The notes beneath the pieces are model-generated. The model made no database searches. It was not told the origin of the DNA and was given only the letters and a program-made list of their open reading frames with translations. A program made the position numbers and the translations under genes. From contig JAWWPG010000010.1 of assembly GCA_033850885.1 (NCBI GenBank), forward strand, positions 58,093 to 122,092: a stretch of 64,000 nucleotides of DNA. Direction: 5' to 3'. This DNA comes from Nocardioidaceae bacterium. GTDB taxonomy: Bacteria > Actinomycetota > Actinomycetes > Propionibacteriales > Nocardioidaceae. Positions 1 through 64,000 of this stretch are shown here, one piece after another; position 1 is the stretch's first letter, and every line of letters begins with the position of its first letter.

Positions 1-2
1 AG

Positions 3-1040
3 ACCCCTGAGGGCCGTTCGATCGTGGTCCACGCCAAGCAGCACTACGGCCTCCGGGAGCGGGGGGCCGGGGAGCTGTCCCGTCTCACATTTGTCCCGTT
101 CACCGCACAGACCCGGATGTCGGGCGTCGACCTCGACGGCGGAGCGCGCCAGGTTCGCAAGGGCGCCGCCGCCTCGGTGGTCGAGTGGGTGCGGGAGCGC
201 GGGGGCGACGTGCCGAACGACACCGGCGGGATCGTCGACGGGATCTCTGCTTCGGGGGGTACGCCGCTGCTGGTCGCCGAGGCGCAGGACGGCACGGCGC
301 GGGTCCTCGGCGTCGTCGCCCTGCGTGACATCGTCAAGCAGGGCATGCGGGAGAGGTTCGACGAGCTTCGAGCGATGGGCATCCGCACCGTGATGATCAC
401 CGGCGACAACCCCTTGACGGCGCGGTCGATCGCGGAGGAGGCGGGTGTCGATGACTTCCTCGCGGAGGCGACGCCGGAGGACAAGATGGCCCTCATCCGG
501 AGGGAACAGGAGGGCGGCAAGCTCGTCGCGATGACCGGTGACGGGACCAATGACGCCCCGGCGCTCGCGCAGGCCGATGTCGGAGTGGCGATGAACAGCG
601 GCACGTCGGCAGCGAAGGAGGCCGGGAACATGGTCGACCTCGACAGCAATCCGACCAAGCTCATCGAGATCGTCGAGATCGGCAAGCAGCTACTGATCAC
701 CCGCGGCGCCTTGACGACGTTCTCCATCGCCAACGATGTGGCCAAGTACTTCGCGATCATCCCCGCCATGTTCGCCATCGTCTACCCGGGTCTGGGCCAG
801 CTGAACATCATGCGACTTCACAGTCCCCAGTCGGCCATCCTCTCGGCCGTGATCTTCAATGCCCTGGTCATCTTTGCGCTGATCCCCCTTGCCTTGCGGG
901 GTGTTCGGTACCGGCCGAGCAGCGCTGCCCAGATGTTGCGGCGGAACCTGTACATCTACGGGCTGGGTGGCCTGATCATCCCGTTCATCGGCATCAAGGC
1001 GATCGACCTCGTCGTCCAGCTCATCCCCGGAGCCAGGTGA
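3..1040 (+). CDS. kdpB: Potassium-transporting P-type ATPase subunit B, C-terminal ~345 aa (5' end outside window)
   Basis: P-type ATPase hinge [21 protein letters not shown] plus KdpB C-terminal TM block ([27 protein letters not shown]). Frame is open to the window edge. Followed by kdpC/D/E. Confidence 0.95.
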
Positions 1041-1044
1041 CCCC

Positions 1045-1962
1045 ATGGTTGTCCCCCCTCGCACGCCCACCTGGATCAGGCAGCACCTGGTCTCCCTCCG
1101 GGCACTCGTCATCTTCACGGCCGTCCTCGGTATCGCCTACCCGCTGGTCATCCTGGCCGTCGCCCAGCTCCCGGGACTCAGGTCTGGCGCTGACGGCTCC
1201 CTCGTCACTGGGCCGAACGGCCAGGTCGTCGGGTCGAACATCATCGGGCAGGCGTTCACGACCGCCACCGGCGAGCCGCTCCCGCAGTACTTCCAGAGTC
1301 GCCCGTCGGCTGCTACGGCGAACGTCCCCACGGGTTATGACCCGACCGCCACCGGCGCCAGCAACCTGGGTCCGGAGGACGTGACGGACACGCTCGACAA
1401 CCCGGCGACCAAGCACGTCGACGAGAGCAGCCAGAGCCTGCTGACCCAGGTCTGCAGCCGGAGCCTGGCGATCGGCAAGCTCGACGGCGTCGACGGGAGC
1501 AGGCCGTTCTGCACGAGGTCCGGTGTGGGCGCGGTGCTCGCCGTCTTCCATCGTGGCCCCGGTTACCAGGGCCAGGTCGTGCGGGTGGTCAGCGTCGACG
1601 AGGAGTGCCCGACGAACCCCTTCCTGGCTTCTTACCACGGCGTCCGGGTCCAGTGTCACCGGTACGGCGACGACCTGGCCGCCGCCCAGCAGGTGCTGAT
1701 CCGGGGGAACGCGTCGGCCACGCCCGCGGTGCCGGCGGACGCCGTCACCGCCAGCGGCAGCGGGTTGGACCCGGACATCTCGCCGGCGTACGCCCGGATC
1801 CAGGTCGACCGAGTCGCCGCAGCTAGGCACCTCGCCCGGTCCGTCGTGCTGGCCCTGGTGAACGACCATGTCTCGGGCCGGACGCTCGGGTTCCTCGGCG
1901 AACCACACGTCAACGTCCTCGAGCTCAACCTCGCACTGGACCAGCTGGGGCGCAACGGGTAG
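1045..1962 (+). CDS. kdpC: Potassium-transporting ATPase subunit C, unusually long (305 aa)
   Basis: Starts 4 nt after the kdpB stop. N-terminal TM helix (LVIFTAVLGIAYPLVILAVAQ). KdpC motifs GQAF..YFQSRPSA, ASNLGP and ASGSGLDPDISP. Confidence 0.85.
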   Translation: MVVPPRTPTWIRQHLVSLRALVIFTAVLGIAYPLVILAVAQLPGLRSGADGSLVTGPNGQVVGSNIIGQAFTTATGEPLPQYFQSRPSAATANVPTGYDPTATGASNLGPEDVTDTLDNPATKHVDESSQSLLTQVCSRSLAIGKLDGVDGSRPFCTRSGVGAVLAVFHRGPGYQGQVVRVVSVDEECPTNPFLASYHGVRVQCHRYGDDLAAAQQVLIRGNASATPAVPADAVTASGSGLDPDISPAYARIQVDRVAAARHLARSVVLALVNDHVSGRTLGFLGEPHVNVLELNLALDQLGRNG

Positions 1963-2001
1963 CCGCCCGCGCGCATCGAGAATCGGCAGGCACGGAGGAA
2001 G

Positions 2002-4737
2002 ATGGCTGTCATGGCGACCGGCACGTTGAGGGTCTACCTCGGCACCGCGCCCGGGGTGGGCAAGACGTTCGCCATGCTCAACGAGGGACGGCGTCGCAAG
2101 GAGCGCGGGGCGGACGTCGTGGTGGCATACGTCGAGACCCACGACCGGCCCAGGACGGCCGCGTTGCTGGAGGGCCTGGAGGTGATCCCCCGGCTCCAGG
2201 TCGAGTACCGCGGCTCCAGCTTCGACGAGATGGATCTCGACGCGGTCCTGCGGCGGCGGCCGAGGGTGGCGCTGGTCGACGAGCTGGCGCACACGAACGT
2301 GCCTGGAGTGCGGAACGAGAAGCGCTGGCAGGACGTGCAGGAGCTGCTCGCCGCCGGAATCAAGGTCGTCACCACGGTCAACGTGCAGCACCTGGAGTCC
2401 CTCAACGACGTCGTCGAGAAGATCACTGGGGTGCCGCAACGTGAGCGAGTCCCGGACGAGGTCGTCCGCGACGCGGACCAGGTCGAGCTGATCGACATGA
2501 CGCCGCAGGCGCTGCGCCGCCGAATGGCGCACGGCAACATCTACGGGCCTGAGAAGATCGATGCGGCCCTCTCGAACTACTTCAGAGTCGGCAACCTGAC
2601 CGCGTTGCGGGAGCTTGCCCTGTTGTGGCTGGCCGACAAGATCGACGATCAGCTCGACTCCTATCGCGAGGCCCACTCGATCTCCGGCACCTGGGAGACC
2701 CGGGAGCGGGTTGTCGTCGCCCTGACGGGCGGCCCGGAGGGCAACACCTTGATCCGGCGCGCGGCGCGGATCGCTGCTGGCGCCGCAGGCGGGGACCTGC
2801 TGGCCGTTCACGTCACGAAGCCCGACGGGCTGACCGGCGCCGACCCGCGGACCCTCGCCAACCAGCGGTCACTCGTCGAGTCTCTCGGCGGCAGCTACCA
2901 CCAGGTGCTCGGCGACGACGTGCCGCAGGCCCTGCTGGACTTCGCTCGAGCGGAGAACGCGACCCAGCTCGTCGTCGGCGCCAGCCGGCGCGGCCGGCTC
3001 CAGGCGCTGCTCACCGGTCCGAGCGTCGGTGCGGCCATCATCCGGGAGTCCGGCGACATCGACGTCCACATGGTCAGTCACGAGCGGATCGGCATGGGCC
3101 GGATGCTGCCGTCGATCGGCGGCGGCCTCACCAGGCGTCGGCGGCTGACTGGTGCCGTCGTGGCCGTCGTCCTGCTGCTGGTGCTCACCGTCGGCCTCAG
3201 TCTCGACAGGTCAGCCCTCAACCTCACGAGCGATGTGCTGCTGTTCCTGCTGGCCGTCGTCGCGGTGGCGCTGATCGGAGGTTTCTGGCCGGCCACGGTG
3301 ACGGCCGTCGCCGGCAGCCTGCTGCTGAACTACTACTTCGTGCCGCCGCTGCACACGTTCGACATCGCCGAGCGGAACAACGACCTCGCGCTTCTCGCGT
3401 TCATTGCCGTGGGTGCCATGGTCAGCCGAGTCGTCGATCTTGCCGCTCGCCGAACCAGCGAAGCCGCACGAGCCGCAGCCGAGGCGGAGACACTGTTCAC
3501 GCTCGCCGGCAGCGTGTTGCGCGGCCAGTCGGCGCTTCCGGCGCTTCTCGAGCAGATCCAGACGACGTTCGGTATGACGTCGGTGACGCTCCTCGAGAGG
3601 GGGTCGGCGGAACCGTCGGCCGGGCTCACCGGCGAGCACCTCGACGACCCGGACCCGGCTGACCGGCACGTCTGGCACATCGTGGCCAGCGCGGGCACGG
3701 AACCGTGCCGACGGCCGGAGGAGGCGGACAACGACATCCCGGTCGGTGATGATCTCGCACTAGTGCTGCGTGGGCGGCCACTCCCCGCGGCGGACCGCCG
3801 GGTGCTCGGCGCCTTCGCGGCCCAGACCGCGGTCGCCCTGCAACAGCACCGGCTTGCCGAGGCGGCGGCGGAGGCGGCGCCGCTGGCCGCCGCCGACCGG
3901 ACCCGGACCGCGCTGCTGTCCGCGGTGAGCCACGACTTGCGCACCCCGCTCTCGTCGGCGAAGGCCGCGGTCACCAGCCTGCGCAGCGCCGACATCGAGT
4001 GGTCAGCCGACGAGCGCGGCGAGCTGCTGGCCACGGCCGACGAGTCGCTCGACCAGCTGATCCGGCTGGTGGAGAACCTGCTGGGTGTCAGCCGACTGCA
4101 GGCCGGCGTGGTCAGCGTGTTCGCGCGGCCGATCGGCCTGGACGAGATCGTGCCGCTCGCGCTCGACGACCTCGGCACCGCCGGGCACTCCGTGCAGATC
4201 CAGGTGCCGGACGACCTGCCGGCGGTGCTCGCCGACCCGGCCCTGCTGGAGCGGGTCATCGCCAACGTCGTCGCCAACGCGCTGCGGTACTCTCCGCCCG
4301 ACCTCCCACCCCTCATCACGGCAAGTACGCTGGCCGACTGGATCGAGCTGCGCGTCGTCGACCGTGGTCCGGGCATCCCGGAGACGGAACGAGAGCGCGT
4401 GTTCGCGCCGTTCCAGCGGCTCGGGGACCGTGACAACTCCACCGGGGTAGGGCTCGGCCTCGCGCTGTCCCGAGGGCTTGCGGAGTCGATGGGTGGTTCG
4501 CTCAACCCTGAGGAGACCCCCGGTGGCGGGCTGACCATGGTGGTGCGGCTGCCGCTCGCGCCCGCGCAACTTCCGCCTCCGTCAACAGCGGGGCAGAACG
4601 GGCCGGGAACCGCCAAGGCGGGCCAGGATCGGCATATCGGCACGGTCCGGCATCCGGGCGAGCTGCCGCCCGGCGTCGCCCATTGGATAGAGCGGTCCGC
4701 GGCAGACCGTCGCTCACCGGCGGACGGCTCCCCATGA
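2002..4737 (+). CDS. kdpD: Sensor histidine kinase KdpD
   Basis: N-terminal KdpD P-loop domain (YLGTAPGVGKTFAML), Usp-like region, DUF4118 TM block, H-box SAVSHDLRTPL and HATPase motifs (DRGPGIP, GLGLAL). Confidence 0.95.
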   Translation: MAVMATGTLRVYLGTAPGVGKTFAMLNEGRRRKERGADVVVAYVETHDRPRTAALLEGLEVIPRLQVEYRGSSFDEMDLDAVLRRRPRVALVDELAHTNVPGVRNEKRWQDVQELLAAGIKVVTTVNVQHLESLNDVVEKITGVPQRERVPDEVVRDADQVELIDMTPQALRRRMAHGNIYGPEKIDAALSNYFRVGNLTALRELALLWLADKIDDQLDSYREAHSISGTWETRERVVVALTGGPEGNTLIRRAARIAAGAAGGDLLAVHVTKPDGLTGADPRTLANQRSLVESLGGSYHQVLGDDVPQALLDFARAENATQLVVGASRRGRLQALLTGPSVGAAIIRESGDIDVHMVSHERIGMGRMLPSIGGGLTRRRRLTGAVVAVVLLLVLTVGLSLDRSALNLTSDVLLFLLAVVAVALIGGFWPATVTAVAGSLLLNYYFVPPLHTFDIAERNNDLALLAFIAVGAMVSRVVDLAARRTSEAARAAAEAETLFTLAGSVLRGQSALPALLEQIQTTFGMTSVTLLERGSAEPSAGLTGEHLDDPDPADRHVWHIVASAGTEPCRRPEEADNDIPVGDDLALVLRGRPLPAADRRVLGAFAAQTAVALQQHRLAEAAAEAAPLAAADRTRTALLSAVSHDLRTPLSSAKAAVTSLRSADIEWSADERGELLATADESLDQLIRLVENLLGVSRLQAGVVSVFARPIGLDEIVPLALDDLGTAGHSVQIQVPDDLPAVLADPALLERVIANVVANALRYSPPDLPPLITASTLADWIELRVVDRGPGIPETERERVFAPFQRLGDRDNSTGVGLGLALSRGLAESMGGSLNPEETPGGGLTMVVRLPLAPAQLPPPSTAGQNGPGTAKAGQDRHIGTVRHPGELPPGVAHWIERSAADRRSPADGSP

Positions 4738-5453
4738 GCCGCCTGTTGCTCGTCGACGACGAGCCGCAGCTCCTCCGCGCCCTGCGGATCACCCTCACCG
4801 CGCGCGGGCACCAGGTCCGCACGGCGGCCGACGGCCGGCATGCGCTCGCCGACGCTGCCGCGCACCCTCCGGACGTCATCATCTTGGACCTCGGCCTGCC
4901 TGACATCGACGGACTGGACGTGATCCACGGCCTGCGTGGCTGGAGCTCTGCGCCGATCATCGTGCTGTCGGGACGCGCCGGCAGCTCCGACAAGGTGGAA
5001 GCGCTGGACGCCGGGGCCGACGACTACGTGACCAAGCCGTTCGGCGTCGACGAGCTGCTGGCCAGGCTGAGGGCCGTCAGTCGCCGTACCACGGGCGATG
5101 AGGACGCCCCGACCGTGCGGATCGGCGACTACACGATCGACCTGGCTGCGAGACGGGCGACGCGTGTCTCCGCTACGGTCCCGGCCGAGAACGAGGACGC
5201 CGAGGCGTCCCAGGGTGACGATGTCCGGCTCACTCCGACCGAGTGGCACATCCTGGAGATCCTGGTCAGGCACCCCGGGAAGCTGGTCAGTCAGCGGCAG
5301 CTGTTGGCCGAGGTCTGGGGGCCCGCCTACACCAACGAGTTTCACTACCTGAGGCAGTACCTCGCTCGGCTGCGCCGCAAGCTCGAACCCGATCCTGCCC
5401 GTCCACGGCACCTGGTTACCGAGCCCGGGATGGGCTACCGCTACCAGCCGTGA
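4734..5453 (+). CDS. kdpE: OmpR-family response regulator KdpE
   Basis: Internal ATG at 4734 overlaps the kdpD stop (ATGA). Receiver domain (LLLVDDEPQ, ILDLGLPDIDG, KPF) and winged helix (LTPTEWHILEIL..GMGYRY). Confidence 0.93.
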   Translation: MSRLLLVDDEPQLLRALRITLTARGHQVRTAADGRHALADAAAHPPDVIILDLGLPDIDGLDVIHGLRGWSSAPIIVLSGRAGSSDKVEALDAGADDYVTKPFGVDELLARLRAVSRRTTGDEDAPTVRIGDYTIDLAARRATRVSATVPAENEDAEASQGDDVRLTPTEWHILEILVRHPGKLVSQRQLLAEVWGPAYTNEFHYLRQYLARLRRKLEPDPARPRHLVTEPGMGYRYQP

Positions 5454-5460
5454 GGTTGGC

Positions 5461-6222
5461 TCACTCCTGGCCGCTGATGCGCAGCGAGAACTCGGTGAGC
5501 GCCGCGCCGACCTGGTCGGCGAGTGAGGCGGCGACGACTCGCTGCTCGAGGGTCGGCCGGCACCGCGGTGGCGCAGACAGCAGGAACCGGCCGCGGTAGT
5601 TGCCCCCGGACTCGACGAGCAGCTCGATCTCCTGGTCGGTGGGCAAGCCCGATGCGTCGACGTCGATGCTGGTCGCACCCTTGGCCACCCGACCGTCATG
5701 GCGCAGTCGTGGGTACCCGAGCCCCATCCCGTAGTCGAAGCGGCAGCCGCGAAGGCCGAGAACCTTGACGAGCTGCCCGCACACCCTGTCGATGAGCACC
5801 GACGGCGGGACGTCGCCGATCGCAGCCGTCTCCGACGCGTCGTGCAGACCGGCGAGGTAACCGGCGCTCTGGCCAGCCAGCGCATGCTGGCGGCGCCCCC
5901 ACAGCGCGATCTCGGTGACGGCGACCCCGACCATCAGCAAGAGCACGCCGGTCTCGACGTCGCGGCTGCTGTTGATGACGAAGCTCTGGTACGGCGCGGT
6001 CAGGAAGAAGTCGAACCAGACGCCGGCCGACAGCGCCGCCACGACCCCGGAGACCCGGTTCCCGAACGTCGCGACGGCCACCACGACGAGGACCAGCACC
6101 AGGGCGGCGTTGGTGTTCTCGATCCGGTCCCGCAGCGGCACCAGCGCGAGGCACACCGCGGGGGGTGTCAAAACCGCCACCGCGAGCGGAAGGAGCGGCC
6201 TCGGGACGCGAATGAGAGCCAT
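5461..6222 (-). CDS. Stand-alone DUF4118 (KdpD-type membrane domain) protein with a soluble GAF-like C-terminal half
   Basis: Four-TM block aligns by eye with the KdpD TM region of this window (ALVLVLVVVAVATFG..GVWFDFFLTAPYQSF vs LLFLLAVVAVALIGG..LLLNYYFVPPLHTF). No kinase domain. Stop lies 7 nt from the kdpE stop (convergent). Confidence 0.7.
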   Translation of the reverse strand: MALIRVPRPLLPLAVAVLTPPAVCLALVPLRDRIENTNAALVLVLVVVAVATFGNRVSGVVAALSAGVWFDFFLTAPYQSFVINSSRDVETGVLLLMVGVAVTEIALWGRRQHALAGQSAGYLAGLHDASETAAIGDVPPSVLIDRVCGQLVKVLGLRGCRFDYGMGLGYPRLRHDGRVAKGATSIDVDASGLPTDQEIELLVESGGNYRGRFLLSAPPRCRPTLEQRVVAASLADQVGAALTEFSLRISGQE

Positions 6223-6382
6223 CTACCAAGCGCACCTTGCGGACCGGACAGAGTCAATGGATGGAGCGTCAACAACGCGCTAATACCGAGCGATGAGCGG
6301 CTGGTGGCCTCCCCGTCCGCCGGGTCGGCGCTTCGGGTGACCGCTGCCTCGCCGGACGGGCCTTGCACCATACGATGTCGCC

Positions 6383-7261
6383 ATGCCTGCCCATGTCCCA
6401 CTCAGTCGTCCCGCGGTGCTGCTGGGTGCCTCGCTGCTCTGCATCGCCTCGGTCGCCTGTGCACCGAAGAACAGTACGAACCCGAATGCCTCGGGGGGGT
6501 CCACGGCCTCCCCCTGCGCCCACCCGAAGACCGTGAAGCCGGGCGTGCTGACCATCGCGACGGACGATCCCGCCTTCTCCCCTTGGATGATCAACAACAA
6601 ACCCACGAACGGCAAGGGCTTCGAGTCGGCTGTCGCGTACGCGGTCGCACAGAAGATGGGTTTCCCCAAGGGAAAGGTGACCTGGACCCGGGAGCCGTTC
6701 AACGCCAGCTACCAGCCAGGCCCGAAGAACTTCGACTTCGACATCAACCAGATCTCGATCAGTGCGAAGAGGGCACAGGCGGTCACCTTCTCCGAGGGCT
6801 ACTACACGGTGGAGCAGGCGATCATCACGCTGAAGGACTCGCCGTACGCCGATTCCACGTCGCTCTCCGACTTCAAGAACGCCACGCTCGGTGCTCAGGT
6901 GGGGACGACGTCCCTCGACGCCATCCTCGACACGATCAAGACCAGCAAGCAGCCGCAGGTCTTCGACGACACGAACCTCGCGAAGACCGCCCTGCTGAAC
7001 CACCAGGTCGACGGCATCGTGACCGACCTCCCGACCGCCTTCGAAATCAGCGCCGTCCAGATCCCCGGCAGCACCATCGTGGGGAAGTTCCAGTCGACCA
7101 CCGGGACGCCCGAGCAGTTCGGGCTGCTCTTCCAGAAGGGCGACCCGCTCGTCCGGTGCGCGGACCAGGCGCTCACGGCGCTCAAGTCGAATGGGACGCT
7201 GGCCCGTATCCAGAATCGATGGCTCAGCCGAACCAGCAACAGTCCTACCCTTACTCCCTGA
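6383..7261 (+). CDS. Amino-acid ABC transporter substrate-binding lipoprotein
   Basis: Signal peptide with lipobox (LLCIASVACAP). Family-3 SBP features (LTIATDDPAFSPW, GFESAVAYAVAQKMG, DGIVTDLPTA). Followed by permease and ATPase genes. Confidence 0.85.
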   Translation: MPAHVPLSRPAVLLGASLLCIASVACAPKNSTNPNASGGSTASPCAHPKTVKPGVLTIATDDPAFSPWMINNKPTNGKGFESAVAYAVAQKMGFPKGKVTWTREPFNASYQPGPKNFDFDINQISISAKRAQAVTFSEGYYTVEQAIITLKDSPYADSTSLSDFKNATLGAQVGTTSLDAILDTIKTSKQPQVFDDTNLAKTALLNHQVDGIVTDLPTAFEISAVQIPGSTIVGKFQSTTGTPEQFGLLFQKGDPLVRCADQALTALKSNGTLARIQNRWLSRTSNSPTLTP

Positions 7262-7264
7262 CCG

Positions 7265-8110
7265 ATGGCGCCATGGCAGCCGAGCGACACCCAACGCCAG
7301 CGCATCGCCTTCCGACGGCGTCAGAGCCTGCGTCGGGGTGCCGTCGCAGCGGGCTCGACCGTGCTGGTGCTCGCGTTCCTGGTTGTGGTGACCGTCCGGG
7401 CGCCGGGCTGGGAGCGGGTGCGGTCCGAGTACTTCGACATCGGGTATGGGCGGACGCTGCTGCCTGACCTGGCGCGTGCTTTCGTCCTGAACGTCAAGCT
7501 CTTCCTGGTCGCGGAGGTGTTCATCCTGGTCGTGGCGCTGAGCGTGGCGATCATCCGGGTCATCCCGGCACCGGCTCTGGCGCCGATCAAGCTGCTCGCG
7601 GTCGTCTACACCGACGTCTTCCGCGGCACTCCCACGCTGCTCGTCATCCTGCTGATCTGCTTCGGGGTGCCCGCGCTGCAGCTGCAGGGGATGCCTACCG
7701 ACATCTTCTGGCTGGGCGTCATCGCGCTGACACTCTCGTACGGCGCTTACGTCGCCGAGGTCATCAGAGCTGGCATCTCCTCCGTGCACCCGAGCCAGTG
7801 GGCCTCTTCGAGGTCGCTCGGCCTCACGTACTCCCAGACGCTGCGACACGTCGTCCTGCCGCAGGCGATCCACCGGGTGATGCCGCCGTTGCTCAACGAC
7901 TTCGTGTCCCTCCAGAAGGACACCGCGCTGGTGTCCACAGCCGGGTTGGTGGAGATCCTGCGGGAGGCGCAGGTGAACTCGAGCCGTGACTTCAACTTCA
8001 CGCCGTACGTCTTCGCCGCCGTCTTCTTCATCGTGCTGACGGTGCCGTTGGCTCGACTGGCCGACTGGCTCGCGCTGCGGCAGCTTCGCCGCGAGCAGGG
8101 GGCGAGCTGA
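7265..8110 (+). CDS. Amino-acid ABC transporter permease (HisM/GlnP type)
   Basis: Multi-TM protein with the EAA-like loop (AYVAEVIRAGISSVHPSQWASSRSLGL). Starts 3 nt after the SBP gene. Confidence 0.9.
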   Translation: MAPWQPSDTQRQRIAFRRRQSLRRGAVAAGSTVLVLAFLVVVTVRAPGWERVRSEYFDIGYGRTLLPDLARAFVLNVKLFLVAEVFILVVALSVAIIRVIPAPALAPIKLLAVVYTDVFRGTPTLLVILLICFGVPALQLQGMPTDIFWLGVIALTLSYGAYVAEVIRAGISSVHPSQWASSRSLGLTYSQTLRHVVLPQAIHRVMPPLLNDFVSLQKDTALVSTAGLVEILREAQVNSSRDFNFTPYVFAAVFFIVLTVPLARLADWLALRQLRREQGAS

Positions 8111-8844
8111 TGGCACTGCTACGGCTCGACGGCGTGCGCAGGCACTTCGGCGCCCACCACGTGCTCACCGGCGTCGACCTGGAGGTCGACGAGCAGCAGG
8201 TCATGTGCCTCATCGGGGCCTCCGGCTCCGGCAAGTCAACGCTGCTTCGCTGCATCAACCTGCTGGAGCCGGTCGACGACGGCACGATCTGGCTCGACGG
8301 CCGCGACATCAGCGACCCTCGGGTGAACGCCGACGAGGTACGTCGGCAGGTGGGCATCGTGTTCCAGGCGTACAACCTGTTTCCCCACATGTCGGTGCTC
8401 AGGAACGTGACCCTTGGTCCTCGCCGGTCGATGAGCGTGAGCCGCGCAGCGGCGGAGGCAAAAGGGTTGGCGCTGCTGGAGCGCTTCGGCCTCGCCGACA
8501 AGGCGCATGCCTACCCGGACAGCCTGTCCGGTGGCCAGCAGCAACGCGTCGCGGTCATCCGGGCGATGGCGATGGCGCCGCGCCTGCTGCTTCTCGACGA
8601 GATCACCTCGGCGCTCGACCCGCTGCTGGTGGTCGAGGTGCTCGAGGTGATCGCCGAGCTCAAGCGCGACGGCATGACCGTGGTGATGGCCACCCACGAG
8701 ATGGACTTCGCGCGGCAGATCGCCGACCGGGTCGTCTTCCTCGACGGGGGCGCCGTGGCCGAGGCCGGCCCGCCGGAAGAGGTGTTCACCGCTCCGAGCG
8801 ACCCGCGCACTGCCCGGTTCCTCGCCCGCTACGTCAACCGGTGA
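8110..8844 (+). CDS. Amino-acid ABC transporter ATP-binding protein
   Basis: Walker A GASGSGKST, signature [14 protein letters not shown], Walker B LLLLDEITSALDP. Start overlaps the permease stop. Confidence 0.93.
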   Translation: MALLRLDGVRRHFGAHHVLTGVDLEVDEQQVMCLIGASGSGKSTLLRCINLLEPVDDGTIWLDGRDISDPRVNADEVRRQVGIVFQAYNLFPHMSVLRNVTLGPRRSMSVSRAAAEAKGLALLERFGLADKAHAYPDSLSGGQQQRVAVIRAMAMAPRLLLLDEITSALDPLLVVEVLEVIAELKRDGMTVVMATHEMDFARQIADRVVFLDGGAVAEAGPPEEVFTAPSDPRTARFLARYVNR

Positions 8845-8926
8845 GCGTCTGCGGCAGAGGCCAGATGGCCGGGACGGGTAGCGTTGACCGCGCCACGTTC
8901 GACCCAGGATCCGGAGGCGGACCGCC

Positions 8927-11212
8927 GTGACCGACCCGCGACCGCTCGACACGGTCGGCCACGCCGCGCGCACCCCGGACGTCCGGCAGCCCTGGGCCGA
9001 GCTCGGGCTCAAGCCCGACGAGTACGCCCAGCTCGGCGAGATCCTCGGGAGGCGACCGACGTCGTCGGAGCTCGCGATGTACTCGGTGATGTGGAGTGAG
9101 CACTGCTCGTACAAGTCGAGCAAGGTGCACCTGCGCCAGTTCGGGGAGCGGGTCACCGCCGAGATGCGGGCGCACCTGCTGGTGGGCATCGGCGAGAACG
9201 CCGGCGTGGTGGACATCGGCGACGGGTACGCCGTGACGTTCAAGGTGGAGTCGCACAACCACCCGTCGTACATCGAGCCCTACCAGGGAGCCGCCACCGG
9301 CGTGGGAGGCATCGTCCGCGACATCCTCTCGATGGGCGCCCGGCCGGTTGCCGTCATGGACTCGCTGCGGTTCGGACCGCTCAACGCCGCCGACACCCGC
9401 CGGGTCCTGCCCGGGATCGTCGCTGGGGTCGGTGGATACGGCAACTGCCTCGGCCTGCCCAACATCGGCGGTGAGACGGTCTTCCACCCGTCGTATGCGG
9501 GCAACCCGCTCGTCAACGCCCTCTGCGTCGGCGTCATGCGACACGAGCAGATCCATCTGGCGAAGGCGTCCGGGGAAGGGAACAAGGTGATCCTGTATGG
9601 CGCCCGGACCGGTGGTGACGGAATCGGCGGCGTATCCGTGCTTGCGTCTGAGACGTTCGACGCGGCGGGCCCGACGAAGCGGCCGAGCGTCCAGGTCGGC
9701 GACCCGTTCATGGAGAAGCTGCTCGTCGAGTGCACCCTCGAGCTCTTCGAGCGCGAGCTCGTCAGCGGCATCCAGGATCTTGGTGGTGCCGGGCTGTCGT
9801 GCGCCACGTCTGAGCTGGCCAGCGCCGGTGACGGCGGGATGCGCGTCTGGCTCGACCGGGTACCGCTGCGCGATGCGTCGCTGGCGCCCGAGGAGATCTT
9901 GATGAGCGAGTCGCAGGAGCGGATGATGGCCGTCGTCGAGCCGTCGTGCGTCGACGAGTTTCTTGTCGTGTGTGAGAAGTGGGAGGTCGACGCCACCGTG
10001 ATCGGGGAGGTCACGGAGACGGGGAGACTCGTCGTCGAGTGGCATGGCGAGACCATCGTCGACGTACCTCCGAGGACCGTCGCGCACGAAGGCCCGGTCT
10101 ACGAACGGCCTTATGCCCGACCCTCCTGGCAGGACACCCTGCAAGCCGGATCGTCAACGACTGTTGGGCTCTCGCGACCCCGCAGTCCGATCGAGCTGCG
10201 TGACAGCCTGTTGGCTCTGGTTGCATCAGCCAACCTGTGCGACAAGTCGTGGGTCACCGACCAGTACGACCGGTACGTGCAGGGCAACACGGTGCTCGCC
10301 CAGCCCGAGGACGCCGGCGTGGTGCGGGTCGACGAGGAGAGCGGTCTGGGGGTGGCACTTGCCATGGACTGCAACGCTCGATTCTCGCTGCTCGACCCCT
10401 ATGCAGGAGCGCAGCTGGCACTCGCCGAGGCCTATCGCAACGTCGCCGCCTGCGGCGCGAGGCCGATTGCGGTGACGGACTGCCTGAACTTCGGGTCGCC
10501 GCAGGACCCTGATGTGATGTGGCAGTTCGCCGAGGCGACCCGCGGGCTGGCAGACGGCTGCCGAGAGCTCGCCATCCCCGTCACCGGCGGGAACGTCAGC
10601 CTGTACAACCAGACCGCCGAGACCTCGATCCTGCCGACCCCGCTGGTCGGGGTGCTCGGCGTGCTCGACGACGTCGGCCGTCGTACCCGGATGGGGTTCG
10701 TCGAGCCCGGGCAGCCGATCTACCTGCTCGGCACGACGCGTGACGAGCTCGACGGCTCCGAATGGGCCTATGTCGTACACGGTCACCTCGGCGGGCGACC
10801 CCCCCGCGTGGACCTGGCAGCCGAGCGCGCCCTGGCCGATGTTCTCGTCGCCGCCTCGGAGCGGGCGCTCCTCGACTCCGCCCACGACCTGTCCGACGGC
10901 GGCTTGGCCCAGGCGCTCGTCGAGTCCTGTCTGTGGTGCGGAGTCGGTGCCGGGGTGTGGCTGCCGGCGGATCCGGACCCGTTCGTCGGGCTGTTCTCGG
11001 AGTCCGCCGCACGGGTCATGGTGACGGCTTCCGGTGGCGCGGAGGAGGCACTCGGTGAGCTGTGTACGGCGCGCGGCGTGCCCCTTCGTCGCATCGGAGT
11101 CACCGAGGGGGTCGGCGCCGACGCCGCGCTCGAGGTACGCGACGCGTTCCGGGTGAGACTCACGGACCTGCGGGCTGCCTGGTCTTCGACGCTGCCGAAC
11201 GCCCTAGGGTGA
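8927..11212 (+). CDS. purL: Phosphoribosylformylglycinamidine synthase subunit PurL
   Basis: 761 aa. Conserved FGAM synthase II motifs ([30 protein letters not shown], duplicated AIRS-like domains). Confidence 0.96.
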
Positions 11213-11216
11213 CCTC

Positions 11217-11591
11217 GTGCCTGGCCGCCTGCGACCGCTGCCGCCAGCGGATCTCGGCGCACTCCTCGGTAGGCTCGACGGGGCGGCGCGGGACGGCGTA
11301 CCGCCATCGGCTGCAGACGAGCGGGCCGCTGTGAAGCACTTCCTTGCGGTGCTCGCCGAGCGATACCCGGGCAAGAGCGTGGAGGTACGGATCCCGCCCT
11401 ACGCGGCCGTCCAGTGCATCGCCGGCGCCCGCCACACCCGCGGTACGCCCCCAGCCGTGGTCGAGACCGATGCCGCGACCTGGCTGGCAATGGCACGCGG
11501 ACGGCTCGGATTCACCCAGGGGGTCAGAGATGGTGTGGTGCGGGCCTCCGGCGAGCGGTCGGACCTGTCCGCGATCCTGCCGCTGACGTGA
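11217..11591 (+). CDS. Small conserved protein, sterol-carrier (bacterial SCP)-like
   Basis: 124 aa directly after purL. C-terminal pattern (WLAMARGRLGFTQGVRDGVVRASGERSDLSAILPL) resembles actinobacterial SCP-like proteins as I remember them. Not verified by search. Confidence 0.45.
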   Translation: MPGRLRPLPPADLGALLGRLDGAARDGVPPSAADERAAVKHFLAVLAERYPGKSVEVRIPPYAAVQCIAGARHTRGTPPAVVETDAATWLAMARGRLGFTQGVRDGVVRASGERSDLSAILPLT

Positions 11592-11597
11592 GCTCGG

Positions 11598-13055
11598 TCA
11601 GTCCTCCACGAAGACCCGCCTCGTCTCGGTGATCCGCGCCGGCCGGGTCGCCAGCAGGACGACGAGGTACACGACGCCGATGGCCATCCAGATCGCGGCC
11701 GCGGGGCCGGCGTACGAGAGCGGCTTCGGGAGCGTGCTGATAAAGCTGAACAACGGAATCCCGGCCCCGGCGCAGAAGGCCGGGATGAACGCCAGCGCGC
11801 CCAGCACGGGGAGCACTCCATGGAGCAGCCAGTTGAACTCGTCACGCCGGTACCGCCAGAAGTACAGGAGGCATGCGACGTTGAGCAGGACGTACATCGG
11901 CGCGAAGATGTCCACCAGGATGGTGGCGGTCAGCAGGAATCCCGTGTACGGGTCGTACTGGAAGCCGAGCCACATGCTCACGCCGACCGTGACGATGAAC
12001 TGGGTGACGAGTGCCACCATGGGCGATCCACGGGTGAGCGTCGCGTACGCCGTCGGCAGCAGCCGGATCCGGCCCATCGAGAACATGGTGCGGGTCGAGG
12101 AGTTGTTCGCCGCGTTCTGGTTGGCGATCACGGAGTTGACGAGAGCCAAGAAGACGAGCACGAAACCGACGGTGCCCCACGCCTGCCTTGCCAACAGGTT
12201 CTGCCAGGGGTTGCTGTCCCCGGCGCTGACGAAGCTGGTCATCTTCAGCGGCCCGAACGCGATCGTGCTCGCGTAGGTGTTGAGAATGTAGAAGAGCCCG
12301 ATGCCCAGGCAGGAGAGCATGATCGCGAGGTGGATGGTACGGCGTGGCTCGTGTGCCTCCTCCGCGATCGGTGCCGCCTCCTCGAACCCGATGAATGCGA
12401 GAATCGTGAACACCGACCCCGCGATGACTCCCGAGAGGCCGGAGTAGCTGGGGTTGTTGGCATAGTGCGTGCCGAAGACCTTGAGCGTGTTGTGTCCGCC
12501 CGCCTGGACGATGAGCGTGATCGAGATCGCAGCGAAGATGACGATCTCGAACGCACCCAGCAGCATGCCGACCCCGGTCGACGCCTTGATGCCCCGGTAG
12601 CCCAGCAGGAACACCAGGATGGAGACGATCAGGGTCCAGATCCACCAAAGGTCGGTCGACCAGCCCCACTCGGAGTTGAACGTGTTGCCGACGATGAAAC
12701 CCATCTGGAGAGCGAGGAACGGTCCCCCGATGATGATTCCGAGCAGGAACCCCCAGCCGACGAGAAACCCCGCGATCGGATGGATCCCGTTGCTCACATA
12801 CGTGTAGAAGGACCCGGCGGACGGCATGTGCCGGGACAGCTGGCCGATCGAGTTCGCGGCGAAGAGCGACGCGATCAGCGCGAAGATCACCGACAGCGGC
12901 GCACCGCCGCCGCTGAACACGATCCCGGCGGGGATGGACAGGGCAGTGGCGATCGCGGGTGCCATGAACGTGATGGCCTGGAACAGCACCCCGCCGAACC
13001 CGACGGCGCCGGCGCGAAGTCCTTGGTCGTCCTGCCTGCCTGCATGGTCAGTCAT
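11598..13055 (-). CDS. APC-family amino-acid permease
   Basis: 485 aa with about 12 TM segments. Typical APC N-terminal block (FQAITFMAPAIATALSIPAG...). Confidence 0.88.
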   Translation of the reverse strand: MTDHAGRQDDQGLRAGAVGFGGVLFQAITFMAPAIATALSIPAGIVFSGGGAPLSVIFALIASLFAANSIGQLSRHMPSAGSFYTYVSNGIHPIAGFLVGWGFLLGIIIGGPFLALQMGFIVGNTFNSEWGWSTDLWWIWTLIVSILVFLLGYRGIKASTGVGMLLGAFEIVIFAAISITLIVQAGGHNTLKVFGTHYANNPSYSGLSGVIAGSVFTILAFIGFEEAAPIAEEAHEPRRTIHLAIMLSCLGIGLFYILNTYASTIAFGPLKMTSFVSAGDSNPWQNLLARQAWGTVGFVLVFLALVNSVIANQNAANNSSTRTMFSMGRIRLLPTAYATLTRGSPMVALVTQFIVTVGVSMWLGFQYDPYTGFLLTATILVDIFAPMYVLLNVACLLYFWRYRRDEFNWLLHGVLPVLGALAFIPAFCAGAGIPLFSFISTLPKPLSYAGPAAAIWMAIGVVYLVVLLATRPARITETRRVFVED

Positions 13056-13129
13056 CGAGCCTCCCCAGACCTAGAAGAAGTCCTCCGCGGCCCGACTCTA
13101 AACCCGCCGATTCGGGTACGTCGATCGCC

Positions 13130-13288
13130 TCAGCCGTTGAGCAGGAGGCCGACCAGTCCGGCGAGCACCATCACCATGCCCAGGGCGAGGGCGACCGAGG
13201 ACGCGTCCAGCGCGCAGAGCCCCATCAGGACGAGGCCGACCCCGAGGACGAACAGCGACCACTGCCGTCGCTGCGGGGGAAGCGCCAC
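13130..13288 (-). CDS. Possible 52-aa two-TM membrane peptide (below the ORF-track length cutoff)
   Basis: Hand translation from GTG: VALPPQRRQWSLFVLGVGLVLMGLCALDASSVALALGMVMVLAGLVGLLLNG*. Nearly every codon ends in G/C. No clear Shine-Dalgarno sequence. Confidence 0.3.
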   Translation of the reverse strand: MALPPQRRQWSLFVLGVGLVLMGLCALDASSVALALGMVMVLAGLVGLLLNG

Positions 13289-13332
13289 CCGGCAACGATA
13301 GACCCGGCCTCGACGTCGATAGCATCCTCGGC

Positions 13333-14685
13333 ATGGCTCCCGACATCCACCAGGCTGTAGCGGCCGTGCTGCCCGGCGTACGCGCGGATCTCGAGCGGCT
13401 CGTGCGCATCCCGTCGGTCAGTGCCGATCCGTCCCGTCATGACGAGGTACGCCGATCTGCCGCCGCCACGGCGGCGCTCTTCGAGGCTGAGGGCTTCGAC
13501 ACGCGAGTCGTCGAGATCAACGGCGGCCTGCCGGCGGTGATAGCGCGCCGCCCGGCGCCACCTGGCCAACCCACCGTCCTGCTGTACGCCCACCACGACG
13601 TACAGCCGGAGGGCGCCACCGACGCGTGGGACACCGAGCCGTTCGAGCCGACAGAGCGGGACGGGCGGCTGTTCGGTCGCGGGGCCGCCGACGACAAGGC
13701 TGGCATCGCCGCCCACCTGGCCGCCATCCGGGCGCACGGAGCGGACCTCCCTGTCGGTGTGACGGTCTTCATCGAGGGCGAGGAGGAGTCGGGGTCGCAG
13801 TCGCTGCCCGAGATCCTGCAGCGCTACCGCGACCTACTGGCCAGCGACGTCATCGTGATCGCGGACTCCGGGAACTGGGACATCGGGACACCGGCACTGA
13901 CGATCTCGCTGCGCGGGGTGGCTGACTGCATCGTCGAGGTCCGCACTCTCGAACACGCTGTGCACTCCGGGATGTGGGGCGGCGTCGTCCCTGACGCCCT
14001 CACGGCGCTGTCCCGGCTCATCTCGACGCTGCACGACGACGAGGGAAACGTCGCAGTGCGAGGACTGGCCTGGGGTGCGGGTGCCGACCTGGACTACCCA
14101 GAGGCCCGGCTGCGGGCGGAGGCGGGTGTCACGCCCGGGGTGCAGCTGATCGGAAGCGGCTCGATCGTGGACCGGCTCTGGAACCGGCCAGCGATCGCCG
14201 TACTCGCGATCGACGCCACCTCGGTCGACAAGGCGAGCAACACGCTGATCCCGATGGCTCGTGCCCAGATCAGCCTGCGGGTGGGCCCCGGCGACGATGC
14301 GGTTCGGGCCCTTGGCCGGCTCACCGAACACCTCGAGGCGCACGCGCCGTGGGGCGCGCGGGTGACAGTGACCCCGGGCGAGACCGGCCAGCCGTTCTCG
14401 GTCGACGCGAACGGTCCGGTCTATGACGCAGCACGGGAGGCCTTCGCCGAGGCATGGGACGGCACGAGAGCCGTGGACATGGGCGTCGGTGGCTCCATTC
14501 CCTTCATCGCCGAGTTCGCCGACATGTTCCCGAGTGCCGCGATCCTCGTCACCGGCGTCGAGGACCCCGACACCCGGGCGCACGGGGCCAACGAGGGTCT
14601 CCACCTCGCGGAGTTCGCCCGGGTCTGCCTGGCTGAGGCGCTGCTGCTGCGCAACCTGGCCCGGGGTGGCCGGGATCAGCCGTAG
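13333..14685 (+). CDS. M20-family dipeptidase / metallohydrolase
   Basis: 450 aa with M20 motifs (LLYAHHDVQP, GRGAADDKAG, FIEGEEESGS, GGSIPF). Confidence 0.85.
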   Translation: MAPDIHQAVAAVLPGVRADLERLVRIPSVSADPSRHDEVRRSAAATAALFEAEGFDTRVVEINGGLPAVIARRPAPPGQPTVLLYAHHDVQPEGATDAWDTEPFEPTERDGRLFGRGAADDKAGIAAHLAAIRAHGADLPVGVTVFIEGEEESGSQSLPEILQRYRDLLASDVIVIADSGNWDIGTPALTISLRGVADCIVEVRTLEHAVHSGMWGGVVPDALTALSRLISTLHDDEGNVAVRGLAWGAGADLDYPEARLRAEAGVTPGVQLIGSGSIVDRLWNRPAIAVLAIDATSVDKASNTLIPMARAQISLRVGPGDDAVRALGRLTEHLEAHAPWGARVTVTPGETGQPFSVDANGPVYDAAREAFAEAWDGTRAVDMGVGGSIPFIAEFADMFPSAAILVTGVEDPDTRAHGANEGLHLAEFARVCLAEALLLRNLARGGRDQP

Positions 14686-14704
14686 AGCCGTCTAGACTGA
14701 GCCG

Positions 14705-16249
14705 GTGCCGCGCGGAGATGGGTTGCTGACCCACGACCTCAACCCGCATGACAAGGGACCCCAGGACGCCTGCGGAGTCTTCGGAGTCTGGGCGCCCGGC
14801 GAGGAGGTCGCCAAGCTCGCCTACTTCGGCCTCTACGCGCTGCAGCACCGCGGACAGGAGTCGGCCGGCATCGCCGTCGGCAACGGCCGGCAGATCCTCG
14901 TCTACAAGGACATGGGTCTGGTCTCCCAGGTGTTCGACGAGCCGACGCTCAGCTCCCTCAAGGGGTACGTCGCCATCGGGCATGCGCGGTACTCGACAAC
15001 GGGGTCGAGTGTCTGGCACAACGCCCAGCCGACCTTCCGCCCGACGCCGACTGGCTCACTGGCCCTGTGTCACAACGGCAACCTGATCAACGCCGGCGAG
15101 CTCGCCAAGCGGGTGGACCAGCTGACCCGTGGGGAGCTGGGCGTCGCCACCCAGACCAGCGAGGCGTCCACCGACACGGATCTGGTCACGGCGCTGCTCG
15201 CGTCGTACTCCGACCGCTCCCTCGAGCAGGCCGCGATGGAGATCCTGCCGACGATCGCGGGTGCCTTCTGTTTCGTGTTCATGGACCAGGGGACGCTGTA
15301 CGCCGCCCGTGACCCGCAGGGCTTCCGGCCGCTGGTGCTCGGACGCCTCGAGCGCGGTTGGGTGGTCGCCTCGGAGACGGCGGCGCTCGACATCGTCGGC
15401 GCGTCGTTCGTCCGCGAGATCGAGCCGGGCGAGCTGGTCGCGATCGACGAGGATGGCCTGCGGTCCCAGCGGTTCGCCCAAGCGGTGCCCAAAGGCTGCC
15501 TCTTCGAGTTCGTCTACCTGGCCCGGCCGGACACGCTGATCAGCGGCCAGCGGGTGCACAGCGTCCGCGCAGAGATCGGCCGCCGGCTGGCTCAGGAGTT
15601 CCCGGTCGATGCCGACATCGTGATCCCCGTCCCGGAGTCAGGGACCCCGGCGGCTATCGGCTACGCAGAAGAGAGCAAGATCCCTTACGGGCAAGGCTTT
15701 GTGAAGAACTCGTACGTCGGGCGAACGTTCATCCAGCCCAGCGACACGATCCGGCAGCTCGGGATCCGGCTCAAGCTCAACCCCCTGCGCGATGTGGTCG
15801 AGGGCAAACGGCTCATCGTGGTCGACGACTCGATCGTGCGCGGCAACACGCAGCGAGCACAGGTCCGGATGTTGCGCGAGGCTGGCGCTCGAGAGGTCCA
15901 CGTGCGAATCGGCAGCCCGCCGGTGAAGTGGCCGTGCTTCTTCGGGATCGACTTCGCGAGCCGCGCTGAGCTGATCGCGAACGGCCTGACGGCGGAGGAG
16001 ATCTGCCGGTCGATCGGCGCCGACTCGCTCGGCTACATCTCACTCGAAGGCCTGGTCGAGGCGACGAACGTCGGCGGAGCCAAGCTGTGCAGCGCCTGCT
16101 TCGACGGCGTCTACCCGGTCGAGCTCCCGGACGCGAACCTCCTTGGCAAGCATCTGCTCGAGACCACCTTGGACGAGCCGAAGCGGCCCGATGGGCTGGT
16201 GACCGCGCTGTCGGGTGGCGGCGCCCTCGATGCGCTCAGCCGCCCTTGA
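14705..16249 (+). CDS. purF: Amidophosphoribosyltransferase
   Basis: GTG start. Propeptide followed by nucleophile CGVFGVW. PRTase motif LIVVDDSIVRGNT. C-terminal Cys ligands. Confidence 0.96.
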   Translation: MPRGDGLLTHDLNPHDKGPQDACGVFGVWAPGEEVAKLAYFGLYALQHRGQESAGIAVGNGRQILVYKDMGLVSQVFDEPTLSSLKGYVAIGHARYSTTGSSVWHNAQPTFRPTPTGSLALCHNGNLINAGELAKRVDQLTRGELGVATQTSEASTDTDLVTALLASYSDRSLEQAAMEILPTIAGAFCFVFMDQGTLYAARDPQGFRPLVLGRLERGWVVASETAALDIVGASFVREIEPGELVAIDEDGLRSQRFAQAVPKGCLFEFVYLARPDTLISGQRVHSVRAEIGRRLAQEFPVDADIVIPVPESGTPAAIGYAEESKIPYGQGFVKNSYVGRTFIQPSDTIRQLGIRLKLNPLRDVVEGKRLIVVDDSIVRGNTQRAQVRMLREAGAREVHVRIGSPPVKWPCFFGIDFASRAELIANGLTAEEICRSIGADSLGYISLEGLVEATNVGGAKLCSACFDGVYPVELPDANLLGKHLLETTLDEPKRPDGLVTALSGGGALDALSRP

Positions 16250-16269
16250 GCGTAGCGCGACGACCGACG

Positions 16270-17343
16270 ATGACAACCGCCGATCGGCCTGACGCCGGAG
16301 CCTATGCGACGGCCGGCGTCTCCGTGGAGGCGGGTGAGCGCGCCGTCGACCTGATGCGGGGTTGGGTCGAGACGGCGCGGCGTCCTGAGGTGCGCGGCGG
16401 CATCGGCGGGTTCGCCGGGCTCTACGACGCCTCGGCCATCAAGCGGATGCGGCAGCCGCTGCTGGCCACCAGCGCGGACGGCGTCGGAACCAAGGTGGCG
16501 ATCGCGCAGGCGCTCGACAAGCACGACACCATCGGCATCGACCTGGTCGCCATGCTGGTCGACGACCTCGTGGTGTGCGGCGCGGAGCCGCTCTTCCTCA
16601 CCGACTACATCGCCTGCGGGAAGGTCGACCCGGAGCGGATCGCCAGCATCGTCAAGGGTGTTGCGCAGGGCTGCGTCGTCGCCGGATGTGCGCTACTCGG
16701 CGGTGAGACCGCCGAGCACCCAGGACTTCTCGAGCCCGACGAGTACGACGTAGCAGGCTCGACGACCGGGGTGGTGGAGGCGGAGGCCGTCCTCGGGCCG
16801 GAGCGGGTCCGGCCGGGCGACGTACTCCTCGCGATGGCGTCGTCTGGTCTCCACTCCAACGGCTTCAGCCTGGTGCGGCGGGTACTCCTCGCGGACGAAG
16901 GGTGGAGCCTCGACCGGTACGTCGACGATCTGGGCAGGACACTTGGCGAGGAGCTCCTCGAACCCACGGTGATCTACGCGAAGCCCTGTCTGGAGCTGGC
17001 CCGCCGTACGAGCGTGCACGCGATGGCACACATCACCGGCGGCGGGCTGGCCGCGAACCTGGCCCGGGTCCTGCCGTCCCACCTCTCCGCGACGATCAGC
17101 CGGGAGACCTGGCGCCCACCTCCGGTCTTCGACCTCATCTTCGAGGCGGGCCGGGTCAGTGCAGCCGACATGGAGGCGACGTTCAACATGGGCGTTGGCA
17201 TGGTGGCGGTGCTGCCGGCGGCGGAAGCCGACGATGCGGTCTCCACGCTCGGTGAGTCTGGGGTCGGCTCCTGGGTGTGCGGCATTGTCACCGAGGACCA
17301 GGCCGGGGTTCGAGCCGCTCTCAGGGGCAGCCACCCGGCCTGA
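16270..17343 (+). CDS. purM: Phosphoribosylformylglycinamidine cyclo-ligase (AIR synthase)
   Basis: Internal ATG at 16270 lies just after the purF stop. Motifs GIGGFAGLY, ADGVGTK, LLGGETAEHPG. The upstream part of ORF 16087 overlaps purF and is rejected. Confidence 0.94.
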   Translation: MTTADRPDAGAYATAGVSVEAGERAVDLMRGWVETARRPEVRGGIGGFAGLYDASAIKRMRQPLLATSADGVGTKVAIAQALDKHDTIGIDLVAMLVDDLVVCGAEPLFLTDYIACGKVDPERIASIVKGVAQGCVVAGCALLGGETAEHPGLLEPDEYDVAGSTTGVVEAEAVLGPERVRPGDVLLAMASSGLHSNGFSLVRRVLLADEGWSLDRYVDDLGRTLGEELLEPTVIYAKPCLELARRTSVHAMAHITGGGLAANLARVLPSHLSATISRETWRPPPVFDLIFEAGRVSAADMEATFNMGVGMVAVLPAAEADDAVSTLGESGVGSWVCGIVTEDQAGVRAALRGSHPA

Positions 17344-17404
17344 CGTCGTGACGGCAACCCGAGGCCGAACATCCTCGGCACCTGGTGGAAGGCGGATCGG
17401 CAGC

Positions 17405-18256
17405 CTAACGCCCCCGCGGTGTCCAGGGGGTCCGGGGCCGCTCCCGGCGCTCGCCGTCGAGCACGAGGTCCACCCGCTCGTCGAAGAAGGACACCAGGTC
17501 GCGGACATGCTCGGCCTCGTGCTGCGGCGCCGGGTAGCTCCAGGCGATGTCCGCAACGCCATGGTCGCCCAGAGTCGCGGACCAGTAGGAGGCCCGGCCC
17601 TTGTAGGCGCACCACGACTCCGTCTCGCTCGCTGCGAGCTCGACTCGCACATCCTCCCGGGGCAGGTAGAAGCGGGTCGGCAGCATGGTCTCGAACAGCA
17701 GCGTGGGCCGCGCGGACTCGGCGAGCAGCTCCCCGTCGAGCTCGATGCGCACCGACCGCGAGCTGGTGACGACGTCGATCCGGTGGAACGGGTCTCGTGG
17801 GTGGCCGACGTTGGGTTCGTCCTCCTCGAACCACTGGTCGAAGGCGGGAAAGTCGAGGACGACGTACCCGCTCAGGTCGTCCTCCTCGAGCCGGAACCCG
17901 GCGCCGGGGAGACGCTGCCCGTTCGCCAGTACGTCGACCGGCTGCCCCTCGGCACTGTGCGCAGCGAACGGGATTGACGGGTCGAGCACGCGTAGCGCTG
18001 ACACGTCCGGCATCTCGTGACCGTCGGCTTCGATGTCGATCCCTTCGACAGGCACGGCGGAAGCCAGGTCGGCCGACAGGTCCTCCTCCGGGACGGCGTA
18101 CGACGGCACGACTCGACGAGGCTCCCAGACCAGCACCGTGCGCACACTGTCCACGACGGTCGCGCCCCCGAGAGTTGCGCGGATGCGCTTCGCCGTCGGT
18201 TCGTAGCGCATCGCTTCGAGGCGGCCCATCAGTGCGTCGCGAAGCCGGATACTCAT
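17405..18256 (-). CDS. Tandem DUF427-domain protein
   Basis: 283 aa built of two similar halves. DUF427-like signature (WCAYKGRASYWS ... DLVSFFDERVD). Confidence 0.65.
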   Translation of the reverse strand: MSIRLRDALMGRLEAMRYEPTAKRIRATLGGATVVDSVRTVLVWEPRRVVPSYAVPEEDLSADLASAVPVEGIDIEADGHEMPDVSALRVLDPSIPFAAHSAEGQPVDVLANGQRLPGAGFRLEEDDLSGYVVLDFPAFDQWFEEDEPNVGHPRDPFHRIDVVTSSRSVRIELDGELLAESARPTLLFETMLPTRFYLPREDVRVELAASETESWCAYKGRASYWSATLGDHGVADIAWSYPAPQHEAEHVRDLVSFFDERVDLVLDGERRERPRTPWTPRGR

Positions 18257-18477
18257 GCCATCAGACCCCCGCGTGTCGATTCCCGCCCACCTCCAGGGTG
18301 GATGGTTCGGCCGATCGTATCGCCGCCCGCACCGGCAACGTGAGGCTGGTCTCGATATCCGGGTGTGCTGTAGGTATCAGGGTCGATGCCGGGTATCGTG
18401 GTGGGCACGACAAAACAGGTGAGAGACCGGGCATCCCTGGGGTGAACCCGGCCACGACGTGCGAGGGGGTCGACCCT

Positions 18478-18684
18478 ATGGGGCGCGGCCGGGCGAAGGC
18501 TAAGCAGACCAAGGTCGCTCGTGAGCTGAAGTACCGTGAGTTCAACACGGACTTCTCCGAGCTGCAGCGGGAGCTGCACGGTGATGAGACCCGCGACGGG
18601 GCGGACGGCACCGAAAGCAGCACTCTCGCCGACGACGACGATCCTTACGTCGACCTCTACGACGAATCGGCGCCGAAACGCTGA
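18478..18684 (+). CDS. DUF3073 small protein
   Basis: 68 aa: MGRGRAKAKQTKVARELKYREF... with an acidic tail. Conserved position beside purM in actinobacteria (from memory, the Rv0810c equivalent). Confidence 0.8.
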   Translation: MGRGRAKAKQTKVARELKYREFNTDFSELQRELHGDETRDGADGTESSTLADDDDPYVDLYDESAPKR

Positions 18685-18736
18685 CCTGGCCAAGGCGTGA
18701 GCCCCTTGGCTCCCCTCCAGGCGTTTGCGCCTCTGC

Positions 18737-18921
18737 GGCGTTTGCCTGGCAAGCCAGGCAGCTGCGGGATTGGGGGTCGTTTGGGTGGTGAACCACCCAA
18801 ACCTTCCTCAAGCCACCCAGACTTGAGTGGCTTGAGGGCTGCTTGGGTGGTGCACCACCCAAGCAGCTAGGCAGGCCTGGGTGGCAAAGGGTGTACTTCC
18901 CTGGCAAGCCAGGCAAACGCC
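18737..18921. repeat. Stacked-palindrome (REP/MITE-like) element bounded by 14-bp perfect inverted repeats
   Basis: Ends are GGCGTTTGCCTGGC (18737-18750) and GCCAGGCAAACGCC (18908-18921). Internal perfect hairpins at 18743-18760, 18779-18802, 18807-18836, 18841-18864 and 18900-18913. Confidence 0.75.
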
Positions 18922-18992
18922 CGGTTAGGCGCGCCCCGGTAGGCGCCCGGTCAGCTGCCCCGGTCAGGCGCCCCGGTAGGCGCCCGTTGCGT
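18920..18992. repeat. Degenerate tandem 12-13-nt repeat CCCGGT(N)AGGCGC, about 5 copies
   Basis: Reads cccggttaggcgcg / ccccggtaggcgc / ccggtcagctgc / cccggtcaggcgc / cccggtaggcgc, directly abutting the palindrome stack and the vdh stop. Confidence 0.7.
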
Positions 18993-19000
18993 GTGCCAGG

Positions 19001-20089
19001 TCAGGCGTCCAGCCAGATTCCGCGGAGCCGGCCGATGTCGGCCATCCGGCGCTCCGCGATCCGATCCGCGGCGACCGCAGGTGGCACCTGCTCAGCGGCG
19101 GCCACCGCGAAGACGCTCTTCGTGGCGTCGTAGATCTTGCTGGCCCGCGCCTTGGCGCGCTCGAACGAGAATCCCTCGAGCTCGTCGGCGACCTGGACGA
19201 GCCCGCCGGCGTTGACGCAGTAGTCGGGGGCGTAGAGGATGCCCCGGCTCTCGAGGATTTCCTCGATCCCCGGGTGTGCGAGCTGGTTGTTCGCCGCTCC
19301 GCATACGATGCGGGCCTTGAGGACCTGGACGGTCTGGTCGTCGATGGCGTCGCCCAGGGCGCACGGCGCGTAGACGTCGATGTCGGCCCTGAGGAGCTCG
19401 CCGGTGTCCGCCACCACCTCGACCTCCGAGTGGCCGGCGACGACCGCAGCGACGGCAGGCGGGTAGACGTCCGTGATGACGACCTCGGCGCCGTCGCTCA
19501 GCAGGTGGTCGACGAGGTGGTGTCCGACCTTGCCGACGCCGGCCACCCCGACCCGCCGCCCCGCGAGGGTGGGCTGACCCCAGGCGAACTCCGCGGCAGC
19601 GCGCATCCCCTGGAAGACCCCGAACGCGGTCAGCACGGACGAGTCACCCGCGCCACCGTGCTCCCTGGTCCGACCGGTGACGTAGTCGCACTCGCGAGCC
19701 ACGATGTCCATATCCTCGCTGTACGTCCCGACGTCACACGCCGTGAGGTACCGCCCGCCCAGTGACTGGACGAACCTGCCGTACGCGCGCAACAGCGCCT
19801 CCGACTTGTCCCGGTGCGGATCGCCGATGATCACCGCCTTGCCGCCGCCGAGGTCCAGCCCGGCGAGCGCTGCCTTGTAGGCCATCCCCTTGGAGAGGTT
19901 GAGGACGTCACGAACCGCGCTGGCCTCGTTCTCGTACGGATAGAAGCGGGTGCCACCCAGTGCCGGGCCCAAGACAGTGGAGTAGATCGCGATGATGGCC
20001 CGCAGCCCGGACGCCTCGTCCTGGCAGAAGACCACCTGCTCGTGCTGCTCGCCCTGGCTGAAGACGGAGAACGTCGAACTGTCGGCCAC
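19001..20089 (-). CDS. vdh: Valine/leucine dehydrogenase (Glu/Leu/Phe/Val dehydrogenase family)
   Basis: [28 protein letters not shown] (catalytic Lys region), Rossmann [12 protein letters not shown]. Same vdh / hypothetical / bldC synteny as Streptomyces. Confidence 0.88.
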
Positions 20090-20196
20090 TGTCGGTCATC
20101 CTTGCTCGGTCGGCGCCCACCGGGTTCGGGGGTCTCCCCACGATATGCCTCGCGCTGGACGCCCCCCCGGCGGGTCAGGCGCCTTATGGTTGAGGC

Positions 20197-21018
20197 GTGG
20201 TGCTCCCGTATGCGTCGTACCTGCGCGTCTACGAGCCCGTCGACGAGCTGACGCCGCCGCGCCCGGGAGCCGCCGGCGGTGAGCCCCGCCTCGAGGTGGT
20301 GACGACCGTGACGCTCGCGCGGGAGCAGGAGACCATCCTCGCCCGGGCGACCGCATCGTCAGCCCCACCAGGCGGAGACGACGACCTCGCGGGCTGCTAC
20401 CTGATGCGCCACGAGGGACGGCTCTTCCTGTGCCCAGTCGACCTGCTGCTGCGCTGCTGGCTGGCGCTCGCGGCGTTCACGGAAGACACGGATGCCACCA
20501 CCCGGGGGCTGTTCTTCGACCCCACCCGCCTCGACGTCGCACGTGAGGAGTTCGAGGCCTGGCACCTCTCCAACCCGCGTGCGGTCCCCCACATCCGGGA
20601 GGCGACCTGGGGAGTCCCGCGGACCTGGTTCCTGCTCGTGACGCAGGAGGAGCGGACCGTGTACGACCTCCAAGGCACCGCGTCCGTGCGTTTCCGGAGC
20701 CCGATGGCGGATGCCCGCACCAGGCTCGCCTCGGCAGAGGGTCTGCTGAGCGAGATGGTCGACGACGCGGAGCTCATCGACGAGCTGGCTGACCTCGGCG
20801 GCTGGTTGAGCGCCTTCTCGGCGGAGAGCTGGGTGGAGGTCGACTACGCCGGGGTCGCCGGCCTGCTTCCCGGGAGGGTCGACGAGGACGAGTCTGCGCA
20901 CCAGATCGGCAGCGCACTGGCGGCTGTCGAGAGGCGGGACTTCGCGGCCGCGGGCGATGCGTACCGCAACTTCGTCGAGCGCTGGCGGGTGGTAAATGCA
21001 CTGGAACGTGCCAACTAA
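20197..21018 (+). CDS. Conserved hypothetical protein (between vdh and bldC)
   Basis: 273 aa with good GC3 bias. Begins MVLPYASYLRVYEPV. No recognisable catalytic motif. Confidence 0.6.
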   Translation: MVLPYASYLRVYEPVDELTPPRPGAAGGEPRLEVVTTVTLAREQETILARATASSAPPGGDDDLAGCYLMRHEGRLFLCPVDLLLRCWLALAAFTEDTDATTRGLFFDPTRLDVAREEFEAWHLSNPRAVPHIREATWGVPRTWFLLVTQEERTVYDLQGTASVRFRSPMADARTRLASAEGLLSEMVDDAELIDELADLGGWLSAFSAESWVEVDYAGVAGLLPGRVDEDESAHQIGSALAAVERRDFAAAGDAYRNFVERWRVVNALERAN

Positions 21019-21247
21019 TGTTGTTTTAGGTAAATATTATTACAACAAGACCTACATGGTTTGCTGTGTTCGGCTAGACTTCGTAGACGGATGACCGGTT
21101 CGTGGTGTATCGCGCCGCAGTACCCCATAATGAACCGGGTTGGAGTTGCCAAGGGGGGAATAGCCTCCATCCGACGATTGCAGCATTCAACGTGTCCCTT
21201 CGGAGCGGCCCGGGCAGACACACAACTTGCTAGGAGGAGGAGTGACG

Positions 21248-21454
21248 GTGAACGTACGTCCGACCGATTCAGAGCCTCTGCTAACGCCGGCTGAAGTAGC
21301 GGCAATGTTCCGCGTTGACCCGAAGACCGTGACCAGATGGGCCAAGGCAGGCAAGCTCAGCTCGATCCGCACGCTGGGGGGGCACCGCCGATACCGCGAG
21401 TCAGAAGTACGTGAGCTGCTCAGCGGGGTCTCAAGCCAGGCGCAGGCCGAGTAA
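21248..21454 (+). CDS. bldC: BldC, MerR/excisionase-type DNA-binding developmental regulator
   Basis: EPLLTPAEVAAMFRVDPKTVTRWAKAGKLSSIRTLGGHRRYRESEVRELL is near-identical to Streptomyces BldC as remembered. The GTG at 21248 gives 68 aa and sits about 7 nt after AGGAGGAGGAG. The ORF-track start at 21227 is probably too long. Confidence 0.9.
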   Translation: MNVRPTDSEPLLTPAEVAAMFRVDPKTVTRWAKAGKLSSIRTLGGHRRYRESEVRELLSGVSSQAQAE

Positions 21455-21472
21455 AGAGGCATCAGATAGCCG

Positions 21473-21506
21473 GGCACCGGTCCTCGTGACCGGTGCCTGC
21501 TTCTTC
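21473..21506 (+). terminator. Intrinsic terminator after bldC
   Basis: 10-bp stem GGCACCGGTC/GACCGGTGCC with loop ctcgt, followed by tgcttcttcatt. Lies between the convergent bldC and lutC. Confidence 0.7.
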
Positions 21507-22122
21507 ATTCGACCAGCAGTACCTCGAGAGTGCGTGGACCGTGCACGCCTTCGACCCGGCTTAGCTCGATGTCGCTGGTGGCTGACGGTCCACTGATCCA
21601 GGTCAGCGGCCGCTGCGGCCGCAGCCTCGCCACCGCTTCCGGTACCGTCTCGACGACCTGTCCCGCACGGACGATGCACAGGTGGTAGTCCGGAACCAGC
21701 GTGATCGCCCGTCGTCCCTGTCTCCTCGATCCGTCGAGAACGACCGTGCCGGTCTCGGCGATGGCGACGGCCGCGAGCGTGATGACACCGTCGACCGTGT
21801 CGAGCTCGGCGGCCGACAGCTGCCCATGGTCCACGACCACGTCGATACCCGCAGCGATCTCGATCTCGAGTCCGGCCGGTACGACGACCCGTGACGCGCC
21901 CCGGTCGGCCAGGGCGGTGGTCACGAACTGCTGGACGTCGCCCGGGGCACAGCGGCGTACCCGGGCCTGGTACTCCAACAGCCGCTCCTCGAACATATCG
22001 AGCCGGGCAGGCTCGGGACTGGCGCCGGCCTGCCGGTAGGTGCGCGCTATCTCCGGAGCCTTCCGCGGTGCCGGTCCGAGGGCACGCCGGATCCGCGCGA
22101 GGATCTGGTCGCGGCCGTTCAT
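21505..22122 (-). CDS. lutC: Lactate utilisation protein C (LUD domain)
   Basis: Internal ATG at 22122 overlaps the lutB stop (ATGA). 205 aa, MNGRDQILARIRRAL..., with LUD-domain pattern (AIAETGTVVL, LVPDYHLCIV). Confidence 0.85.
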   Translation of the reverse strand: MNGRDQILARIRRALGPAPRKAPEIARTYRQAGASPEPARLDMFEERLLEYQARVRRCAPGDVQQFVTTALADRGASRVVVPAGLEIEIAAGIDVVVDHGQLSAAELDTVDGVITLAAVAIAETGTVVLDGSRRQGRRAITLVPDYHLCIVRAGQVVETVPEAVARLRPQRPLTWISGPSATSDIELSRVEGVHGPRTLEVLLVE

Positions 22123-23584
22123 CTGGGCTCGGACCTCCACCACTCGCGGAACGTCTGAGCCGGGGGTGCAGGCGCATCGCGGGCCGTGGTCCAGCCGGCC
22201 AGCGGCGGCGGAAGCCGCCCGATGCGTCCCTTGCGACTGAGCAGGCGCCCCACCCGGCTGCCGCGCTGCGCGCGCTCGAACCGACCGGCGTCGCTCATCA
22301 CCCATGACGCGGCCGCCATCGCGACCGCCTCGGCGCTCGGGAGCACGTGCTCGGAACGGGCCTCCTCCACGTGGCGGGCTCTCAGGTGTACGAGTATCGA
22401 GGGGATGTCGATCTTGACCGGGCATACGTCGTAACAGGCGCCGCAGAGCGACGACGCGTAGGGCAGGGAGGCGCTCGCCGGGTTCTCGTTGACGCCCGTG
22501 AGCTGGGGCGACAGGATCGCGCCGATCGGCCCGGGGTACACCGAGCCGTACGCATGACCGCCGGTGCGCTCATAGACGGGGCAGACGTTGAGGCACGCTG
22601 AGCAGCGGATGCAGTGCAGCGTCTCCCGGCCGACCTCGTCGGCGAGGACAGCGGTCCGACCGTTGTCGAGCAACACCAGATGAAAGCTCTGCGGTCCGTC
22701 GCCCGGAGTCACTCCGGTCCACATGGACGTGTACGGGTTCATCCGCTCCCCCGTGGAAGACCGGGGCAGCAGCTGCAGGAAGACCTCCAGGTCACGCCAG
22801 GTCGGGATCACCTTCTCGATGCCCATCACGGTGACCAGGGTGTCCGGGAGGGTCAGACACATCCGGCCGTTGCCCTCGGACTCCACGACGGCAAGCGTCC
22901 CGGTCTCGGCGACGGCGAAGTTGGCTCCGCTCACCGCCACCTTCGCGGTCAGGAACTTCCGGCGCAGGTAGGTTCGGGCGGCGGCGGCGAGCCGAGCAGG
23001 GTTGTCGCTCAGCCCAGGGTCGACGCCGCGCATCTCTCGCAGGAAGATCTCGCGTATCTCGGCGCGGTTGAAGTGGATGGCCGGGACCAGGATGTGCGAC
23101 GGCCGGTCCTCCGCGAGCTGCACGATCAGCTCCGCGAGATCCGTCTCGTACGCCGATATCCCGGCCGCCTGCAGTGCCTCGTTGAGGCCGATCTCCTGGG
23201 TTGCCATCGACTTGACCTTGACGACCTCGTCCGAGCCGGTGGCGCGCACCAGGTCGGTGACGATGCGGTTCGCCTCGTTGGCGTCGCCTGCCCAGTGCAC
23301 CATCCCGCCGCGGGCGATGACCGCCGCCTCGAGGCGTTCCAGCTGCTCGTCGAGGTCTTGCATGGTGGCTGCCTTGATGGCGCGACCGGCGTCGCGCAGC
23401 TGCTCCCAGTCGGGGACCTCGCCCACGACGGCCGCCCGCTTGGCACGGATCGTGCGGGTGGCCGCGCCGATGTTTCGCCGCAGCTGGGTGTTGGAGAGGG
23501 CATCCCTGGCGGCGATCGGGAAGGTGTCCTTGCCGCGAAGCATCCCGACCCCGGGCGGCGACGTCGGCATGCCGAGGAACGTCG

Positions 23585-23588
<4 letters not shown>
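22119..23588 (-). CDS. lutB: Lactate utilisation protein B (4Fe-4S, LutB)
   Basis: ATG at 23588 overlaps the lutA stop. Two ferredoxin-type motifs (CIRCSACLNVCP, CGACYDVCP) and the LutB N-terminal domain. Confidence 0.9.
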
Positions 23589-24322
<734 letters not shown>

Positions 24323-24324
24323 CG

Positions 24325-25383
24325 TCAGCCCTCCACCGTCATCTCGAGCCCGGCCCGGCCGTCCAGATGCACCATGTCGGTGGATCCACGGACGACAAGC
24401 TCGGGCTCGAACACCACCTGGCGATGCTTGTGGTGGCCGTCGGCCCGGGACTCCTCGATGAGCAGCTCGGCGGCGGCCCGCCCGAGCTGGGCACGTGGCT
24501 GCCGGACGGAAGTCAGCGGGACCGCTGCCGAGGCTGCGAAGGCGATGTCGTCATAGCCCATGATGGCGATCTCCTCGGGTACGGCGATGTGCCGGCGGGT
24601 CAGCTCCTGAAGCACGCCGAGGGCTACCAGGTCGTTGGCACAGAAGACAGCGGTAGGTCGCTGGTGGGCAGGACGCTCAGCGAGCCGGGCGGCCGCGTCC
24701 ATGCCCGATGCCACGTTCAGCGCGGGAGTCTCTTCGATGTGCAGGGCGGACTCGTCCAGCCCGGCCCGCTTCAGGCTCTGCAGCGCGCCGTCGAGGCGGT
24801 CCTGAACCTGGTGGAGTGTGAACGGACCGCCGACGAAGGCCAGCCGCCGGTGCCCGCGTTCCAGCAGATGCGTCGCCGCGAGGTCGCCGCCGTGGACGTC
24901 ATCGACCGATACCGAGCACCTGCCTCTGCGAGCATGTCGGTCCACCAGCACGACCGGGATGCCGCGCGCCCGGATCTCGTCCAGACGGTGTGGGTTGCTC
25001 CCGGTCGGTGTGATGAGGATCCCGCGCACTCGATGCTGCTCGAGGAGGTCGAGATAGCGCGTCTCGCGGGCCGGCTGCTCGTCGCTGTTGCACAAGATCA
25101 CGGCAAGCCCGAACTCGTTGGCGAGGTCCTCCGCCCCGCGGGCGACGTCGGTGAAGAACGGGTTGGTGACGTCGAGGACGACGAGTCCGATGAACCTGCT
25201 CCGCCCCGCCCTGAGCTGGCGCGCGGACTCGTTGCGGATGAAGCCCAGTGCACTGATCGCGGCCAGCACTCGGTCCCGGGTGGCAGGAGCAACGATGTGC
25301 GGGCGATTGAGCACGTTGGAGACGGTGGCGGTAGAAACGCCGGCTCGCGAGGCGACATCCTTGATCCCCACCTGGCCGTCCAT
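24325..25383 (-). CDS. LacI-family transcriptional regulator (RhaR-like), first gene of the regulator-lutABC operon
   Basis: Start at ATG 25383 gives the HTH IKDVASRAGVSTATVSNVLNRP at the N-terminus. Periplasmic-binding-fold core. Divergent from the rhamnose operon. Confidence 0.85.
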   Translation of the reverse strand: MDGQVGIKDVASRAGVSTATVSNVLNRPHIVAPATRDRVLAAISALGFIRNESARQLRAGRSRFIGLVVLDVTNPFFTDVARGAEDLANEFGLAVILCNSDEQPARETRYLDLLEQHRVRGILITPTGSNPHRLDEIRARGIPVVLVDRHARRGRCSVSVDDVHGGDLAATHLLERGHRRLAFVGGPFTLHQVQDRLDGALQSLKRAGLDESALHIEETPALNVASGMDAAARLAERPAHQRPTAVFCANDLVALGVLQELTRRHIAVPEEIAIMGYDDIAFAASAAVPLTSVRQPRAQLGRAAAELLIEESRADGHHKHRQVVFEPELVVRGSTDMVHLDGRAGLEMTVEG

Positions 25384-25428
25384 GTGACCCGCCTTCGCCG
25401 AAGGTTGCCCCGCAAGTGTGCAACCTTG

Positions 25429-25444
25429 ATTGCAACGTGTCAAT
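25429..25444. promoter_or_regulatory. Candidate LacI-type operator 2
   Basis: ATTGCAACGTGTCAAT has a CG centre and 12/16 symmetric positions. Shares the pattern ATTGnAACGTnTCAnT with operator 1. Confidence 0.5.
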
Positions 25445-25489
25445 AACAGTATCCGATAATCAGGACATGGAACTTTTGTCCACCCCCCA

Positions 25490-25518
25490 TTGACAGTAAC
25501 ATCGTCTCCCTTTAGGGT
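25490..25518 (+). promoter_or_regulatory. Candidate housekeeping-sigma promoter of the rhamnose operon
   Basis: TTGACA (25490-25495), a 17-nt spacer, then TAGGGT (25513-25518, fits TANNNT). Lies 39 nt upstream of the GTG start at 25557. Confidence 0.5.
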
Positions 25519-25529
25519 ACGGACCAAGC

Positions 25530-25545
25530 ATTGTAACGTTTCATT
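25530..25545. promoter_or_regulatory. Candidate LacI-type operator 1
   Basis: ATTGTAACGTTTCATT (core TGTAACGTTTCA) lies 11 nt downstream of the candidate -10 and just before the AAGGAGG RBS. Confidence 0.55.
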
Positions 25546-25556
25546 AAGGAGGGTCC

Positions 25557-27095
25557 GTGGCCGGAGATGGCGGCGCCCGGGGTGCACTCCCCACCGAGGA
25601 GCCCGTGCTGGTACTCGAGCACGCGCAGAAGTCCTTCGGTGCGGTCCAGGCGCTGGAGGACGGATCGATCACGCTGTACCCGGGTGAGGCCCACGCCCTG
25701 GTCGGTGAGAACGGCGCCGGGAAGTCGACTCTGGTGAAGATCCTGGCCGGGGTGCACCGCCCGGACGCCGGACGGCTGCTGATCAACGGCGCTGCAGTCT
25801 CACTCGCCGGCCCGGCCGCTGCCCGGGACGCCGGAGTCTCGATCATCTACCAGGAGCCGACTCTCTTCCCCGATCTCAGCGTCGCCGAGAACATCTTCAT
25901 CGGCCGGCAGCCGACCGGACCGGGACACCGCATCGATCGTGCGGAGATGCGCCGACTCACGAGAGAGATCTTCGCCCGGCTGGGCGTGGAGCTCGACCCG
26001 AACCGACCGGCTCGAGGGTTGTCCGTTGCCGACCAGCAGATCGTCGAGATCGCGAAGGCTCTTTCGTTCAACGCCAACGTGCTGGTGATGGACGAACCGA
26101 CCGCCGCCCTGACCGGCGTCGAGGTCGAGCGGCTGTTCACGGTGATGGCCACGCTGCGCGGCCAAGGGGCTGCCGTCCTCTTCATCTCCCACCGGCTCGA
26201 GGAGGTCTTCGCCTGCTCCCAGCGGGTCACCATCATGCGTGACGGCCGGTTCATCCTGACCGCGCCGATAGCGGAAGTCACCATCGACGACATCATCCGC
26301 TCGATGGTCGGCCGCGATCTCGACGCGCTCTTCCCCAAGACGGAGACGCAGCCGGGTGATGCCGTCCTCGAAGTCGATCATCTGTCCAGCCAGGGCGTCT
26401 TCGAGGACATCTCGTTCACGGTTCGATCCGGGGAGATCGTGGCGCTGGCGGGCCTCGTCGGAGCCGGTCGCAGCGAGGTGGCCCGGGCCGTCTTCGGAAT
26501 CGATCGCCGTACGTCGGGCAAGGTCCTCCTCGCCGGCGAGGAGCTCCCCAACGGACAGCCCGGAGCCGCAATGGCGGCCGGGATGGCCCTCGTTCCTGAA
26601 GACCGTCGTCAGCAGGGTCTCGTGATGGACATGGGCATCGACCAGAACATTGCGCTCGCCTCGCTGAGGCGGTTGAGCTCGTTCGGTCTGATCCGCCGCT
26701 CGAGCGAGAGAGCGCTGGCGAAGACGTGGGCCCCTCGTCTGCAGCTCAAGTTCGGCACCCTGCGCAACGCCGTGTCGACGCTGTCGGGCGGGAACCAGCA
26801 GAAGGTCGTGCTCGGCAAGTGGCTGGCTCGCGAGCCCCGGCTGTTGATCATCGACGAACCCACCCGGGGAATCGACGTCGGGACCAAGGCAGAGGTGCAC
26901 CGCATCCTCGACGGTCTGGTCGCCGACGGGATGGCGGTGCTGATGATCTCCTCCGAGCTGCCTGAGGTCCTGGGCATGGCGGATCGGGTGCTCGTGATCC
27001 GGGAGGGTCGGATGACGGCCGACCTGACTCGGGCCGAGGCCGACGAGCAGACCATCATGCGGGCCGCCACCGGTGTCAGCAGCGAGGCGGCATGA
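25557..27095 (+). CDS. rhaT: Sugar (rhamnose-type) ABC transporter ATP-binding protein, duplicated ATPase
   Basis: Two nucleotide-binding domains: GENGAGKST / [14 protein letters not shown] / [11 protein letters not shown], and [15 protein letters not shown] / [13 protein letters not shown]. Confidence 0.88.
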
Positions 27096-28123
27096 CCACG
27101 CAGACGGCGCGCCGACCGAGCGGGCTCATGAGCTCACGGGTGTCGGACTTCCTCCGGGCCCGGGAGGTCGGTATTGCCCTGCTCGTCGTCGTCATCGTCG
27201 TCGTGACGACGGTCAACAACCACCACTTCGCCGACTCCGCCAGTATCCAGCAGATGTTGACCGGCGCCTCGCTGATCGCCTTGCTGGGTGTCGGGGAGAC
27301 CATGGTCATCGTCACCCGCAACGTCGACCTGTCAGTGGGGTCGGTGCTCGGCCTCTCGGCGTACATCATCGGTGACCTCTTCAAGCATCAGCACATCCCC
27401 GCCTGGTCCGGGTTCGTGGTCGGCATCGCGATCGGAGCGGCAGTAGGGGCGGTGAACGGGTTCATCACGACCGTGCTGCGGGTGCCCAGCCTCGTGGTCA
27501 CACTAGCGATGCTGTACATCATTCGCGGCCTGGACGGCGTCATCGTCAACGGCAAGACGATCGACCCCGATGTGATTCCCGCAAGCTTCACGGCGGTCGG
27601 GTACAAGACCGTGTTCGGCGTTCCCTGGCTGGCGATCATCGTGGTGGTCGTCGTCATCGCGGTGGGTTACGCGATGCGCACCTTCCGTGCGGGCCGGGAC
27701 CTGTACGCGATCGGGTCCAACCCTGACGCTGCCGCGCTCGCCGGGATCCCCATCGAGCGGCGAGTGTTCACGGCCTTCGTGGTGAGCGGGGCGCTCGCCG
27801 GCCTCGGCGGCGCACTCTTCCTCGCCCTGCACGCCCAGGTGGACAACAGCGGAGGCATTGGCTACGAGCTGACCGTCGTGGCTGCCGTGGTCGTCGGCGG
27901 AGTCGCAATCTTCGGGGGCAGCGGCACGGTCGTCGGCGCCGCGCTCGGGGCGCTGCTACTGAACACCATCAGCCAGGCGCTGGTGGCGTCGAAGATCTCG
28001 GCATTCTGGAACCAGGCCATCGCCGGCGCCCTGCTGCTCGCCGCCATCGGCTTCGACCGGTGGCTGACCGTCCGGCTGACCAAGCGGCTGCGCTCGTCGG
28101 AAGGAGCACACCGAGATGTCTGA
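27092..28123 (+). CDS. rhaP: Sugar ABC transporter permease (RbsC-like)
   Basis: 343 aa with about 10 TM segments. Start overlaps the ATPase stop (ATGA). Typical [17 protein letters not shown] block. Confidence 0.88.
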
Positions 28124-29183
28124 CGTCTCCACGGATGTGGTGCAGTCCCAGGTCCCTGCCCCGGCTCCAGCGGAAAGGTCCGTCCAGACCTGGTGGCGTG
28201 GCCTGGCCAGGTGGGAGACCGGACTCTTCGTGGTGCTGGTCGCCGTCATCGTCTTCGGGGCCAGCGAGTCCTCCGACTTCCTCCAGACCTCGACGCTCTT
28301 CTACCTCGGCATCAACGTCGGCTATATCGCGATCATGGCGCTGCCCATGACCTTCGTGGTGATGACGGGCGAGATCGACCTCTCGGTGGCATCGATGCTG
28401 GGTCTGTCCGGCGCGACCGTGGGGCTGCTCTGGCACCACGGCTGGGGGATCTGGCCGGCCTTCCTCGTCGCGCTGCTCGTCGGCGCCTTAGGGGGTGCCC
28501 TCAACGGTGTCCTCGTCGCGAAGGTCGGCCTACCGTCCATCGCCGTCACCATCGGGACGCTGACGCTCTTCCGTGGCCTCGCGGAGATCCTGCTCGGCTC
28601 GCAGACGGTACCCGGTCTCGGCGATCGGTCGTTCCCGGCGTCGCTGACGAAGATCGGTGTCCTCCCCGTGTCGGGGACCCAGCTCTCGTACTCCTTGGTG
28701 ATCTTCCTCGTCCTCGCCGTCGTCTTCGGCGTCGTCCTGCATGCCACGCCCTTGGGGCGCTCCATGATCGCGATCGGGCTACAACCCGAGGCCGCCAGGT
28801 TCGCGGGCATCGGTGTCAACACCATCAAGCTCGGGCTCTTCGTCGTCTCCGGTGTCCTCAGCGCCTTCGCCGGGATCCTGCTGACACTGCAGAACGCTTC
28901 GGTGAGCTACTCGGCGGGCATCGGACTCGAGCTCAACGTCGTCGCCATCGTGCTGTTCGGTGGCGTTTCCATCTTCGGCGGGCGCGGCACGATTCTCGGC
29001 GTGGTGCTCTCGGTGGCCATCGTTGGCAGCCTGCAGATGGCACTCACCCAGATGCAGGTTCAGCCGGAGGTCCAGAGCATCATCACCGGGATTCTCCTGC
29101 TGATCAGCGTGGTCGTCCCCAACAGCGGAGAGGCCGTCCGGAGAGTTCGGGAGACGCTCGCCCGGAGGAGGGCACGCATCTGA
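28116..29183 (+). CDS. rhaQ: Sugar ABC transporter permease (RbsC-like)
   Basis: 355 aa, overlapping the previous permease by 8 nt. Block MTFVVMTGEIDLSVASM. Confidence 0.88.
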   Translation: MSDVSTDVVQSQVPAPAPAERSVQTWWRGLARWETGLFVVLVAVIVFGASESSDFLQTSTLFYLGINVGYIAIMALPMTFVVMTGEIDLSVASMLGLSGATVGLLWHHGWGIWPAFLVALLVGALGGALNGVLVAKVGLPSIAVTIGTLTLFRGLAEILLGSQTVPGLGDRSFPASLTKIGVLPVSGTQLSYSLVIFLVLAVVFGVVLHATPLGRSMIAIGLQPEAARFAGIGVNTIKLGLFVVSGVLSAFAGILLTLQNASVSYSAGIGLELNVVAIVLFGGVSIFGGRGTILGVVLSVAIVGSLQMALTQMQVQPEVQSIITGILLLISVVVPNSGEAVRRVRETLARRRARI

Positions 29184-29241
29184 GATCTGAGCGCTCGTCC
29201 GTTCCAGCAATGCTCAACACCCAACCGAAAGGCAGCACGAC

Positions 29242-30333
29242 ATGTCATCACAAAGGTCGGTCCGCAAGCTCGCGGCCATCGGCACTTCGGCATTGCTGGT
29301 CAGCGTGGCCTTGGCCGCCTGCAGCAGCTCGTCGAACAACTCCAACAGCCCGAGCACGCCGTCTGGCGGCGGCTCCTCGTCCGGCACCAGCATCAAGAGC
29401 GGCCTCACCGTGTACTACATCCCGAAAGACACCCAGAACCCGTATGAGGTGCTGGCCGACAAGGGTGGTCAGAAGGCCCTGTCGGAGCTGGGCGGGAAGG
29501 TCGTGGTGAGCAGCGGTTCGCAGGATACGGCGGCGGCGCAGCTGCCGTCGATCCAGGCAGCCATCCAGGCCAACGCCGACGCGATCGTGATCGCGGGCAA
29601 CGACCCGTCCGCGCTCTGCCCGGCACTCAACCAGGCCGCGCAGCAGGGGATCGCGATTGTCTCGTTCGACTCCGACATCACGTGCGGGTCGTCACCCAAC
29701 CACCTGTTCATCAACCAGGCGAACACTCAGCAGATCGGGACGTCCGAGGTCGACCTGCTGGCGAAGGAGATCAACAAGACCGGGCAGATCGCCATCTTGT
29801 CGGCGGCCGCCAGCGCGACGAACCAGAACGCCTGGATCAAGTACATGAAACAGCAGCTCACGAAGTACCCCAAGATGAAGCTCGTCAGCACGGTGTACGG
29901 CAACGACGACCCGGCGACCTCGCTCACGGTCCTGCAAGGGCTGCTGTCGGCGTACCCGAACCTGCGCGGCATCATCTCGCCGACGACTGTCGGCATCTCG
30001 ACGGCGGCGCAGTACCTTGACACCCACAAGAGCCTGCTCAGTCACCTGACGCTGACCGGGCTCGGACTGCCCTCGCAGATGAAGCAGTACGTCCATGACG
30101 GCACGGTCAAGGCCTTCGAGCTGTGGAACCCCAGCGACCTCGGCTACCTCGCCGGGTACGCGGCCGCGTCGCTCGCCTCGGGTGTCACCACGCTGAGCCC
30201 AGGCTCGACCTTCAAGGCGGGAACACTGGGCACGTACAAGGTCCTGCCGCCTGCCGCCGGCACCGGGCCCTCTGTGGTGCTTGGCCCGCCGACGGTCTTC
30301 ACCAAGGCGAACATCGACCAGTTCAACTTCTGA
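29242..30333 (+). CDS. rhaS: Rhamnose-type ABC transporter substrate-binding lipoprotein
   Basis: Lipobox LVSVALAAC followed by a Ser-rich linker. Periplasmic-binding-protein family 1 fold pattern. Sits between the permeases and the mutarotase. Confidence 0.85.
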   Translation: MSSQRSVRKLAAIGTSALLVSVALAACSSSSNNSNSPSTPSGGGSSSGTSIKSGLTVYYIPKDTQNPYEVLADKGGQKALSELGGKVVVSSGSQDTAAAQLPSIQAAIQANADAIVIAGNDPSALCPALNQAAQQGIAIVSFDSDITCGSSPNHLFINQANTQQIGTSEVDLLAKEINKTGQIAILSAAASATNQNAWIKYMKQQLTKYPKMKLVSTVYGNDDPATSLTVLQGLLSAYPNLRGIISPTTVGISTAAQYLDTHKSLLSHLTLTGLGLPSQMKQYVHDGTVKAFELWNPSDLGYLAGYAAASLASGVTTLSPGSTFKAGTLGTYKVLPPAAGTGPSVVLGPPTVFTKANIDQFNF

Positions 30334-30409
30334 CCCGTCACTCCCGGTCGGTCGGCACCGGCCGACCGGGAGAGCGGTTGTCCCCGGGGAACACCCACAA
30401 GGGAGACGC

Positions 30410-30766
30410 ATGACCCGCTACTGCTTCGTCCTGCAGGTTCGTCCCGACCTACTCGACGACTACAAGGCAAGGCACGCTGCGGTCTGGCCGGAGATGCTGC
30501 ACGCCCTGAAAGCGAACGACTGGAACCACTACTCGATCTTCGCTAGGCCGGACGGGATGCTCATCGGCTACGTCGAGTCCGACGACCTGGCACGAGCCCA
30601 GGACGCGATGGCGGCGACCGACGTCAACGCGCGCTGGCAGGCGGAGATGAGCCGTTACTTCGTGCTCCCCGACGATCGGTTGCCCGATGAGGAGCTCGTC
30701 CTGCTCGAGGAGATCTTCAACCTCGAGGACCAGCTGGAGGCAAGCGAGAGGCGAAACACCACATGA
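30410..30766 (+). CDS. rhaM: L-rhamnose mutarotase
   Basis: Internal ATG at 30410 after GGGAGA. 118 aa: MTRYCFVLQVRPDLLDDYKARHAAVWPEM..NYSIF, the typical RhaM signature. Confidence 0.9.
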   Translation: MTRYCFVLQVRPDLLDDYKARHAAVWPEMLHALKANDWNHYSIFARPDGMLIGYVESDDLARAQDAMAATDVNARWQAEMSRYFVLPDDRLPDEELVLLEEIFNLEDQLEASERRNTT

Positions 30767-32301
30767 CGACAACCCACCCGGCTGCTGTCCGGCACATCCC
30801 CGGTCTCGCGCGGGTCGCGCCCCGGCGGACGACCGTTGGTCTCGTCTCGGGAGGCCTGGGCGCCTACTGGCCGCAGTTCCCCGACCTGCTTCCGCAGCTG
30901 CAAGCCTCCGCGGCCAGGGTTGCCGAACGGATGCGGGCCATCGACTGCGATGTCGTCGACGTCGGCTTCATCTCTGACGCAGAGGACGGAGCCCGCGCCG
31001 CCGAGCAGCTGAGGGTTGCGGGTTGCGACTTGATCGTCGGGTTCCTGACGACGTACATGACAGCTTCCATGCTCGTGCCGGTGGCGCAACGCAGCGGGGC
31101 ACCAGTTCTGCTGATCAACCTGCAGCCGACCGAGGTGATGGACCATGCCACGTTCGACACGGGCAAGTGGCTGGCGTACTGCGGCGCGTGCCCGCTGCCG
31201 GAGATGGCGAACGCGTTCCTGCGGTGCGGCGTCCCGTTCCGGTCTGTGTCGGGGTACGTCGAGGATGAACGCGCCTGGGCGAGGATCGGTCGCTGGATCA
31301 AGGGAGCCGGGGTTCGGGGCGCCTTGAAGCACGGCAGGCACGGCCTGCTCGGCCACCTCTATCCCGGCATGCTCGACGTGTCGACGGACCTCACCCTCGT
31401 CACCGCCAACCTGGGTGGCCATGTCGAGGTGCTCGAGATCGATGACCTCCGAGTGCGCGTCGACGCCGTCAGCGACGCCGACGTCGAGGGGCGCATGCAG
31501 GTCGCGAGAGATGTCTTCGAGATCGACGCGACGGCGGCGGACGACGACTTCCGCTGGGCCGTCCGGGTCTCGCTCGGGCTCGACCGGCTCGTCGAGGACT
31601 TCGGCCTCGACAGCCTCGCGTACTACCACCGCGGACTCGAGGGCGAGCAGCATGAGCGCCTAGCGGCGGGCATGATACTCGGGGCTTCGTTGCTCACCGC
31701 ACGGGGGGTCCCGGCGGCTGGAGAGTACGAGATGCGCACGTCGCTTGCGATGCTCATCCTCGACAGGCTTGGGGGCGGCGGCTCGTTCACCGAGCTGCAG
31801 GCGCTCAACTTCCGAGACGACGTGGTGGAGATGGGCCACGACGGCCCCGCCCACCTGGGCATCAGCGACCAGCGGCCGCTGCTTCGCGGCCTCGGCGTCT
31901 ATCACGGCAAGCGCGGTTGGGGCGTCTCCGTCGAGCTCAACGTGGCACCCGGCCCAGTCACCACCCTCGGTCTGGCCCAGGGTCGTGACGGTGCCTTCCG
32001 GCTGGTCGCCTCGGAGGGGACCGTCGTCCCGGGCCCGGTACTGAGGATCGGCAACTCGACGTCTCGGGTCGACTTCGGCTGCGACCCCGGCGAGTGGACC
32101 GACGCCTGGAGCGCGACCGGTATCTCGCACCACTGGGCGCTCGGTGTCGGCCACCTCGTCCCTGAGCTGCGCGCCACCGCGGACCTTCTCGGCATCGAGC
32201 TGGTCGAGGTGTCCCTGAACAGTCCCAGCCGGCTCGGGCGCGACGGATCACCAGTCGCAGCAAGCCATCAACAAGCGGAAAGCAGGATCACTCATGGTTG
32301 A
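30763..32301 (+). CDS. L-arabinose-isomerase (AraA/FucI-fold) family protein of unknown specificity
   Basis: 512 aa. Alignment by eye to E. coli AraA keeps the metal/catalytic positions: AGEYE (vs AGEGD), FTELQ (vs FMEDY), MGHDGP (vs GSHMLE), GISHHW (vs GGAHHT). ATGA overlap with rhaM. Confidence 0.7.
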   Translation: MTTTHPAAVRHIPGLARVAPRRTTVGLVSGGLGAYWPQFPDLLPQLQASAARVAERMRAIDCDVVDVGFISDAEDGARAAEQLRVAGCDLIVGFLTTYMTASMLVPVAQRSGAPVLLINLQPTEVMDHATFDTGKWLAYCGACPLPEMANAFLRCGVPFRSVSGYVEDERAWARIGRWIKGAGVRGALKHGRHGLLGHLYPGMLDVSTDLTLVTANLGGHVEVLEIDDLRVRVDAVSDADVEGRMQVARDVFEIDATAADDDFRWAVRVSLGLDRLVEDFGLDSLAYYHRGLEGEQHERLAAGMILGASLLTARGVPAAGEYEMRTSLAMLILDRLGGGGSFTELQALNFRDDVVEMGHDGPAHLGISDQRPLLRGLGVYHGKRGWGVSVELNVAPGPVTTLGLAQGRDGAFRLVASEGTVVPGPVLRIGNSTSRVDFGCDPGEWTDAWSATGISHHWALGVGHLVPELRATADLLGIELVEVSLNSPSRLGRDGSPVAASHQQAESRITHG

Positions 32302-33460
32302 TCGCCAGCTGGTCGAGAACACGCTCCGGAGCCAGCGCATCGAGCTGCCGTCCTGGGCGTTCGGCAACTCAGGCACCCGCTTCAAGGTGTTTGGCCAGAA
32401 GGGGGTCCCCCGCACTCCCTTCGAGAAGGTTCAGGACGCCGCCCAGGTGCACGCCCACACGGGCGTCGCCCCGAGCATGGCGCTGCACATCCCGTGGGAC
32501 GCCGTCGACGACTACGCGAAGCTGTCCCAGGCGGCGGCAGACGTCGGCATCGCCCTCGGCACCGTCAACGCCAACGTCTTCCAGGACGACGACTACATGC
32601 TCGGCAGCGTGACCAACCCGGACCCGGCAGTCCGGCGCAAGGCGTTGAGCCACCTGTTCGAATGTGTCGATGTGATGGACGAGACGGGCTCACGCGACCT
32701 CAAGCTGTGGTTCGCGGACGGCACCAACTACCCGGGACAGGACAGCATGCGGGCCCGGCAGGACCGGTTGGCGGAGGCGCTGGCCGCCGTGTACGAGCGG
32801 CTCTCCGGTGACCAGCGGCTGATCCTCGAGTACAAGCTGTTCGAGCCTGCCTTCTACACGATGGACGTCCCCGACTGGGGCACGTCGTACGCCCATTGCC
32901 TGAAGCTGGGACCACGCGCCAAGGTGTGCGTCGACACCGGTCACCACGCACCTGGGACGAACATCGAGTTCATCGTCGCTCTCCTGCTGCGTGAAGGGAA
33001 GCTGGGTGCCTTCGATTTCAACTCGCGCTTCTACGCCGACGACGACCTGATGGTCGGCGCAGCCGACCCCTTCCAGCTCTTCCGGATCCTCTTCGAGGTG
33101 GTCAGCGGTGGCGGGTTGGCCGCCGAGGCGGGGATCGCCTTCATGCTCGACCAGTGCCACAACATCGAACCCAAGATCCCCGGCCAGATCCGATCCGTGA
33201 TGAACGTCCAGGAGGCGACCGCCAAGGCGCTTCTCGTCGATGTGACTGCCCTGGAGTCGGCGCAGGGCGCGGGCGACGTGCTCGGCGCCAACGCCGTCCT
33301 GATGGACGCTTACAACACGGATGTCCGCCCGCTGCTGGCCGAGCTGCGACAGCAACTCGGGCTGGACCCGGATCCCATCGCGGCCTACTTGCGGTCCGGA
33401 TACGCGGAGCGGATCGTCGCCGAGCGGATCGGCGGACAGCAGGCCGGCTGGGGGGCCTGA
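32294..33460 (+). CDS. rhaI: L-rhamnose isomerase (xylose-isomerase-like TIM barrel, Pseudomonas stutzeri/actinobacterial type)
   Basis: 388 aa. ELPSWAFGNSGTRFKVF, HIPWD, DTGHH and FDFNSRFYADDDL motifs typical of this RhaI class. Confidence 0.9.
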   Translation: MVDRQLVENTLRSQRIELPSWAFGNSGTRFKVFGQKGVPRTPFEKVQDAAQVHAHTGVAPSMALHIPWDAVDDYAKLSQAAADVGIALGTVNANVFQDDDYMLGSVTNPDPAVRRKALSHLFECVDVMDETGSRDLKLWFADGTNYPGQDSMRARQDRLAEALAAVYERLSGDQRLILEYKLFEPAFYTMDVPDWGTSYAHCLKLGPRAKVCVDTGHHAPGTNIEFIVALLLREGKLGAFDFNSRFYADDDLMVGAADPFQLFRILFEVVSGGGLAAEAGIAFMLDQCHNIEPKIPGQIRSVMNVQEATAKALLVDVTALESAQGAGDVLGANAVLMDAYNTDVRPLLAELRQQLGLDPDPIAAYLRSGYAERIVAERIGGQQAGWGA

Positions 33461-33505
33461 GCACATGATGTCCGAGCCCCATCCCGACACGACAGGCGAG
33501 AAGCG

Positions 33506-35554
33506 ATGACGAACACAGAGCAAGCTGTGGAGGTGCGCGCGCTCGTCGAGCGCTCGAATCGACTTGGGGCCGATCCCAGGAACACCAACTACGCCGGGGG
33601 AAACACGTCCGTCAAGGCGGTCGCGGACGACCCGGTGACGTCTGAGCCCGTCGAGCTCTTGTGGGTCAAGGGGTCGGGCGGTGACCTCGGCACGCTCACC
33701 GCTGACGGGCTCGCCCTGCTACGTCTCGACCGGCTGCGGGCCCTCAGAGACGTCTATCCCGGCGTCGACCGCGAGGATGAGATGGTTGCCGCATTCGACT
33801 TCTGCCTTCACGGCAAGGGCGGAGCCGCGCCCTCCATCGACACGGCGATGCACGGTCTCGTGGACGCCGTCCACGTCGACCACCTCCACCCCGACTCCGG
33901 GATTGCGCTGGCTACCTCGGCCGACGGGGAGAGACTTACCCGCGAGTGCTTCGGTGACCGGGTGGTCTGGGTGCCGTGGCGGCGCCCAGGATTCCAGCTT
34001 GGACTCGACATCGCCGCAGTCAAGGAGGCCAACCCGCAGGCGATCGGCTGTGTGCTCGGCGGCCACGGGATCACGGCCTGGGGCGAGACCAGCGACGAGT
34101 GCGAGGCGCGCTCGCTCGACATCATCCGGACCGCCGAGGCTTTCATCATCGAGCACAGCGTGCGGGAGCCCTTCGGGCCGGTCGTCGACGGCTACCGGCC
34201 GCTGCCCGTCGACGAGCGGCGCCGCCGGGCAGCATCGCTGTTCCCACTGCTCCGCGGACTGGCGTCGACCGACCGACGGCAGGTGGGACACTTCACCGAC
34301 AGTGACGCGGTGCTCGACTTCGTCGCCCGGGCCGAGCATCCGCGGTTGGCCGCCCTCGGGACCTCCTGCCCCGACCACTTCCTGCGGACCAAGGTGCGCC
34401 CCATGGTGCTGGACCTCCCGGCGGACGCACCGCTCGCCGAGGTGGAGAAGCGGCTGCGCGAGCTGCATCTCCGGTACCGGGAGGACTACCAGACGTACTA
34501 CGAGCGGTACGCCGACAGCGTGACCCCTCCGATGCGTGGAGCGGACCCGGCGATCGTCCTGGTCCCCGGTGTCGGCATGTTCAGCTTCGGGGCCAACAAG
34601 CAGACGGCGCGAGTTGCCGGCGAGTTCTACGTCAACGCCATCAACGTCATGCGCGGGGCGGAAGGGTTGTCGACGTACCAGCCGATCGACGAACGGGAGA
34701 AGTTCCGGATCGAGTACTGGGCGCTGGAGGAGGCCAAGCTGCAGCGGATGCCCAAGCCGAAGCCGCTCGCCACGCGCGTCGCATTCGTGACCGGTGGTGG
34801 GTCCGGAATCGGGCGGGCGATCGCCCACCGGCTCGCCGCGGAAGGGGCATGCGTGATCGTCGCCGACCGTGACGCAGACAACGCCGTCTCCGTGGCCGGG
34901 GAGATCGGCTCAGCCGATGTCGCGGTCGCGGTGACCGCCGACGTCACCGACGACGAGCAGGTCGCCGCGGCGATTCGTGAAGGGGTGCTCGCCTTCGGCG
35001 GTGTCGATCTCGTCGTCAACAACGCGGGGTTGTCGATCTCCAAACCGCTGCTCGAGACGACGACGAAGGACTGGGACGTCCAACACGATGTGATGGCGAA
35101 GGGCTCGTTCCTCGTGTCGCGGGAGGCGGCGCGGGTGATGGGCGAACAGGGGTTCGGAGGCGACATCGTCTACATCGCCAGCAAGAACGCGCTGTTCGCC
35201 GGCCCGAACAACGTCGCGTACGGCGCGGCCAAGGCCGACCAGGCGCACCAGGTGCGGCTGCTCGCGGCCGAGCTCGGGGAGCAGGGGATCCGGGTCAACG
35301 GCGTCAACCCGGACGGCGTAGTCCGGGGCTCGGGCATCTTCTCGAGTGGCTGGGGTGCGCAGCGGGCCGCGGTCTACGGGGTCCCCGAGGACGAGCTCGG
35401 CGCCTTCTACGCGCAGCGCACTCTGCTGAAGCGGGAGGTCCTGCCGGAGCACGTCGCCAACGCGGTTTTCGTACTCACCGGCGGCGAGCTCTCTCACACC
35501 ACGGGGCTGCACATCCCGGTCGATGCCGGCGTGGCCGCCGCATTCCTGCGGTGA
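33506..35554 (+). CDS. rhaEW: Bifunctional rhamnulose-1-phosphate aldolase / lactaldehyde dehydrogenase (class II aldolase + SDR)
   Basis: 682 aa. N-terminal aldolase/adducin-type domain (NYAGGNTSVK, HLHPD) fused to an SDR domain (VTGGGSGIGRA, YxxxK region YGAAKAD). Confidence 0.9.
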   Translation: MTNTEQAVEVRALVERSNRLGADPRNTNYAGGNTSVKAVADDPVTSEPVELLWVKGSGGDLGTLTADGLALLRLDRLRALRDVYPGVDREDEMVAAFDFCLHGKGGAAPSIDTAMHGLVDAVHVDHLHPDSGIALATSADGERLTRECFGDRVVWVPWRRPGFQLGLDIAAVKEANPQAIGCVLGGHGITAWGETSDECEARSLDIIRTAEAFIIEHSVREPFGPVVDGYRPLPVDERRRRAASLFPLLRGLASTDRRQVGHFTDSDAVLDFVARAEHPRLAALGTSCPDHFLRTKVRPMVLDLPADAPLAEVEKRLRELHLRYREDYQTYYERYADSVTPPMRGADPAIVLVPGVGMFSFGANKQTARVAGEFYVNAINVMRGAEGLSTYQPIDEREKFRIEYWALEEAKLQRMPKPKPLATRVAFVTGGGSGIGRAIAHRLAAEGACVIVADRDADNAVSVAGEIGSADVAVAVTADVTDDEQVAAAIREGVLAFGGVDLVVNNAGLSISKPLLETTTKDWDVQHDVMAKGSFLVSREAARVMGEQGFGGDIVYIASKNALFAGPNNVAYGAAKADQAHQVRLLAAELGEQGIRVNGVNPDGVVRGSGIFSSGWGAQRAAVYGVPEDELGAFYAQRTLLKREVLPEHVANAVFVLTGGELSHTTGLHIPVDAGVAAAFLR

Positions 35555-35558
35555 GGAG

Positions 35559-37049
35559 GTGAGCCCCGGTGCGTCGGCCGCCTTTGCCGCCGTGGACCTG
35601 GGGGCGTCCAGCGGTCGGGTGATGGTCGGGCGAGTCGGCCGAGACCACCTCTCGCTCGCCGAGACCAACCGCTTCCCGAACGTTCCGGTGGACGTGTGTG
35701 GAACCCTGCACTGGGACATTCTCGCGCTGTACAACGGGATTCTCGAGGGGCTGCGCGCGGCCGTGCGGGTCGCGCCGGCGCTGGCGGGCATCGGGATCGA
35801 CTCCTGGGCCATCGACTACGGCCTGCTCGACGAGTCGGGCGAGCTCCTCGCCAACCCGGTGCACTACCGCGACCGCCGTACCGACGGTGTCATGGACGAG
35901 GTGCTCGCTCGAACCCCGGGGGAGCTTCTGTACCGGACCACGGGAGTCCAGCTGCTGCCGTTCAACACGGTCTTCCAGCTCGTTGCGGCCGCGGGGACGC
36001 CGATGCTTCGCAACGCGTCGAGGCTGCTGCTGATCCCAGACCTGTTGAGCTACTGGCTGACGGGATTGCTGGGCGCAGAGGTCACGAACGCGTCCACCAC
36101 GCAGCTGCTGGATGTCACCACCCGCTCGTGGGCCACGGACCTGATGCGGCGCCTCGGGATCGAGCCCGCCCTGTTCCCGCCGCTGCGACACCCTGGTGAT
36201 GCGGCCGGCGAGGTCACCGACCGGGTACGTCGCTTCCTCGGCGTCGAGGGCGACCTACCGGTGACCGCGGTGGGCTCGCACGACACGGCCTCGGCCGTCG
36301 TCGGTGTGCCCGCCTCCGGGACGCACTTCGCCTACATCTCGTGCGGGACCTGGTCGCTCGCCGGGGTCGAGCTGGACCGGCCGATCCTGTCGGAGGAGGG
36401 CAGGCTGGCAAACTTCACCAACGAGGCTGGCGTCGACGGCACCGTCCGCTACCTGCGCAACGTGATGGGACTCTGGCTGCTTCAGGAGTCGCTCCGGACC
36501 TGGGCCGCCATCGGCCTGCCGGCCGACCTCCCGACGCTGCTCAACGACGCGGCCCGGGTTCCGCGCTTCACCGCCCTGGTAGATCCCGACGACCCCGCGT
36601 TCCTCCCTCCCGGTGACATGCCCGCCCGCATCGCGGCCTTCTGCCAGCGGACCGGGCAGACGCCTCCGCAGAACCAGGCGGAGACCGTGAGGTGCATCCT
36701 GGACAGCCTTGCCCTGGCGTACCGGCGAGTGGTCCGGCAGGCGGCCGCGCTTTCCGGCGTCCCTGTCGAGGTCGTGCACATCGTCGGTGGCGGTGCGCGG
36801 AACGAGCTGTTGTGCCAGCTGACTGCGGATGCCTGCGCGCTGCCGGTCGTCGCCGGACCGGTCGAGGCTGCGGCGCTGGGGAATGTGCTCGTCCAGGCCC
36901 GCGCCGCTGGCGCCGCCCAGGGAGGCTTGGGCGAGCTGAGGGAGCTGACCCGTCGTACCCAGGAGCTGAGACGCTATGTACCCGGCGACGACGAGCAGGC
37001 CTGGACCGCCGCCGCCGCGCGGCTGGCGCCCGCGAGCCGGCGTACCTAG
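35559..37049 (+). CDS. rhaB: Rhamnulokinase (FGGY family)
   Basis: FGGY N-terminal motif AVDLGASSGRV and the C-terminal GGGARNELLCQ. Start is uncertain: GTG 35559, or ATG 35523 overlapping rhaEW. Confidence 0.85.
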   Translation: MSPGASAAFAAVDLGASSGRVMVGRVGRDHLSLAETNRFPNVPVDVCGTLHWDILALYNGILEGLRAAVRVAPALAGIGIDSWAIDYGLLDESGELLANPVHYRDRRTDGVMDEVLARTPGELLYRTTGVQLLPFNTVFQLVAAAGTPMLRNASRLLLIPDLLSYWLTGLLGAEVTNASTTQLLDVTTRSWATDLMRRLGIEPALFPPLRHPGDAAGEVTDRVRRFLGVEGDLPVTAVGSHDTASAVVGVPASGTHFAYISCGTWSLAGVELDRPILSEEGRLANFTNEAGVDGTVRYLRNVMGLWLLQESLRTWAAIGLPADLPTLLNDAARVPRFTALVDPDDPAFLPPGDMPARIAAFCQRTGQTPPQNQAETVRCILDSLALAYRRVVRQAAALSGVPVEVVHIVGGGARNELLCQLTADACALPVVAGPVEAAALGNVLVQARAAGAAQGGLGELRELTRRTQELRRYVPGDDEQAWTAAAARLAPASRRT

Positions 37050-37131
37050 CCGAAGCAACCGCCGGGAGGGGTCGCCGGAGGCCGGCCTGATCTGCCGAGA
37101 GTGTCGCCAGGACCGTTCAAAAACGGCATGT

Positions 37132-39402
37132 ATGGTCGTCTCCGTGATCCTGCGAAGAGTGCTGGGCAGCTCCTGGCTGCCGATGATCGCGGCGCTGTTG
37201 GGGATCCTTCTGATCCTCGCCGACCGGAACGTCTCGGCCGGCGACCTCGCTAAGTTCGTCGCCTTCCTGGCCCTGACGGTCGCGTTGCCGGGTGTCTTCA
37301 CGTGGCGGCTCCTGTTGGCCCACCTGCACGCAGGCGAAGCCGACTCTCCGACCTGGTTGGAGGATCTCTCGCTCGGGACCATCTTCGGTTTCGGTGTGCA
37401 GCTGCCCGTCTACCTGCTCGGCGTCTGGATCAACATCCCGTTGCTCTTCCTCGTGCTCCCGGTGGTCGTCATCGTCCTCTCGCTGGCGACCGCCTTCGGG
37501 CGTCGTACCTGGACGCTGCCGACCAGGCAGATCGACGTCAGGGTCTCGTGGTCGCTCGCGGCCATCATGCTGTACGGCGTCGCCTGGCTCGGGCGCTACA
37601 TCTGGCCCCTGCACCCGCTGACGATACCGGCGTACCGGACGCCACGCGTGGACGAGACGTTCCACGAGGCCCTCATCTCCGAGCTCGTGAACCGGTTCCC
37701 GCCACAGATCCCGTACCTGCTGGGGACACCGCTGAACTACCACTGGTTCGCGCACGCCCAGATGGCCGCCGACCATTGGGCGACCGGGCTGGCCAGCCCC
37801 GAGATGCTGACCGAGCTGATGCCATCGGCGCTGCTCGCCCTCACCGTGCTGGGGCTCGGAGCCGTCGCTCTGCGGCTGACGAGCCGCTCTCTCGCCGCGG
37901 TCGTCGCGCCTGGGCTCCTGGTGGCCGGAGGGTTCTGCCTGATGGGGCCGCACTACGACGCGGGCGCCATCACCGAGCCTTACCTGTCGTGGAGGTTCGT
38001 CTCGAGCCCCTCTCAGGCGTACGGCTTCATGATGGCGCTGCCGGCCATCATGTTGATCCTCGAGGTGCTGCGACCCGACCGGAAGCCGCACCGGCTCACC
38101 TGGGTGACCCTTGCCCTGGCCCTCCTTGCTCTGTCCGGCTCGAAGGCGACTTTCATGCCGATCTTCGTCTGCGGAGGGATCGGGCTCGTGCTCGTCCAGC
38201 TCCTGCTCACGCACAGGTTCGACAAGAGAGCTGTGGGACTTGCCGGCCTGCTCGTCGCCGCGGCTGTCTTTGCCCAGCTGGTGATCCTCGGCGGAAGCAC
38301 TGGCGCTCTTGCACTGGACCCGTTCCGCACCGTCCAGACTGCCCTGGCGAAGCAGCACATCCCCGTCAGCCACGGGACGGAGCTGGCGATGACGGTCACT
38401 CTCCTGATCGGATGGCTGCTGTACGGCGCGGGCGTCTTCGGGCTGCTCCGCAACAAGCTATGGCGTGATCCCCGCACCGTGTTCATGGTGATCTGCATCC
38501 CGGCAGGAGTCTCTGTCGCGTTCCTCTTCTTCCGTTCCGGGCTCAGCCAGCTGTGGTTCCAGCGGTCGGTCGCCGAGCTCGTCGTCCTGCTGTCCGCCTG
38601 GGGCCTCACTCAGCTGGTGCCCAGTCCGGTGCCGCAGCGGCTGGGGCTTTACCTCGCGGGCCTTGCCGCGGGCGCGGGGCTGGCGGCGTATCTGGTCAGC
38701 GCATACGCGGAACGGGGCAACGGGGTAGTCATCAAGGCGACCGAGGCCGAGGTCGTTGCCACGGCGTTGGCGCCGTTCCTGGTGGTGGCCGTGTATTTCT
38801 TAGGTCGCCTCGTCCTGGGGGCGGCACATCGTCCGCGACCGGGGCCCGTCATGCTGCTGGCGGTGCTGCTCGGCCTCGGGCTCACGCACGTCTACTCGCT
38901 GGCGTACGACACCGTCTCCCAGAGGAGCGAGCACCATCTCCCACCGCCCAAGCCCCAGTTCGCGCCGGGCGGCGTCGACGCCGCCACCTGGATCGCCGAC
39001 CACTCCGGCCGGTACGACATCGTGGCCACCAACGCGCATTGCCGGCTGCCCGATACTGCGCTGTGCGACAACCGGAACTTCTGGGTGTCGGCGTACACCC
39101 AGCGCCGAGTCGTCATCGAAGGATGGGGCTACACCACAATCACCAACGCGGGCTACTCCGACACCGCCCGCAACCAGAACATCCCGAACCCTTACCCGGA
39201 GCGCCTCAAGATCAACGATGCGGCCTTCGAGAACCCCTCGCCCACGACCGTGAACCGGCTCGTCAACACGTACGGCGTCAAGTTCCTCTTCGTCGACAAG
39301 CAGTATCCCGCCGACGTCCCTGGCATGAAGGCGTTGAAGCCGCTCCTGCACAAGAAGTTCCAGAACCACAACTACGTCGTCTTCAAGGTGGCTCCGAACT
39401 AA
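37132..39402 (+). CDS. Large polytopic membrane protein, GT-C-fold glycosyltransferase candidate
   Basis: 756 aa from the first ATG after the rhaB stop. At least 12 predicted TM helices. An acidic motif (RVDETFHEALISEL) follows the early TM helices, as in GT-C enzymes. About 190-aa soluble C-terminal domain. Confidence 0.5.
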   Translation: MVVSVILRRVLGSSWLPMIAALLGILLILADRNVSAGDLAKFVAFLALTVALPGVFTWRLLLAHLHAGEADSPTWLEDLSLGTIFGFGVQLPVYLLGVWINIPLLFLVLPVVVIVLSLATAFGRRTWTLPTRQIDVRVSWSLAAIMLYGVAWLGRYIWPLHPLTIPAYRTPRVDETFHEALISELVNRFPPQIPYLLGTPLNYHWFAHAQMAADHWATGLASPEMLTELMPSALLALTVLGLGAVALRLTSRSLAAVVAPGLLVAGGFCLMGPHYDAGAITEPYLSWRFVSSPSQAYGFMMALPAIMLILEVLRPDRKPHRLTWVTLALALLALSGSKATFMPIFVCGGIGLVLVQLLLTHRFDKRAVGLAGLLVAAAVFAQLVILGGSTGALALDPFRTVQTALAKQHIPVSHGTELAMTVTLLIGWLLYGAGVFGLLRNKLWRDPRTVFMVICIPAGVSVAFLFFRSGLSQLWFQRSVAELVVLLSAWGLTQLVPSPVPQRLGLYLAGLAAGAGLAAYLVSAYAERGNGVVIKATEAEVVATALAPFLVVAVYFLGRLVLGAAHRPRPGPVMLLAVLLGLGLTHVYSLAYDTVSQRSEHHLPPPKPQFAPGGVDAATWIADHSGRYDIVATNAHCRLPDTALCDNRNFWVSAYTQRRVVIEGWGYTTITNAGYSDTARNQNIPNPYPERLKINDAAFENPSPTTVNRLVNTYGVKFLFVDKQYPADVPGMKALKPLLHKKFQNHNYVVFKVAPN

Positions 39403-39417
39403 GGGAATACTGGTCGC

Positions 39418-40329
39418 ATGCGTGGAATCATCCTGGCGGGCGGCGCCGGAACGAGGCTGCACCCGATCACGCGTGGCGTGAGCAAGCAGCTGCTCCCGGT
39501 CTACGACAAGCCGATGATCTACTACCCCTTGTCGACGCTCATGCTCGCGGGGATCCGCGACGTGCTGGTGATCACCACCCCGCACGAGGCGCCGGCCTTC
39601 GAACGCCTGCTAGGTGACGGGTCACAGTTCGGGGTGTCGATCGCGTACGCCCGCCAGCCGGAGCCGACCGGGTTGGCGCAGGCGTTCGTCATCGGTGCGG
39701 ACTTCGTCGCAAAGGACCGGTGTGCGCTGATCCTGGGTGACAACATCTTCTACGGGCAGGGGCTCGGCCTTCAGCTCAAGCGCTACGCCGATGTCGAAGG
39801 CGCGGCCATCTTCGCCTACTGGGTCACCGACCCGCAGGCATACGGGGTGGTGGAGTTCGACGCTCGGGGCCGTGCGCTCTCCCTCGAGGAGAAGCCGACC
39901 TCCCCACGCAGCAACTACGCCGTCCCGGGCCTGTACTTCTACGACAACGATGTCGTCGACATCGCAAAGAACCTCAAGCCTTCGGCGCGAGGGGAGTACG
40001 AGATCACCGGTGTCAATCAGGTCTATCTCGACCGGAACGCCCTACAGGTCGAGGCTCTGCCGCGGGGCACGGCCTGGTTGGACACGGGGACGTTCGAGTC
40101 GCTCAACGACGCCAGCAACTTCATCCGCACCGTGGAGAAGCGCCAAGGGCTGAAGATCGGTGCGCCCGAGGAAGTTGCGTGGCGGCGCGGCTTCCTGACC
40201 GACGACGAGCTCCGCGACCGCGCCGAGGGGATGCTCAAGAGCGGTTACGGCCAGTACCTGCTGGGCCTGCTGGAGCGCCGAGACCTGCAGTGGAGCAGAT
40301 CCCATCCGAGTCCGGCTGGCGGCCGCTGA
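39418..40329 (+). CDS. rmlA: Glucose-1-phosphate thymidylyltransferase
   Basis: [48 protein letters not shown] is the canonical RmlA N-terminus. Confidence 0.95.
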
Positions 40330-40420
40330 GGCGGTTTGCTCGGGGGCGTCAATCGAACTCAGCACCGAGATCCGGCGGGCGCTGAGCCACTGGTCAGCAG
40401 ACACCCCCGCCCGCCCGGGT

Positions 40421-40505
40421 GCGTTTGCCTGGCTTGCCAGGCAAACACGCCGTTTGCCACCCAGGCCTGCCTGGCAAACGGATCCGCCTGGCTTGCCAGG
40501 CAAAC
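40421..40505. repeat. Compact copy of the stacked-palindrome element (inverted relative to 18737-18921)
   Basis: Perfect 11-bp-arm palindrome GTTTGCCTGGC-TT-GCCAGGCAAAC (40423-40446), a 30-nt hairpin (40451-40480) and GCCTGGC-TT-GCCAGGC (40486-40501). Positions 40453-40472 are the exact reverse complement of 18869-18888. Confidence 0.75.
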
Positions 40506-40557
40506 CCCCGAACGGGCGACACCCTGGCGCCCCGACGACGGCACCACCCAAACGGCC

Positions 40558-41547
40558 CTACCGGGTCAGGGCAGCGCGCGTCTTGAGTGGCTCCCACCAC
40601 TCCCGGTTGCCGGCGTACCACGCCACGGTGTCCGCCAGCCCGTCAGCGAAGTCGACGGCCGGTGCGTAGCCGAGCTCCTCGCCGATCTTGGTGATGTCCA
40701 GCGAGTAACGCAGGTCATGGCCGAGCCGATCCTCGACCAGGACCACGCTGTCCCAGGTGGCACCGCAGGCCTGGAGAAGCCTCTCGGTCAGCTCGCGGTT
40801 GGTGAGCTCGGTGCCACCGCCGATGTTGTAGACCTCCCCGGGACGTCCCTTCTCCAGCACCAGGTGGATTGCGCGGCAATGGTCGTCGACGTGCAACCAG
40901 TCACGGATATTGGCGCCTTCGCCGTACAGCGGAACCTTGGCACCGTCGATCAGATTCGTGACGAACAACGGGATGACCTTCTCGGGAAACTGGTACGGCC
41001 CGTAGTTGTTCGAGCAACGCGTGATGCACACGGGTAACCCGTGGGTGCGGAAGTAGGACCGGGCGATCAGGTCGCTGCCGGCCTTCGACGCGGAGTACGG
41101 CGAGTTCGGCTCGAGGGGCTGGCTCTCGTCCCAACTGCCGCTCGCGATGGAGCCGTACACCTCGTCCGTCGACACGTGCACGAACTTGTCGATGCCATGC
41201 CTCAGCACGGAGTCCAGCAGCGTCTGGGTGCCGACGACGTTCGTCATGACGAAGTCGGCGGCGCCGAGGATCGACCTGTCGACGTGGCTCTCGGCGGCGA
41301 AGTGCACGACCACGTCGGCCTCGCCGCTCAGGCTGTCGACGAGAGATCGGTCCAGGATGTCGCCCTCGACGAACCGAAGCCTGTCATCGTCTCGCACCGG
41401 CGCCAGGTTGGCGATATTCCCCGCATACGTGAGCTTGTCGAGCACGGTGATGCGGTCGGGTACAGACATCCCCCACGCGTCGCCGAGCACCCGGCGGACA
41501 TAGTGGCTCCCGATGAAGCCGGCTCCTCCGGTGACGAGGATCCTCAT
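40558..41547 (-). CDS. rmlB: dTDP-glucose 4,6-dehydratase
   Basis: MRILVTGGAGFIGSHY, catalytic YSASKA and the extended SDR pattern. ATGA overlap with the upstream methyltransferase. Confidence 0.95.
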   Translation of the reverse strand: MRILVTGGAGFIGSHYVRRVLGDAWGMSVPDRITVLDKLTYAGNIANLAPVRDDDRLRFVEGDILDRSLVDSLSGEADVVVHFAAESHVDRSILGAADFVMTNVVGTQTLLDSVLRHGIDKFVHVSTDEVYGSIASGSWDESQPLEPNSPYSASKAGSDLIARSYFRTHGLPVCITRCSNNYGPYQFPEKVIPLFVTNLIDGAKVPLYGEGANIRDWLHVDDHCRAIHLVLEKGRPGEVYNIGGGTELTNRELTERLLQACGATWDSVVLVEDRLGHDLRYSLDITKIGEELGYAPAVDFADGLADTVAWYAGNREWWEPLKTRAALTR

Positions 41548-42320
41548 GCGTCGCTCTCTCCTTCCTCAGGTACGTCCGATGTATGACGGCCTCGGCGACC
41601 GTCTTTGACCGCCGCAACCAGCACGGAGGACCCGAAGGGCATGTCACGGGTGCGCAGCAGCCTCTGCTCGGCTCGAGTCAGCGCCATGAACAGCCGGTCC
41701 ATGGCCGGAGATACCTGCGGCAGCCGGCTGGCCTCCGGCCCGGGCCCGCGCCGCAGCCGCCGTACCACGCGCTCGGCGGCGAAGAACGGGAACACCGCGC
41801 CGAACGCGTACGTGACCCGGAGCACGGTCAGGTCGGTCTGCCGAACTGCCGCGAGCAAGCGCCGCTTCGTGTAGCGCCGGTAGTGCCCGGCTCGTACGTC
41901 GTGGTCGGACCACGCCCACTGGTAGGCCGGCACCGACATCAGCAGCCGCCCGCCGGGAGCCAACACCCGGGCGAGCTCCCGGATGGCCACGGACTCGGGG
42001 TCGCAGTGCTCCAACACGTCGAAAGCCGCTACTACGTCGAAAGCCCCGTCCGGGAACGGCAGCGCGAGCGCAGAGGCGCAGGTGCCGCGCCCGGGCCTCA
42101 ACCCACGTGGGTCGACGTCGATCGTGAACCGGTCGTGCGCGCCCTGCATCCACCCCACGCTCGGCCCGTCGGCGCTGCCCACGTCGAGCACCCGAGATGG
42201 ATCGCCGAGAAAGCCCCCCAGGGCGGTCCCGAGGAGTCCGGCCCGGGCGCGGTACCACCAGTAGTCCGGCTGCTCGAGCGATGACGACCCGGACTGCGTC
42301 GGAGAGGCCACGTCTGTCAC
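41544..42320 (-). CDS. Class I SAM-dependent methyltransferase
   Basis: Motif I VLDVGSADG. Post-I/II region (FDVVAAFDVLEHC, LAPGGRLLMSVP). N-terminal YWWYRAR motif. Confidence 0.8.
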   Translation of the reverse strand: MTDVASPTQSGSSSLEQPDYWWYRARAGLLGTALGGFLGDPSRVLDVGSADGPSVGWMQGAHDRFTIDVDPRGLRPGRGTCASALALPFPDGAFDVVAAFDVLEHCDPESVAIRELARVLAPGGRLLMSVPAYQWAWSDHDVRAGHYRRYTKRRLLAAVRQTDLTVLRVTYAFGAVFPFFAAERVVRRLRRGPGPEASRLPQVSPAMDRLFMALTRAEQRLLRTRDMPFGSSVLVAAVKDGRRGRHTSDVPEEGESDA

Positions 42321-42332
42321 TGTAGGCGTCGT

Positions 42333-43484
42333 TCAGGCGGCCGCGGCGAGCGCGCGCAGGAACGACTCCACGACCCGCTCGGAGTCCGCGTCCGTAAGGT
42401 TGTTGTAGAAGGGCAGCCTGATCAGCCGGCCACTGACGTCGTCCGTCACCGGGCACTCGGTCTCGACGGCGGAGAACCGGCGGCCCGCGTCGGAGCTGTG
42501 CAGCGGGACGTAGTGGAACGTCGCCTGGATCCCATCGCCTCGCATCTTGGCGAGCACGGAGTCCCGGGTCGGACGGTCCTTCAGCAGCAGGTAGAACATG
42601 TGGTACGCGATTCGGCAGCTGTCGGGAACCACGGGCAGCCGCAGCTCGAGCTCGTCGGCGAGCGGAGCCAGCGCTCGCTCGTAGCGCTCGTAGACGTCAC
42701 GCCGCTTGGCCTGGATGGCCTCCGACTTCTCCAGCTGGGCGCACAGATACGCCGCGAGGATATCGGAGAGACCGAAGGACGAGCCGGTGTCCTTCCAGGA
42801 GTACTTGTCCACCTGGCCGAGGAAGAAGGCTCGCCGGTTCGTGCCCTTGTCGTAGAGCACCCGAGCCCGGTCGACGTCGCGGGCGTCGTTGAGGACGAGC
42901 GCCCCGCCCTCACCACAATTGATGTTCTTGGTCTCGTGGAAGCTCAGCGTCGAGAACCTGCCGAGACTGCCGAGCGGCTGGTCGTGCCAGCTGGCGAACA
43001 ACCCGTGGGCGTTGTCCTCGATGACGGCGACGTCGGGCCGTCCGGCGAGCGCCTTGCGGATGCCGTCGACGTCGCACGCGACCCCGGCGTAGTGGACGGG
43101 GACGACCGCCCGGACGGTGTCGTCGAGCAACGTCGCCAGATGTCGTGCGTCGAGACCGAGGGTCTCCGGCTCGATGTCACAGAAGAGCAGCTTCGCGCCC
43201 TGCCGGGCGAAGGCCAACGCGGTCGTCGTGAACGTGAACGACGGGACGATCACCGAGTCGCCTGGCCGCAGGTCGAGCATCAAGGACGTCAGCTCGAGGG
43301 CCGACGTGCACGACGTGGTGAGCAGGACCTCCTCGGCGCCGCTCCACTCGAGCAGCATCTCGATCGAGCGCTTCGAGAACGGTCCCGATGTCGACATGTG
43401 CCCGCTGTCGACCGCCTGCCTGATGTACTCGAGCTCCGCGCCTTCGACGCAGGCCCGGTTGAATGGAATGTCTGAAGAGGGCAT
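42333..43484 (-). CDS. DegT/DnrJ/EryC1/StrS-family aminotransferase (WecE-like dTDP-4-keto-6-deoxyhexose 4-aminotransferase)
   Basis: 383 aa. TSCTSALE, IVPSFTFTTTA and SFHETKN (PLP Lys) motifs. Confidence 0.88.
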   Translation of the reverse strand: MPSSDIPFNRACVEGAELEYIRQAVDSGHMSTSGPFSKRSIEMLLEWSGAEEVLLTTSCTSALELTSLMLDLRPGDSVIVPSFTFTTTALAFARQGAKLLFCDIEPETLGLDARHLATLLDDTVRAVVPVHYAGVACDVDGIRKALAGRPDVAVIEDNAHGLFASWHDQPLGSLGRFSTLSFHETKNINCGEGGALVLNDARDVDRARVLYDKGTNRRAFFLGQVDKYSWKDTGSSFGLSDILAAYLCAQLEKSEAIQAKRRDVYERYERALAPLADELELRLPVVPDSCRIAYHMFYLLLKDRPTRDSVLAKMRGDGIQATFHYVPLHSSDAGRRFSAVETECPVTDDVSGRLIRLPFYNNLTDADSERVVESFLRALAAAA

Positions 43485-43507
43485 CTGGATACCGTATCTC
43501 GTGGACG

Positions 43508-44254
43508 TCAGTCGACTCGCCAGGGCAGCGGTCTGCCGAGGCGCGCACTCAGCCGGACGTCGCTCTCCCGGAAGTAGTCCCGCAGCCGTCGTGCCAGTCC
43601 GTCGTCCAGCATCGGCGGCGGTCCGTCGCTCCGGTTGACGGGACGTCCTTCGTCTGGAGGGACGAAGCCAGGGTCCACGCCGATGGAGGCATAGAGGTCA
43701 CCGGCCGTCGACGTGCCGGAGATCACATCCTCGAGGAACCGGACGTGCACGGTGTCGGGGAAGCTGGCATACCAGGGCTCCAGGTAGTCGAGGTACCGAC
43801 CGCGCTCGAGGTAGGCGAACGGCGAGACCGACGAGACGCTCGTGTCCCAGGCTCGCGGACCTTGAAGGTTCTCCTCGAGGGCTTGCGCCAGCGACCGCTC
43901 CTCCAGCCCGTGCGAGGTGCTGAACCGCCAGTTCGACACGGCCCGGGCGACCGGGTCCCGAAGCTGTACGACGATGTCAGCTCCGCCGAGCATGGCCGCG
44001 GCACGCGCCGCCGCCTCGGCGTCCTCCAGGTAGCTCGTGCTCTTCTCGCCGAGGACGGACTCCGAGGTCGCGTGGGCGAAGTACGTCGCGTCGTACCAGT
44101 CGAGCCCCTTCGCCACGAGGACGTCGGACATGAAGACCTTCGGCTCGGGACGGGCTGGGCGCGCCATCGTGATATCGGGGTGGGCGTCGAGCACAGCGTT
44201 CAGGTAGGTCGTGCCACACCTCTGCCCGCCGATGACGAGGAGGTGTCGGGTCAA
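43508..44254 (-). CDS. PAPS-dependent sulfotransferase
   Basis: 5'-PSB loop at the N-terminus (VIGGQRCGTTYL) and a 3'-PB motif (LRDPVARAVSNW). The TTG start overlaps the stop of the upstream GT2 (TTGA). Confidence 0.72.
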   Translation of the reverse strand: MTRHLLVIGGQRCGTTYLNAVLDAHPDITMARPARPEPKVFMSDVLVAKGLDWYDATYFAHATSESVLGEKSTSYLEDAEAAARAAAMLGGADIVVQLRDPVARAVSNWRFSTSHGLEERSLAQALEENLQGPRAWDTSVSSVSPFAYLERGRYLDYLEPWYASFPDTVHVRFLEDVISGTSTAGDLYASIGVDPGFVPPDEGRPVNRSDGPPPMLDDGLARRLRDYFRESDVRLSARLGRPLPWRVD

Positions 44255-45276
44255 CGCTTCACCCGCTCGACCACGTGGTAGGTCTGCTCGGCGCTGACGG
44301 CGTTCAGCGTTCGGACGACGTACTCTCCGAGCATCGACAGCAGCGCGATGGTCACCCCGTTGAACACCGCGAGCAGCACGACCAGCGTGGTCCAGCCTGG
44401 AACCGCGGTGTTCGAGGTGAGCCCGTGGATGAGGTAGGCACCGCCGATGAGGAAGCTCAGGATCGAGAACAGGAAGCCGCCCACGGCTGCCAGTCGCAGC
44501 GGGAACAACGTGTAGCTGAAGAGGATCGTGAGCACCAGCCGGACGATGCGGCTCGTGCTGTAGCGGCTCTTGCCTACCTTCGCCGGGTCGTGCCTCACCG
44601 GTACGTTCGAGCGGTTGCTCGAGTACATCAGTGCCTGGCCGGTGATGTAGGGGTACGCCGTCCGGGACGCGCAGATCCGGTCGACGACGTCGCGTCGCAG
44701 GATGCGGAAGTTCGACACGACCAGGTCAGGCGGCTGGCCGAACACCCGCCGGTTGATCCTGCCGATCAGGCTGCTGCCGAGCTTGCGGTAAGCGGCCGAC
44801 TTCTTGGACTCGAAGGCACCGAACACGACGTCGCGGCCCTTCATCGCCTCGTCGATGAGCACCCTGATCTGGTCCGGCGGGTTCTGCAGGTCGTCATCCA
44901 TCGTGATGACGTAGTCGCCTGTCACCTCCCGGAAACCGGCCAGGTTCGCATTGTGCTGACCGTAGTTGCGGAGCAGGTTGACGGCGACAACGTGCGGGTT
45001 CCGCCGTGCTCGCTCCGCGATGACGTCCCAGCTGCCGTCGCTGCTGCCGTCGTTGACAAGGATCAGCTCGTAGGAGAGGCCCTGACCCTCCAGCTCGGAC
45101 ACGATCCGGTCGACCGTGTCGCCTACCTGCCCTGCGCTGTTGAACACGGGGACCACGATTGAGTAGGTGAACGAGTGCGGATCGAGCAGCGGCTCGTCCG
45201 GCGAGTGGTATGCGGTCAGGGGCGCCAGCGGGGTCAGCGGGGCATGATCCGGCTGCGTCGAGCTGATGTCGTTCAT
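44251..45276 (-). CDS. GT2 polyprenyl-phosphate glycosyltransferase (ArnC/GtrB/DPM1-like)
   Basis: Internal ATG at 45276. GT-A core (SIVVPVFN, LILVNDGSSD, MDDDLQNPP) plus two C-terminal TM helices (LAAVGGFLFSILSFLIGGAYL, TTLVVLLAVFNGVTIALLSML). Confidence 0.85.
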   Translation of the reverse strand: MNDISSTQPDHAPLTPLAPLTAYHSPDEPLLDPHSFTYSIVVPVFNSAGQVGDTVDRIVSELEGQGLSYELILVNDGSSDGSWDVIAERARRNPHVVAVNLLRNYGQHNANLAGFREVTGDYVITMDDDLQNPPDQIRVLIDEAMKGRDVVFGAFESKKSAAYRKLGSSLIGRINRRVFGQPPDLVVSNFRILRRDVVDRICASRTAYPYITGQALMYSSNRSNVPVRHDPAKVGKSRYSTSRIVRLVLTILFSYTLFPLRLAAVGGFLFSILSFLIGGAYLIHGLTSNTAVPGWTTLVVLLAVFNGVTIALLSMLGEYVVRTLNAVSAEQTYHVVERVKR

Positions 45277-45379
45277 CTCCGTCCTACGGCTGCGGCGGGC
45301 TGTCCCACAACGACTGTATCCGACCGCTCCGGCGCGCGGCGCCTTCACTTGGCCCGTGGCGACTAGTGTGAGTGGGGCC

Positions 45380-46615
45380 ATGCGCGCAAGGGTTAACGAC
45401 ACCAAGGCTCTGGCCGCAGGCTCGGCGCTCAGCGGACTGCTGGCCTATGCGTTCTTCGTCATCGCCACCCGCGCTCTCGGGGCGACAGCGGCTGCTCCGG
45501 TCTCCGTGCTCTGGACCTACTGGAGCTTCGCGGCGGCAGCTCTCACCTTTCCCGTCCAGCACTGGATCGCCCGCTCGGTCGCCGCCCTCAAGGGAGGTGA
45601 GGGCGCCATCCACGATGCCTTGCCCCGCGTCGCGTTCGCCGTCACGGTCGCCGCCCTGGTGTCCGGCCTGCTCGCCTGGCTGGGCCGGGACGCGCTCTTT
45701 CACCGCACCGACCCGTGGTTTCCCCTGCTGGTGGTCTGTGTGACGCTCGGCTCCGGTTTCGTCGGCGTGGTCCGCGGCGGGTTGTCAGCCCGGCACCGGT
45801 TCGTCAGCGTTGCCTGGGCGCTGGTGGCGGAGAACGCACTGCGGTGCTTGGCGGCGCTCGTCCTGGTGGCCATCGGGGCGCACGCCTCCTTGAGCTTCGG
45901 GATCTGCCTGGCCATGGGTTCGCTCGTGGGGTTCTGCTGGCCGTCCTCGTTCCGGTTCTCCTCCGAAGGGGGACCTGCCGGCAGCGAGTCCCCCCTCGCG
46001 TTTCTCGGGGGAGCGGCCGGCGGTCAGCTGGTTGGTCAGGCGATCCTCACGGGTGGGCCAGTGCTGCTTGCGTTGAGCGGCGGCTCGCCGGCCCAGGTGA
46101 CCGCGTTGTTCGCGGCGTTGGCGCTCTTCCGGGCGCCGTACACACTGGCCCTCGGTCTCGTGTCCCAGCTCACCGGCAGGTTGACGACACTCGTGGTCGA
46201 GCGGGCGCACGGCGAGCTGCGCCGAGTGAGGCTCGCGATTCTCGGGTCCACCGCCGGGCTGGTCGTCGTGGCGGGGGCGCTCGGCGCGCTGACCGGACCG
46301 CTTCTCCTGCCGCGAATCTTCGGCGAGCACGTGCGTATCGACTGGCTCCCCTCGACGCTCGTCGCCGTGGGGAGCGCCCTTGCGTTGGCGAACCTGGTGA
46401 CGACGATCTCGATCCTGGCCCAGAGCAGAAGCCACGCCATCGCCCGCGCCTGGATCCTGGCACTGATCGGCGCAGCGGTGGCCTTCGTGGTGGTCCCGGC
46501 GTCCCCGTTGGTGCGGACGTGCTGGGTCTTCAGCGCCGCCGAGGCCGTGGCGTTCGCCGCGCTCGTGCTCGAAGAGATACGCGGCTCGTCGAAGCTGGCG
46601 ATGTCCCATTCCTGA
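45380..46615 (+). CDS. Polysaccharide-unit flippase-like membrane protein (MOP/Wzx-type)
   Basis: 411 aa from the internal ATG, with about 12 TM helices. Divergent from the GT2 operon across a 103-nt intergenic region. Assignment rests on topology and context only. Confidence 0.55.
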   Translation: MRARVNDTKALAAGSALSGLLAYAFFVIATRALGATAAAPVSVLWTYWSFAAAALTFPVQHWIARSVAALKGGEGAIHDALPRVAFAVTVAALVSGLLAWLGRDALFHRTDPWFPLLVVCVTLGSGFVGVVRGGLSARHRFVSVAWALVAENALRCLAALVLVAIGAHASLSFGICLAMGSLVGFCWPSSFRFSSEGGPAGSESPLAFLGGAAGGQLVGQAILTGGPVLLALSGGSPAQVTALFAALALFRAPYTLALGLVSQLTGRLTTLVVERAHGELRRVRLAILGSTAGLVVVAGALGALTGPLLLPRIFGEHVRIDWLPSTLVAVGSALALANLVTTISILAQSRSHAIARAWILALIGAAVAFVVVPASPLVRTCWVFSAAEAVAFAALVLEEIRGSSKLAMSHS

Positions 46616-46651
46616 CCCGGGTGGCTCCCGCCCGGGTGAACCTACGCCGCG

Positions 46652-47179
46652 GTGCGGGAGAGTGGGGAGATGGAACGCCACGACCCAGACCCAATCGCCG
46701 ACGAGCGAACCACCCTCGAGCAGTTCCTGGACTACCAACGCGCGACGTTGCTGCTCAAGACAGACGGCGTGGGAACGGACGGGATGACCCTTCAGCTGCC
46801 GACATCGGAGCTCACGCTGTCCGGGCTGCTCAAGCATCTTGCCCTCGTCGAGGACGACTGGATCCAGGTCCGGTTCCTCGGGTTGCCTGCCCTCGAGCCG
46901 TGGGCCAGCGCGCCGTGGGACGACGACCGGGATTGGGAGTTCCACACGGCGCAGCACGACGACCCGGACGAGCTGCGGGCCTTGTACGCAGCGGCTTGTG
47001 AGCGCAGCAGACGAGGTGTCGCGGAGTCCGACCTGAGCTCGCTGTCTATGGGCGTCGACCGGGAGGGACGACACTGGAGCCTGCGCTGGATCCTGACCCA
47101 TCTTGTCGAGGAGACGTCTCGGCACAACGGCCATGCGGATCTGCTGCGTGAGGCCGTTGACGGCCACGTGGGAGAGTAG
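46652..47179 (+). CDS. DinB/DUF664-family (mycothiol-transferase-like) protein
   Basis: Four-helix DinB pattern. C-terminal WILTHLVEETSRHNGHADLLRE is typical of DUF664. Confidence 0.75.
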   Translation: MRESGEMERHDPDPIADERTTLEQFLDYQRATLLLKTDGVGTDGMTLQLPTSELTLSGLLKHLALVEDDWIQVRFLGLPALEPWASAPWDDDRDWEFHTAQHDDPDELRALYAAACERSRRGVAESDLSSLSMGVDREGRHWSLRWILTHLVEETSRHNGHADLLREAVDGHVGE

Positions 47180-47184
47180 GTGTC

Positions 47185-47583
47185 ATGACGCCGTACGTCG
47201 CCGACCCCCGCGTCGACGCGTACATCGACGCACTTCCGGAGTGGCAGAAACGCATCTGTCGGCGGGTCCGCGACCTGGTGCACGCCGCCGACCCCGACGT
47301 GATGGAGACGATCAAGCGGACGGTGCAGCCGTATTTCGTGCTCGAGGGCAACATCTGCGCCCTGCTCGCGGCGAAGGACCATGTGAACGTATTCGTGTAC
47401 GACGGAGCGATGGTGCCCGATCCTGAGGGCATCATCACCGCAGGTCAGGACAACCAGACCGCCCGCACGGTGGGCGTGCGAGAGGGCGAGGCGCTCAACG
47501 AGCCCGCGTTGTCCGAGATGTTCCGGCAGATCATCGCCAACAACCGGGCCGGCGGATGGCGCAAGCTCAAGCGCCAGGGCTGA
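47185..47583 (+). CDS. DUF1801 (YdhG-like) protein
   Basis: 132 aa. VDAYIDALPEWQKRICRRVRDLV.. pattern. Confidence 0.7.
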   Translation: MTPYVADPRVDAYIDALPEWQKRICRRVRDLVHAADPDVMETIKRTVQPYFVLEGNICALLAAKDHVNVFVYDGAMVPDPEGIITAGQDNQTARTVGVREGEALNEPALSEMFRQIIANNRAGGWRKLKRQG

Positions 47584-47717
47584 CCAGAATCGCGGACCGA
47601 TCGCCGCATTCGCCATACAGCGCAGTGAGGGTGGGCGCATGATGTAGCCCAAGAAGCCTCGCTAGGTCAGAGAACACCTGTCGAGCACTAGGAGTCCACC
47701 TGGCGAGAGGCAACCCC

Positions 47718-48038
47718 GTGCGGAAAACTTCGCTCCGACTCGTCCGATCGAACGACGACCCGGTCAAGTGTCCGCCGTGGTGTGTCGAGCATTGGCGCAG
47801 TCACCCGCAGGCGGGGAACCCGCGTAACACGTTCACCCACGTGTCGGACAAGTTCCTGGTCACCGACGTCGACGGCGGCCAGCTCTGCGCCGAGCTTTGC
47901 CAGATCCTCGACTCCGAAGGCACCAACGGCCTGCCTCCCCTGCTGTTCGTCGGCGACGACCATCCGGTCAAGTTATCCGACGCTCGAGCCCTGGCGGAGA
48001 AGATGCTCGAGCTGGTGGCGCAGGCCGAAAGGAACTAA
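47718..48038 (+). CDS. Hypothetical protein with CPPWCVEHW motif
   Basis: 106 aa with a GTG start, in a region of visibly lower GC. The CPxWC..H motif recalls small proteins of actinobacterial phages and integrative elements (from memory only). Confidence 0.4.
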   Translation: MRKTSLRLVRSNDDPVKCPPWCVEHWRSHPQAGNPRNTFTHVSDKFLVTDVDGGQLCAELCQILDSEGTNGLPPLLFVGDDHPVKLSDARALAEKMLELVAQAERN

Positions 48039-48431
48039 CCAGGTTGCCGCCGTCGAGGCAGCCCTGTTCCCGGACGGGTGGCAATTCCCACCCGGGCTTC
48101 GGTGCATCCGTGCAGGCGGTGCGAAGGGCCATGATCCCTCGCCCACCTTCGCCTCCCACCGATGGCGGAGGGGTGCCAAGGTCGGGGTGAGACGTTGACA
48201 CGGGTGACCGACAAGACAAACGGTAGTTTGTTGCCCGTCTTGCTGCATGAGGCTAACGTCCCACAATTCGGGACCTTTGGCACGTTTTGGAGGTATAGCG
48301 CAGGGCACCCGGCCACCAGGGGGGAACTGGGGGGAACCGGATGCCCCGCGGCGCCATCATCGTGGCAAACGGCTGGTCGCGAGGGGGAACGGCAAAACTG
48401 GTCCGGCTCCCCAACGGTGAGAGCGGTCAAG

Positions 48432-48469
48432 GGCCAAGGGCGCTCGGTTCCCCCCCGGCGCCCTTGGCC
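48432..48469. other. Strong isolated hairpin in a 590-nt non-coding gap
   Basis: 12-bp perfect stem GGCCAAGGGCGC / GCGCCCTTGGCC with a 14-nt C-rich loop. Confidence 0.6.
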
Positions 48470-48627
48470 TGCTATAAGCCTGCTTCGCCAGGTGATATTG
48501 GTGCATCCCCCATACAGTCGATGATTGCGGCCAAACGGTCAGCCCCTCGTTCCGCTCGGCCTCCCTCGCACGGCCCCGGACCACGAACCGAGCCCTCCGG
48601 TACAGGTCGCCGACTGCGGAAATGGAG

Positions 48628-48701
48628 TGGCCAGGGGCGGGTTCGAACCGCCGACCTTCCGCTTTTCAGGCGGACGCTCGTACCGACTGAGCTACCTGGC
48701 C
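48628..48701 (-). tRNA. tRNA-Phe (GAA)
   Basis: Reverse complement reads GGCCAGGTAGCTCAGTCGGTA..TCCGC-CTGAAAA-GCGGA..GGCGGTTCGAACCCGCC-CCTGGCC-A. Canonical cloverleaf. CCA not encoded. Confidence 0.95.
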
Positions 48702-48942
48702 GCGCGCGGGGCAACGCACACGTCGCCCCGGCAAAGCGAGCGCCCAGCCCTGCTGGGCCGACTCAGTCTAGCGGCTACGCTCGCCCGGGACATCGTGGGT
48801 TGGTCGCCGTCCGAGGCAGCGAAACCCCGATTCCGAGCCGGCGAAACCCGCCGTGTCCGGCCGGCCCGAGACTTGCCGTCCCGCACCCCGACGGGCACCC
48901 TGCGAAGGTGACGACGCACGCTGGTTCGGTGGCCCTTCGCCG

Positions 48943-49482
48943 GTGAGGCTTCTCCTGATGGCCGACACGCACGTGCCAAAACGGGCTCGCGACCTGCCCG
49001 AACCGCTGTGGCGTGCGGTCGACGAGGCAGATGTGGTGGTTCACGCTGGTGACTGGGTGAGCGTCACGCTGCTGGACTCGTTGGAGGAGCGGGCTCGGAA
49101 CCTGGTCGGCGTCTACGGGAACAACGACGGCGACGACCTGCGTCGCCGGCTGCCTGAGGTGGCGTACGCCGACCTCGCCGGCGTCCGGTTGGCGGTGGTG
49201 CACGAGACGGGAGGGCGGACCGGCCGCGAGGCGCGGTGCGCCGACCGGTTCCCGGGCGTCGATGTGCTGGTGTTCGGCCACAGTCACATCCCCTGGGACA
49301 GTACGGCGGCGAACGGGCTTCGCCTCCTCAACCCCGGCTCACCGACGGACCGCCGACGACAGCCGTTCTGCACGTACATGACCGCGACCGCGCAAGCGGG
49401 AGTCATCGAGCACCTTGAGCTGCACCAGCTCACAGTGCGCAGCACCGGGGCCGACCACGGAAGTCCTAGCGCTCAGCCCTGA
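48943..49482 (+). CDS. YfcE/MJ0936-type metallophosphoesterase
   Basis: The GTG start gives VRLLLMADTHVP. Motifs HAGD, GNND and GHSH are present. Confidence 0.85.
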   Translation: MRLLLMADTHVPKRARDLPEPLWRAVDEADVVVHAGDWVSVTLLDSLEERARNLVGVYGNNDGDDLRRRLPEVAYADLAGVRLAVVHETGGRTGREARCADRFPGVDVLVFGHSHIPWDSTAANGLRLLNPGSPTDRRRQPFCTYMTATAQAGVIEHLELHQLTVRSTGADHGSPSAQP

Positions 49483-49504
49483 GGGGCTCAACCCGGAGAA
49501 GCAG

Positions 49505-49540
49505 GGCAAAGCGCCTCACCCGACCAACCAAGTGAGGCGC
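49505..49540 (-). terminator. Hairpin terminator downstream of tRNA-Asp (also at the 3' end of the phosphoesterase gene)
   Basis: 9-bp stem GCGCCTCAC / GTGAGGCGC. On the minus strand it is followed by TTTGCCCTGCTTCTCC. Confidence 0.55.
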
Positions 49541-49543
49541 CAG

Positions 49544-49617
49544 CGACCCCGACGGGACTCGAACCCGCGACCTCCGCCGTGACAGGGCGGCGCGCTAACC
49601 AACTGCGCTACGGGGCC
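49544..49617 (-). tRNA. tRNA-Asp (GTC)
   Basis: Reverse complement reads GGCCCCGTAGCGCAGTTGGTTAGCGCG-CCGCC-CTGTCAC-GGCGG..GCGGGTTCGAGTCCCGT-CGGGGTC-G. Confidence 0.95.
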
Positions 49618-49650
49618 AGCGTTGTCGCGCGGAAACTTTAGCGCACGACG

Positions 49651-49723
49651 CACCCCCAACGGGATTCGAACCCGTGCTACCGCCGTGAAAGGGCGGCGTC
49701 CTAGGCCACTAGACGATGGGGGC
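49651..49723 (-). tRNA. tRNA-Glu (TTC)
   Basis: Reverse complement reads GCCCCCATCGTCTAGTGGCCTAGGACG-CCGCC-CTTTCAC-GGCGG..CACGGGTTCGAATCCCGT-TGGGGGT-G. Confidence 0.93.
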
Positions 49724-49828
49724 CTAAGCCCGGGCACCTCAGAGGAAGCCGTCGGGGACCGCCCAATCATAGGTGCAGCAAAGGCTTCCACCAAACCGCC
49801 CGGAGGCGCCACCCGTACCCTTGACCCT

Positions 49829-50176
49829 ATGATCGACGTGTCGCGGGAGGCCTTCGAGGAGCTGGTCGCCGACGCGATCGACTCCCTTCCTCCTGACCTC
49901 GCGAAGCTGACGGACAACGTCGCCATCTTCGTCGAGGACTATCCACCGCCGGGTCAGCACCTCCTCGGCCTCTACCAGGGCGTTCCCCTCACCCAGCGCG
50001 GCTTCTTCTACGCGGGGGCGCTGCCCGATCGCATCACGATCTACCGACTGCCCCTGCTGTCGATCAGCGCAACCGAGACGCAGGTCCGCGACCAGGTCCG
50101 GATGACCGTCGTGCACGAGATCGCGCACCACTTCGGTATCGGTGACGAGAAGCTGCACGAGCTCGGTTACGGGTAG
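49829..50176 (+). CDS. Zincin-like metallopeptidase-family small protein (DUF1025-like)
   Basis: Internal ATG at 49829. 115 aa with an HExxH motif (VVHEIAHHFG). Confidence 0.78.
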   Translation: MIDVSREAFEELVADAIDSLPPDLAKLTDNVAIFVEDYPPPGQHLLGLYQGVPLTQRGFFYAGALPDRITIYRLPLLSISATETQVRDQVRMTVVHEIAHHFGIGDEKLHELGYG

Positions 50177-50211
50177 CCGAGCCGGTACGCCGACCTGCCG
50201 CGCGCGCCAGC

Positions 50212-51027
50212 TCAGCCGAAGCGGCCGGAGATGTAGGCCTCCGTCGAGGGGTTGTCGGGGTTGGAGAACATCTTGGTCGTCGGGCCGTACTCGATGAGGC
50301 GCCCAGGCTTGCCGACTCCCGCAATGTTGAAGAACGCGGTCGTGTCGGAGACCCGAGCAGCCTGCTGCATGTTGTGGGTGACGATCGCGATCGTGAAGTT
50401 CTCCTTGAGCTCGTGGATCAGGTCCTCGATGGCGCTCGTGGAGATCGGATCGAGAGCCGAGCACGGCTCGTCCATCAGCAGCACTTGCGGCTCGACGGCG
50501 ATCGCCCTGGCGATGCAGAGGCGCTGCTGCTGGCCGCCAGACAGGCTGGCGCCCGGCTTGCCCAGCCGGTCCTTGACCTCCTCCCAGAGGTTGGCCCCGC
50601 GCAGCGACCTCTCGACGACCTCAGCGGCGTCGGAGCGGCTGATCCGCTTGCCGTTGAGCCTGACCCCGGCAATCACATTCTCGGAGATCGTCATGGTGGG
50701 AAACGGGTTCGGCCGCTGGAAGACCATCCCGATGCTTCGTCGTACCTCGACCGGGTCGACGTCCGAGTCGTAGAGGTCGCGGCCGTCGATGATGATCTTG
50801 CCCTCGACTCGCGCCCCCGGGGCGACCTCGTGCATGCGGTTGAGCGCCCGCAGGAAGGTTGACTTGCCGCACCCGGACGGCCCGATCAGCGCGGTCACCG
50901 ACCGCGCCGCGATCGGCAGTGAGACCCCCTCCACCGCGAGGAACGACCCGTAGAAGATGTTGAGATCGCTGACGTCGATACTCTTCGCCACGTTGCTCCT
51001 CTGACGGTCGTGCAGGGTTTGCGTCAT
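50212..51027 (-). CDS. pstB: Phosphate ABC transporter ATP-binding protein
   Basis: [43 protein letters not shown] and the PstB-typical C-terminus (YISGRFG). Confidence 0.96.
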
Positions 51028-51029
51028 TG

Positions 51030-52118
51030 TCAGGCCTTTGTCTTGGGAGCGAAGAGCCGGGACACGGTACGGGCGGCCAGGCTGAGCACCATGATGATGA
51101 CGGTCAGCACCAACGCCGCACCCCAGGCGCGGTCGGTGCTGAACTGCGGCGGGAAGCCGGGGTTCTTGAACTCCTCGTAGATGTACACCGGCAACGTCAT
51201 GATCCGTCCGTTGAAGACGTTGAAGTTCGTCGAGTCGGTGAAGCCACAGATGATCAGCAAGGGGGCGGTCTCACCGATGACCCGGGCGATCGCGATCGTC
51301 ACCCCGGTCACGATTCCGGCAACAGCCGTCGGCAGGACGACCTTGGTGATGGTCCGCCATTTCGGTACGCCCAGCGCGTACGACGCCTCCCGCAGGTCAC
51401 GCGGGACGAGCTTGAGCATCTCCTCAGCCGAGCGCACCACCAGGGGGATCATCAGCACAGAGAGGGCGACCGACCCGGCGAAGCCCATCCGGACGCCGGC
51501 CCCGAAGAAGATGGCGAAGAGCGCGTAGGCGAAGAGGCCCGCCACGATCGAGGGGATCCCGGTCATGACGTCGACCAGGAAGGTGATGGCCTTCGCCATC
51601 GTGCCGTCGCCGTACTCGACGAGGTAGATCGCGGTCAGCAGGCCAACCGGTACGGAAAGCACTGCGGCCATCCCGGTTACCAGGATCGTCCCCCAGATGG
51701 CGTGGTAGACGCCACCACCGGACCCGAGCACGTTGCGCATCGAGGCGGTGAGGAACGTCGAGCTGATGACCGGCACGCCGTTGCTGAACACCTCCCACAG
51801 CAGGCTTGCCAACGGAAGCAGCGCCACGACGAAGGCGGTACTGACCATGATGGTCGCCAACCTGTCGGTACTCTTGCGGCTGCCCTCGACAAGGCGGGAA
51901 GCGACGTAGAGCACGACGGCGAACACCAGCCAGCCGAAGATGATCGAGAGCGCAAGGCCGTTGCCGAGCCCGAGGTACAGCACGAGGGCCACCAGGACGG
52001 CTCCGAGACCGATCCCGGGCGTTACCAGCCTGTGGAGGCGGGGACGGCGCAGCTGCTCCTCGAGCGCCTGGATCGCGAGATCGTCGGGCCCCCGCCCCTT
52101 GGTGAGTCGGTGTGTCAT
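51030..52118 (-). CDS. pstA: Phosphate ABC transporter permease PstA
   Basis: 362 aa. EAA-type loop ([22 protein letters not shown]). Contiguous with pstB and pstC. Confidence 0.92.
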
Positions 52119-53059
52119 GTCACGGCCCCCGAGCTGCCCTTGCTGCCGACGAGCGCACGCGCGATGAAGTTGACGACGAATGTGATGACGAACAGCACGA
52201 GTCCGGTAGCGATCAACACGTTGACCGCGATGCCGCTCGAGTCCGGGAAGCTCAAGGCGATGTTGGCGGCGATCGTGTTCGGGTTGACGCTGCTGATCAG
52301 GTTGAACGTCACGACGTTGCTCACCGACAGCACCATCGCGACCGCCATGGTCTCTCCGAGGGCCCGGCCGAGACCGAGCATGGCGGCGCTGACGATGCCC
52401 GAGCGGGCGTACGGGAACACCGCGAGCCGGATCGACTCCCAGCGGGTCGCGCCCAGTGCGAGGGCGGCTTCCTCGTGCAGCCGTGGTGTCTGCAGGAAGA
52501 CCTCACGGCAAAGCGACGTGCTGATCGGAAGGATCATGATCGCGAGGACGATGCCCGCGGTGAGGATGGTCCGGCCCGTGACGGACGCTGGACCGGTGAA
52601 GAAGGGAAGGAACCCCAGGTGGGCTTGCAACCAGGCATAGATCGGCACCATCTTCGGTGACAGCAGGAAGATGCCCCAGAGGCCGTAGACGACACTCGGG
52701 ACGGCGGCGAGCAGGTCGACCAGGTAGCCCAGCAGCCAGGCCAGCCGGCGCGGTGCGTAGTGCGAGATGAACAGGGCGACGCCGACCGACAGCGGCGTGG
52801 AGATGACCAGGGCCAGGGTTGCGGCGAGGATCGTGCCGAACACCAGCGGTCCGATGTAGGAGGCGAGCCCTTGTCCACCGGGTATCTGGCTTCGAGAGGC
52901 GGTGAACGCCGGGAACCCCTCATACGTGAGGAAGATAGCCACCCCCGCGAGCGTGACCAGGATCAATCCGCCCGCTGAGGTGGCGACGCCTCTGAAGAGG
53001 CGGTCCCCGATGCGTCGAGGCGCATGTCGGGACCCGCGCTCGGTGTGCGTTGTCGTCAC
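52115..53059 (-). CDS. pstC: Phosphate ABC transporter permease PstC
   Basis: 314 aa. Loop (HEEAALALGATRWESIRLAVFP). 4-nt overlap with pstA. Confidence 0.92.
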   Translation of the reverse strand: MTTTHTERGSRHAPRRIGDRLFRGVATSAGGLILVTLAGVAIFLTYEGFPAFTASRSQIPGGQGLASYIGPLVFGTILAATLALVISTPLSVGVALFISHYAPRRLAWLLGYLVDLLAAVPSVVYGLWGIFLLSPKMVPIYAWLQAHLGFLPFFTGPASVTGRTILTAGIVLAIMILPISTSLCREVFLQTPRLHEEAALALGATRWESIRLAVFPYARSGIVSAAMLGLGRALGETMAVAMVLSVSNVVTFNLISSVNPNTIAANIALSFPDSSGIAVNVLIATGLVLFVITFVVNFIARALVGSKGSSGAVT

Positions 53060-53087
53060 ATCTCGTCCTAGGTTCCTCGGCGAACCA

Positions 53088-54209
53088 TCACCCAGCCGTG
53101 ACCGTGTTGATCGCCTTCGTCGCCTTGGCGATGATGGCGGCGGTCAACGGGGCCGATCCCGCCTGCTTGGCTGCCGCCGCTTGCCCGCCGGAGCTGACGG
53201 CGTACGCCTCGAAGGCCTTGATCAGGCTGGCAGTGGACTGGCTCGACTGCTTCTGGCAGAACATCTGATAGGAGATGAGGATGATCGGGTAGGTGCCCGA
53301 CGACGTCGTCGTGCGGTTGACCTTCATCGACAGGTTCGTCGTGGAGCTGGGGTCCACGAACGTCGACTGGTCGAGGACCTTCGAGGCGGCTGCCGCCGAG
53401 GGTGCGACGTGAGCCGACCCTACGGTGATGAGGGCCTGGCTCAGGGCCTTGGCTTGGCTCGCGTCGGCGTACCCGATCGTTCCGTTGCCTGCCTGGACGG
53501 CGGCGACCACACCCGATGTGCCGTCGGCGCCCTCACCGCTCTTGAGGGGCCAGTCCTCGCTCGCGGGATACTTCCAGGCTGATCCCGCGGCCTGGGAGAG
53601 GTAGTCGGTGAAGTTGAAAGTGGTGCCCGACGAGTCCGAGCGGTGGACTGGTGTGATCGTCGTGCTGGGCAGCTTTACGCCGGGGTTCTCGCCGGCGATC
53701 GCCTTGTCGTTCCAGGTGGTGATCTTGCCCGCGAAGATCTGCGCGAGCGTGTCCGGCGAGAGGTTGAGCTTCGTCACGCCGGGCAGGTTGTAGGCCACGG
53801 CGATCGGGCTCACGTAGACCGGGACCTGGATCGGGTCGCTTCCGCACTTTTGCTTCGCTTGCTTGATCTGGTCGCTGGTGAGGTAGGCATCGGATCCGGC
53901 GAACTGGACCGCCCCCGAGAGCAGCTCGTCAACGCCTCCGCCAGAGCCCACCGGGTCGTAGTTGATCGTCACGCCGGTGTTGGCGGTCTGGAAGGCTGCG
54001 GTCCAAGCCTCGATGGCCGACTGTTGGGCGGTGGATCCGGCGCCGTTGAGAGTGCCCGAGAGCGCTGGAGCGGTGGAGCCGCCGCCGGAGCTCGGTGTGG
54101 TTTTCGGGGTGTTGTTCTCGTTCGAGGCGCTGCACGCGCCCAGCGTCACGGCAACGCATAGACTCAGTGATCCCATGAGCAGCACGCGGGGTGCGGAAGG
54201 ACGGTTCAC
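53088..54209 (-). CDS. pstS: Phosphate-binding lipoprotein PstS
   Basis: The GTG at 54209 is preceded by GAGGAAG. Lipobox VTLGAC. PstS motifs (GAGSTAQQSAI, VHRSDSSGTT). Confidence 0.9.
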   Translation of the reverse strand: MNRPSAPRVLLMGSLSLCVAVTLGACSASNENNTPKTTPSSGGGSTAPALSGTLNGAGSTAQQSAIEAWTAAFQTANTGVTINYDPVGSGGGVDELLSGAVQFAGSDAYLTSDQIKQAKQKCGSDPIQVPVYVSPIAVAYNLPGVTKLNLSPDTLAQIFAGKITTWNDKAIAGENPGVKLPSTTITPVHRSDSSGTTFNFTDYLSQAAGSAWKYPASEDWPLKSGEGADGTSGVVAAVQAGNGTIGYADASQAKALSQALITVGSAHVAPSAAAASKVLDQSTFVDPSSTTNLSMKVNRTTTSSGTYPIILISYQMFCQKQSSQSTASLIKAFEAYAVSSGGQAAAAKQAGSAPLTAAIIAKATKAINTVTAG

Positions 54210-54289
54210 GTGGTTCTTCCTCAAAGGTGTGTTGGACAGGGTTCTCGACGCCTGTGACGCTAGGGACTGCAGGTGTCCGCTGTGTTTGG

Positions 54290-54311
54290 CGATGGTTAAC
54301 GGGTCGTGAAC
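54290..54311 (-). promoter_or_regulatory. Candidate PHO box (PhoP site) upstream of pstS
   Basis: The minus strand reads GTTCACGACCC GTTAACCATCG. These are two 11-nt direct repeats fitting the actinobacterial G(G/T)TCAYYYR(G/C)G unit, about 80-100 nt upstream of the pstS start. Confidence 0.55.
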
Positions 54312-54423
54312 GCTGTGCGACCAGGAGACCTCGCCTGTACGGACAGTGCCGAGACCTTCTCCGCGGAGCGCTCCGCGGAGCCGATTATCCAAGGGGGAGC
54401 GGCATATCCGGCAGAATGGACCC

Positions 54424-55341
54424 GTGAGCGGCCACCACCACCTTCACGGGTCCTCGACGGTCGAGGAGAACCGTCGGCGTCTCGTCGTGGTGCTCTCGAC
54501 CACGTCCCTCGTGCTGCTGGCCGAGGTGGTCGGAGCGGCGGTCTCCGGCAGCCTGGCGCTACTCGCCGACGCCGGTCACATGCTCACCGACATCGCCGGG
54601 CTGACGCTCGCGCTGGTGGCGGCGGTGCTCGGCCGGCGTCCCGCGACGGACACCCGCACCTGGGGGTTCGTACGCCTCGAGGTGCTGGCCGCCGCCGCGC
54701 AGGCTGCGGTGCTGCTGGCGGTCGGCGGGTTCATCCTCGTCGAGGGGGTACGGCGCCTGGTGTCGCCGCCCGCCGTGGACTCCTCGCTGATGGTGGTCTT
54801 CGGCGCCGTCGGTCTGGCGGGGAACCTGGTCGGCATCGCCGTACTCACGGCCGCGCGGCGCTCGAACCTCAACATGCGCGCCGCCTTCCTCGAGGTGGTG
54901 AGCGACGCACTGGGGTCGTCAGCGGTGATCGTGGCCGCCCTGGTGATCGCCGCGACCGGCTGGCTGCGCGCGGATGCGGTCGCCTCTTTGCTCATCGGGG
55001 TGCTGATCATCCCGCGTACGGTGCGGCTGCTGCGTGACAGCGTCAACGTTCTTCTCGAGTCGACACCGGCAGGGATGGAGCTTGGTGAGGTTCGTGAGCA
55101 CATGCTTCAGCTCCCGCACGTCCACGACGTGCACGACCTGCACGCCTCCCAGGTCGCGACCGGCCTTCCGGTGCTGACGGTCCACGCGGTCGTCGACGAC
55201 GCCTGCTTCCACGACGGGCACCTGATGCAGATGCTCGACGAGCTGCAGGAATGCCTCTTAGGGCACTTCGATGTCCAGCACTCGACGATCCAGTTCGAGG
55301 CGGCGAGCCACTCCGCGCACGAGCACGCTGCCCACCGGTAG
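54424..55341 (+). CDS. Cation diffusion facilitator (CzcD/ZitB-type) exporter
   Basis: His-rich N-terminus (SGHHHLH). CDF signature (SLALLADAGHMLTD), six TM segments and a C-terminal cytoplasmic domain with His residues. Start is uncertain (GTG 54424 vs GTG 54346). Confidence 0.85.
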   Translation: MSGHHHLHGSSTVEENRRRLVVVLSTTSLVLLAEVVGAAVSGSLALLADAGHMLTDIAGLTLALVAAVLGRRPATDTRTWGFVRLEVLAAAAQAAVLLAVGGFILVEGVRRLVSPPAVDSSLMVVFGAVGLAGNLVGIAVLTAARRSNLNMRAAFLEVVSDALGSSAVIVAALVIAATGWLRADAVASLLIGVLIIPRTVRLLRDSVNVLLESTPAGMELGEVREHMLQLPHVHDVHDLHASQVATGLPVLTVHAVVDDACFHDGHLMQMLDELQECLLGHFDVQHSTIQFEAASHSAHEHAAHR

Positions 55342-55350
55342 GGCGCTCGG

Positions 55351-55722
55351 TCAGCGGTGCCTTTTGATGCGCCGGCGCACCAGCTTGCGCCTCGCCTCCG
55401 GGTTCTTGCGCTGGCGAAGATATCCGACGTACGCCGCGGCGCCGATCGCCGTGACTAGCAGCGGCGGTCCAGATGGCTTGAGCGGACCTCGGTGACGCTG
55501 TGAGAGCACGGCTCCCTGCGACTGGTTGGACAGGATCGACCAACGCGCCATGTTCGACAGCGCCGAGCCGAGGCTCATTGAGGACCCGACGGAGAGCGCC
55601 GAGGCAAAGGAGCCGATGCTCCCGAACGACGCGAACGACCCGACGCTGGCAACGGAGAGCGCGGAGCTGTCAGAGGCGACGGACAGGAACGAGTTGCGTG
55701 ACCACAGCGACCAGCTGGACAT
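55351..55722 (-). CDS. Small tail-anchored protein with (Ser-x-x)n triplet repeat
   Basis: ATG 55722 is preceded by GAAGGAG. 123 aa: an S-x-x repeat over residues 2-74, a TM helix (PPLLVTAIGAAAYVGYL) and a polybasic tail. Only the 3' third of track ORF 55351..56352 is accepted. Confidence 0.5.
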   Translation of the reverse strand: MSSWSLWSRNSFLSVASDSSALSVASVGSFASFGSIGSFASALSVGSSMSLGSALSNMARWSILSNQSQGAVLSQRHRGPLKPSGPPLLVTAIGAAAYVGYLRQRKNPEARRKLVRRRIKRHR

Positions 55723-55840
55723 GAACGGCTCCTTCGTGAGCTTCGGCAACGGACGAGCTTGCTGCAGTATGACGCCAGGCCGCTCGTTGATCACCGGGTC
55801 GGTCCGGCCGCTCGCCGCGGCCATGTTTCTCGAGCGGGGT

Positions 55841-56803
55841 ATGCCGACCTCCCGCGACGAGCCGTTGTGGGTAGCGGAGAATGGCGGGGTGAGTCGCCGG
55901 GCGTTGCTGCTGTTCATCGGTCTGGGTGTCGCCTGGGGTATCCCGTACCTGCTGATCAAGGTGGCCGTGCGTGAGCTGTCGCCCACCGAGCTGGTGCTGG
56001 CCCGCACGATGCTCGCGGCGATCCTCCTGCTGCCGGTCGCCGCCGCTCGGCGCGCCGTCGTACCGGTGCTGCGGCACTGGAAGCCACTGCTCGCCTTCAC
56101 GGCGTGCGAGATAGCCATCCCGTGGGTCTCGCTCGGTAGCGCCGAGCAACGGTTGCCGAGCTCGACCACCGGGCTGCTCATCGCCGCCGTACCGATCGTC
56201 GGGATCGCGGTGGCGTTCCTCGGCGGACGGGCCGAGCCGCTTCCCGCGACCGCGTGGGCAGGTCTCGCCCTCGGCATCGCCGGGGTCGGCGCGCTGGTGG
56301 GCCTCGACGTGGGCGGCTCGAACCTGGGCGCGGTGGGAGAGGTCGGGCTCACCGTACTGGGCTACGCCCTCGGACCGGCTATCCTGTCGCGCTACCTCAG
56401 CAGCCTGCCCAGCATCGGCGTCGTCGCGACGTCACTTACCCTGACGTCACTCGTCTACGTCCCCGTGGTCCTGACAACGGACGGGATGCCCTCCTCGTTG
56501 CCTTCGGGAGAGGTCATCTGGTCGGTCGTCCTGCTGGCCACTGTGTGTACGGCGTTAGCGTTCCTGCTCCTCTTCGCCCTCGTCGGTGAGATCGGACCGG
56601 TACGGGCGACAACGATCACATATGTCAACCCCGCCGTCGCGGTAGCTGCAGGGGCGCTCATCCTGAACGAACCCGTGACCGTATGGACCCTCGTCGGGTT
56701 CGTCCTGGTCGTGGCCGGGTCCTACCTGGTCAACCGCCAGCCGAGGAAGGCTCGCGACGTTCCGTCGGACGGGCTGCCGCTGGGGACCCATGCCGGAGGG
56801 TGA
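55841..56803 (+). CDS. EamA/DMT-family transporter
   Basis: Ten TM segments with duplicated EamA halves (LLLFIGLGVAWGIPYLLIKV ...). Start is uncertain (ATG 55823/55841 or GTG 55889). The acidic upstream part of the ORF is rejected. Confidence 0.78.
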   Translation: MPTSRDEPLWVAENGGVSRRALLLFIGLGVAWGIPYLLIKVAVRELSPTELVLARTMLAAILLLPVAAARRAVVPVLRHWKPLLAFTACEIAIPWVSLGSAEQRLPSSTTGLLIAAVPIVGIAVAFLGGRAEPLPATAWAGLALGIAGVGALVGLDVGGSNLGAVGEVGLTVLGYALGPAILSRYLSSLPSIGVVATSLTLTSLVYVPVVLTTDGMPSSLPSGEVIWSVVLLATVCTALAFLLLFALVGEIGPVRATTITYVNPAVAVAAGALILNEPVTVWTLVGFVLVVAGSYLVNRQPRKARDVPSDGLPLGTHAGG

Positions 56804-57656
56804 CACGGTCTGGCTGCACGCGCAGAGGCTCAACTGGGTCCTCGCCGGCCGGCACGTCACGGCGTCGGACCTGCGGCTCCCCGGTCTTGCGACGACCAAC
56901 CTGGCCGGTTGCGAGGTACGTGACGTTACGAGCCGCGGGAAGCACCTGCTGATCCACCTGCAGGCGCCCGACGGGCGGGAGTGGACGCTCCGCTCTCACC
57001 TGCGGATGGACGGCACCTGGCGGGTCTTCCGGCCAGGGGAGCGCTGGCTTGGCCGGCCGCGTCACACGGTCCGTGTCGTCCTCACCACAGCGGACGCGGT
57101 CGCCGTAGGTTTCCACTTGCACGACGTCGCCCTCGTACCGCGTGACGAGGAGGCTTCCCTGGTGGGTCATCTCGGCCCCGACCTGCTCGGCACGGACTGG
57201 GATGCGGCGGAGGCGGTACGGCGACTGTCGGCCCGACCAGACCGGGAGATCGCGGTGGCCCTGCTCGACCAGCGGAACTTGGCCGGCATCGGCAACTTCT
57301 ACAAGTGCGAGATCCTCTTCCTGCGTGGCGTCTCCCCGTGGACGGCCGTCCGCGATGCGGGCGACCTCACCGCGATGGTCGACCTCGCCCACCGGCTGCT
57401 GCTGGCCAACCGTGACCGATGGGCACAGGTGACCACCGGGGACACGAGGCCGGGCCAAGGGGCGTACGTCTTCGACCGCGGAGGGTTGGCCTGTCGACGG
57501 TGTGGAACCGTCGTCCGGGTTGCCCGACTGGCTAACTCGGCGACCGAGGACCGCATCACCTACTGGTGTCCGTCCTGCCAGCCCGGGCCCGTTCCGCCGC
57601 ACTCGACCGAGTCGAGGTCACGTCCCGCGCGACGAGGCAGCGGTCGCCTGGCCTGA
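56790..57656 (+). CDS. nei: Fpg/Nei-family DNA glycosylase (endonuclease VIII-like)
   Basis: N-terminal MPEGDTV catalytic motif, H2TH region (LLDQRNLAGIGNFYKCEILF) and C-terminal zinc finger (CRRCG..YWCPSC). Confidence 0.88.
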   Translation: MPEGDTVWLHAQRLNWVLAGRHVTASDLRLPGLATTNLAGCEVRDVTSRGKHLLIHLQAPDGREWTLRSHLRMDGTWRVFRPGERWLGRPRHTVRVVLTTADAVAVGFHLHDVALVPRDEEASLVGHLGPDLLGTDWDAAEAVRRLSARPDREIAVALLDQRNLAGIGNFYKCEILFLRGVSPWTAVRDAGDLTAMVDLAHRLLLANRDRWAQVTTGDTRPGQGAYVFDRGGLACRRCGTVVRVARLANSATEDRITYWCPSCQPGPVPPHSTESRSRPARRGSGRLA

Positions 57657-57709
57657 ATGCGGCGGCCGAAAGCGGCCGCTATCGTGGGGTCTCGCCCGCC
57701 CGAGTATGA

Positions 57710-58054
57710 ATGAGACAAGCAATGATCTTCATCGCCGTACGGTTCAAGGCCAAGCCCGAGCACGCCGACGAGTGGATGTCGCTCGTCGACGAGTTCACCC
57801 GCTCCACTCGGGCCGAAACAGGAAACCTCTGGTTTGAATGGTCGCGAAGCGTCGATGACCCGGCCGAGTTCGTCCTGTTGGAGGCGTTCCGCGACGATGA
57901 GGCCGGGGCGTCTCACGTGAAGACGCCGCATTTCAGGGCTGCCGTCGCCGAGATCCCTAGGTTCCTGGACGAGACTCCGCGGATCATCAACGTCGAGGTT
58001 CCAGGCGAGGACTGGTCCCAGATGGCGGAGATGCAGGTGGAGGCCTTCCGCTGA
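57710..58054 (+). CDS. Antibiotic-biosynthesis-monooxygenase (ABM) family protein
   Basis: About 110 aa ferredoxin-like fold pattern (IFIAVRFKAKPE..LLEAFRDDEAGASHVKTPHF). Confidence 0.7.
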   Translation: MRQAMIFIAVRFKAKPEHADEWMSLVDEFTRSTRAETGNLWFEWSRSVDDPAEFVLLEAFRDDEAGASHVKTPHFRAAVAEIPRFLDETPRIINVEVPGEDWSQMAEMQVEAFR

Positions 58055-58079
58055 CCGCCAGCAGTGGCTACCGTGAGCT

Positions 58080-59144
58080 ATGAGCACCAGTTTGCGATGT
58101 GTAGTGGCTCTTGTCCTTTCTGCCCTGGTTGGCTCCCTCGGCGGTCCTTCGAGCCCGCCAGCCGCCGTCCCACCGCTCGCGTTGGCGGCGCAGCCGACCG
58201 TCGTACACGTGAAGGGCAACCACCTCGTCGACGGCCACGGCCACGTAGTCCAGCTCGCGGGAGTGAACCGCTCGGGCACGGAGTATGCCTGTGCCGAAGG
58301 CTGGGGGATCTTCGACGGCCCGTCCGGCGGCGCCTCGATCACCGCCATCACGACCTGGGGTGCCCAGATCGTCCGGGTGCCACTCAACGAGGACTGCTGG
58401 CTGGGGATCAACGGCGTGCCTGCCGCCTACGGCGGTGCCGCGTATCGCAGCGCCGTCAAGGGTTTCGTGCAGCGTCTTGAGAACCATGGGCTTCTCGTCG
58501 ACCTCGACCTGCACTGGACCGCTCCCGGCACGCAGCTCGCCCTCGGTCAACAGGTGATGGCCGATGCAGACCACTCCCCGACCTTCTGGCGCAAGGTCGC
58601 GGCCACCTTCAAGACCGACCACGCGGTCATGTTCGAGCTTTTCAACGAACCTCACGACATCACGTGGAGCTGCTGGCGCAACGGTTGCCTGACCGACGGT
58701 GGGTGGCGTACCGCAGGGATGCGGCAGCTGCTCGGCGCGGTTCGCGGGACAGGCGCGACGAACGTCGTACTCATGGGTGGACTGGACTGGTCGAGTGACC
58801 TGTCGCAATGGCTCAGCCACCGTCCCGCCGACCCGGCCGGGCAGCTCGCCGCAGCCTTCCACACCTACAACTTCAGTGGCTGCAACACGCGAGCCTGCTG
58901 GCGGTCGACCGTCGCCAAGGTCGGCAAGCATGTCCCCGTCGTGATGACGGAGTTCGGCGAGAACGACTGCGCAGGTGGGTACGTCGGACCGCTGATGAAC
59001 TGGGCGGACGCCCACGGCCTGTCCTACCTTGGCTGGACGTGGGACACCTGGGACTGCTCGAGCGGCCCAGCGCTCATCAGCTCGTACGACGGCACGCCGA
59101 CCGGTTTCGGCAAGGTCGTCCGCGACCATTTCCTGCATCGCTGA
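58080..59144 (+). CDS. Secreted glycoside hydrolase family 5 (cellulase-type)
   Basis: Signal peptide. GH5 acid/base region (MFELFNEPH) and nucleophile region (PVVMTEFGE). Confidence 0.83.
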   Translation: MSTSLRCVVALVLSALVGSLGGPSSPPAAVPPLALAAQPTVVHVKGNHLVDGHGHVVQLAGVNRSGTEYACAEGWGIFDGPSGGASITAITTWGAQIVRVPLNEDCWLGINGVPAAYGGAAYRSAVKGFVQRLENHGLLVDLDLHWTAPGTQLALGQQVMADADHSPTFWRKVAATFKTDHAVMFELFNEPHDITWSCWRNGCLTDGGWRTAGMRQLLGAVRGTGATNVVLMGGLDWSSDLSQWLSHRPADPAGQLAAAFHTYNFSGCNTRACWRSTVAKVGKHVPVVMTEFGENDCAGGYVGPLMNWADAHGLSYLGWTWDTWDCSSGPALISSYDGTPTGFGKVVRDHFLHR

Positions 59145-59183
59145 GCACGAGCTGGACAGTCACCGGCCCGGCACGGGCTCCTC

Positions 59184-60563
59184 TCAGGAGGGCAGCGCCT
59201 TGACGAGCGCCGGCACGAACACAGCGCCGTCGACGGTGCCGTAGGCGGAGGGCAGGTCGTAACCCTTCTTGCAGCGGTAGCCCGTGACGCCCTGCCACGT
59301 GTTGTTGCCCTTCGTGACATCGACAAACCCCGCCTTGGCCCCCAGCGGCCCCAAGGCGTACAGCGTCGGGTTCAAGAACCCGAGCGGTTTGTCACCGTTC
59401 TCCTGCGTAGCGAGCGACAGGATCGCGGCGAAGAGGGGTGCCGACATCGATGTGCCGTCGGTGCCCTGCATCACGACGTCCGGCATCGCGCGCCGCCTGC
59501 TCAGCTTCAAGGCGCCGATGCCGGACTGCCACTTCGGCCGGGCGTACACATGCGAGAATCCTCCACCGGAGAACCGGACGAGAGAGTCCGGCGCTGTGCG
59601 ATGGCCCTTGACGACGTGCAGAACGGTGCCGCCCACGGCGGTGACGAGCGGGTCCGATGCCGGCCAGCCGACGACCCGGTGACCGTATACCCCGCCGCCG
59701 TCCCGCGCCCTCTTCGGCCCGGTGGCGCCGTCGTCGCCGGAGGCGGCCACGATCGGGATGCCGGCCGCCCGGGCCCTGCGGAAGGTGCCGTCCATGCCTT
59801 TGATCTCGGACGGCAGGTTGAAAGTCTCCTCGGTCGCGCTGAGGCTCATCGAGATCACGTCGACGGTCTGGTGCGCGATCAGGTGGTCGATCGCCTTCAT
59901 CATCTTCGGGAAGCCGTGCAGGCCGAGTGTCTCGGCGACCGGGGTCGCGACGACGTAGATGTGGGCGCCCGGCGCAAGCGTGTGGAACATCGCCACGTCG
60001 AGGTCGGTCTCTCCGGCCCAGCCGCCGCAGACTCCCTGATGGCCACGCGGACAGCTGGGATCCCCGACCGGAGCCAGAATCGTCACGTGCGCCTTCGGCA
60101 GGCCGTTGGCCCGATCGTAGGCGTCGATGACCCGCTGGATGTGGGGATCTCCGAAGCTTACGATCGTCGCGATCGACGTTCCTTGGCCGGTGATGCCCTT
60201 GTTCCACAGCGGTTTGACGTCGTACGCCGCGACCTGGTCGGGCAGCCGACCGGTCAGTCGCGTCATGATCCGGGCGCGGGCGGCTGGGGTGGCTCCCTTG
60301 CCGACCGCGGTCGCCGCGGCACCGAACTTGCGGCTCGGCTGGGTGAGCGGGCTAAGTGGGCTGCCGCTCTGCCTGACACTGCCGCTTGGGCTCACGCTCG
60401 CTTTGACGCTTCCGACGGCCTGCGCGGCCGCCGCCGGCAGCACCAGGCACCCGACGGCGGTTCCTGCGACGACGAGCCGGTTACGACGGCTCATCGAGAG
60501 GAGGTCGAGCGGTGGAAGCAGGCGGAAGGCTGATCTCCGGCTGGTGGCCGAGTGTCGTGACAT
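59184..60563 (-). CDS. Secreted S53 (sedolisin)-family peptidase
   Basis: GETDLDVAMFHTLAPGA (Glu/Asp region) and DGTSMSAPLFAAI (Ser nucleophile). The ATG at 60563 has GAGGAG 5 nt upstream. Long RR-containing signal region. Confidence 0.72.
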   Translation of the reverse strand: MSRHSATSRRSAFRLLPPLDLLSMSRRNRLVVAGTAVGCLVLPAAAAQAVGSVKASVSPSGSVRQSGSPLSPLTQPSRKFGAAATAVGKGATPAARARIMTRLTGRLPDQVAAYDVKPLWNKGITGQGTSIATIVSFGDPHIQRVIDAYDRANGLPKAHVTILAPVGDPSCPRGHQGVCGGWAGETDLDVAMFHTLAPGAHIYVVATPVAETLGLHGFPKMMKAIDHLIAHQTVDVISMSLSATEETFNLPSEIKGMDGTFRRARAAGIPIVAASGDDGATGPKRARDGGGVYGHRVVGWPASDPLVTAVGGTVLHVVKGHRTAPDSLVRFSGGGFSHVYARPKWQSGIGALKLSRRRAMPDVVMQGTDGTSMSAPLFAAILSLATQENGDKPLGFLNPTLYALGPLGAKAGFVDVTKGNNTWQGVTGYRCKKGYDLPSAYGTVDGAVFVPALVKALPS

Positions 60564-60659
60564 GACTGCTCCTCGGAGCTCGTGGCCCCCTCGTGAATGC
60601 CTGTCGCACTCGCGTTCTACGCCATGCTGGCGACCGGCCAGATCGCTGTCAAGGCACAC

Positions 60660-61088
60660 TTACTTGACGACGAGGATGCCGTGCATGTTGGAGTGGAACT
60701 CGCAGTGGTAGGGGTAGCGTCCGGGTTTGCTCGGAGCATTGAACCTGGCACTCCCGCCGCCCGCTACGACGTTGACGCTGAACATCCCGGCCTGGTCCGA
60801 CGTCAGCGTGTGGGTCTCGCTGTCCTGGTTGGTGACCATCACCGTGGCTCCGGGCTTGACGGTCATGGCTCCCTGGTAGGCGAAATTCTTGATGGTGACC
60901 ATGACCATGCCGGCCATCCCCTGCGACGACGGCGACTTGGCCATGCCAGGACTCATCGCGGACGTCGGATGCGACGGCTTGGGTGGCGTCGGGGCATTGC
61001 TCCCACCCGAGGATGAGCCGCATCCGGAGACCGTGATCACCGCGGCGGTCGCGAAGGTTGCGAGCAAGGGGAGTCTGGACTTCGTCAT
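60660..61088 (-). CDS. Cupredoxin-domain lipoprotein with Met-rich linker
   Basis: Start at ATG 61088 gives a lipobox (VITVSGC). Type-1 copper ligand set (ETHTLTS ... YHCEFHSNMHG). Linker is MSPGMAKSPSSQGMAGMVM. Confidence 0.8.
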   Translation of the reverse strand: MTKSRLPLLATFATAAVITVSGCGSSSGGSNAPTPPKPSHPTSAMSPGMAKSPSSQGMAGMVMVTIKNFAYQGAMTVKPGATVMVTNQDSETHTLTSDQAGMFSVNVVAGGGSARFNAPSKPGRYPYHCEFHSNMHGILVVK

Positions 61089-61160
61089 GGTGTTCTCCTG
61101 GGAAGGTGTTCGTAAGGGTGGTGAGAGCCCGAGCACGTGGTCGTGTTGGGCGGGTCTCGG

Positions 61161-61916
61161 TCACTCAGTGGCGCCAGCACGCCGTACCGCGGTCAGGTGG
61201 GCGAAGACGACCGTGTTGCCGATGTAGTGGCCGGTCGTCTGGTCGAAGTTGCTGCATGTGATCAGGCGCAGTGTGGGGAAGGCCAGGTCGGAGCCGAATA
61301 TCTCGGTGGTCGGAAACTGGTCGTGGGTTGCATAAGCCCGCACGGCATTCACCGTGAAGACCGCGGTCGTGTGGTCGGTCCGCGTGACGGCGATCTTGTC
61401 GCCAGGCTGCAGGGCTGCGAGCCGGAAGAAGACAGACGGTCCGTACACCGAGTCGATGTGACCTTCGAGGACGGAGGGCCCGGCCTGTCCCGGCGTTGGC
61501 GAGCTCTCGTACCAGGCCACCTTGTTCAGGTCCGGCCCCGGCTGCGGGACGGCGAGGCTGCCGTCCGGGTTCTTTCCGACAGCGATGACGCCGGAGTGCA
61601 ACCCGATGGCAGGGATGGTGATAGAAGCGGGTCTCGACGCCGCCAGGGTCAGCGGGCTACGAGCCTGCGGGTCGGAGCTCGATGCCGTGGGCAGTGAGGA
61701 CGTTGCGGTGCCACCGGGGCGGTGTGGTGACACGACTGTCGGTCTCGCGGAGATCTTGCCGTAGGCCGACGGTGAGGGCGTGGGTGCCGTCTGTTGGGCC
61801 TTGACCGCGACCACGAGGAGGAAGACGCCGCCAGCGGCGGCCACCAGGGCTGCGAGAAACCACAATCCCCGGCGGCCACCGCCGCGGTTGATCACCGTAA
61901 AAGGGCGATGCAACAC
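61161..61916 (-). CDS. Class F sortase
   Basis: N-terminal TM anchor, Pro/Ser linker, catalytic His region (VLEGHIDS), TLRLITCS Cys motif and conserved Arg region. The layout is typical of actinobacterial class F enzymes. Confidence 0.82.
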   Translation of the reverse strand: MLHRPFTVINRGGGRRGLWFLAALVAAAGGVFLLVVAVKAQQTAPTPSPSAYGKISARPTVVSPHRPGGTATSSLPTASSSDPQARSPLTLAASRPASITIPAIGLHSGVIAVGKNPDGSLAVPQPGPDLNKVAWYESSPTPGQAGPSVLEGHIDSVYGPSVFFRLAALQPGDKIAVTRTDHTTAVFTVNAVRAYATHDQFPTTEIFGSDLAFPTLRLITCSNFDQTTGHYIGNTVVFAHLTAVRRAGATE

Positions 61917-61922
61917 GTCAGT

Positions 61923-62693
61923 TCAGCTCTGCGAGTCGATGCCGACCCGGGTGCGCCTGCGACCCACGACCATGCCGAGCGCGCCGACAGCCAGCAGGCC
62001 ACCACCCAGCCCGAACAGACCGAGGTCCTGGGTGCCAGCGGTGGAACCGTAGCCGGTCTGCGGCGCACCAGGCATGGCGGTCAGGACACCGCACAAGGCG
62101 GGTGACGTCGCCGCGAGTGGCAGCGAGGGAACCAGGTCGCTCTTCTCGCCTTGGGCCTTCTTGCTCAGCGTCGTCGGGTCGAGACCGTGGACCACGATCA
62201 CCGCGGTGCCGCCCTTGATCGCCTTGACCGCGTCGCTGCTCAACGTGATGGTGCGGGTGTAGTTGGTGCTTGCACCGGACGGTGCGATCTTGATGTCCGT
62301 CCCAGCGGCCGGGCTGGTGTCACCCGTGACCGAGAGCGTTGTGGCGATCCCGCCGTAGGCGGGGGCGCCTTCTGTCGTACTGACCACGCCGTCGTGGTTG
62401 GCATCAGCAGCTGGCGTGGGGCACATGCCCTGACCACCGGCGTGGATGTGCTGCACATGCGAGAACGGCCCCGTGCCGAACATAGACGCCAGACCGGACC
62501 AGTGCTCGGTGACGCTCGCGACGTTCCCGTTGAGCGTCAAGGTCAACATGCCTGAGCCGGTGGAGTGGTTGAGCGGGTTCAGCGTGGCGCCATAAGAGGC
62601 ACCCGTGCCTGCATTCGCATATGCCAACGGTGACATCGCCGTGATTGCCGCTGCCGCCGCGATTGGCAGCAGAAGTCGTTTGGAGGTCTTCAT
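61923..62693 (-). CDS. CHRD-domain surface protein with C-terminal sortase-type sorting signal
   Basis: Signal peptide. CHRD-like core (LTLTLNGN..VQHIHAGG..VVHG). C-terminus reads APQTG, a 9-aa spacer, a hydrophobic helix and RRRTR. Confidence 0.72.
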   Translation of the reverse strand: MKTSKRLLLPIAAAAAITAMSPLAYANAGTGASYGATLNPLNHSTGSGMLTLTLNGNVASVTEHWSGLASMFGTGPFSHVQHIHAGGQGMCPTPAADANHDGVVSTTEGAPAYGGIATTLSVTGDTSPAAGTDIKIAPSGASTNYTRTITLSSDAVKAIKGGTAVIVVHGLDPTTLSKKAQGEKSDLVPSLPLAATSPALCGVLTAMPGAPQTGYGSTAGTQDLGLFGLGGGLLAVGALGMVVGRRRTRVGIDSQS

Positions 62694-62942
62694 GTGGTTC
62701 CCTTTCTTCCTGCGCTCGACGCTGAAGCGTCTGAAAGAGTCAGCAGTTTCGGCGGCTCATTCGAGAGGCGCTCATGTACGAATCGGAGCCGACGGGAGAT
62801 CGGATTGGACCGCAAACTCAAGGAAGCCCTTTCTCAGGTTTCCTTTAGGGGCTGACCTGCTCAGGCCTTTATCTGTCCAATCCAAAGGTCGATCGGTCAC
62901 GAACTCTCCTCAGAAGTTCCACGCGGCGAACAGGAGACGAAG

Positions 62943-63539
62943 ATGCACCGCCATAGCTACGCACTCGGGCTCGCCGCGGCCCTCAGCGTGCTTGTGACCG
63001 GCTGCGGGTCGCATTACATGGGTGCGACGTCGCTGCCCCGCCCGACAATGTCGACTGCGCATACTGCTGGAACCGGCATGTCGATGGTGTCCGGCCTGAC
63101 CGGTCCGGCCGGTCCCTCATCGACCGCGCGCATGGTGTGCGGACCCGAGATCCGAGGCGACGTGGCGCAGACGCTGAGGCTCCCATCTCTCAGGTCCGGC
63201 TCGGCAACCTGGGTTGACCCCCTCTACACCTGCACCTACCGGACGAGCCGCGGGCCAGTCATCGTCACCGTCACGGACGCTCGCGCCCCATTGCTCGGGC
63301 GGAGCTACTTCAACGCGCTCAGGCAGAGCCTCGACCCGGCACGGCGCCTGGTCGGCCTGGCTGCCTTCGGCCTGCCTGCCTTCGAGACCGCGAACGGCAG
63401 CGTGGCATTCCTCAAGGACGGCAAGACGCTCGCGGTTGACGCGACGAAGCTGTCGACGGAGTCCATCGCTGGACACCAGTCCCGTGCAGACGTCGCCTAT
63501 GCCATCGCGGCCGACGTCATCGGTTGCTGGAGCGAGTGA
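62943..63539 (+). CDS. Hypothetical lipoprotein
   Basis: Lipobox LSVLVTGCG. 198 aa with no recognisable domain. Confidence 0.5.
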   Translation: MHRHSYALGLAAALSVLVTGCGSHYMGATSLPRPTMSTAHTAGTGMSMVSGLTGPAGPSSTARMVCGPEIRGDVAQTLRLPSLRSGSATWVDPLYTCTYRTSRGPVIVTVTDARAPLLGRSYFNALRQSLDPARRLVGLAAFGLPAFETANGSVAFLKDGKTLAVDATKLSTESIAGHQSRADVAYAIAADVIGCWSE

Positions 63540-63712
63540 GCGCCGGCGTCCCGCCGCCCCGGCTGAGTTAGGCGCTGTTCACCAGTGGGCCAACGTTTCT
63601 TCAGATGAGGGGTCTTCCCACGTCACCGTGCAGGATTTAGTGTCGATTTGCACGATGCCGCTTGGCTCTTGTCCGCTGCCGGTCTGGTAGCGGCCGATCG
63701 AAGGAGGAGCAA

Positions 63713-64000
63713 GTGCCCCTACCCGCACCCCGAGCCGGAAACAGCAGCACCTGGGCCAAGGTGAGCCTGACCGTTGTCGCCCTGGCAACGACGGCCGCGA
63801 TCACGATGCCGGCATCAGCGACGGCACCCGCAGCGACGGCACCCGCCCAGCAGGCACCGCAGACGGCCACACCGATCAAGCATGTGGTCGTCATCATCGG
63901 GGAGAACCATACGTTCGACAACGTGTTCGGGACCTACCAGCCGGTGGCCGGGCAGAATGTGCGGAACCTCCTCTCGGAGGGGATCGTCAAGGCGAACGGC
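63713..64000 (+). CDS. Phosphoesterase-family protein (PLC/AcpA type), N-terminal part (3' end outside window)
   Basis: Not in the ORF track. GTG at 63713 follows GAAGGAGGAG. Signal peptide, then IKHVVVIIGENHTFDNVFGTY, the hallmark start of the phosphoesterase (PF04185-like) domain. Confidence 0.72.
   Translation, partial: MPLPAPRAGNSSTWAKVSLTVVALATTAAITMPASATAPAATAPAQQAPQTATPIKHVVVIIGENHTFDNVFGTYQPVAGQNVRNLLSEGIVKANG

Follow-up and report, generated by a model that had tools for sequence, protein, structure and literature searches.

In a locus that encodes both a sugar aminotransferase and a sulfotransferase, the question is which sugar is made, where it is modified and how it reaches the cell envelope. 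The locus occupies positions 37132-46615 of the window (the whole 64-kb stretch of DNA that was analysed, from an uncultured soil actinobacterium), and its eight genes encode RmlA, RmlB, an aminotransferase (AT), a methyltransferase (MT), a sulfotransferase (ST), a GT2 glycosyltransferase, a flippase and a 756-aa GT-C protein (Table 1). The likeliest product of this compact and widely conserved set is a sulfated 4-amino-6-deoxy sugar for envelope decoration, and we consider it probable that the whole pathway is a self-contained lipid-carrier glycosylation module working like Arn and Gtr. The evidence base is sequence and predicted structures, and the hosts are uncultured metagenome-assembled genomes (MAGs).

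Organization and conservation of the locus

All eight ORFs were confirmed where a preliminary description had placed them, with the identities that it had assigned, and direct reading of the junctions agreed with the five-gene minus-strand operon that it had proposed, with TTGA and ATGA overlaps and gaps of at most 23 nt. At the GT2/ST junction (TTGA) the ST start codon lies over the GT2 stop codon, gaps of 23 nt and 12 nt follow at the ST/AT and AT/MT junctions, respectively, and an ATGA overlap joins the rmlB start to the methyltransferase stop. On the plus strand, 15 nt separate the GT-C gene from rmlA, which follows it. One correction concerns the flippase, whose proposed start at 45266 (449 aa) was wrong; the first Met of the orthologue alignments and all gene callers place it at 45380 (411 aa), and the flippase gene is therefore separated from the GT2 operon by a 103-nt divergent region instead of overlapping the GT2 start. 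This region presumably holds the promoters of both transcription units; a sigma-70 consensus was not found in it, in a scan that is uninformative for this organism. The convergent gap between rmlA and rmlB has a predicted RNA fold of -77.4 kcal/mol (z = -9.4), and its palindrome core recurs at 18740-18918, where none would be expected by chance; the gap with its hairpins probably either stops transcription from both sides or represents a REP-like repeat.

Table 1 Genes and intergenic regions of the locus, with window coordinates.
Feature	Coordinates	Strand	Basis or remarks
Polytopic membrane glycosyltransferase, GT-C fold	37132..39402	+	756 aa, AF2 + Foldseek
rmlA, glucose-1-phosphate thymidylyltransferase	39418..40329	+	TIGR01207, 479.8 bits (cut-off 360.65)
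Convergent intergenic gap	40330..40557	none	Three GC-rich palindromic hairpins
rmlB, dTDP-glucose 4,6-dehydratase	40558..41547	-	TIGR01181, 436.2 bits (cut-off 365.1); last gene of the five-gene operon
Class I SAM methyltransferase (MT), accessory tailoring enzyme, probably an O-methyltransferase	41544..42320	-	Methyltransf_11/23
WecE-type PLP aminotransferase (AT)	42333..43484	-	NF008687 (WecE), 469.7 bits (cut-off 375)
Cytoplasmic PAPS-type sulfotransferase (ST), heparan-sulfate NST/3-OST kind	43508..44254	-	Sulfotransfer_3, Sulfotransfer_1
Polyprenyl-phosphate GT2, ArnC/GtrB/DPMS type	44251..45276	-	341 aa, PF00535
Divergent intergenic region, GT2 operon vs flippase gene	45277..45379	none	103 nt, sequence read
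MOP-superfamily (Wzx-like) flippase	45380..46615	+	411 aa

The preliminary description had allowed that the genes might not be co-conserved in relatives. Co-conservation proved strong: about 15 MAG loci from Nocardioidaceae/Propionibacteriales share the module, with the gene order kept, a GT-C identity of 50-65% and flanks that are unrelated. The core (flippase, GT2-ST-AT and RmlA/B) is also found in four other metagenomic contigs (L086, labelled as a Sporichthyaceae MAG, L087, L088 and L089), with a GT2/ST overlap of 4 nt in L086, L087 and L089. No characterised equivalent of the gene combination was found in literature searches, in agreement with the preliminary description, which named none.

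Predicted synthesis of the nucleotide sugar

Equivalog-level matches indicate that RmlA and RmlB supply dTDP-4-keto-6-deoxyglucose. The best solved relatives of the aminotransferase are E. coli WecE 4piw (7e-102) and 6blg, and membership of this family predicts a dTDP-4-amino-4,6-dideoxyhexose as its product, with a predicted galacto configuration (probably Fuc4N). Neither rmlC nor rmlD, nor any N-acyl- or formyltransferase domain, was present in any called and scanned gene of the 64-kb window, where a few small ORFs at 47.7-50.2 kb were covered solely by a precomputed Pfam table. The earlier statement that rmlC and rmlD are missing from the window thus held, but its corollary that the sugar is not L-rhamnose was over-stated for a single 64-kb MAG window, since the two genes may lie elsewhere in the genome. 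Two of the loci (L011 and L023) carry another SDR plus an NDP-sugar dehydrogenase in place of RmlB, so that the family does not draw on a single donor sugar, a point against the pathway proposed here.

A sulfotransferase in the N-acyltransferase slot

The sulfotransferase scored above the gathering thresholds of both Sulfotransfer_3 (38.7 bits) and Sulfotransfer_1 (34.0 bits), and its best PDB relatives are the N-sulfotransferase domain of NDST1 (1.2e-11) and 3-OST-3 (2.2e-11). An RCGTT loop, E37 and R99-D-P-x-x-R-x-x-S107 are conserved among 20 members, and homologues form at least 1525 clusters, all metagenomic among the matches listed. No gene for PAPS synthesis was found in the window, which counts against the proposed pathway. 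In paralogous Nonomuraea clusters with the same GT-C family, a WecD-like GNAT adjoins the aminotransferase and there is no sulfotransferase; sister clusters (L062, L043 and L058) combine WecE, a WecD-like GNAT and an ArnC-like GT2. Among the loci examined, GNAT and sulfotransferase were mutually exclusive as neighbours of the aminotransferase, and the sulfotransferase never occurred without the aminotransferase. Since the sulfotransferase stands here where sister clusters have the GNAT, we infer that it fills the N-acyltransferase slot. An N-acyltransferase had been described as missing, which the window scan bore out, but it is not simply absent, as the sulfotransferase occupies the place of the WecD-like GNAT. 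This replacement makes N-sulfation a serious hypothesis, and it is also favoured by the closest solved relative of the enzyme, an N-sulfotransferase. The enzyme would sulfate the nucleotide sugar or the polyprenyl-phosphate-linked sugar on the cytoplasmic face, most likely on the 4-amino group, in lieu of N-capping by WecD or the ArnA formyltransferase.

The same pathway could instead involve O-sulfation of the 2- or 3-hydroxyl, leaving a free 4-amine and a zwitterionic envelope sugar, which we regard as possible, if less probable. The final product of the Arn system has a free amine, and characterised bacterial carbohydrate sulfotransferases are mostly O-sulfotransferases. In addition, 3-O-sulfotransferases match our enzyme as well as N-sulfotransferases do, the catalytic Glu is common to both kinds, and we identified no residue that discriminates between them. 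Against O-sulfation stand the mutual exclusion and the constant company of the aminotransferase described above, and a free-amine, O-sulfated donor would give no pull to the unfavourable transamination step. ArnC-type enzymes moreover reject an unblocked amine, the N-blocked donor being the sole one taken by ArnC (PMC12690121). The proposed pathway also draws support from Haloferax, in which a sulfated hexose linked to a lipid phosphate is known and Agl15 is a component needed once the complete glycan has been assembled on DolP (PMC3892788).

An accessory methyltransferase

A further possibility is that the amine is capped by the methyltransferase through N-methylation or N,N-dimethylation of the desosamine type, with the sulfotransferase acting on another position or molecule. 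The methyltransferase is similar in size to sugar N,N-dimethyltransferases, which also belong to class I, and its gene sits between those of the aminotransferase and RmlB in the operon. We nevertheless consider this very unlikely, given that the methyltransferase is missing in 8 of the 15 orthologous loci, all of which keep the aminotransferase, sulfotransferase and GT2, and that homologues of 54-61% identity reside in clusters with GtrA and an SDR and without an aminotransferase. Its PDB matches (E<=0.01) likewise include no named sugar N-methyltransferase, and the nearest sugar-active one is a D-glucose O-methyltransferase. Because it is missing in about half of the orthologous clusters and has homologues in amine-free ones, the enzyme is accessory and optional, not tied to the amine, and is probably an O-methyltransferase that may add its group in some genomes.

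Proposed lipid loading, flipping and transfer

The GT2 matches the ArnC profile NF007986 over its full length, although its 180 bits fall short of the equivalog cut-off. It also aligns throughout with ArnC 9hwj (2e-48), GtrB 5ekp (3e-33) and DPMS 5mlz. Its DDDLQN sequence (a DxDLQ motif) aligns with the DADLQN motif described for ArnC (PMC12690121), whereas R128, the residue proposed to hold the lipid phosphate in ArnC, is Phe here, which counts against our preferred reading. On its family and motifs, the enzyme would transfer the sugar to polyprenyl phosphate.

The AF2 model of the flippase (pLDDT 85.6) has as its best Foldseek match the lipid III flippase WzxE (9g9p, TM 0.62), followed by MurJ and MATE proteins. 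PF01943 is matched by 9 of 12 orthologues (best 3e-8); the copy in the window, at 17.8 bits, falls below the gathering score, which weakens the assignment. The protein is predicted to flip the anionic lipid-linked sugar outward, although the classical cargo of MOP flippases is a diphosphate-linked oligosaccharide and not a monophosphate-linked monosaccharide. A minimal Wzx-dependent polysaccharide pathway, in which an undecaprenyl-diphosphate-linked unit is flipped and the 756-aa protein polymerises or ligates it, would suit the cargo of WzxE, a diphosphate-linked trisaccharide ending in Fuc4NAc, and the source annotation of flippase homologues as 'O-antigen/teichoic acid export membrane protein'. 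It is highly improbable, however, as no conserved cluster has an initiating phosphoglycosyltransferase or a second glycosyltransferase, the sole glycosyltransferase is of the full-length ArnC/GtrB/DPMS type with its DxDLQ motif, sister clusters use GtrA, and the 13 Foldseek matches of the 756-aa protein at E<=1e-3 are all GT-C transferases and not Wzy or WaaL.

The 756-aa protein has no Pfam match even at E<=1, no NCBIfam match and no PDB sequence match. Its AF2 model (pLDDT 91.6, pTM 0.92) gave 13 Foldseek matches in the PDB at E<=1e-3, all of them GT-C enzymes (DPY19, STT3, ArnT, AftA and PglB), with TM-scores of 0.35-0.5 that count against the assignment. Among 32 members of the family, D174 (in DETFH), Y203, H204, F206 and C645 do not vary, and at least 90% of them have C637. 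The family is large (374 loci in species genomes, 1225 representatives of 50%-identity clusters, E<=1e-30) and has no Pfam or NCBIfam model. The predicted structure suggests that the protein is the final transferase, moving the sugar from polyprenyl-phosphate-sugar onto a cell-wall glycopolymer or a protein outside the cytoplasm. A protein acceptor, with the enzyme as a distant oligosaccharyltransferase relative, seems rather unlikely and concerns the acceptor step only: the best Foldseek matches, DPY19 and STT3, modify proteins, and the C-terminal extracytoplasmic domain (~155 aa), with a conserved EGWGY motif, resembles the C-terminal globular domain of AglB-S2 (3vu0, TM 0.50, E 0.07), but ArnT and AftA, whose acceptors are lipids and glycans, reach similar scores, neither E-values nor TM-scores tell the subfamilies apart, and no candidate acceptor gene is co-conserved among orthologous loci. 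The GT-C partner also differs between loci, L087 having a PMT_2-family GT-C, which agrees with a donor module that stays constant while the transferases it supplies differ in acceptor specificity.

Comparison with known systems

The preliminary description had likened the locus to the Arn and Gtr division of labour, that is, cytoplasmic tailoring, lipid loading, flipping and transfer by a GT-C enzyme, and each component has gained independent support, including the two C-terminal hydrophobic helices of its ArnC/GtrB-like GT2, the MOP fold of the divergent 12-TM Wzx-like protein (structure prediction and Foldseek), and the GT-C-like acidic loop DETFH and GT-C fold of the 756-aa protein. Sister clusters with the same GT-C family (L037 and its relatives) follow the classical three-component design with a GtrA flippase, which supports the GT-C protein as terminal transferase. 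The flippase here, in contrast, is a MOP protein of 12 helices and differs from GtrA and ArnE/F, and a locus that otherwise follows the Arn/Gtr scheme has a sulfotransferase where an N-acyltransferase is usual.

Gene content and setting of the locus

GC3-based gene calling combined with ORF listing reproduced the eight genes of the preliminary description, as well as the junctions it had given for the minus-strand operon (TTGA, a 23-nt gap, a 12-nt gap and ATGA, in this order). The start of the flippase gene was corrected to 45380, which gives a product of 411 aa and leaves a divergent intergenic region of 103 nt. The window, with a G+C content of ~68%, had also been described as having no rmlC or rmlD, and the locus as missing an N-acyl/formyltransferase; none of these was found in any scanned gene of the window; for rmlC and rmlD this absence holds for those genes and is not proof that the genome is without them. 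A PAPS-synthesis gene was likewise found in no scanned gene of the window. A promoter and terminator scan of the locus, which is uninformative for this organism, returned nothing above chance.

Coordinates and assignments of the features discussed (window positions unless a relative's contig is named)
Feature	Coordinates	Strand	Product, match or content
GT-C gene	37132-39402	+	756-aa membrane protein
rmlA		+	TIGR01207, 479.8 bits (cut-off 360.65)
Operon GT2-ST-AT-MT-rmlB	45276-40558	-	five genes, as in the next five rows
GT2		-	full-length match to ArnC
Sulfotransferase (ST)		-	Sulfotransfer_3 and Sulfotransfer_1, each above the gathering score
Aminotransferase (AT)		-	WecE equivalog NF008687, 469.7 bits (cut-off 375); best solved relative E. 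coli WecE (4piw), 7e-102
Methyltransferase (MT)		-	class I, Methyltransf_11/23
rmlB		-	TIGR01181, 436.2 bits (cut-off 365.1)
Flippase gene	45380-46615	+	411-aa membrane protein
Convergent rmlA/rmlB gap	40330-40557		three hairpins built on GCCTGGC-NN-GCCAGGC
Example hairpin in this gap	40423-40446		GTTTGCCTGGCTTGCCAGGCAAAC
Same palindrome core, another intergenic region	18740-18763, 18895-18918		
L-rhamnose uptake and catabolism cluster	25557-37049		ABC ATPase, two permeases, binding protein, TIM-barrel isomerase, aldolase/SDR fusion, FGGY kinase
Gene within the L-rhamnose cluster	30763-32301		512-aa protein, no Pfam match
Subtilase-sortase run	59184-62756	-	subtilase, cupredoxin-like protein, sortase, 277-aa protein with no Pfam match
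Kdp and purine regions	976-5453, 8888-17343		KdpC, KdpD, KdpE-like response regulator; PurL-like, amidophosphoribosyltransferase-like, PurM-like genes
Contig L011	8128-10541		NDP-sugar 6-dehydrogenase/SDR region
Contig L023	4987-7445		NDP-sugar 6-dehydrogenase/SDR region
Contig L087	14676-20768		NuoD-like gene after the Wzx-like gene, adjoining Hexapep acetyltransferase, Methyltransf_28, Sulfotransfer_2 and GT2
Contig L088	13947-16168		GT-C position, called as two ORFs (244 and 512 aa)
Contig L090 (= L027)	1-6883		GT-C paralogue, Wzx-like flippase, NuoD-like protein, GT2, 362-aa Sulfotransfer_3 protein, in this order

The closest named relatives are Nocardioidaceae and Propionibacteriales MAGs, and a protein identical to the aminotransferase is also encoded on other contigs, including a JGI metagenome contig of 136 kb. 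All close relatives found were metagenomic; a cluster of the sulfotransferase type turned up in no cultured strain. The left flank of the locus, which itself sets out from dTDP-glucose, is formed immediately upstream by what looks like a complete set of genes for L-rhamnose catabolism and ABC-type uptake, and the right flank contains a gene of the mycothiol S-transferase family (DinB-like) and a DUF1801 gene. A functional tie between the locus and the neighboring L-rhamnose genes was rejected because in each of the other genomes examined the cluster has different neighbors. Tailoring of a natural-product sugar was rejected as well, since the locus has no PKS, NRPS or GT1, its GT2 is membrane-anchored and a GT-C protein is present.

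Several features of the window were recorded in passing. The RNA fold of the gap between rmlA and rmlB reaches -77.4 kcal/mol (z = -9.4), and the palindrome core of its hairpins recurs twice in another intergenic region where none is expected by chance; these palindromes have the appearance of a family of REP-like repeats or of a two-way terminator. The subtilase-sortase run may be a sortase-dependent surface protein set, and the Kdp and purine biosynthesis regions are ordinary chromosomal context.

Conservation of the cluster and its sister clusters

Co-conservation was surveyed by tblastn over 80 genome loci. Close orthologues were recovered at ~15 distinct loci (GT-C identity 50-65%), all keeping the gene order of the window, with the GT-C gene and rmlA on one strand, rmlB-(MT)-AT-ST-GT2 on the other and the flippase gene divergent, in flanks that are unrelated from locus to locus. 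Seven of these loci carry the methyltransferase and eight lack it. On contigs L011 and L023 both RmlB and the methyltransferase are replaced by an NDP-sugar dehydrogenase and an SDR, and the aminotransferase (69% identity), sulfotransferase and GT-C protein are kept; the GT2 is also kept on L011, and the L023 contig ends before the GT2 region. The SDR falls below every equivalog cut-off, scoring 164 bits for dTDP-glucose dehydratase, 153 for UDP-4-keto-pentose synthase and 145 for the ArnA C-terminal domain, and the two loci may represent a 4-aminopentose (Arn-like) version of the system.

Homologues of the sulfotransferase were also located on four other contigs, one labeled as a Sporichthyaceae MAG (L086) and three without a taxon label (L087-L089), each of which carries a flippase, GT2-ST-AT, RmlB and RmlA. 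The GT2 and sulfotransferase genes overlap by 4 nt in L086, L087 and L089. In L087 a PMT_2-family GT-C takes the place of the window family, PMT_2 being the Pfam family that includes ArnT, and in L086 the place is held by an unrelated 591-aa protein; on L089 no GT-C was obvious on the contig. Kinship of the window GT-C family with the L087 PMT_2 protein was rejected (hhalign probability 0.5%), as was the 591-aa membrane protein of L086 as a relative of the latter, for which BLASTP shows no relationship. L088 retains the window-family GT-C at its usual position, with the gene split into two ORFs, which may reflect a frameshift, loss of function as a pseudogene or misassembly.

Two further cluster types share the GT-C family of the window with other donor genes. 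In an amine-free type (L037 and relatives) the GT-C protein is accompanied by two proteins with GtrA domains, an ArnC-like GT2, an SDR, RmlA/B and a homologue, 54-61% identical, of the window methyltransferase, and there is no aminotransferase; because methyltransferase homologues thus occur without an aminotransferase, the methyltransferase is not tied to the amine. The 12 PDB matches of the window methyltransferase at E≤0.01 are all generic class I methyltransferases and include none named as a sugar N-methyltransferase, so that no sequence similarity to solved sugar N,N-dimethyltransferases of the TylM1/DesVI kind was detected. An N-acyl type, found in Nonomuraea (L062, L043 and L058), combines the GT-C protein with WecE (49% identity and 531 bits in L062), an ArnC-like GT2, RmlA/B and a GNAT that adjoins the aminotransferase. 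Homologous GNATs occur in Streptosporangium (L061), Sphaerisporangium (L082) and Microtetraspora (L060), and among NCBIfam models WecD, the dTDP-Fuc4N acyltransferase, matches the GNAT best in each of the three loci tested, although weakly (26-30 bits). The GNAT-type clusters have neither a sulfotransferase nor a Wzx-like gene; the sulfotransferase-type clusters have neither GNAT nor GtrA. The system shows modular evolution: the same GT-C family works with any of three donor modules (N-acetylated, unaminated/methylated or sulfated), and one donor module works with different GT-C families.

Contig L090 represents a second type of sulfotransferase-linked cluster among the relatives, with a GT-C paralogue and a sulfotransferase that differs from that of the window. 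Its NuoD-like protein (400 aa) carries a Complex1_49kDa domain, and the same NuoD-like gene recurs in the glycan cluster of L087.

Predicted structures of the two membrane proteins

The identities of the GT-C protein and the flippase come from structure prediction, profile searches of PDB sequences having found nothing. The 756-aa protein has no Pfam match at E≤1 and no NCBIfam match, and a search of PDB sequences with a 32-sequence GT-C profile returned no match. Its AlphaFold model (pLDDT 91.6, pTM 0.92) was compared with the PDB using Foldseek, where all 13 matches at E≤1e-3 are GT-C enzymes (DPY19, STT3, ArnT, AftA and PglB), with probability 1.00 and modest TM-scores of 0.33-0.51; as modeled, the membrane domain has a GT-C fold. 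D174, the Asp of the DETFH motif, is invariant together with Y203, H204 and F206 across the 32 members, down to 24% identity. It starts a 61-residue loop that holds two amphipathic helices and follows the fifth, not the first, transmembrane helix. Hydropathy and helix parity predict this loop to be extracytoplasmic, and it would correspond to the canonical GT-C loop EL1 preceded by four extra N-terminal helices. The C-terminal domain of ~155 residues contains a Cys pair, of which C645 is invariant and C637 is present in at least 90% of members. Residues ~600-756 form an extracytoplasmic domain with a weak structural likeness to the globular domain at the C-terminus of AglB-S2, an archaeal oligosaccharyltransferase (3vu0, TM 0.50, E 0.07), and a conserved R[RQ]x[VL][IV]EGW[GA]Y motif in it loosely recalls the WWDYG motif of oligosaccharyltransferases. 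By sequence, the protein belongs to no described family (PMT_2, ArnT, STT3, AftA, Emb and others). Its own family was found at 374 loci in species genomes, and a search at E≤1e-30 gave 1225 representatives of clusters at 50% identity; these ~1200 representatives define a large GT-C family that lacks a Pfam or NCBIfam model.

For the 411-aa protein, the best Foldseek match of the predicted structure is WzxE, the lipid III flippase of enterobacterial common antigen (ECA; TM 0.62), followed by MurJ and MATE proteins (TM 0.5-0.68 across these matches, probability 1.00), and the model has a MOP fold with ~12 transmembrane helices in two bundles. PF01943 matches 9 of 12 flippase orthologues at E≤1 (best 3e-8), the window protein itself scoring 17.8 bits, below the gathering cut-off of 28.2, and a 12-sequence flippase profile found no match among PDB sequences. 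This flippase family accompanies sulfotransferases in the loci seen, the L090 cluster type included, and tblastn detected no GtrA homologue in any sulfotransferase-type locus.

Glycosyltransferase, sulfotransferase and the proposed site of sulfation

The GT2 aligns over residues 38-337 of 341 with residues 10-312 of ArnC, its closest solved relative (2e-48), its other full-length relatives being GtrB (3e-33) and DPMS, and it carries two hydrophobic helices at its C-terminus, in keeping with the architecture of polyprenyl-phosphate glycosyltransferases, which have juxtamembrane helices and two C-terminal transmembrane helices. In its GT-A domain DDDLQN is aligned to DADLQN of ArnC, DxDLQ being the metal/base motif common to polyprenyl-phosphate glycosyltransferases (PMC12690121). 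Among the lipid-phosphate Arg positions of ArnC, R137 is kept, R131 and R205 are read from the alignment as Lys, and R128 as Phe. With 179.7 bits against a cut-off of 529 for the ArnC equivalog NF007986, the enzyme is ArnC-like and not an ArnC orthologue, and it is predicted to move a sugar onto polyprenyl monophosphate.

The sulfotransferase (248 aa) starts directly with the PAPS loop and has neither signal peptide nor transmembrane helix, which makes it a cytoplasmic enzyme. Among solved structures it is closest to the N-sulfotransferase domain (NST) of NDST1 (1.2e-11) and to 3-O-sulfotransferase 3 (2.2e-11). The alignment to both spans the 5'-phosphosulfate loop, a Glu and the 3'-phosphate-binding RxxxxRxxS. 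The loop RCGTT, in which the loop Lys is Arg, the Glu and RDPxxRxxS are invariant or present in at least 90% of 20 members, and the Glu is aligned with the Glu of NST and 3-OST that we take to be catalytic.

Where the sulfate would go is the point on which readings diverge. We tentatively propose, as a possibility that still falls short of an even chance, that the enzyme N-sulfates the 4-amino group, so that a 4-sulfamido-4,6-dideoxyhexose (a sulfamate sugar) would be carried on polyprenyl phosphate and N-sulfation would replace N-acetylation or N-formylation. Three observations argue for the 4-amine: the sulfotransferase occupies the gene slot of the WecD-like acyltransferase of the sister clusters, its closest solved relative is an N-sulfotransferase, and ArnC accepts only an N-blocked donor (PMC12690121). 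The main rival is O-sulfation of the sugar with the amine left free; NST and 3-OST match the sulfotransferase equally well, the evidence for N over O coming from gene context, and no residues separating N- from O-sulfotransferases were identified, the NDST1 paper giving PAP-binding residues only.

The pathway draws on assignments made at the level of families (RmlA/RmlB, WecE-type aminotransferase, PAPS-type sulfotransferase, polyprenyl-phosphate GT2, MOP flippase and GT-C); the order of its steps and all substrates we infer. On the most economical reading, the dTDP-4-keto-6-deoxyglucose would first be aminated to a dTDP-4-amino-4,6-dideoxyhexose. Cytoplasmic sulfation of this sugar would follow, joined by O-methylation in some of the genomes. 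The sugar would then be loaded on polyprenyl phosphate and the lipid-linked sugar flipped, after which the GT-C protein would hand the sugar to an extracytoplasmic acceptor. By analogy with Haloferax, in which a DolP-linked hexose is sulfated and a need of this for translocation has been suggested (PMC3892788), sulfation after lipid loading is possible.

If N-sulfation is true, sulfation would be the step that pulls transamination forward and licenses the ArnC-type transferase, and the anionic head group would explain a MOP flippase in place of GtrA. To our knowledge, and within the literature searched, no bacterial envelope glycan with an N-sulfated sugar has been described before; this one would occur widely in uncultured soil Actinomycetota, and a GT-C family not recognized until now would deliver it. 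This raises the testable question of whether N-sulfation can substitute for the N-formyl "ticket" required by ArnC. Sulfated bacterial glycans are rare, and through the module the envelope of uncultured but abundant soil Actinomycetota would acquire a sulfated amino sugar. It is common but unstudied, the sulfotransferase alone having at least 1525 homologue clusters, all metagenomic among those listed. The enzyme would be a soluble bacterial candidate for amino-sugar sulfation, of interest for chemoenzymatic glycan synthesis.

Comparison with known systems

The sulfotransferase shares with heparan sulfate NDST and 3-OST the aligned 5'-phosphosulfate loop, catalytic Glu and 3'-phosphate motif. 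The animal enzymes, however, are Golgi-lumenal and act on polymers, whereas the protein described here is cytoplasmic, has Arg for the loop Lys and has a monosaccharide donor as its predicted substrate. The low-salt N-glycan pathway of Haloferax volcanii (Agl5-Agl15) likewise involves a sulfated hexose on dolichol monophosphate, and for it sulfation was proposed to be necessary for translocation and the cluster includes dTDP-sugar genes (PMC3892788; PMC4022621). That system, in contrast, is archaeal and has no amino sugar, and its sulfated hexose serves as the linking sugar in a tetrasaccharide moved to Asn. Published work comes nearest to the locus with an Actinoplanes EPS cluster that has sulfotransferases of the heparan-sulfate type and uses a Wzx/Wzy route, in a 2026 paper that places bacterial sulfated polysaccharides exclusively in cyanobacteria (PMC13390465).

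With the Fuc4NAc branch of ECA (RmlA/RmlB/WecE/WecD, WzxE) the locus shares RmlA, RmlB, a WecE orthologue and a flippase whose best match is WzxE, and the Nonomuraea sister clusters add a WecD-like GNAT. In ECA, however, the sugar is N-acetylated and added by the cytoplasmic glycosyltransferase WecF to a diphosphate-linked trisaccharide, whereas here WecD, WecA, WecF and WzyE are absent and the sugar is predicted to sit singly on a monophosphate carrier.

Gtr-type systems (GtrA/GtrB/Gtr*, CsbB/GtcA/YfhO, GacI/J/L and PpgS/Rv3789/Rv3779) also decorate an envelope polymer, on the extracytoplasmic side, by means of a polyprenyl-phosphate GT2, a flippase and a GT-C, and true GtrA genes occur in sister clusters that share the GT-C family of the window. 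Unlike the locus, they use ready-made UDP-sugars with no dedicated tailoring and small GtrA flippases, and we know of no Gtr-type system that carries a sulfated sugar. As in the Arn pathway (Ugd, ArnA, ArnB, ArnC, ArnD, ArnE/F and ArnT), which modifies lipid A with L-Ara4N, a 4-keto sugar nucleotide would be transaminated by a DegT-family enzyme and its amine capped before an ArnC-type GT2 loads polyprenyl phosphate, with flipping and GT-C transfer following; the likeness extends to the PMT_2-family GT-C of L087 and to the NDP-sugar dehydrogenase and SDR of L011 and L023. The differences are that the donor is a dTDP-6-deoxyhexose and not a UDP-pentose, that a PAPS sulfotransferase stands in place of the N-formyltransferase and deformylase, neither of which was found in the window or the orthologous clusters, that a 12-helix MOP flippase replaces the small ArnE/F pair, that the GT-C comes from a family lacking Pfam and NCBIfam models, and that the Gram-positive host lacks lipid A. 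No characterized cluster of this composition was found in the literature searched. The locus functions like Arn and Gtr; it lies outside Arn by its lack of a formyltransferase/deformylase and of a small flippase and by its ArnC equivalog score, and outside Gtr by its lack of GtrA, and its chemistry is potentially new.

What the first reader, a model, noticed from the sequence alone, without database searches (positions are those of the whole stretch)
55351..55722. Small tail-anchored protein with Ser at every third residue for about 73 residues
**Seen in the sequence**
- A 123-codon minus-strand frame starts at ATG 55722, downstream of GAAGGAG.
- Ser occupies residues 2, 5, 8, … 74 in 23 of 25 consecutive triplets. 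The two exceptions are Ala.
- The triplets read (M)SSW SLW SRN SFL SVA SDS SAL SVA SVG SFA SFG SIG SFA SAL SVG SSM SLG SAL SNM ARW SIL SNQ SQG AVL S. The x positions are mostly small or hydrophobic.
- A Pro-flanked TM helix follows (PPLLVTAIGAAAYVGYL).
- The protein ends in a 21-aa tail with 12 Arg/Lys.
- There is no N-terminal signal peptide.

**Inference**
A strict three-residue period would place all Ser on one face of a PPII/collagen-like or similar 3-fold helix. It could also offer a ladder of O-modification sites. I do not recognise this family.

**Caveat**
The repeat part lies in the GC3-sharing shadow frame of an open plus-strand frame, the acidic upstream extension of the EamA ORF. 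Codon bias therefore cannot decide between the two frames. The support for this gene is the RBS, the coherent repeat-TM-basic-tail architecture, and the fact that the TM/tail part is open only in this frame.
Basis: partly seen in the sequence, partly recalled or inferred. Interest (0 to 1): 0.6.

Follow-up and report, generated by a model that had tools for sequence, protein, structure and literature searches.

The report
Undescribed serine-every-third small protein family
The small minus-strand reading frame is a real gene from a large, unnamed family of actinobacterial proteins with a small residue (almost always serine) at exactly every third position for about 70 residues; neither its fold nor its function matches anything described.

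Summary
Ser fills 23 of 25 consecutive triplets (0 of 200,000 shuffles reach this). GAAGGAG lies 6 nt before the ATG, and a hydrophobic helix and a 21-aa tail with 12 Arg/Lys follow.

The coding-strand doubt is settled for the minus frame.
- Ser is written with five codons from both codon families.
- 7 of 23 Ser columns switch between TCN and AGY among orthologues.
- dN/dS is 0.15-0.24 in this frame and 0.36-0.73 in the acidic shadow frame.
- The same shadow frame runs into different genes, or none, in other genomes.

The gene belongs to a family of at least 1,267 clusters at 50% identity. The family is patchy across Actinomycetota, usually single-copy and stand-alone. It has no credible match in Pfam, NCBIfam, PDB, PADLOC or PHROGs, and four paper searches found nothing on it.

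The repeat unit is a nonapeptide, S-x-L-S-I-G-S-x-G. Exceptions at the Ser position are Ala, Cys or Gly and almost never Thr. That points to tight packing of a small side chain and argues against a ladder of O-modification sites. Proline is absent, which argues against a collagen or PPII helix. Only about half of the family carries the membrane anchor. AlphaFold2 gives no confident fold for the repeat. Function is unknown. My best guess is a self-packing array held at the membrane.

The parts
55351..55722 (-). Coding sequence of the 123-aa serine-triplet repeat protein (stop codon 55351-55353 included)
   Evidence: Translation. Homologues found. dN/dS is 0.15-0.24 in this frame and at least 0.36 in every other frame. 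TCN/AGY switches occur in 7 of 23 Ser columns.
55729..55735 (-). Shine-Dalgarno sequence GAAGGAG, 6 nt before the ATG
   Evidence: Read from the sequence. Purine-rich sites stand at the same place in L002, L003 and L008.
55699..55713 (-). N-terminal W-S-L-W-S motif (residues 4-8; family consensus S-R-W-S-L-W-S)
   Evidence: Column composition of the 84-member alignment A2.
55501..55719 (-). Serine-every-third array, residues 2-74; nonapeptide unit S-x-L-S-I-G-S-x-G, uncharged from residue 19 to 59
   Evidence: Insertions in relatives are 9 residues long.
55528..55545 (-). Second Arg-Trp motif R-W-S-I-L-S (residues 60-65), closing the uncharged core
   Evidence: The spacing from W4 to W61 is 57 residues in all 22 representatives that have both motifs.
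55468..55500 (-). Basic linker, residues 75-85 (QRHRGPLKPSG)
55417..55467 (-). Pro-flanked hydrophobic helix PPLLVTAIGAAAYVGYL (residues 86-102), the putative membrane anchor
   Evidence: AlphaFold2 models a helix with pLDDT of about 90. Hydropathy. The segment is present in 85 of 165 family representatives.
55354..55416 (-). Basic C-terminal tail, 21 aa with 12 Arg/Lys; unusually long for the family (median 9 aa, net charge +3)
55526..55823 (+). Acidic shadow frame upstream of the EamA gene; not coding
   Evidence: dN/dS is 0.36-0.73, against 0.15-0.24 for the sense frame. Mean amino-acid identity is 0.44 against 0.63, and L012 has a stop in this frame. The same frame joins a UppS-like ORF in L002 and the antisense of a glucosidase gene in L004. 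EamA homology starts near residue 123-137 of the 425-aa ORF.
55824..56803 (+). Divergent neighbour, an EamA-family transporter; the true start is probably between 55824 and 55890
   Evidence: Pfam PF00892 and NCBIfam matches.
54346..55341 (+). Convergent neighbour with a cation-diffusion-facilitator-like sequence (my reading; no domain search was run). Its stop lies 9 bp from the stop of the small gene.
   Evidence: ORF list. The neighbour is conserved in L002 and is also found in G005 and G007.

Best explanation
Window 55722-55351 (minus strand) is a real, translated, stand-alone gene. It is one member of a large and so far undescribed family of small Actinomycetota proteins.

Family plan, shown by alignment:
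- a short N-terminus without a signal peptide, carrying S-R-W-S-L-W-S;
- 22-24 consecutive triplets with Ser at the first position, arranged as the nonapeptide S-x-L-S-I-G-S-x-G;
- a closing R-W-S-x-M-S motif and a basic stretch;
- in about half of the members, including this one, a Gly/Pro-preceded hydrophobic helix with a short basic tail.

How it most likely works (inferred):
- The periodic Ser is a packing residue, not a modification site. Only small side chains are tolerated there, and Thr is excluded.
- The uncharged, proline-free array is rich in Val, Ile and Gly. It probably forms a regular, tightly packed repeat structure.
- That structure would self-associate at or in the cytoplasmic membrane. 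The Arg-Trp motifs at both ends and the C-terminal helix would hold it there.
- The cellular role is not known. The gene is accessory and has no fixed partner genes.

My odds for each step:
- real gene and family membership: about 0.95;
- steric constraint rather than chemical modification: about 0.6;
- membrane-associated, self-packing array: about 0.4.
For: Coding strand:
- Ser is encoded by TCG, TCC, AGC, TCA and TCT.
- 7 of 23 Ser columns use both TCN and AGY across 9 orthologues.
- Mean amino-acid identity is 0.63 in the sense frame and at most 0.45 in the other frames.
- dN/dS is 0.15-0.24 in the sense frame, 0.36-0.73 in the shadow frame and about 1 or more in the rest.
- dN/dS is 0.19-0.50 over the linker and helix.

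Start of the gene:
- GAAGGAG stands 6 nt before the ATG.
- The first column of the 84-member alignment is M, V or L in 99% of sequences.
- Stops lie just upstream of the start in L004 and L008.

The family:
- 21 word-index homologues.
- 1,267 clusters at E<=1e-3 and 579 at E<=1e-10.
- 24 of 401 genomes sampled across the phylum, mostly in one copy.
- Carriers include Nocardioides, Ornithinicoccus, Micrococcales and Streptomyces.

Stand-alone gene:
- The neighbours differ at every locus examined.
- A same-genus genome has a LysR gene in this slot and no small gene.

Packing argument:
- Non-Ser residues at the periodic position are A 99, C 32, G 13 and T 4, out of 3,748 sites.
- L13, I15, L22, G28 and G37 are 94-100% conserved.
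- Insertions are 9 residues long.
- The Trp-to-Trp spacing is fixed at 57 residues.
- Pro is 0.1% of the array; Val plus Ile make up 46% of the second register.

Anchor: AlphaFold2 models a helix at 86-122 with pLDDT of about 90.
Against:
- AlphaFold2 gives no confident fold for the repeat: pLDDT 36-57 with 25 and with 84 sequences. The packed-array idea therefore rests on sequence statistics only.
- Half of the family lacks the hydrophobic helix, so the anchor is not essential to whatever the repeat does.
- Basic residues flank the helix on both sides, so the topology cannot be settled. In this member the C-side charge, about +7 against +3, would put the tail inside and the 85-residue repeat outside, with no signal peptide to take it there.
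- No functional clue comes from gene context.
Confidence: 0.75

Rival explanations
1. The minus frame is a chance shadow ORF. The real coding sequence is the acidic plus-strand extension of the EamA gene, or the region is non-coding.
For: The plus frame 55526-56803 is open and shares third codon positions with the minus frame, so GC3 is 0.89 in both.
Against: - The shadow frame has higher dN/dS (0.36-0.73 against 0.15-0.24) and lower identity (0.44 against 0.63), and it carries a stop in L012.
- Where Ser codons switch between TCN and AGY, the shadow residue flips between Asp/Glu and Leu.
- The same acidic frame is joined to a UppS-like ORF in L002 and to nothing real in L004.
- EamA homology begins only near residue 123-137 of the 425-aa ORF.
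Confidence: 0.02
2. The repeat is exported (N-terminus out, C-terminus in, with the helix acting as a reverse signal anchor). It then serves as a ladder of O-glycosylation or phosphorylation sites, like the (Ala-Ala-Thr)n antifreeze glycoproteins.
For: - There is a Ser at every third residue.
- Positive charge is greater on the C-side of the helix in 60 of 85 anchored members.
- A sugar-decoration gene cluster lies 9 kb away.
- A Ser/Thr kinase gene lies 45 bp upstream of the Streptomyces longwoodensis homologue.
Against: - Thr almost never replaces Ser (4 of 156 exceptions), whereas Ala and Cys do.
- The intervening Leu, Ile and Gly positions are 94-100% conserved, which is unlike a disordered acceptor region.
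- There is no signal peptide, and half of the family has no helix at all.
- The glycosyltransferase of the nearby cluster does not co-occur with the family in 41 relatives. They overlap in 2 of 6 carriers.
- No kinase-like ORF stood out upstream of the gene in four other loci from large Actinomycetes genomes. This was judged by eye, without a domain search.
Confidence: 0.12
3. It is a ribosomally made precursor or effector of the HxsA/FxsA type. Its three-residue repeats would be cross-linked or otherwise matured by radical-SAM/SPASM enzymes.
For: - The only database signal is a weak match to NCBIfam HxsA4: E=0.0037 here, and 52 of 84 family members match with a best E of 1.3e-7.
- HxsA is a small protein with His-Xaa-Ser repeats that is matured by the rSAM enzymes HxsB/HxsC (PMC13128918).
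Against: - The score of 18 bits is far below the 55-bit cut-off.
- The repeats contain no His.
- No SPASM domain was found in this 95%-complete genome, while the same search found it in 8 control genomes.
- No maturase gene stood out at any locus examined.
- At 123 aa with a membrane helix, the protein is unlike a short precursor peptide.
Confidence: 0.03
4. The uncharged 40-residue core is itself a pair of Ser/Gly-rich transmembrane helices. The protein would then be a small pore-forming or membrane-perturbing factor, like a holin or a toxin.
For: - Residues 19-59 carry no charge and have Kyte-Doolittle means up to 1.3, above the annotated helix.
- Arg-Trp motifs flank the core at a fixed spacing.
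- The protein is small, carries a basic C-terminus and has a patchy, stand-alone distribution.
- AlphaFold2 draws the core as a helix, at low confidence.
Against: - In an alpha-helix a period of exactly 3 spreads Ser, the hydrophobic residues and Gly all around the axis (geometry, not a tool result).
- Val, Ile and Gly are also compatible with beta structure.
- A hairpin followed by the last helix would put the very basic tail outside the cell.
- No antitoxin, lysis or phage context was found, and PADLOC and PHROGs have no match.
Confidence: 0.15
5. The array forms a collagen-like or polyproline-II/polyglycine-II type three-fold helix.
For: The three-residue period is exact. The third register follows an L-G-G pattern that could give knob-and-hole packing between three staggered strands.
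Against: - Pro is 0.1% of the array.
- Gly is not present in every triplet (37% of its register).
- The invariant residue is Ser, which is too large for a collagen core (established knowledge of collagen).
- Pfam Collagen does not match.
- AlphaFold2 gives no such model.
Confidence: 0.07

Closest known systems
HxsA, the His-Xaa-Ser repeat effector of the HXS anti-phage system (NCBIfam NF038313 HxsA4; PMC13128918)
   Same: It is a small protein with Ser recurring every third residue. It gives the only database hit, and that hit is sub-threshold.
   Different: The repeats here contain no His, and the score is 18 bits against a 55-bit cut-off. HxsA has five repeats, whereas this protein has about 25 triplets. 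HxsA has a peptidoglycan-binding domain, is processed at its N-terminus and acts in the periplasm, and it depends on the rSAM enzymes HxsB/HxsC. This genome has no SPASM-domain gene.
RTX nonapeptide beta-roll (GGxGxDxUx; Pfam HemolysinCabind)
   Same: Both are tandem nonapeptides that combine a Gly-rich part with conserved aliphatic positions. Insertions come in 9-residue steps.
   Different: There is no Asp for calcium binding, the hydrophobic positions are offset, and Ser appears three times per unit. Pfam gives no match. The protein has no secretion signal. AlphaFold2 does not build a beta-roll.
Gly-X-Y collagen and polyglycine-II bundles (for example snow-flea antifreeze protein)
   Same: Both show a strict three-residue period with a small residue at one position.
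   Different: The small residue is Ser, not Gly. There is no Pro, and the other two positions are hydrophobic. This comparison is from memory; only the Pfam Collagen non-match was tested.
Antifreeze glycoproteins, (Ala-Ala-Thr)n with a glycan on every third residue
   Same: Both place a hydroxyl residue at every third position.
   Different: Thr is excluded here, and the flanking positions are strongly conserved. There is no export signal. The comparison is from memory.
Bacterial tail-anchored membrane proteins (described in Streptomyces coelicolor; recalled from memory, not checked here)
   Same: There is no N-terminal signal peptide, and a single hydrophobic helix lies near the C-terminus in this member.
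   Different: The 21-residue, +11 tail after the helix is hard to translocate. Half of the family has no helix.

Membership tests
HxsA / His-Xaa-Ser repeat proteins | Score above the NCBIfam curated cut-off | tested here: not met
   The score is 18.1 bits against a cut-off of 55. The best family member reaches only E=1.3e-7.
HxsA / His-Xaa-Ser repeat proteins | His-Xaa-Ser tripeptide repeats | tested here: not met
   The protein has 2 His in total and none in the repeat.
HxsA / His-Xaa-Ser repeat proteins | Partner radical-SAM/SPASM maturases (HxsB, HxsC) | tested here: not met
   No PF13186 SPASM match was found in the window's own genome, while the search found SPASM in 8 control genomes. 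No maturase gene stood out at any of the other loci examined.
RTX calcium-binding nonapeptide repeats | Match to the GGxGxDxUx consensus / Pfam HemolysinCabind | tested here: not met
   Pfam gave no hit at E<=1 for this protein, and none of 84 members matched at E<=0.01. The unit has no conserved Asp.
Left-handed beta-helix hexapeptide repeats (Pfam Hexapep) | [LIV]-[GAED]-x2-[STAV]-x hexads recognised by the Pfam model | tested here: not met
   Pfam gave no hit. The second hydrophobic residue falls at i+3 rather than i+4. AlphaFold2 builds no beta-helix.
Collagen-like triple helix | Gly at every third residue, and a proline-rich sequence | tested here: not met
   Gly makes up 37% of its register and Pro is 0.1% of the array. 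Pfam gave no match.
Sortase or other C-terminal sorting-signal substrates | N-terminal signal peptide plus an LPXTG-type motif before the helix | tested here: not met
   There is no signal peptide, and the start is fixed by upstream stops in orthologues. The sequence before the helix is LKPSGPP, and the family consensus is G-P-P.
Tail-anchored membrane proteins | No signal peptide, and a single hydrophobic helix close to the C-terminus | tested here: met
   Searches show this for the present member. The feature is absent in 80 of 165 family representatives.
Tail-anchored membrane proteins | N-terminal domain in the cytoplasm and a short translocated tail | not testable with these tools
   The charge balance (about +7 after the helix, +3 before it) argues against translocation of the tail. 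A topology experiment is needed.
Serine-triplet repeat family (unnamed; defined here) | The S-R-W-S-L-W-S start, at least 20 S-x-x triplets as S-x-L-S-I-G-S-x-G nonapeptides, a closing R-W-S motif, and a basic C-terminal part | tested here: met
   Alignments A1 and A2. A near-identical copy of this protein (P0003, 98% identical) scores E=2.3e-47 against the family profile.

The most novel reading that the evidence does not exclude
The (Ser-aliphatic-Leu/Gly/Gly)n nonapeptide array is a previously unseen protein architecture. It would be a three-fold-periodic, serine-packed solenoid or multi-strand rope that forms only on self-assembly. In that case this large actinobacterial family builds membrane-tethered filaments or sheets with a structural or barrier role in the cell envelope.
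Probability: 0.18. Interest if true: 0.8.

Novelty: categorically new. Interest (0 to 1): 0.6.

Why it matters
More than a thousand sequence clusters across Actinomycetota, including Streptomyces, carry a small gene under clear purifying selection. Its protein follows a rule not seen in described repeat families: a small residue at exactly every third position for about 70 residues, in a nine-residue super-repeat without charge or proline. It has no Pfam or NCBIfam model and no solved relative, and four paper searches found no study of it.

High-GC gene callers often mis-start it, which produces many spurious N-terminal extensions. A reader can also mistake it for a shadow frame. A structure could reveal a new fold class. 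A phenotype would assign a role to a widespread unknown gene. The codon-family switch test used here is a simple way to decide the coding strand when two frames share GC3.

Tried and rejected
- **Domain and family libraries.** Pfam, NCBIfam, PADLOC and PHROGs gave nothing credible.
- **Solved structures.** A PDB profile search matched only artificial Gly-Ser linkers in engineered constructs.
- **AlphaFold2.** Runs with 25 and with 84 sequences left the repeat at pLDDT 36-57. I did not run a fold search, because it would be meaningless on such a model.
- **Literature.** Searches for the periodicity phrase and for motif strings (WSLWS, LSIGSVGS and similar) found no relevant paper.
- **Mobile elements.** Searches of plasmids, phages and IMG/VR viral contigs found no match. 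BLAST's low-complexity filter may have hidden hits in the first two.
- **DNA or RNA explanations.** Only a 23-bp stretch with a 9-bp period was found, and there was no Rfam match.
- **Link to the nearby sugar-decoration cluster.** Its large membrane glycosyltransferase does not co-occur with the family.
- **Link to Ser/Thr kinases.** A kinase sits next to the gene only in Streptomyces longwoodensis.
- **Radical-SAM maturation.** The genome has no SPASM domain.
- **Shared upstream motif.** None was found. Several homologues do show a -10-like hexamer 6-8 nt before the ATG.

Full report
**1. The observation**

The minus-strand frame from ATG 55722 to TGA 55353-55351 encodes 123 residues.
- Residues 2, 5, ... 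74 are Ser in 23 of 25 triplets. The two exceptions, A59 and A71, are Ala.
- In 200,000 shuffles of residues 2-75, no register ever held 23 Ser.
- GAAGGAG lies 6 nt before the ATG.
- Residues 86-102 (PPLLVTAIGAAAYVGYL) are hydrophobic. The last 21 residues include 12 Arg/Lys.
- The hydrophobic segment is modest. Its Kyte-Doolittle 19-residue mean is about 1.0, below the 1.3 reached inside the repeat.

**2. Which strand codes**

Third-position GC cannot decide: it is 0.89 in the repeat part of the minus frame and in the plus-frame extension. Three other lines do decide.
- *Codon families.* The periodic Ser is written with five codons from both families (TCG 9, TCC 8, AGC 5, TCA 3, TCT 2). In the shadow frame a TCN Ser reads as Asp or Glu, and an AGY Ser reads as Leu. 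The perfect period therefore exists only in the minus frame.
- *Switches among orthologues.* In a codon alignment of nine orthologues, 7 of 23 Ser columns use both TCN and AGY. That change needs at least two substitutions and keeps Ser.
- *Selection.* Over the ungapped 66-residue core, mean pairwise identity is 0.63 in the sense frame and at most 0.45 in the other five. The sense frame is also the only one without stops. dN/dS against five orthologues is 0.15-0.24 in the sense frame, 0.36-0.73 in the acidic shadow frame and about 1 or more elsewhere. The linker and helix give 0.19-0.50.

The shadow frame is also not tied to EamA. In a same-genus genome (L002) it runs into a UppS-like ORF. In L004 it is the antisense of an alpha-glucosidase gene. 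EamA homology starts only at about residue 123-137 of the 425-aa ORF. That leaves roughly 100 bp of divergent intergenic DNA.

The start codon is supported in three ways.
- A ribosome-binding site precedes it.
- The first alignment column is M, V or L in 99% of 84 family members.
- Stop codons lie three codons upstream in L004 and L008. These stops also exclude an N-terminal signal peptide.

**3. The family**

- A word-index search gave 21 homologues.
- An exhaustive profile search gave 1,267 clusters (at 50% identity) at E<=1e-3, 579 at E<=1e-10 and 33 at E<=1e-30.
- In genomes the family is patchy. It occurs in 6 of 41 close relatives and in 24 of 401 genomes sampled across the phylum (18 of 249 genera), usually as one copy.
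- Named carriers include Nocardioides, Ornithinicoccus, Micrococcales, uncultured Actinomycetota and Streptomyces longwoodensis.
- The consensus reads M-S-R-W-S-L-W-S-E-D-(S-V-L-S-I-G-S-x-G)n ... S-R-W-S-V-M-S-W-R-S, followed by a basic stretch.
- Ser columns are 89-100% Ser. L13, I15, L22, G28 and G37 are 94-100% conserved.
- Insertions in relatives are nine residues long. The two Trp motifs are 57 residues apart in all 22 representatives that have both.
- Runs of 22-24 triplets are typical.
- Only 85 of 165 representatives have a hydrophobic segment after the repeat. The rest end in a short basic tail.
- The present member has the anchor and an unusually long, very basic tail. The family median is 9 residues with net charge +3.

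**4. Gene context**

No neighbour recurs across the loci examined:

| Locus | Neighbours |
|---|---|
| This window | CDF-type and EamA transporters |
| L002 | CDF-type transporter, UppS-like ORF |
| L004 | aldo-keto reductase, alpha-glucosidase |
| L008 | LysR, PstS |
| S. longwoodensis | Ser/Thr kinase, then VWA and AAA genes |
| L012 | ABC transporter, two-component system |
| Other loci | HbpS/DinB; phospholipase D; SDR |

- L008 keeps partial synteny with the window (Fpg, EamA, the small gene, PstS) but has a LysR gene inserted.
- A same-genus genome without the small gene has a LysR gene, and no small gene, between the CDF-type and EamA genes.
- The gene is therefore an accessory, independently transcribed unit. 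Several homologues carry a -10-like hexamer 6-8 nt before the ATG, which suggests leaderless transcripts (inference).

**5. What the sequence statistics say about mechanism**

- At 3,748 periodic positions in 165 representatives, 156 are not Ser: Ala 99, Cys 32, Gly 13, Thr 4 and others 8.
- Thr is one mutation from either Ser codon family, and it is interchangeable with Ser for kinases and O-glycosyltransferases. Its exclusion, with Ala, Cys and Gly accepted, points to a limit on side-chain size. That means tight packing, and it argues against a ladder of modification sites.
- The near-invariance of the intervening Leu, Ile and Gly positions argues against a disordered acceptor region.
- Pro is 0.1% of the array and Gly fills only 37% of its register. 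A collagen or PPII helix is therefore unlikely.
- Val plus Ile make up 46% of the second register. About 40 residues in the middle carry no charge and are bracketed by Arg-Trp motifs. This composition fits either a beta-strand/turn solenoid or membrane-embedded helices. A soluble surface with no charged residues would be unusual.
- I therefore favour a self-packing array at or in the membrane. This step is inference.

**6. Structure prediction and topology**

- AlphaFold2 did not help for the repeat. pLDDT was 36-52 with 25 sequences and 45-57 with 84.
- It is confident only for the C-terminal helix (pLDDT about 90).
- Topology cannot be settled. The positive-inside rule puts the tail of this member in the cytoplasm, which would leave an 85-residue N-terminal domain to be exported without a signal peptide. 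The alternative would export a +11 tail.

**7. Comparison with known families**

- *HxsA.* The only database signal is a sub-threshold match to NCBIfam HxsA4: 18 bits against a cut-off of 55, with 52 of 84 members matching weakly. HxsA is the His-Xaa-Ser effector of an anti-phage system. It is matured by two rSAM enzymes and acts in the periplasm (PMC13128918). The present protein has no His repeats, and its genome has no SPASM-domain gene. The likeness is periodic Ser only.
- *RTX, hexapeptide and collagen repeats.* Each shares one feature (a nonapeptide, a Gly-plus-aliphatic pattern, or a period of three). Each fails its defining tests.
- *PDB.* Only engineered Gly-Ser linkers matched.
- *Defence, phage and mobile elements.* No defence-system, phage-family, plasmid or viral-contig match was found.
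- *Literature.* Motif and phrase searches found no relevant paper.

**8. Earlier notes of this scan**

After reaching these conclusions I looked up earlier notes. Eight follow-ups on other genomes met the same family. They reached the same verdict: a real gene, a large undescribed family, a nonapeptide unit, HxsA or RTX as the nearest likeness, and unknown function. These are the same kind of analysis, so I do not count them as independent evidence.
- the Thr-exclusion statistic;
- the six-frame dN/dS comparison;
- the negative co-occurrence test with the nearby sugar cluster;
- the variable LysR/small-gene slot.

**9. Verdict**

The family lies outside every described repeat class I could test.

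Noticed in passing
window 55342-55350: The stop codons of the convergent CDF-type gene (55341) and the small gene (55351) are only 9 bp apart, and no terminator-like hairpin lies between them. Their transcripts probably overlap at the 3' ends.
   Followed up: partly
window 55806-55822: A GC-rich hairpin (6 G-C pairs) followed by a T-rich run lies on the plus strand, immediately before the candidate EamA start ATG at 55824. It may be a 5' regulatory structure rather than a terminator.
   Followed up: no
L036 2464-3426 (G005) and L008 6974-7921: Contents of the slot next to the EamA gene differ between relatives. G005 has a LysR regulator there, between the CDF-type and EamA genes, and no small gene. 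L008 has LysR and the small gene between EamA and PstS, with no CDF-type gene. The window has only the small gene. This looks like local gene loss in both directions.
   Followed up: partly
L010 and L011 6310-8390 (Streptomyces longwoodensis): The family member lies 45 bp downstream of a 548-aa Ser/Thr protein kinase gene on the same strand. No kinase-like ORF stood out upstream of the gene in four other loci from large Actinomycetes genomes (judged by eye).
   Followed up: partly
L005, L006, L022, L030, L032 (upstream of the family gene): A -10-like hexamer (CAGAAT, CATAAT, CACAAT or CAGTAT) ends 6-7 nt before the ATG. This is the spacing expected for leaderless mRNAs in actinobacteria. The window's copy has a Shine-Dalgarno site instead.
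   Followed up: no
L027 and L029 (G123, G421): Two family members lack the hydrophobic helix and end in a shared ...PDLRVAP(T/V)CHCQT tail with a Cys-His-Cys motif. This may be a metal-binding variant of the C-terminus.
   Followed up: no
G026, G030, G034, G038 (same order, genus g21): The 756-aa membrane glycosyltransferase-like protein encoded at window 37132-39399 has 5-13 paralogues per genome in one large-genome genus. Several of them lie in clusters.
   Followed up: no
P0003, P0005, P0008, P0013, P0015 and many representatives: Public gene calls for this family often start far upstream of the conserved Met. That adds spurious Arg/Pro-rich N-terminal extensions of 30-130 residues. The 98%-identical P0003 is called at 157 aa instead of 123.
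   Followed up: partly
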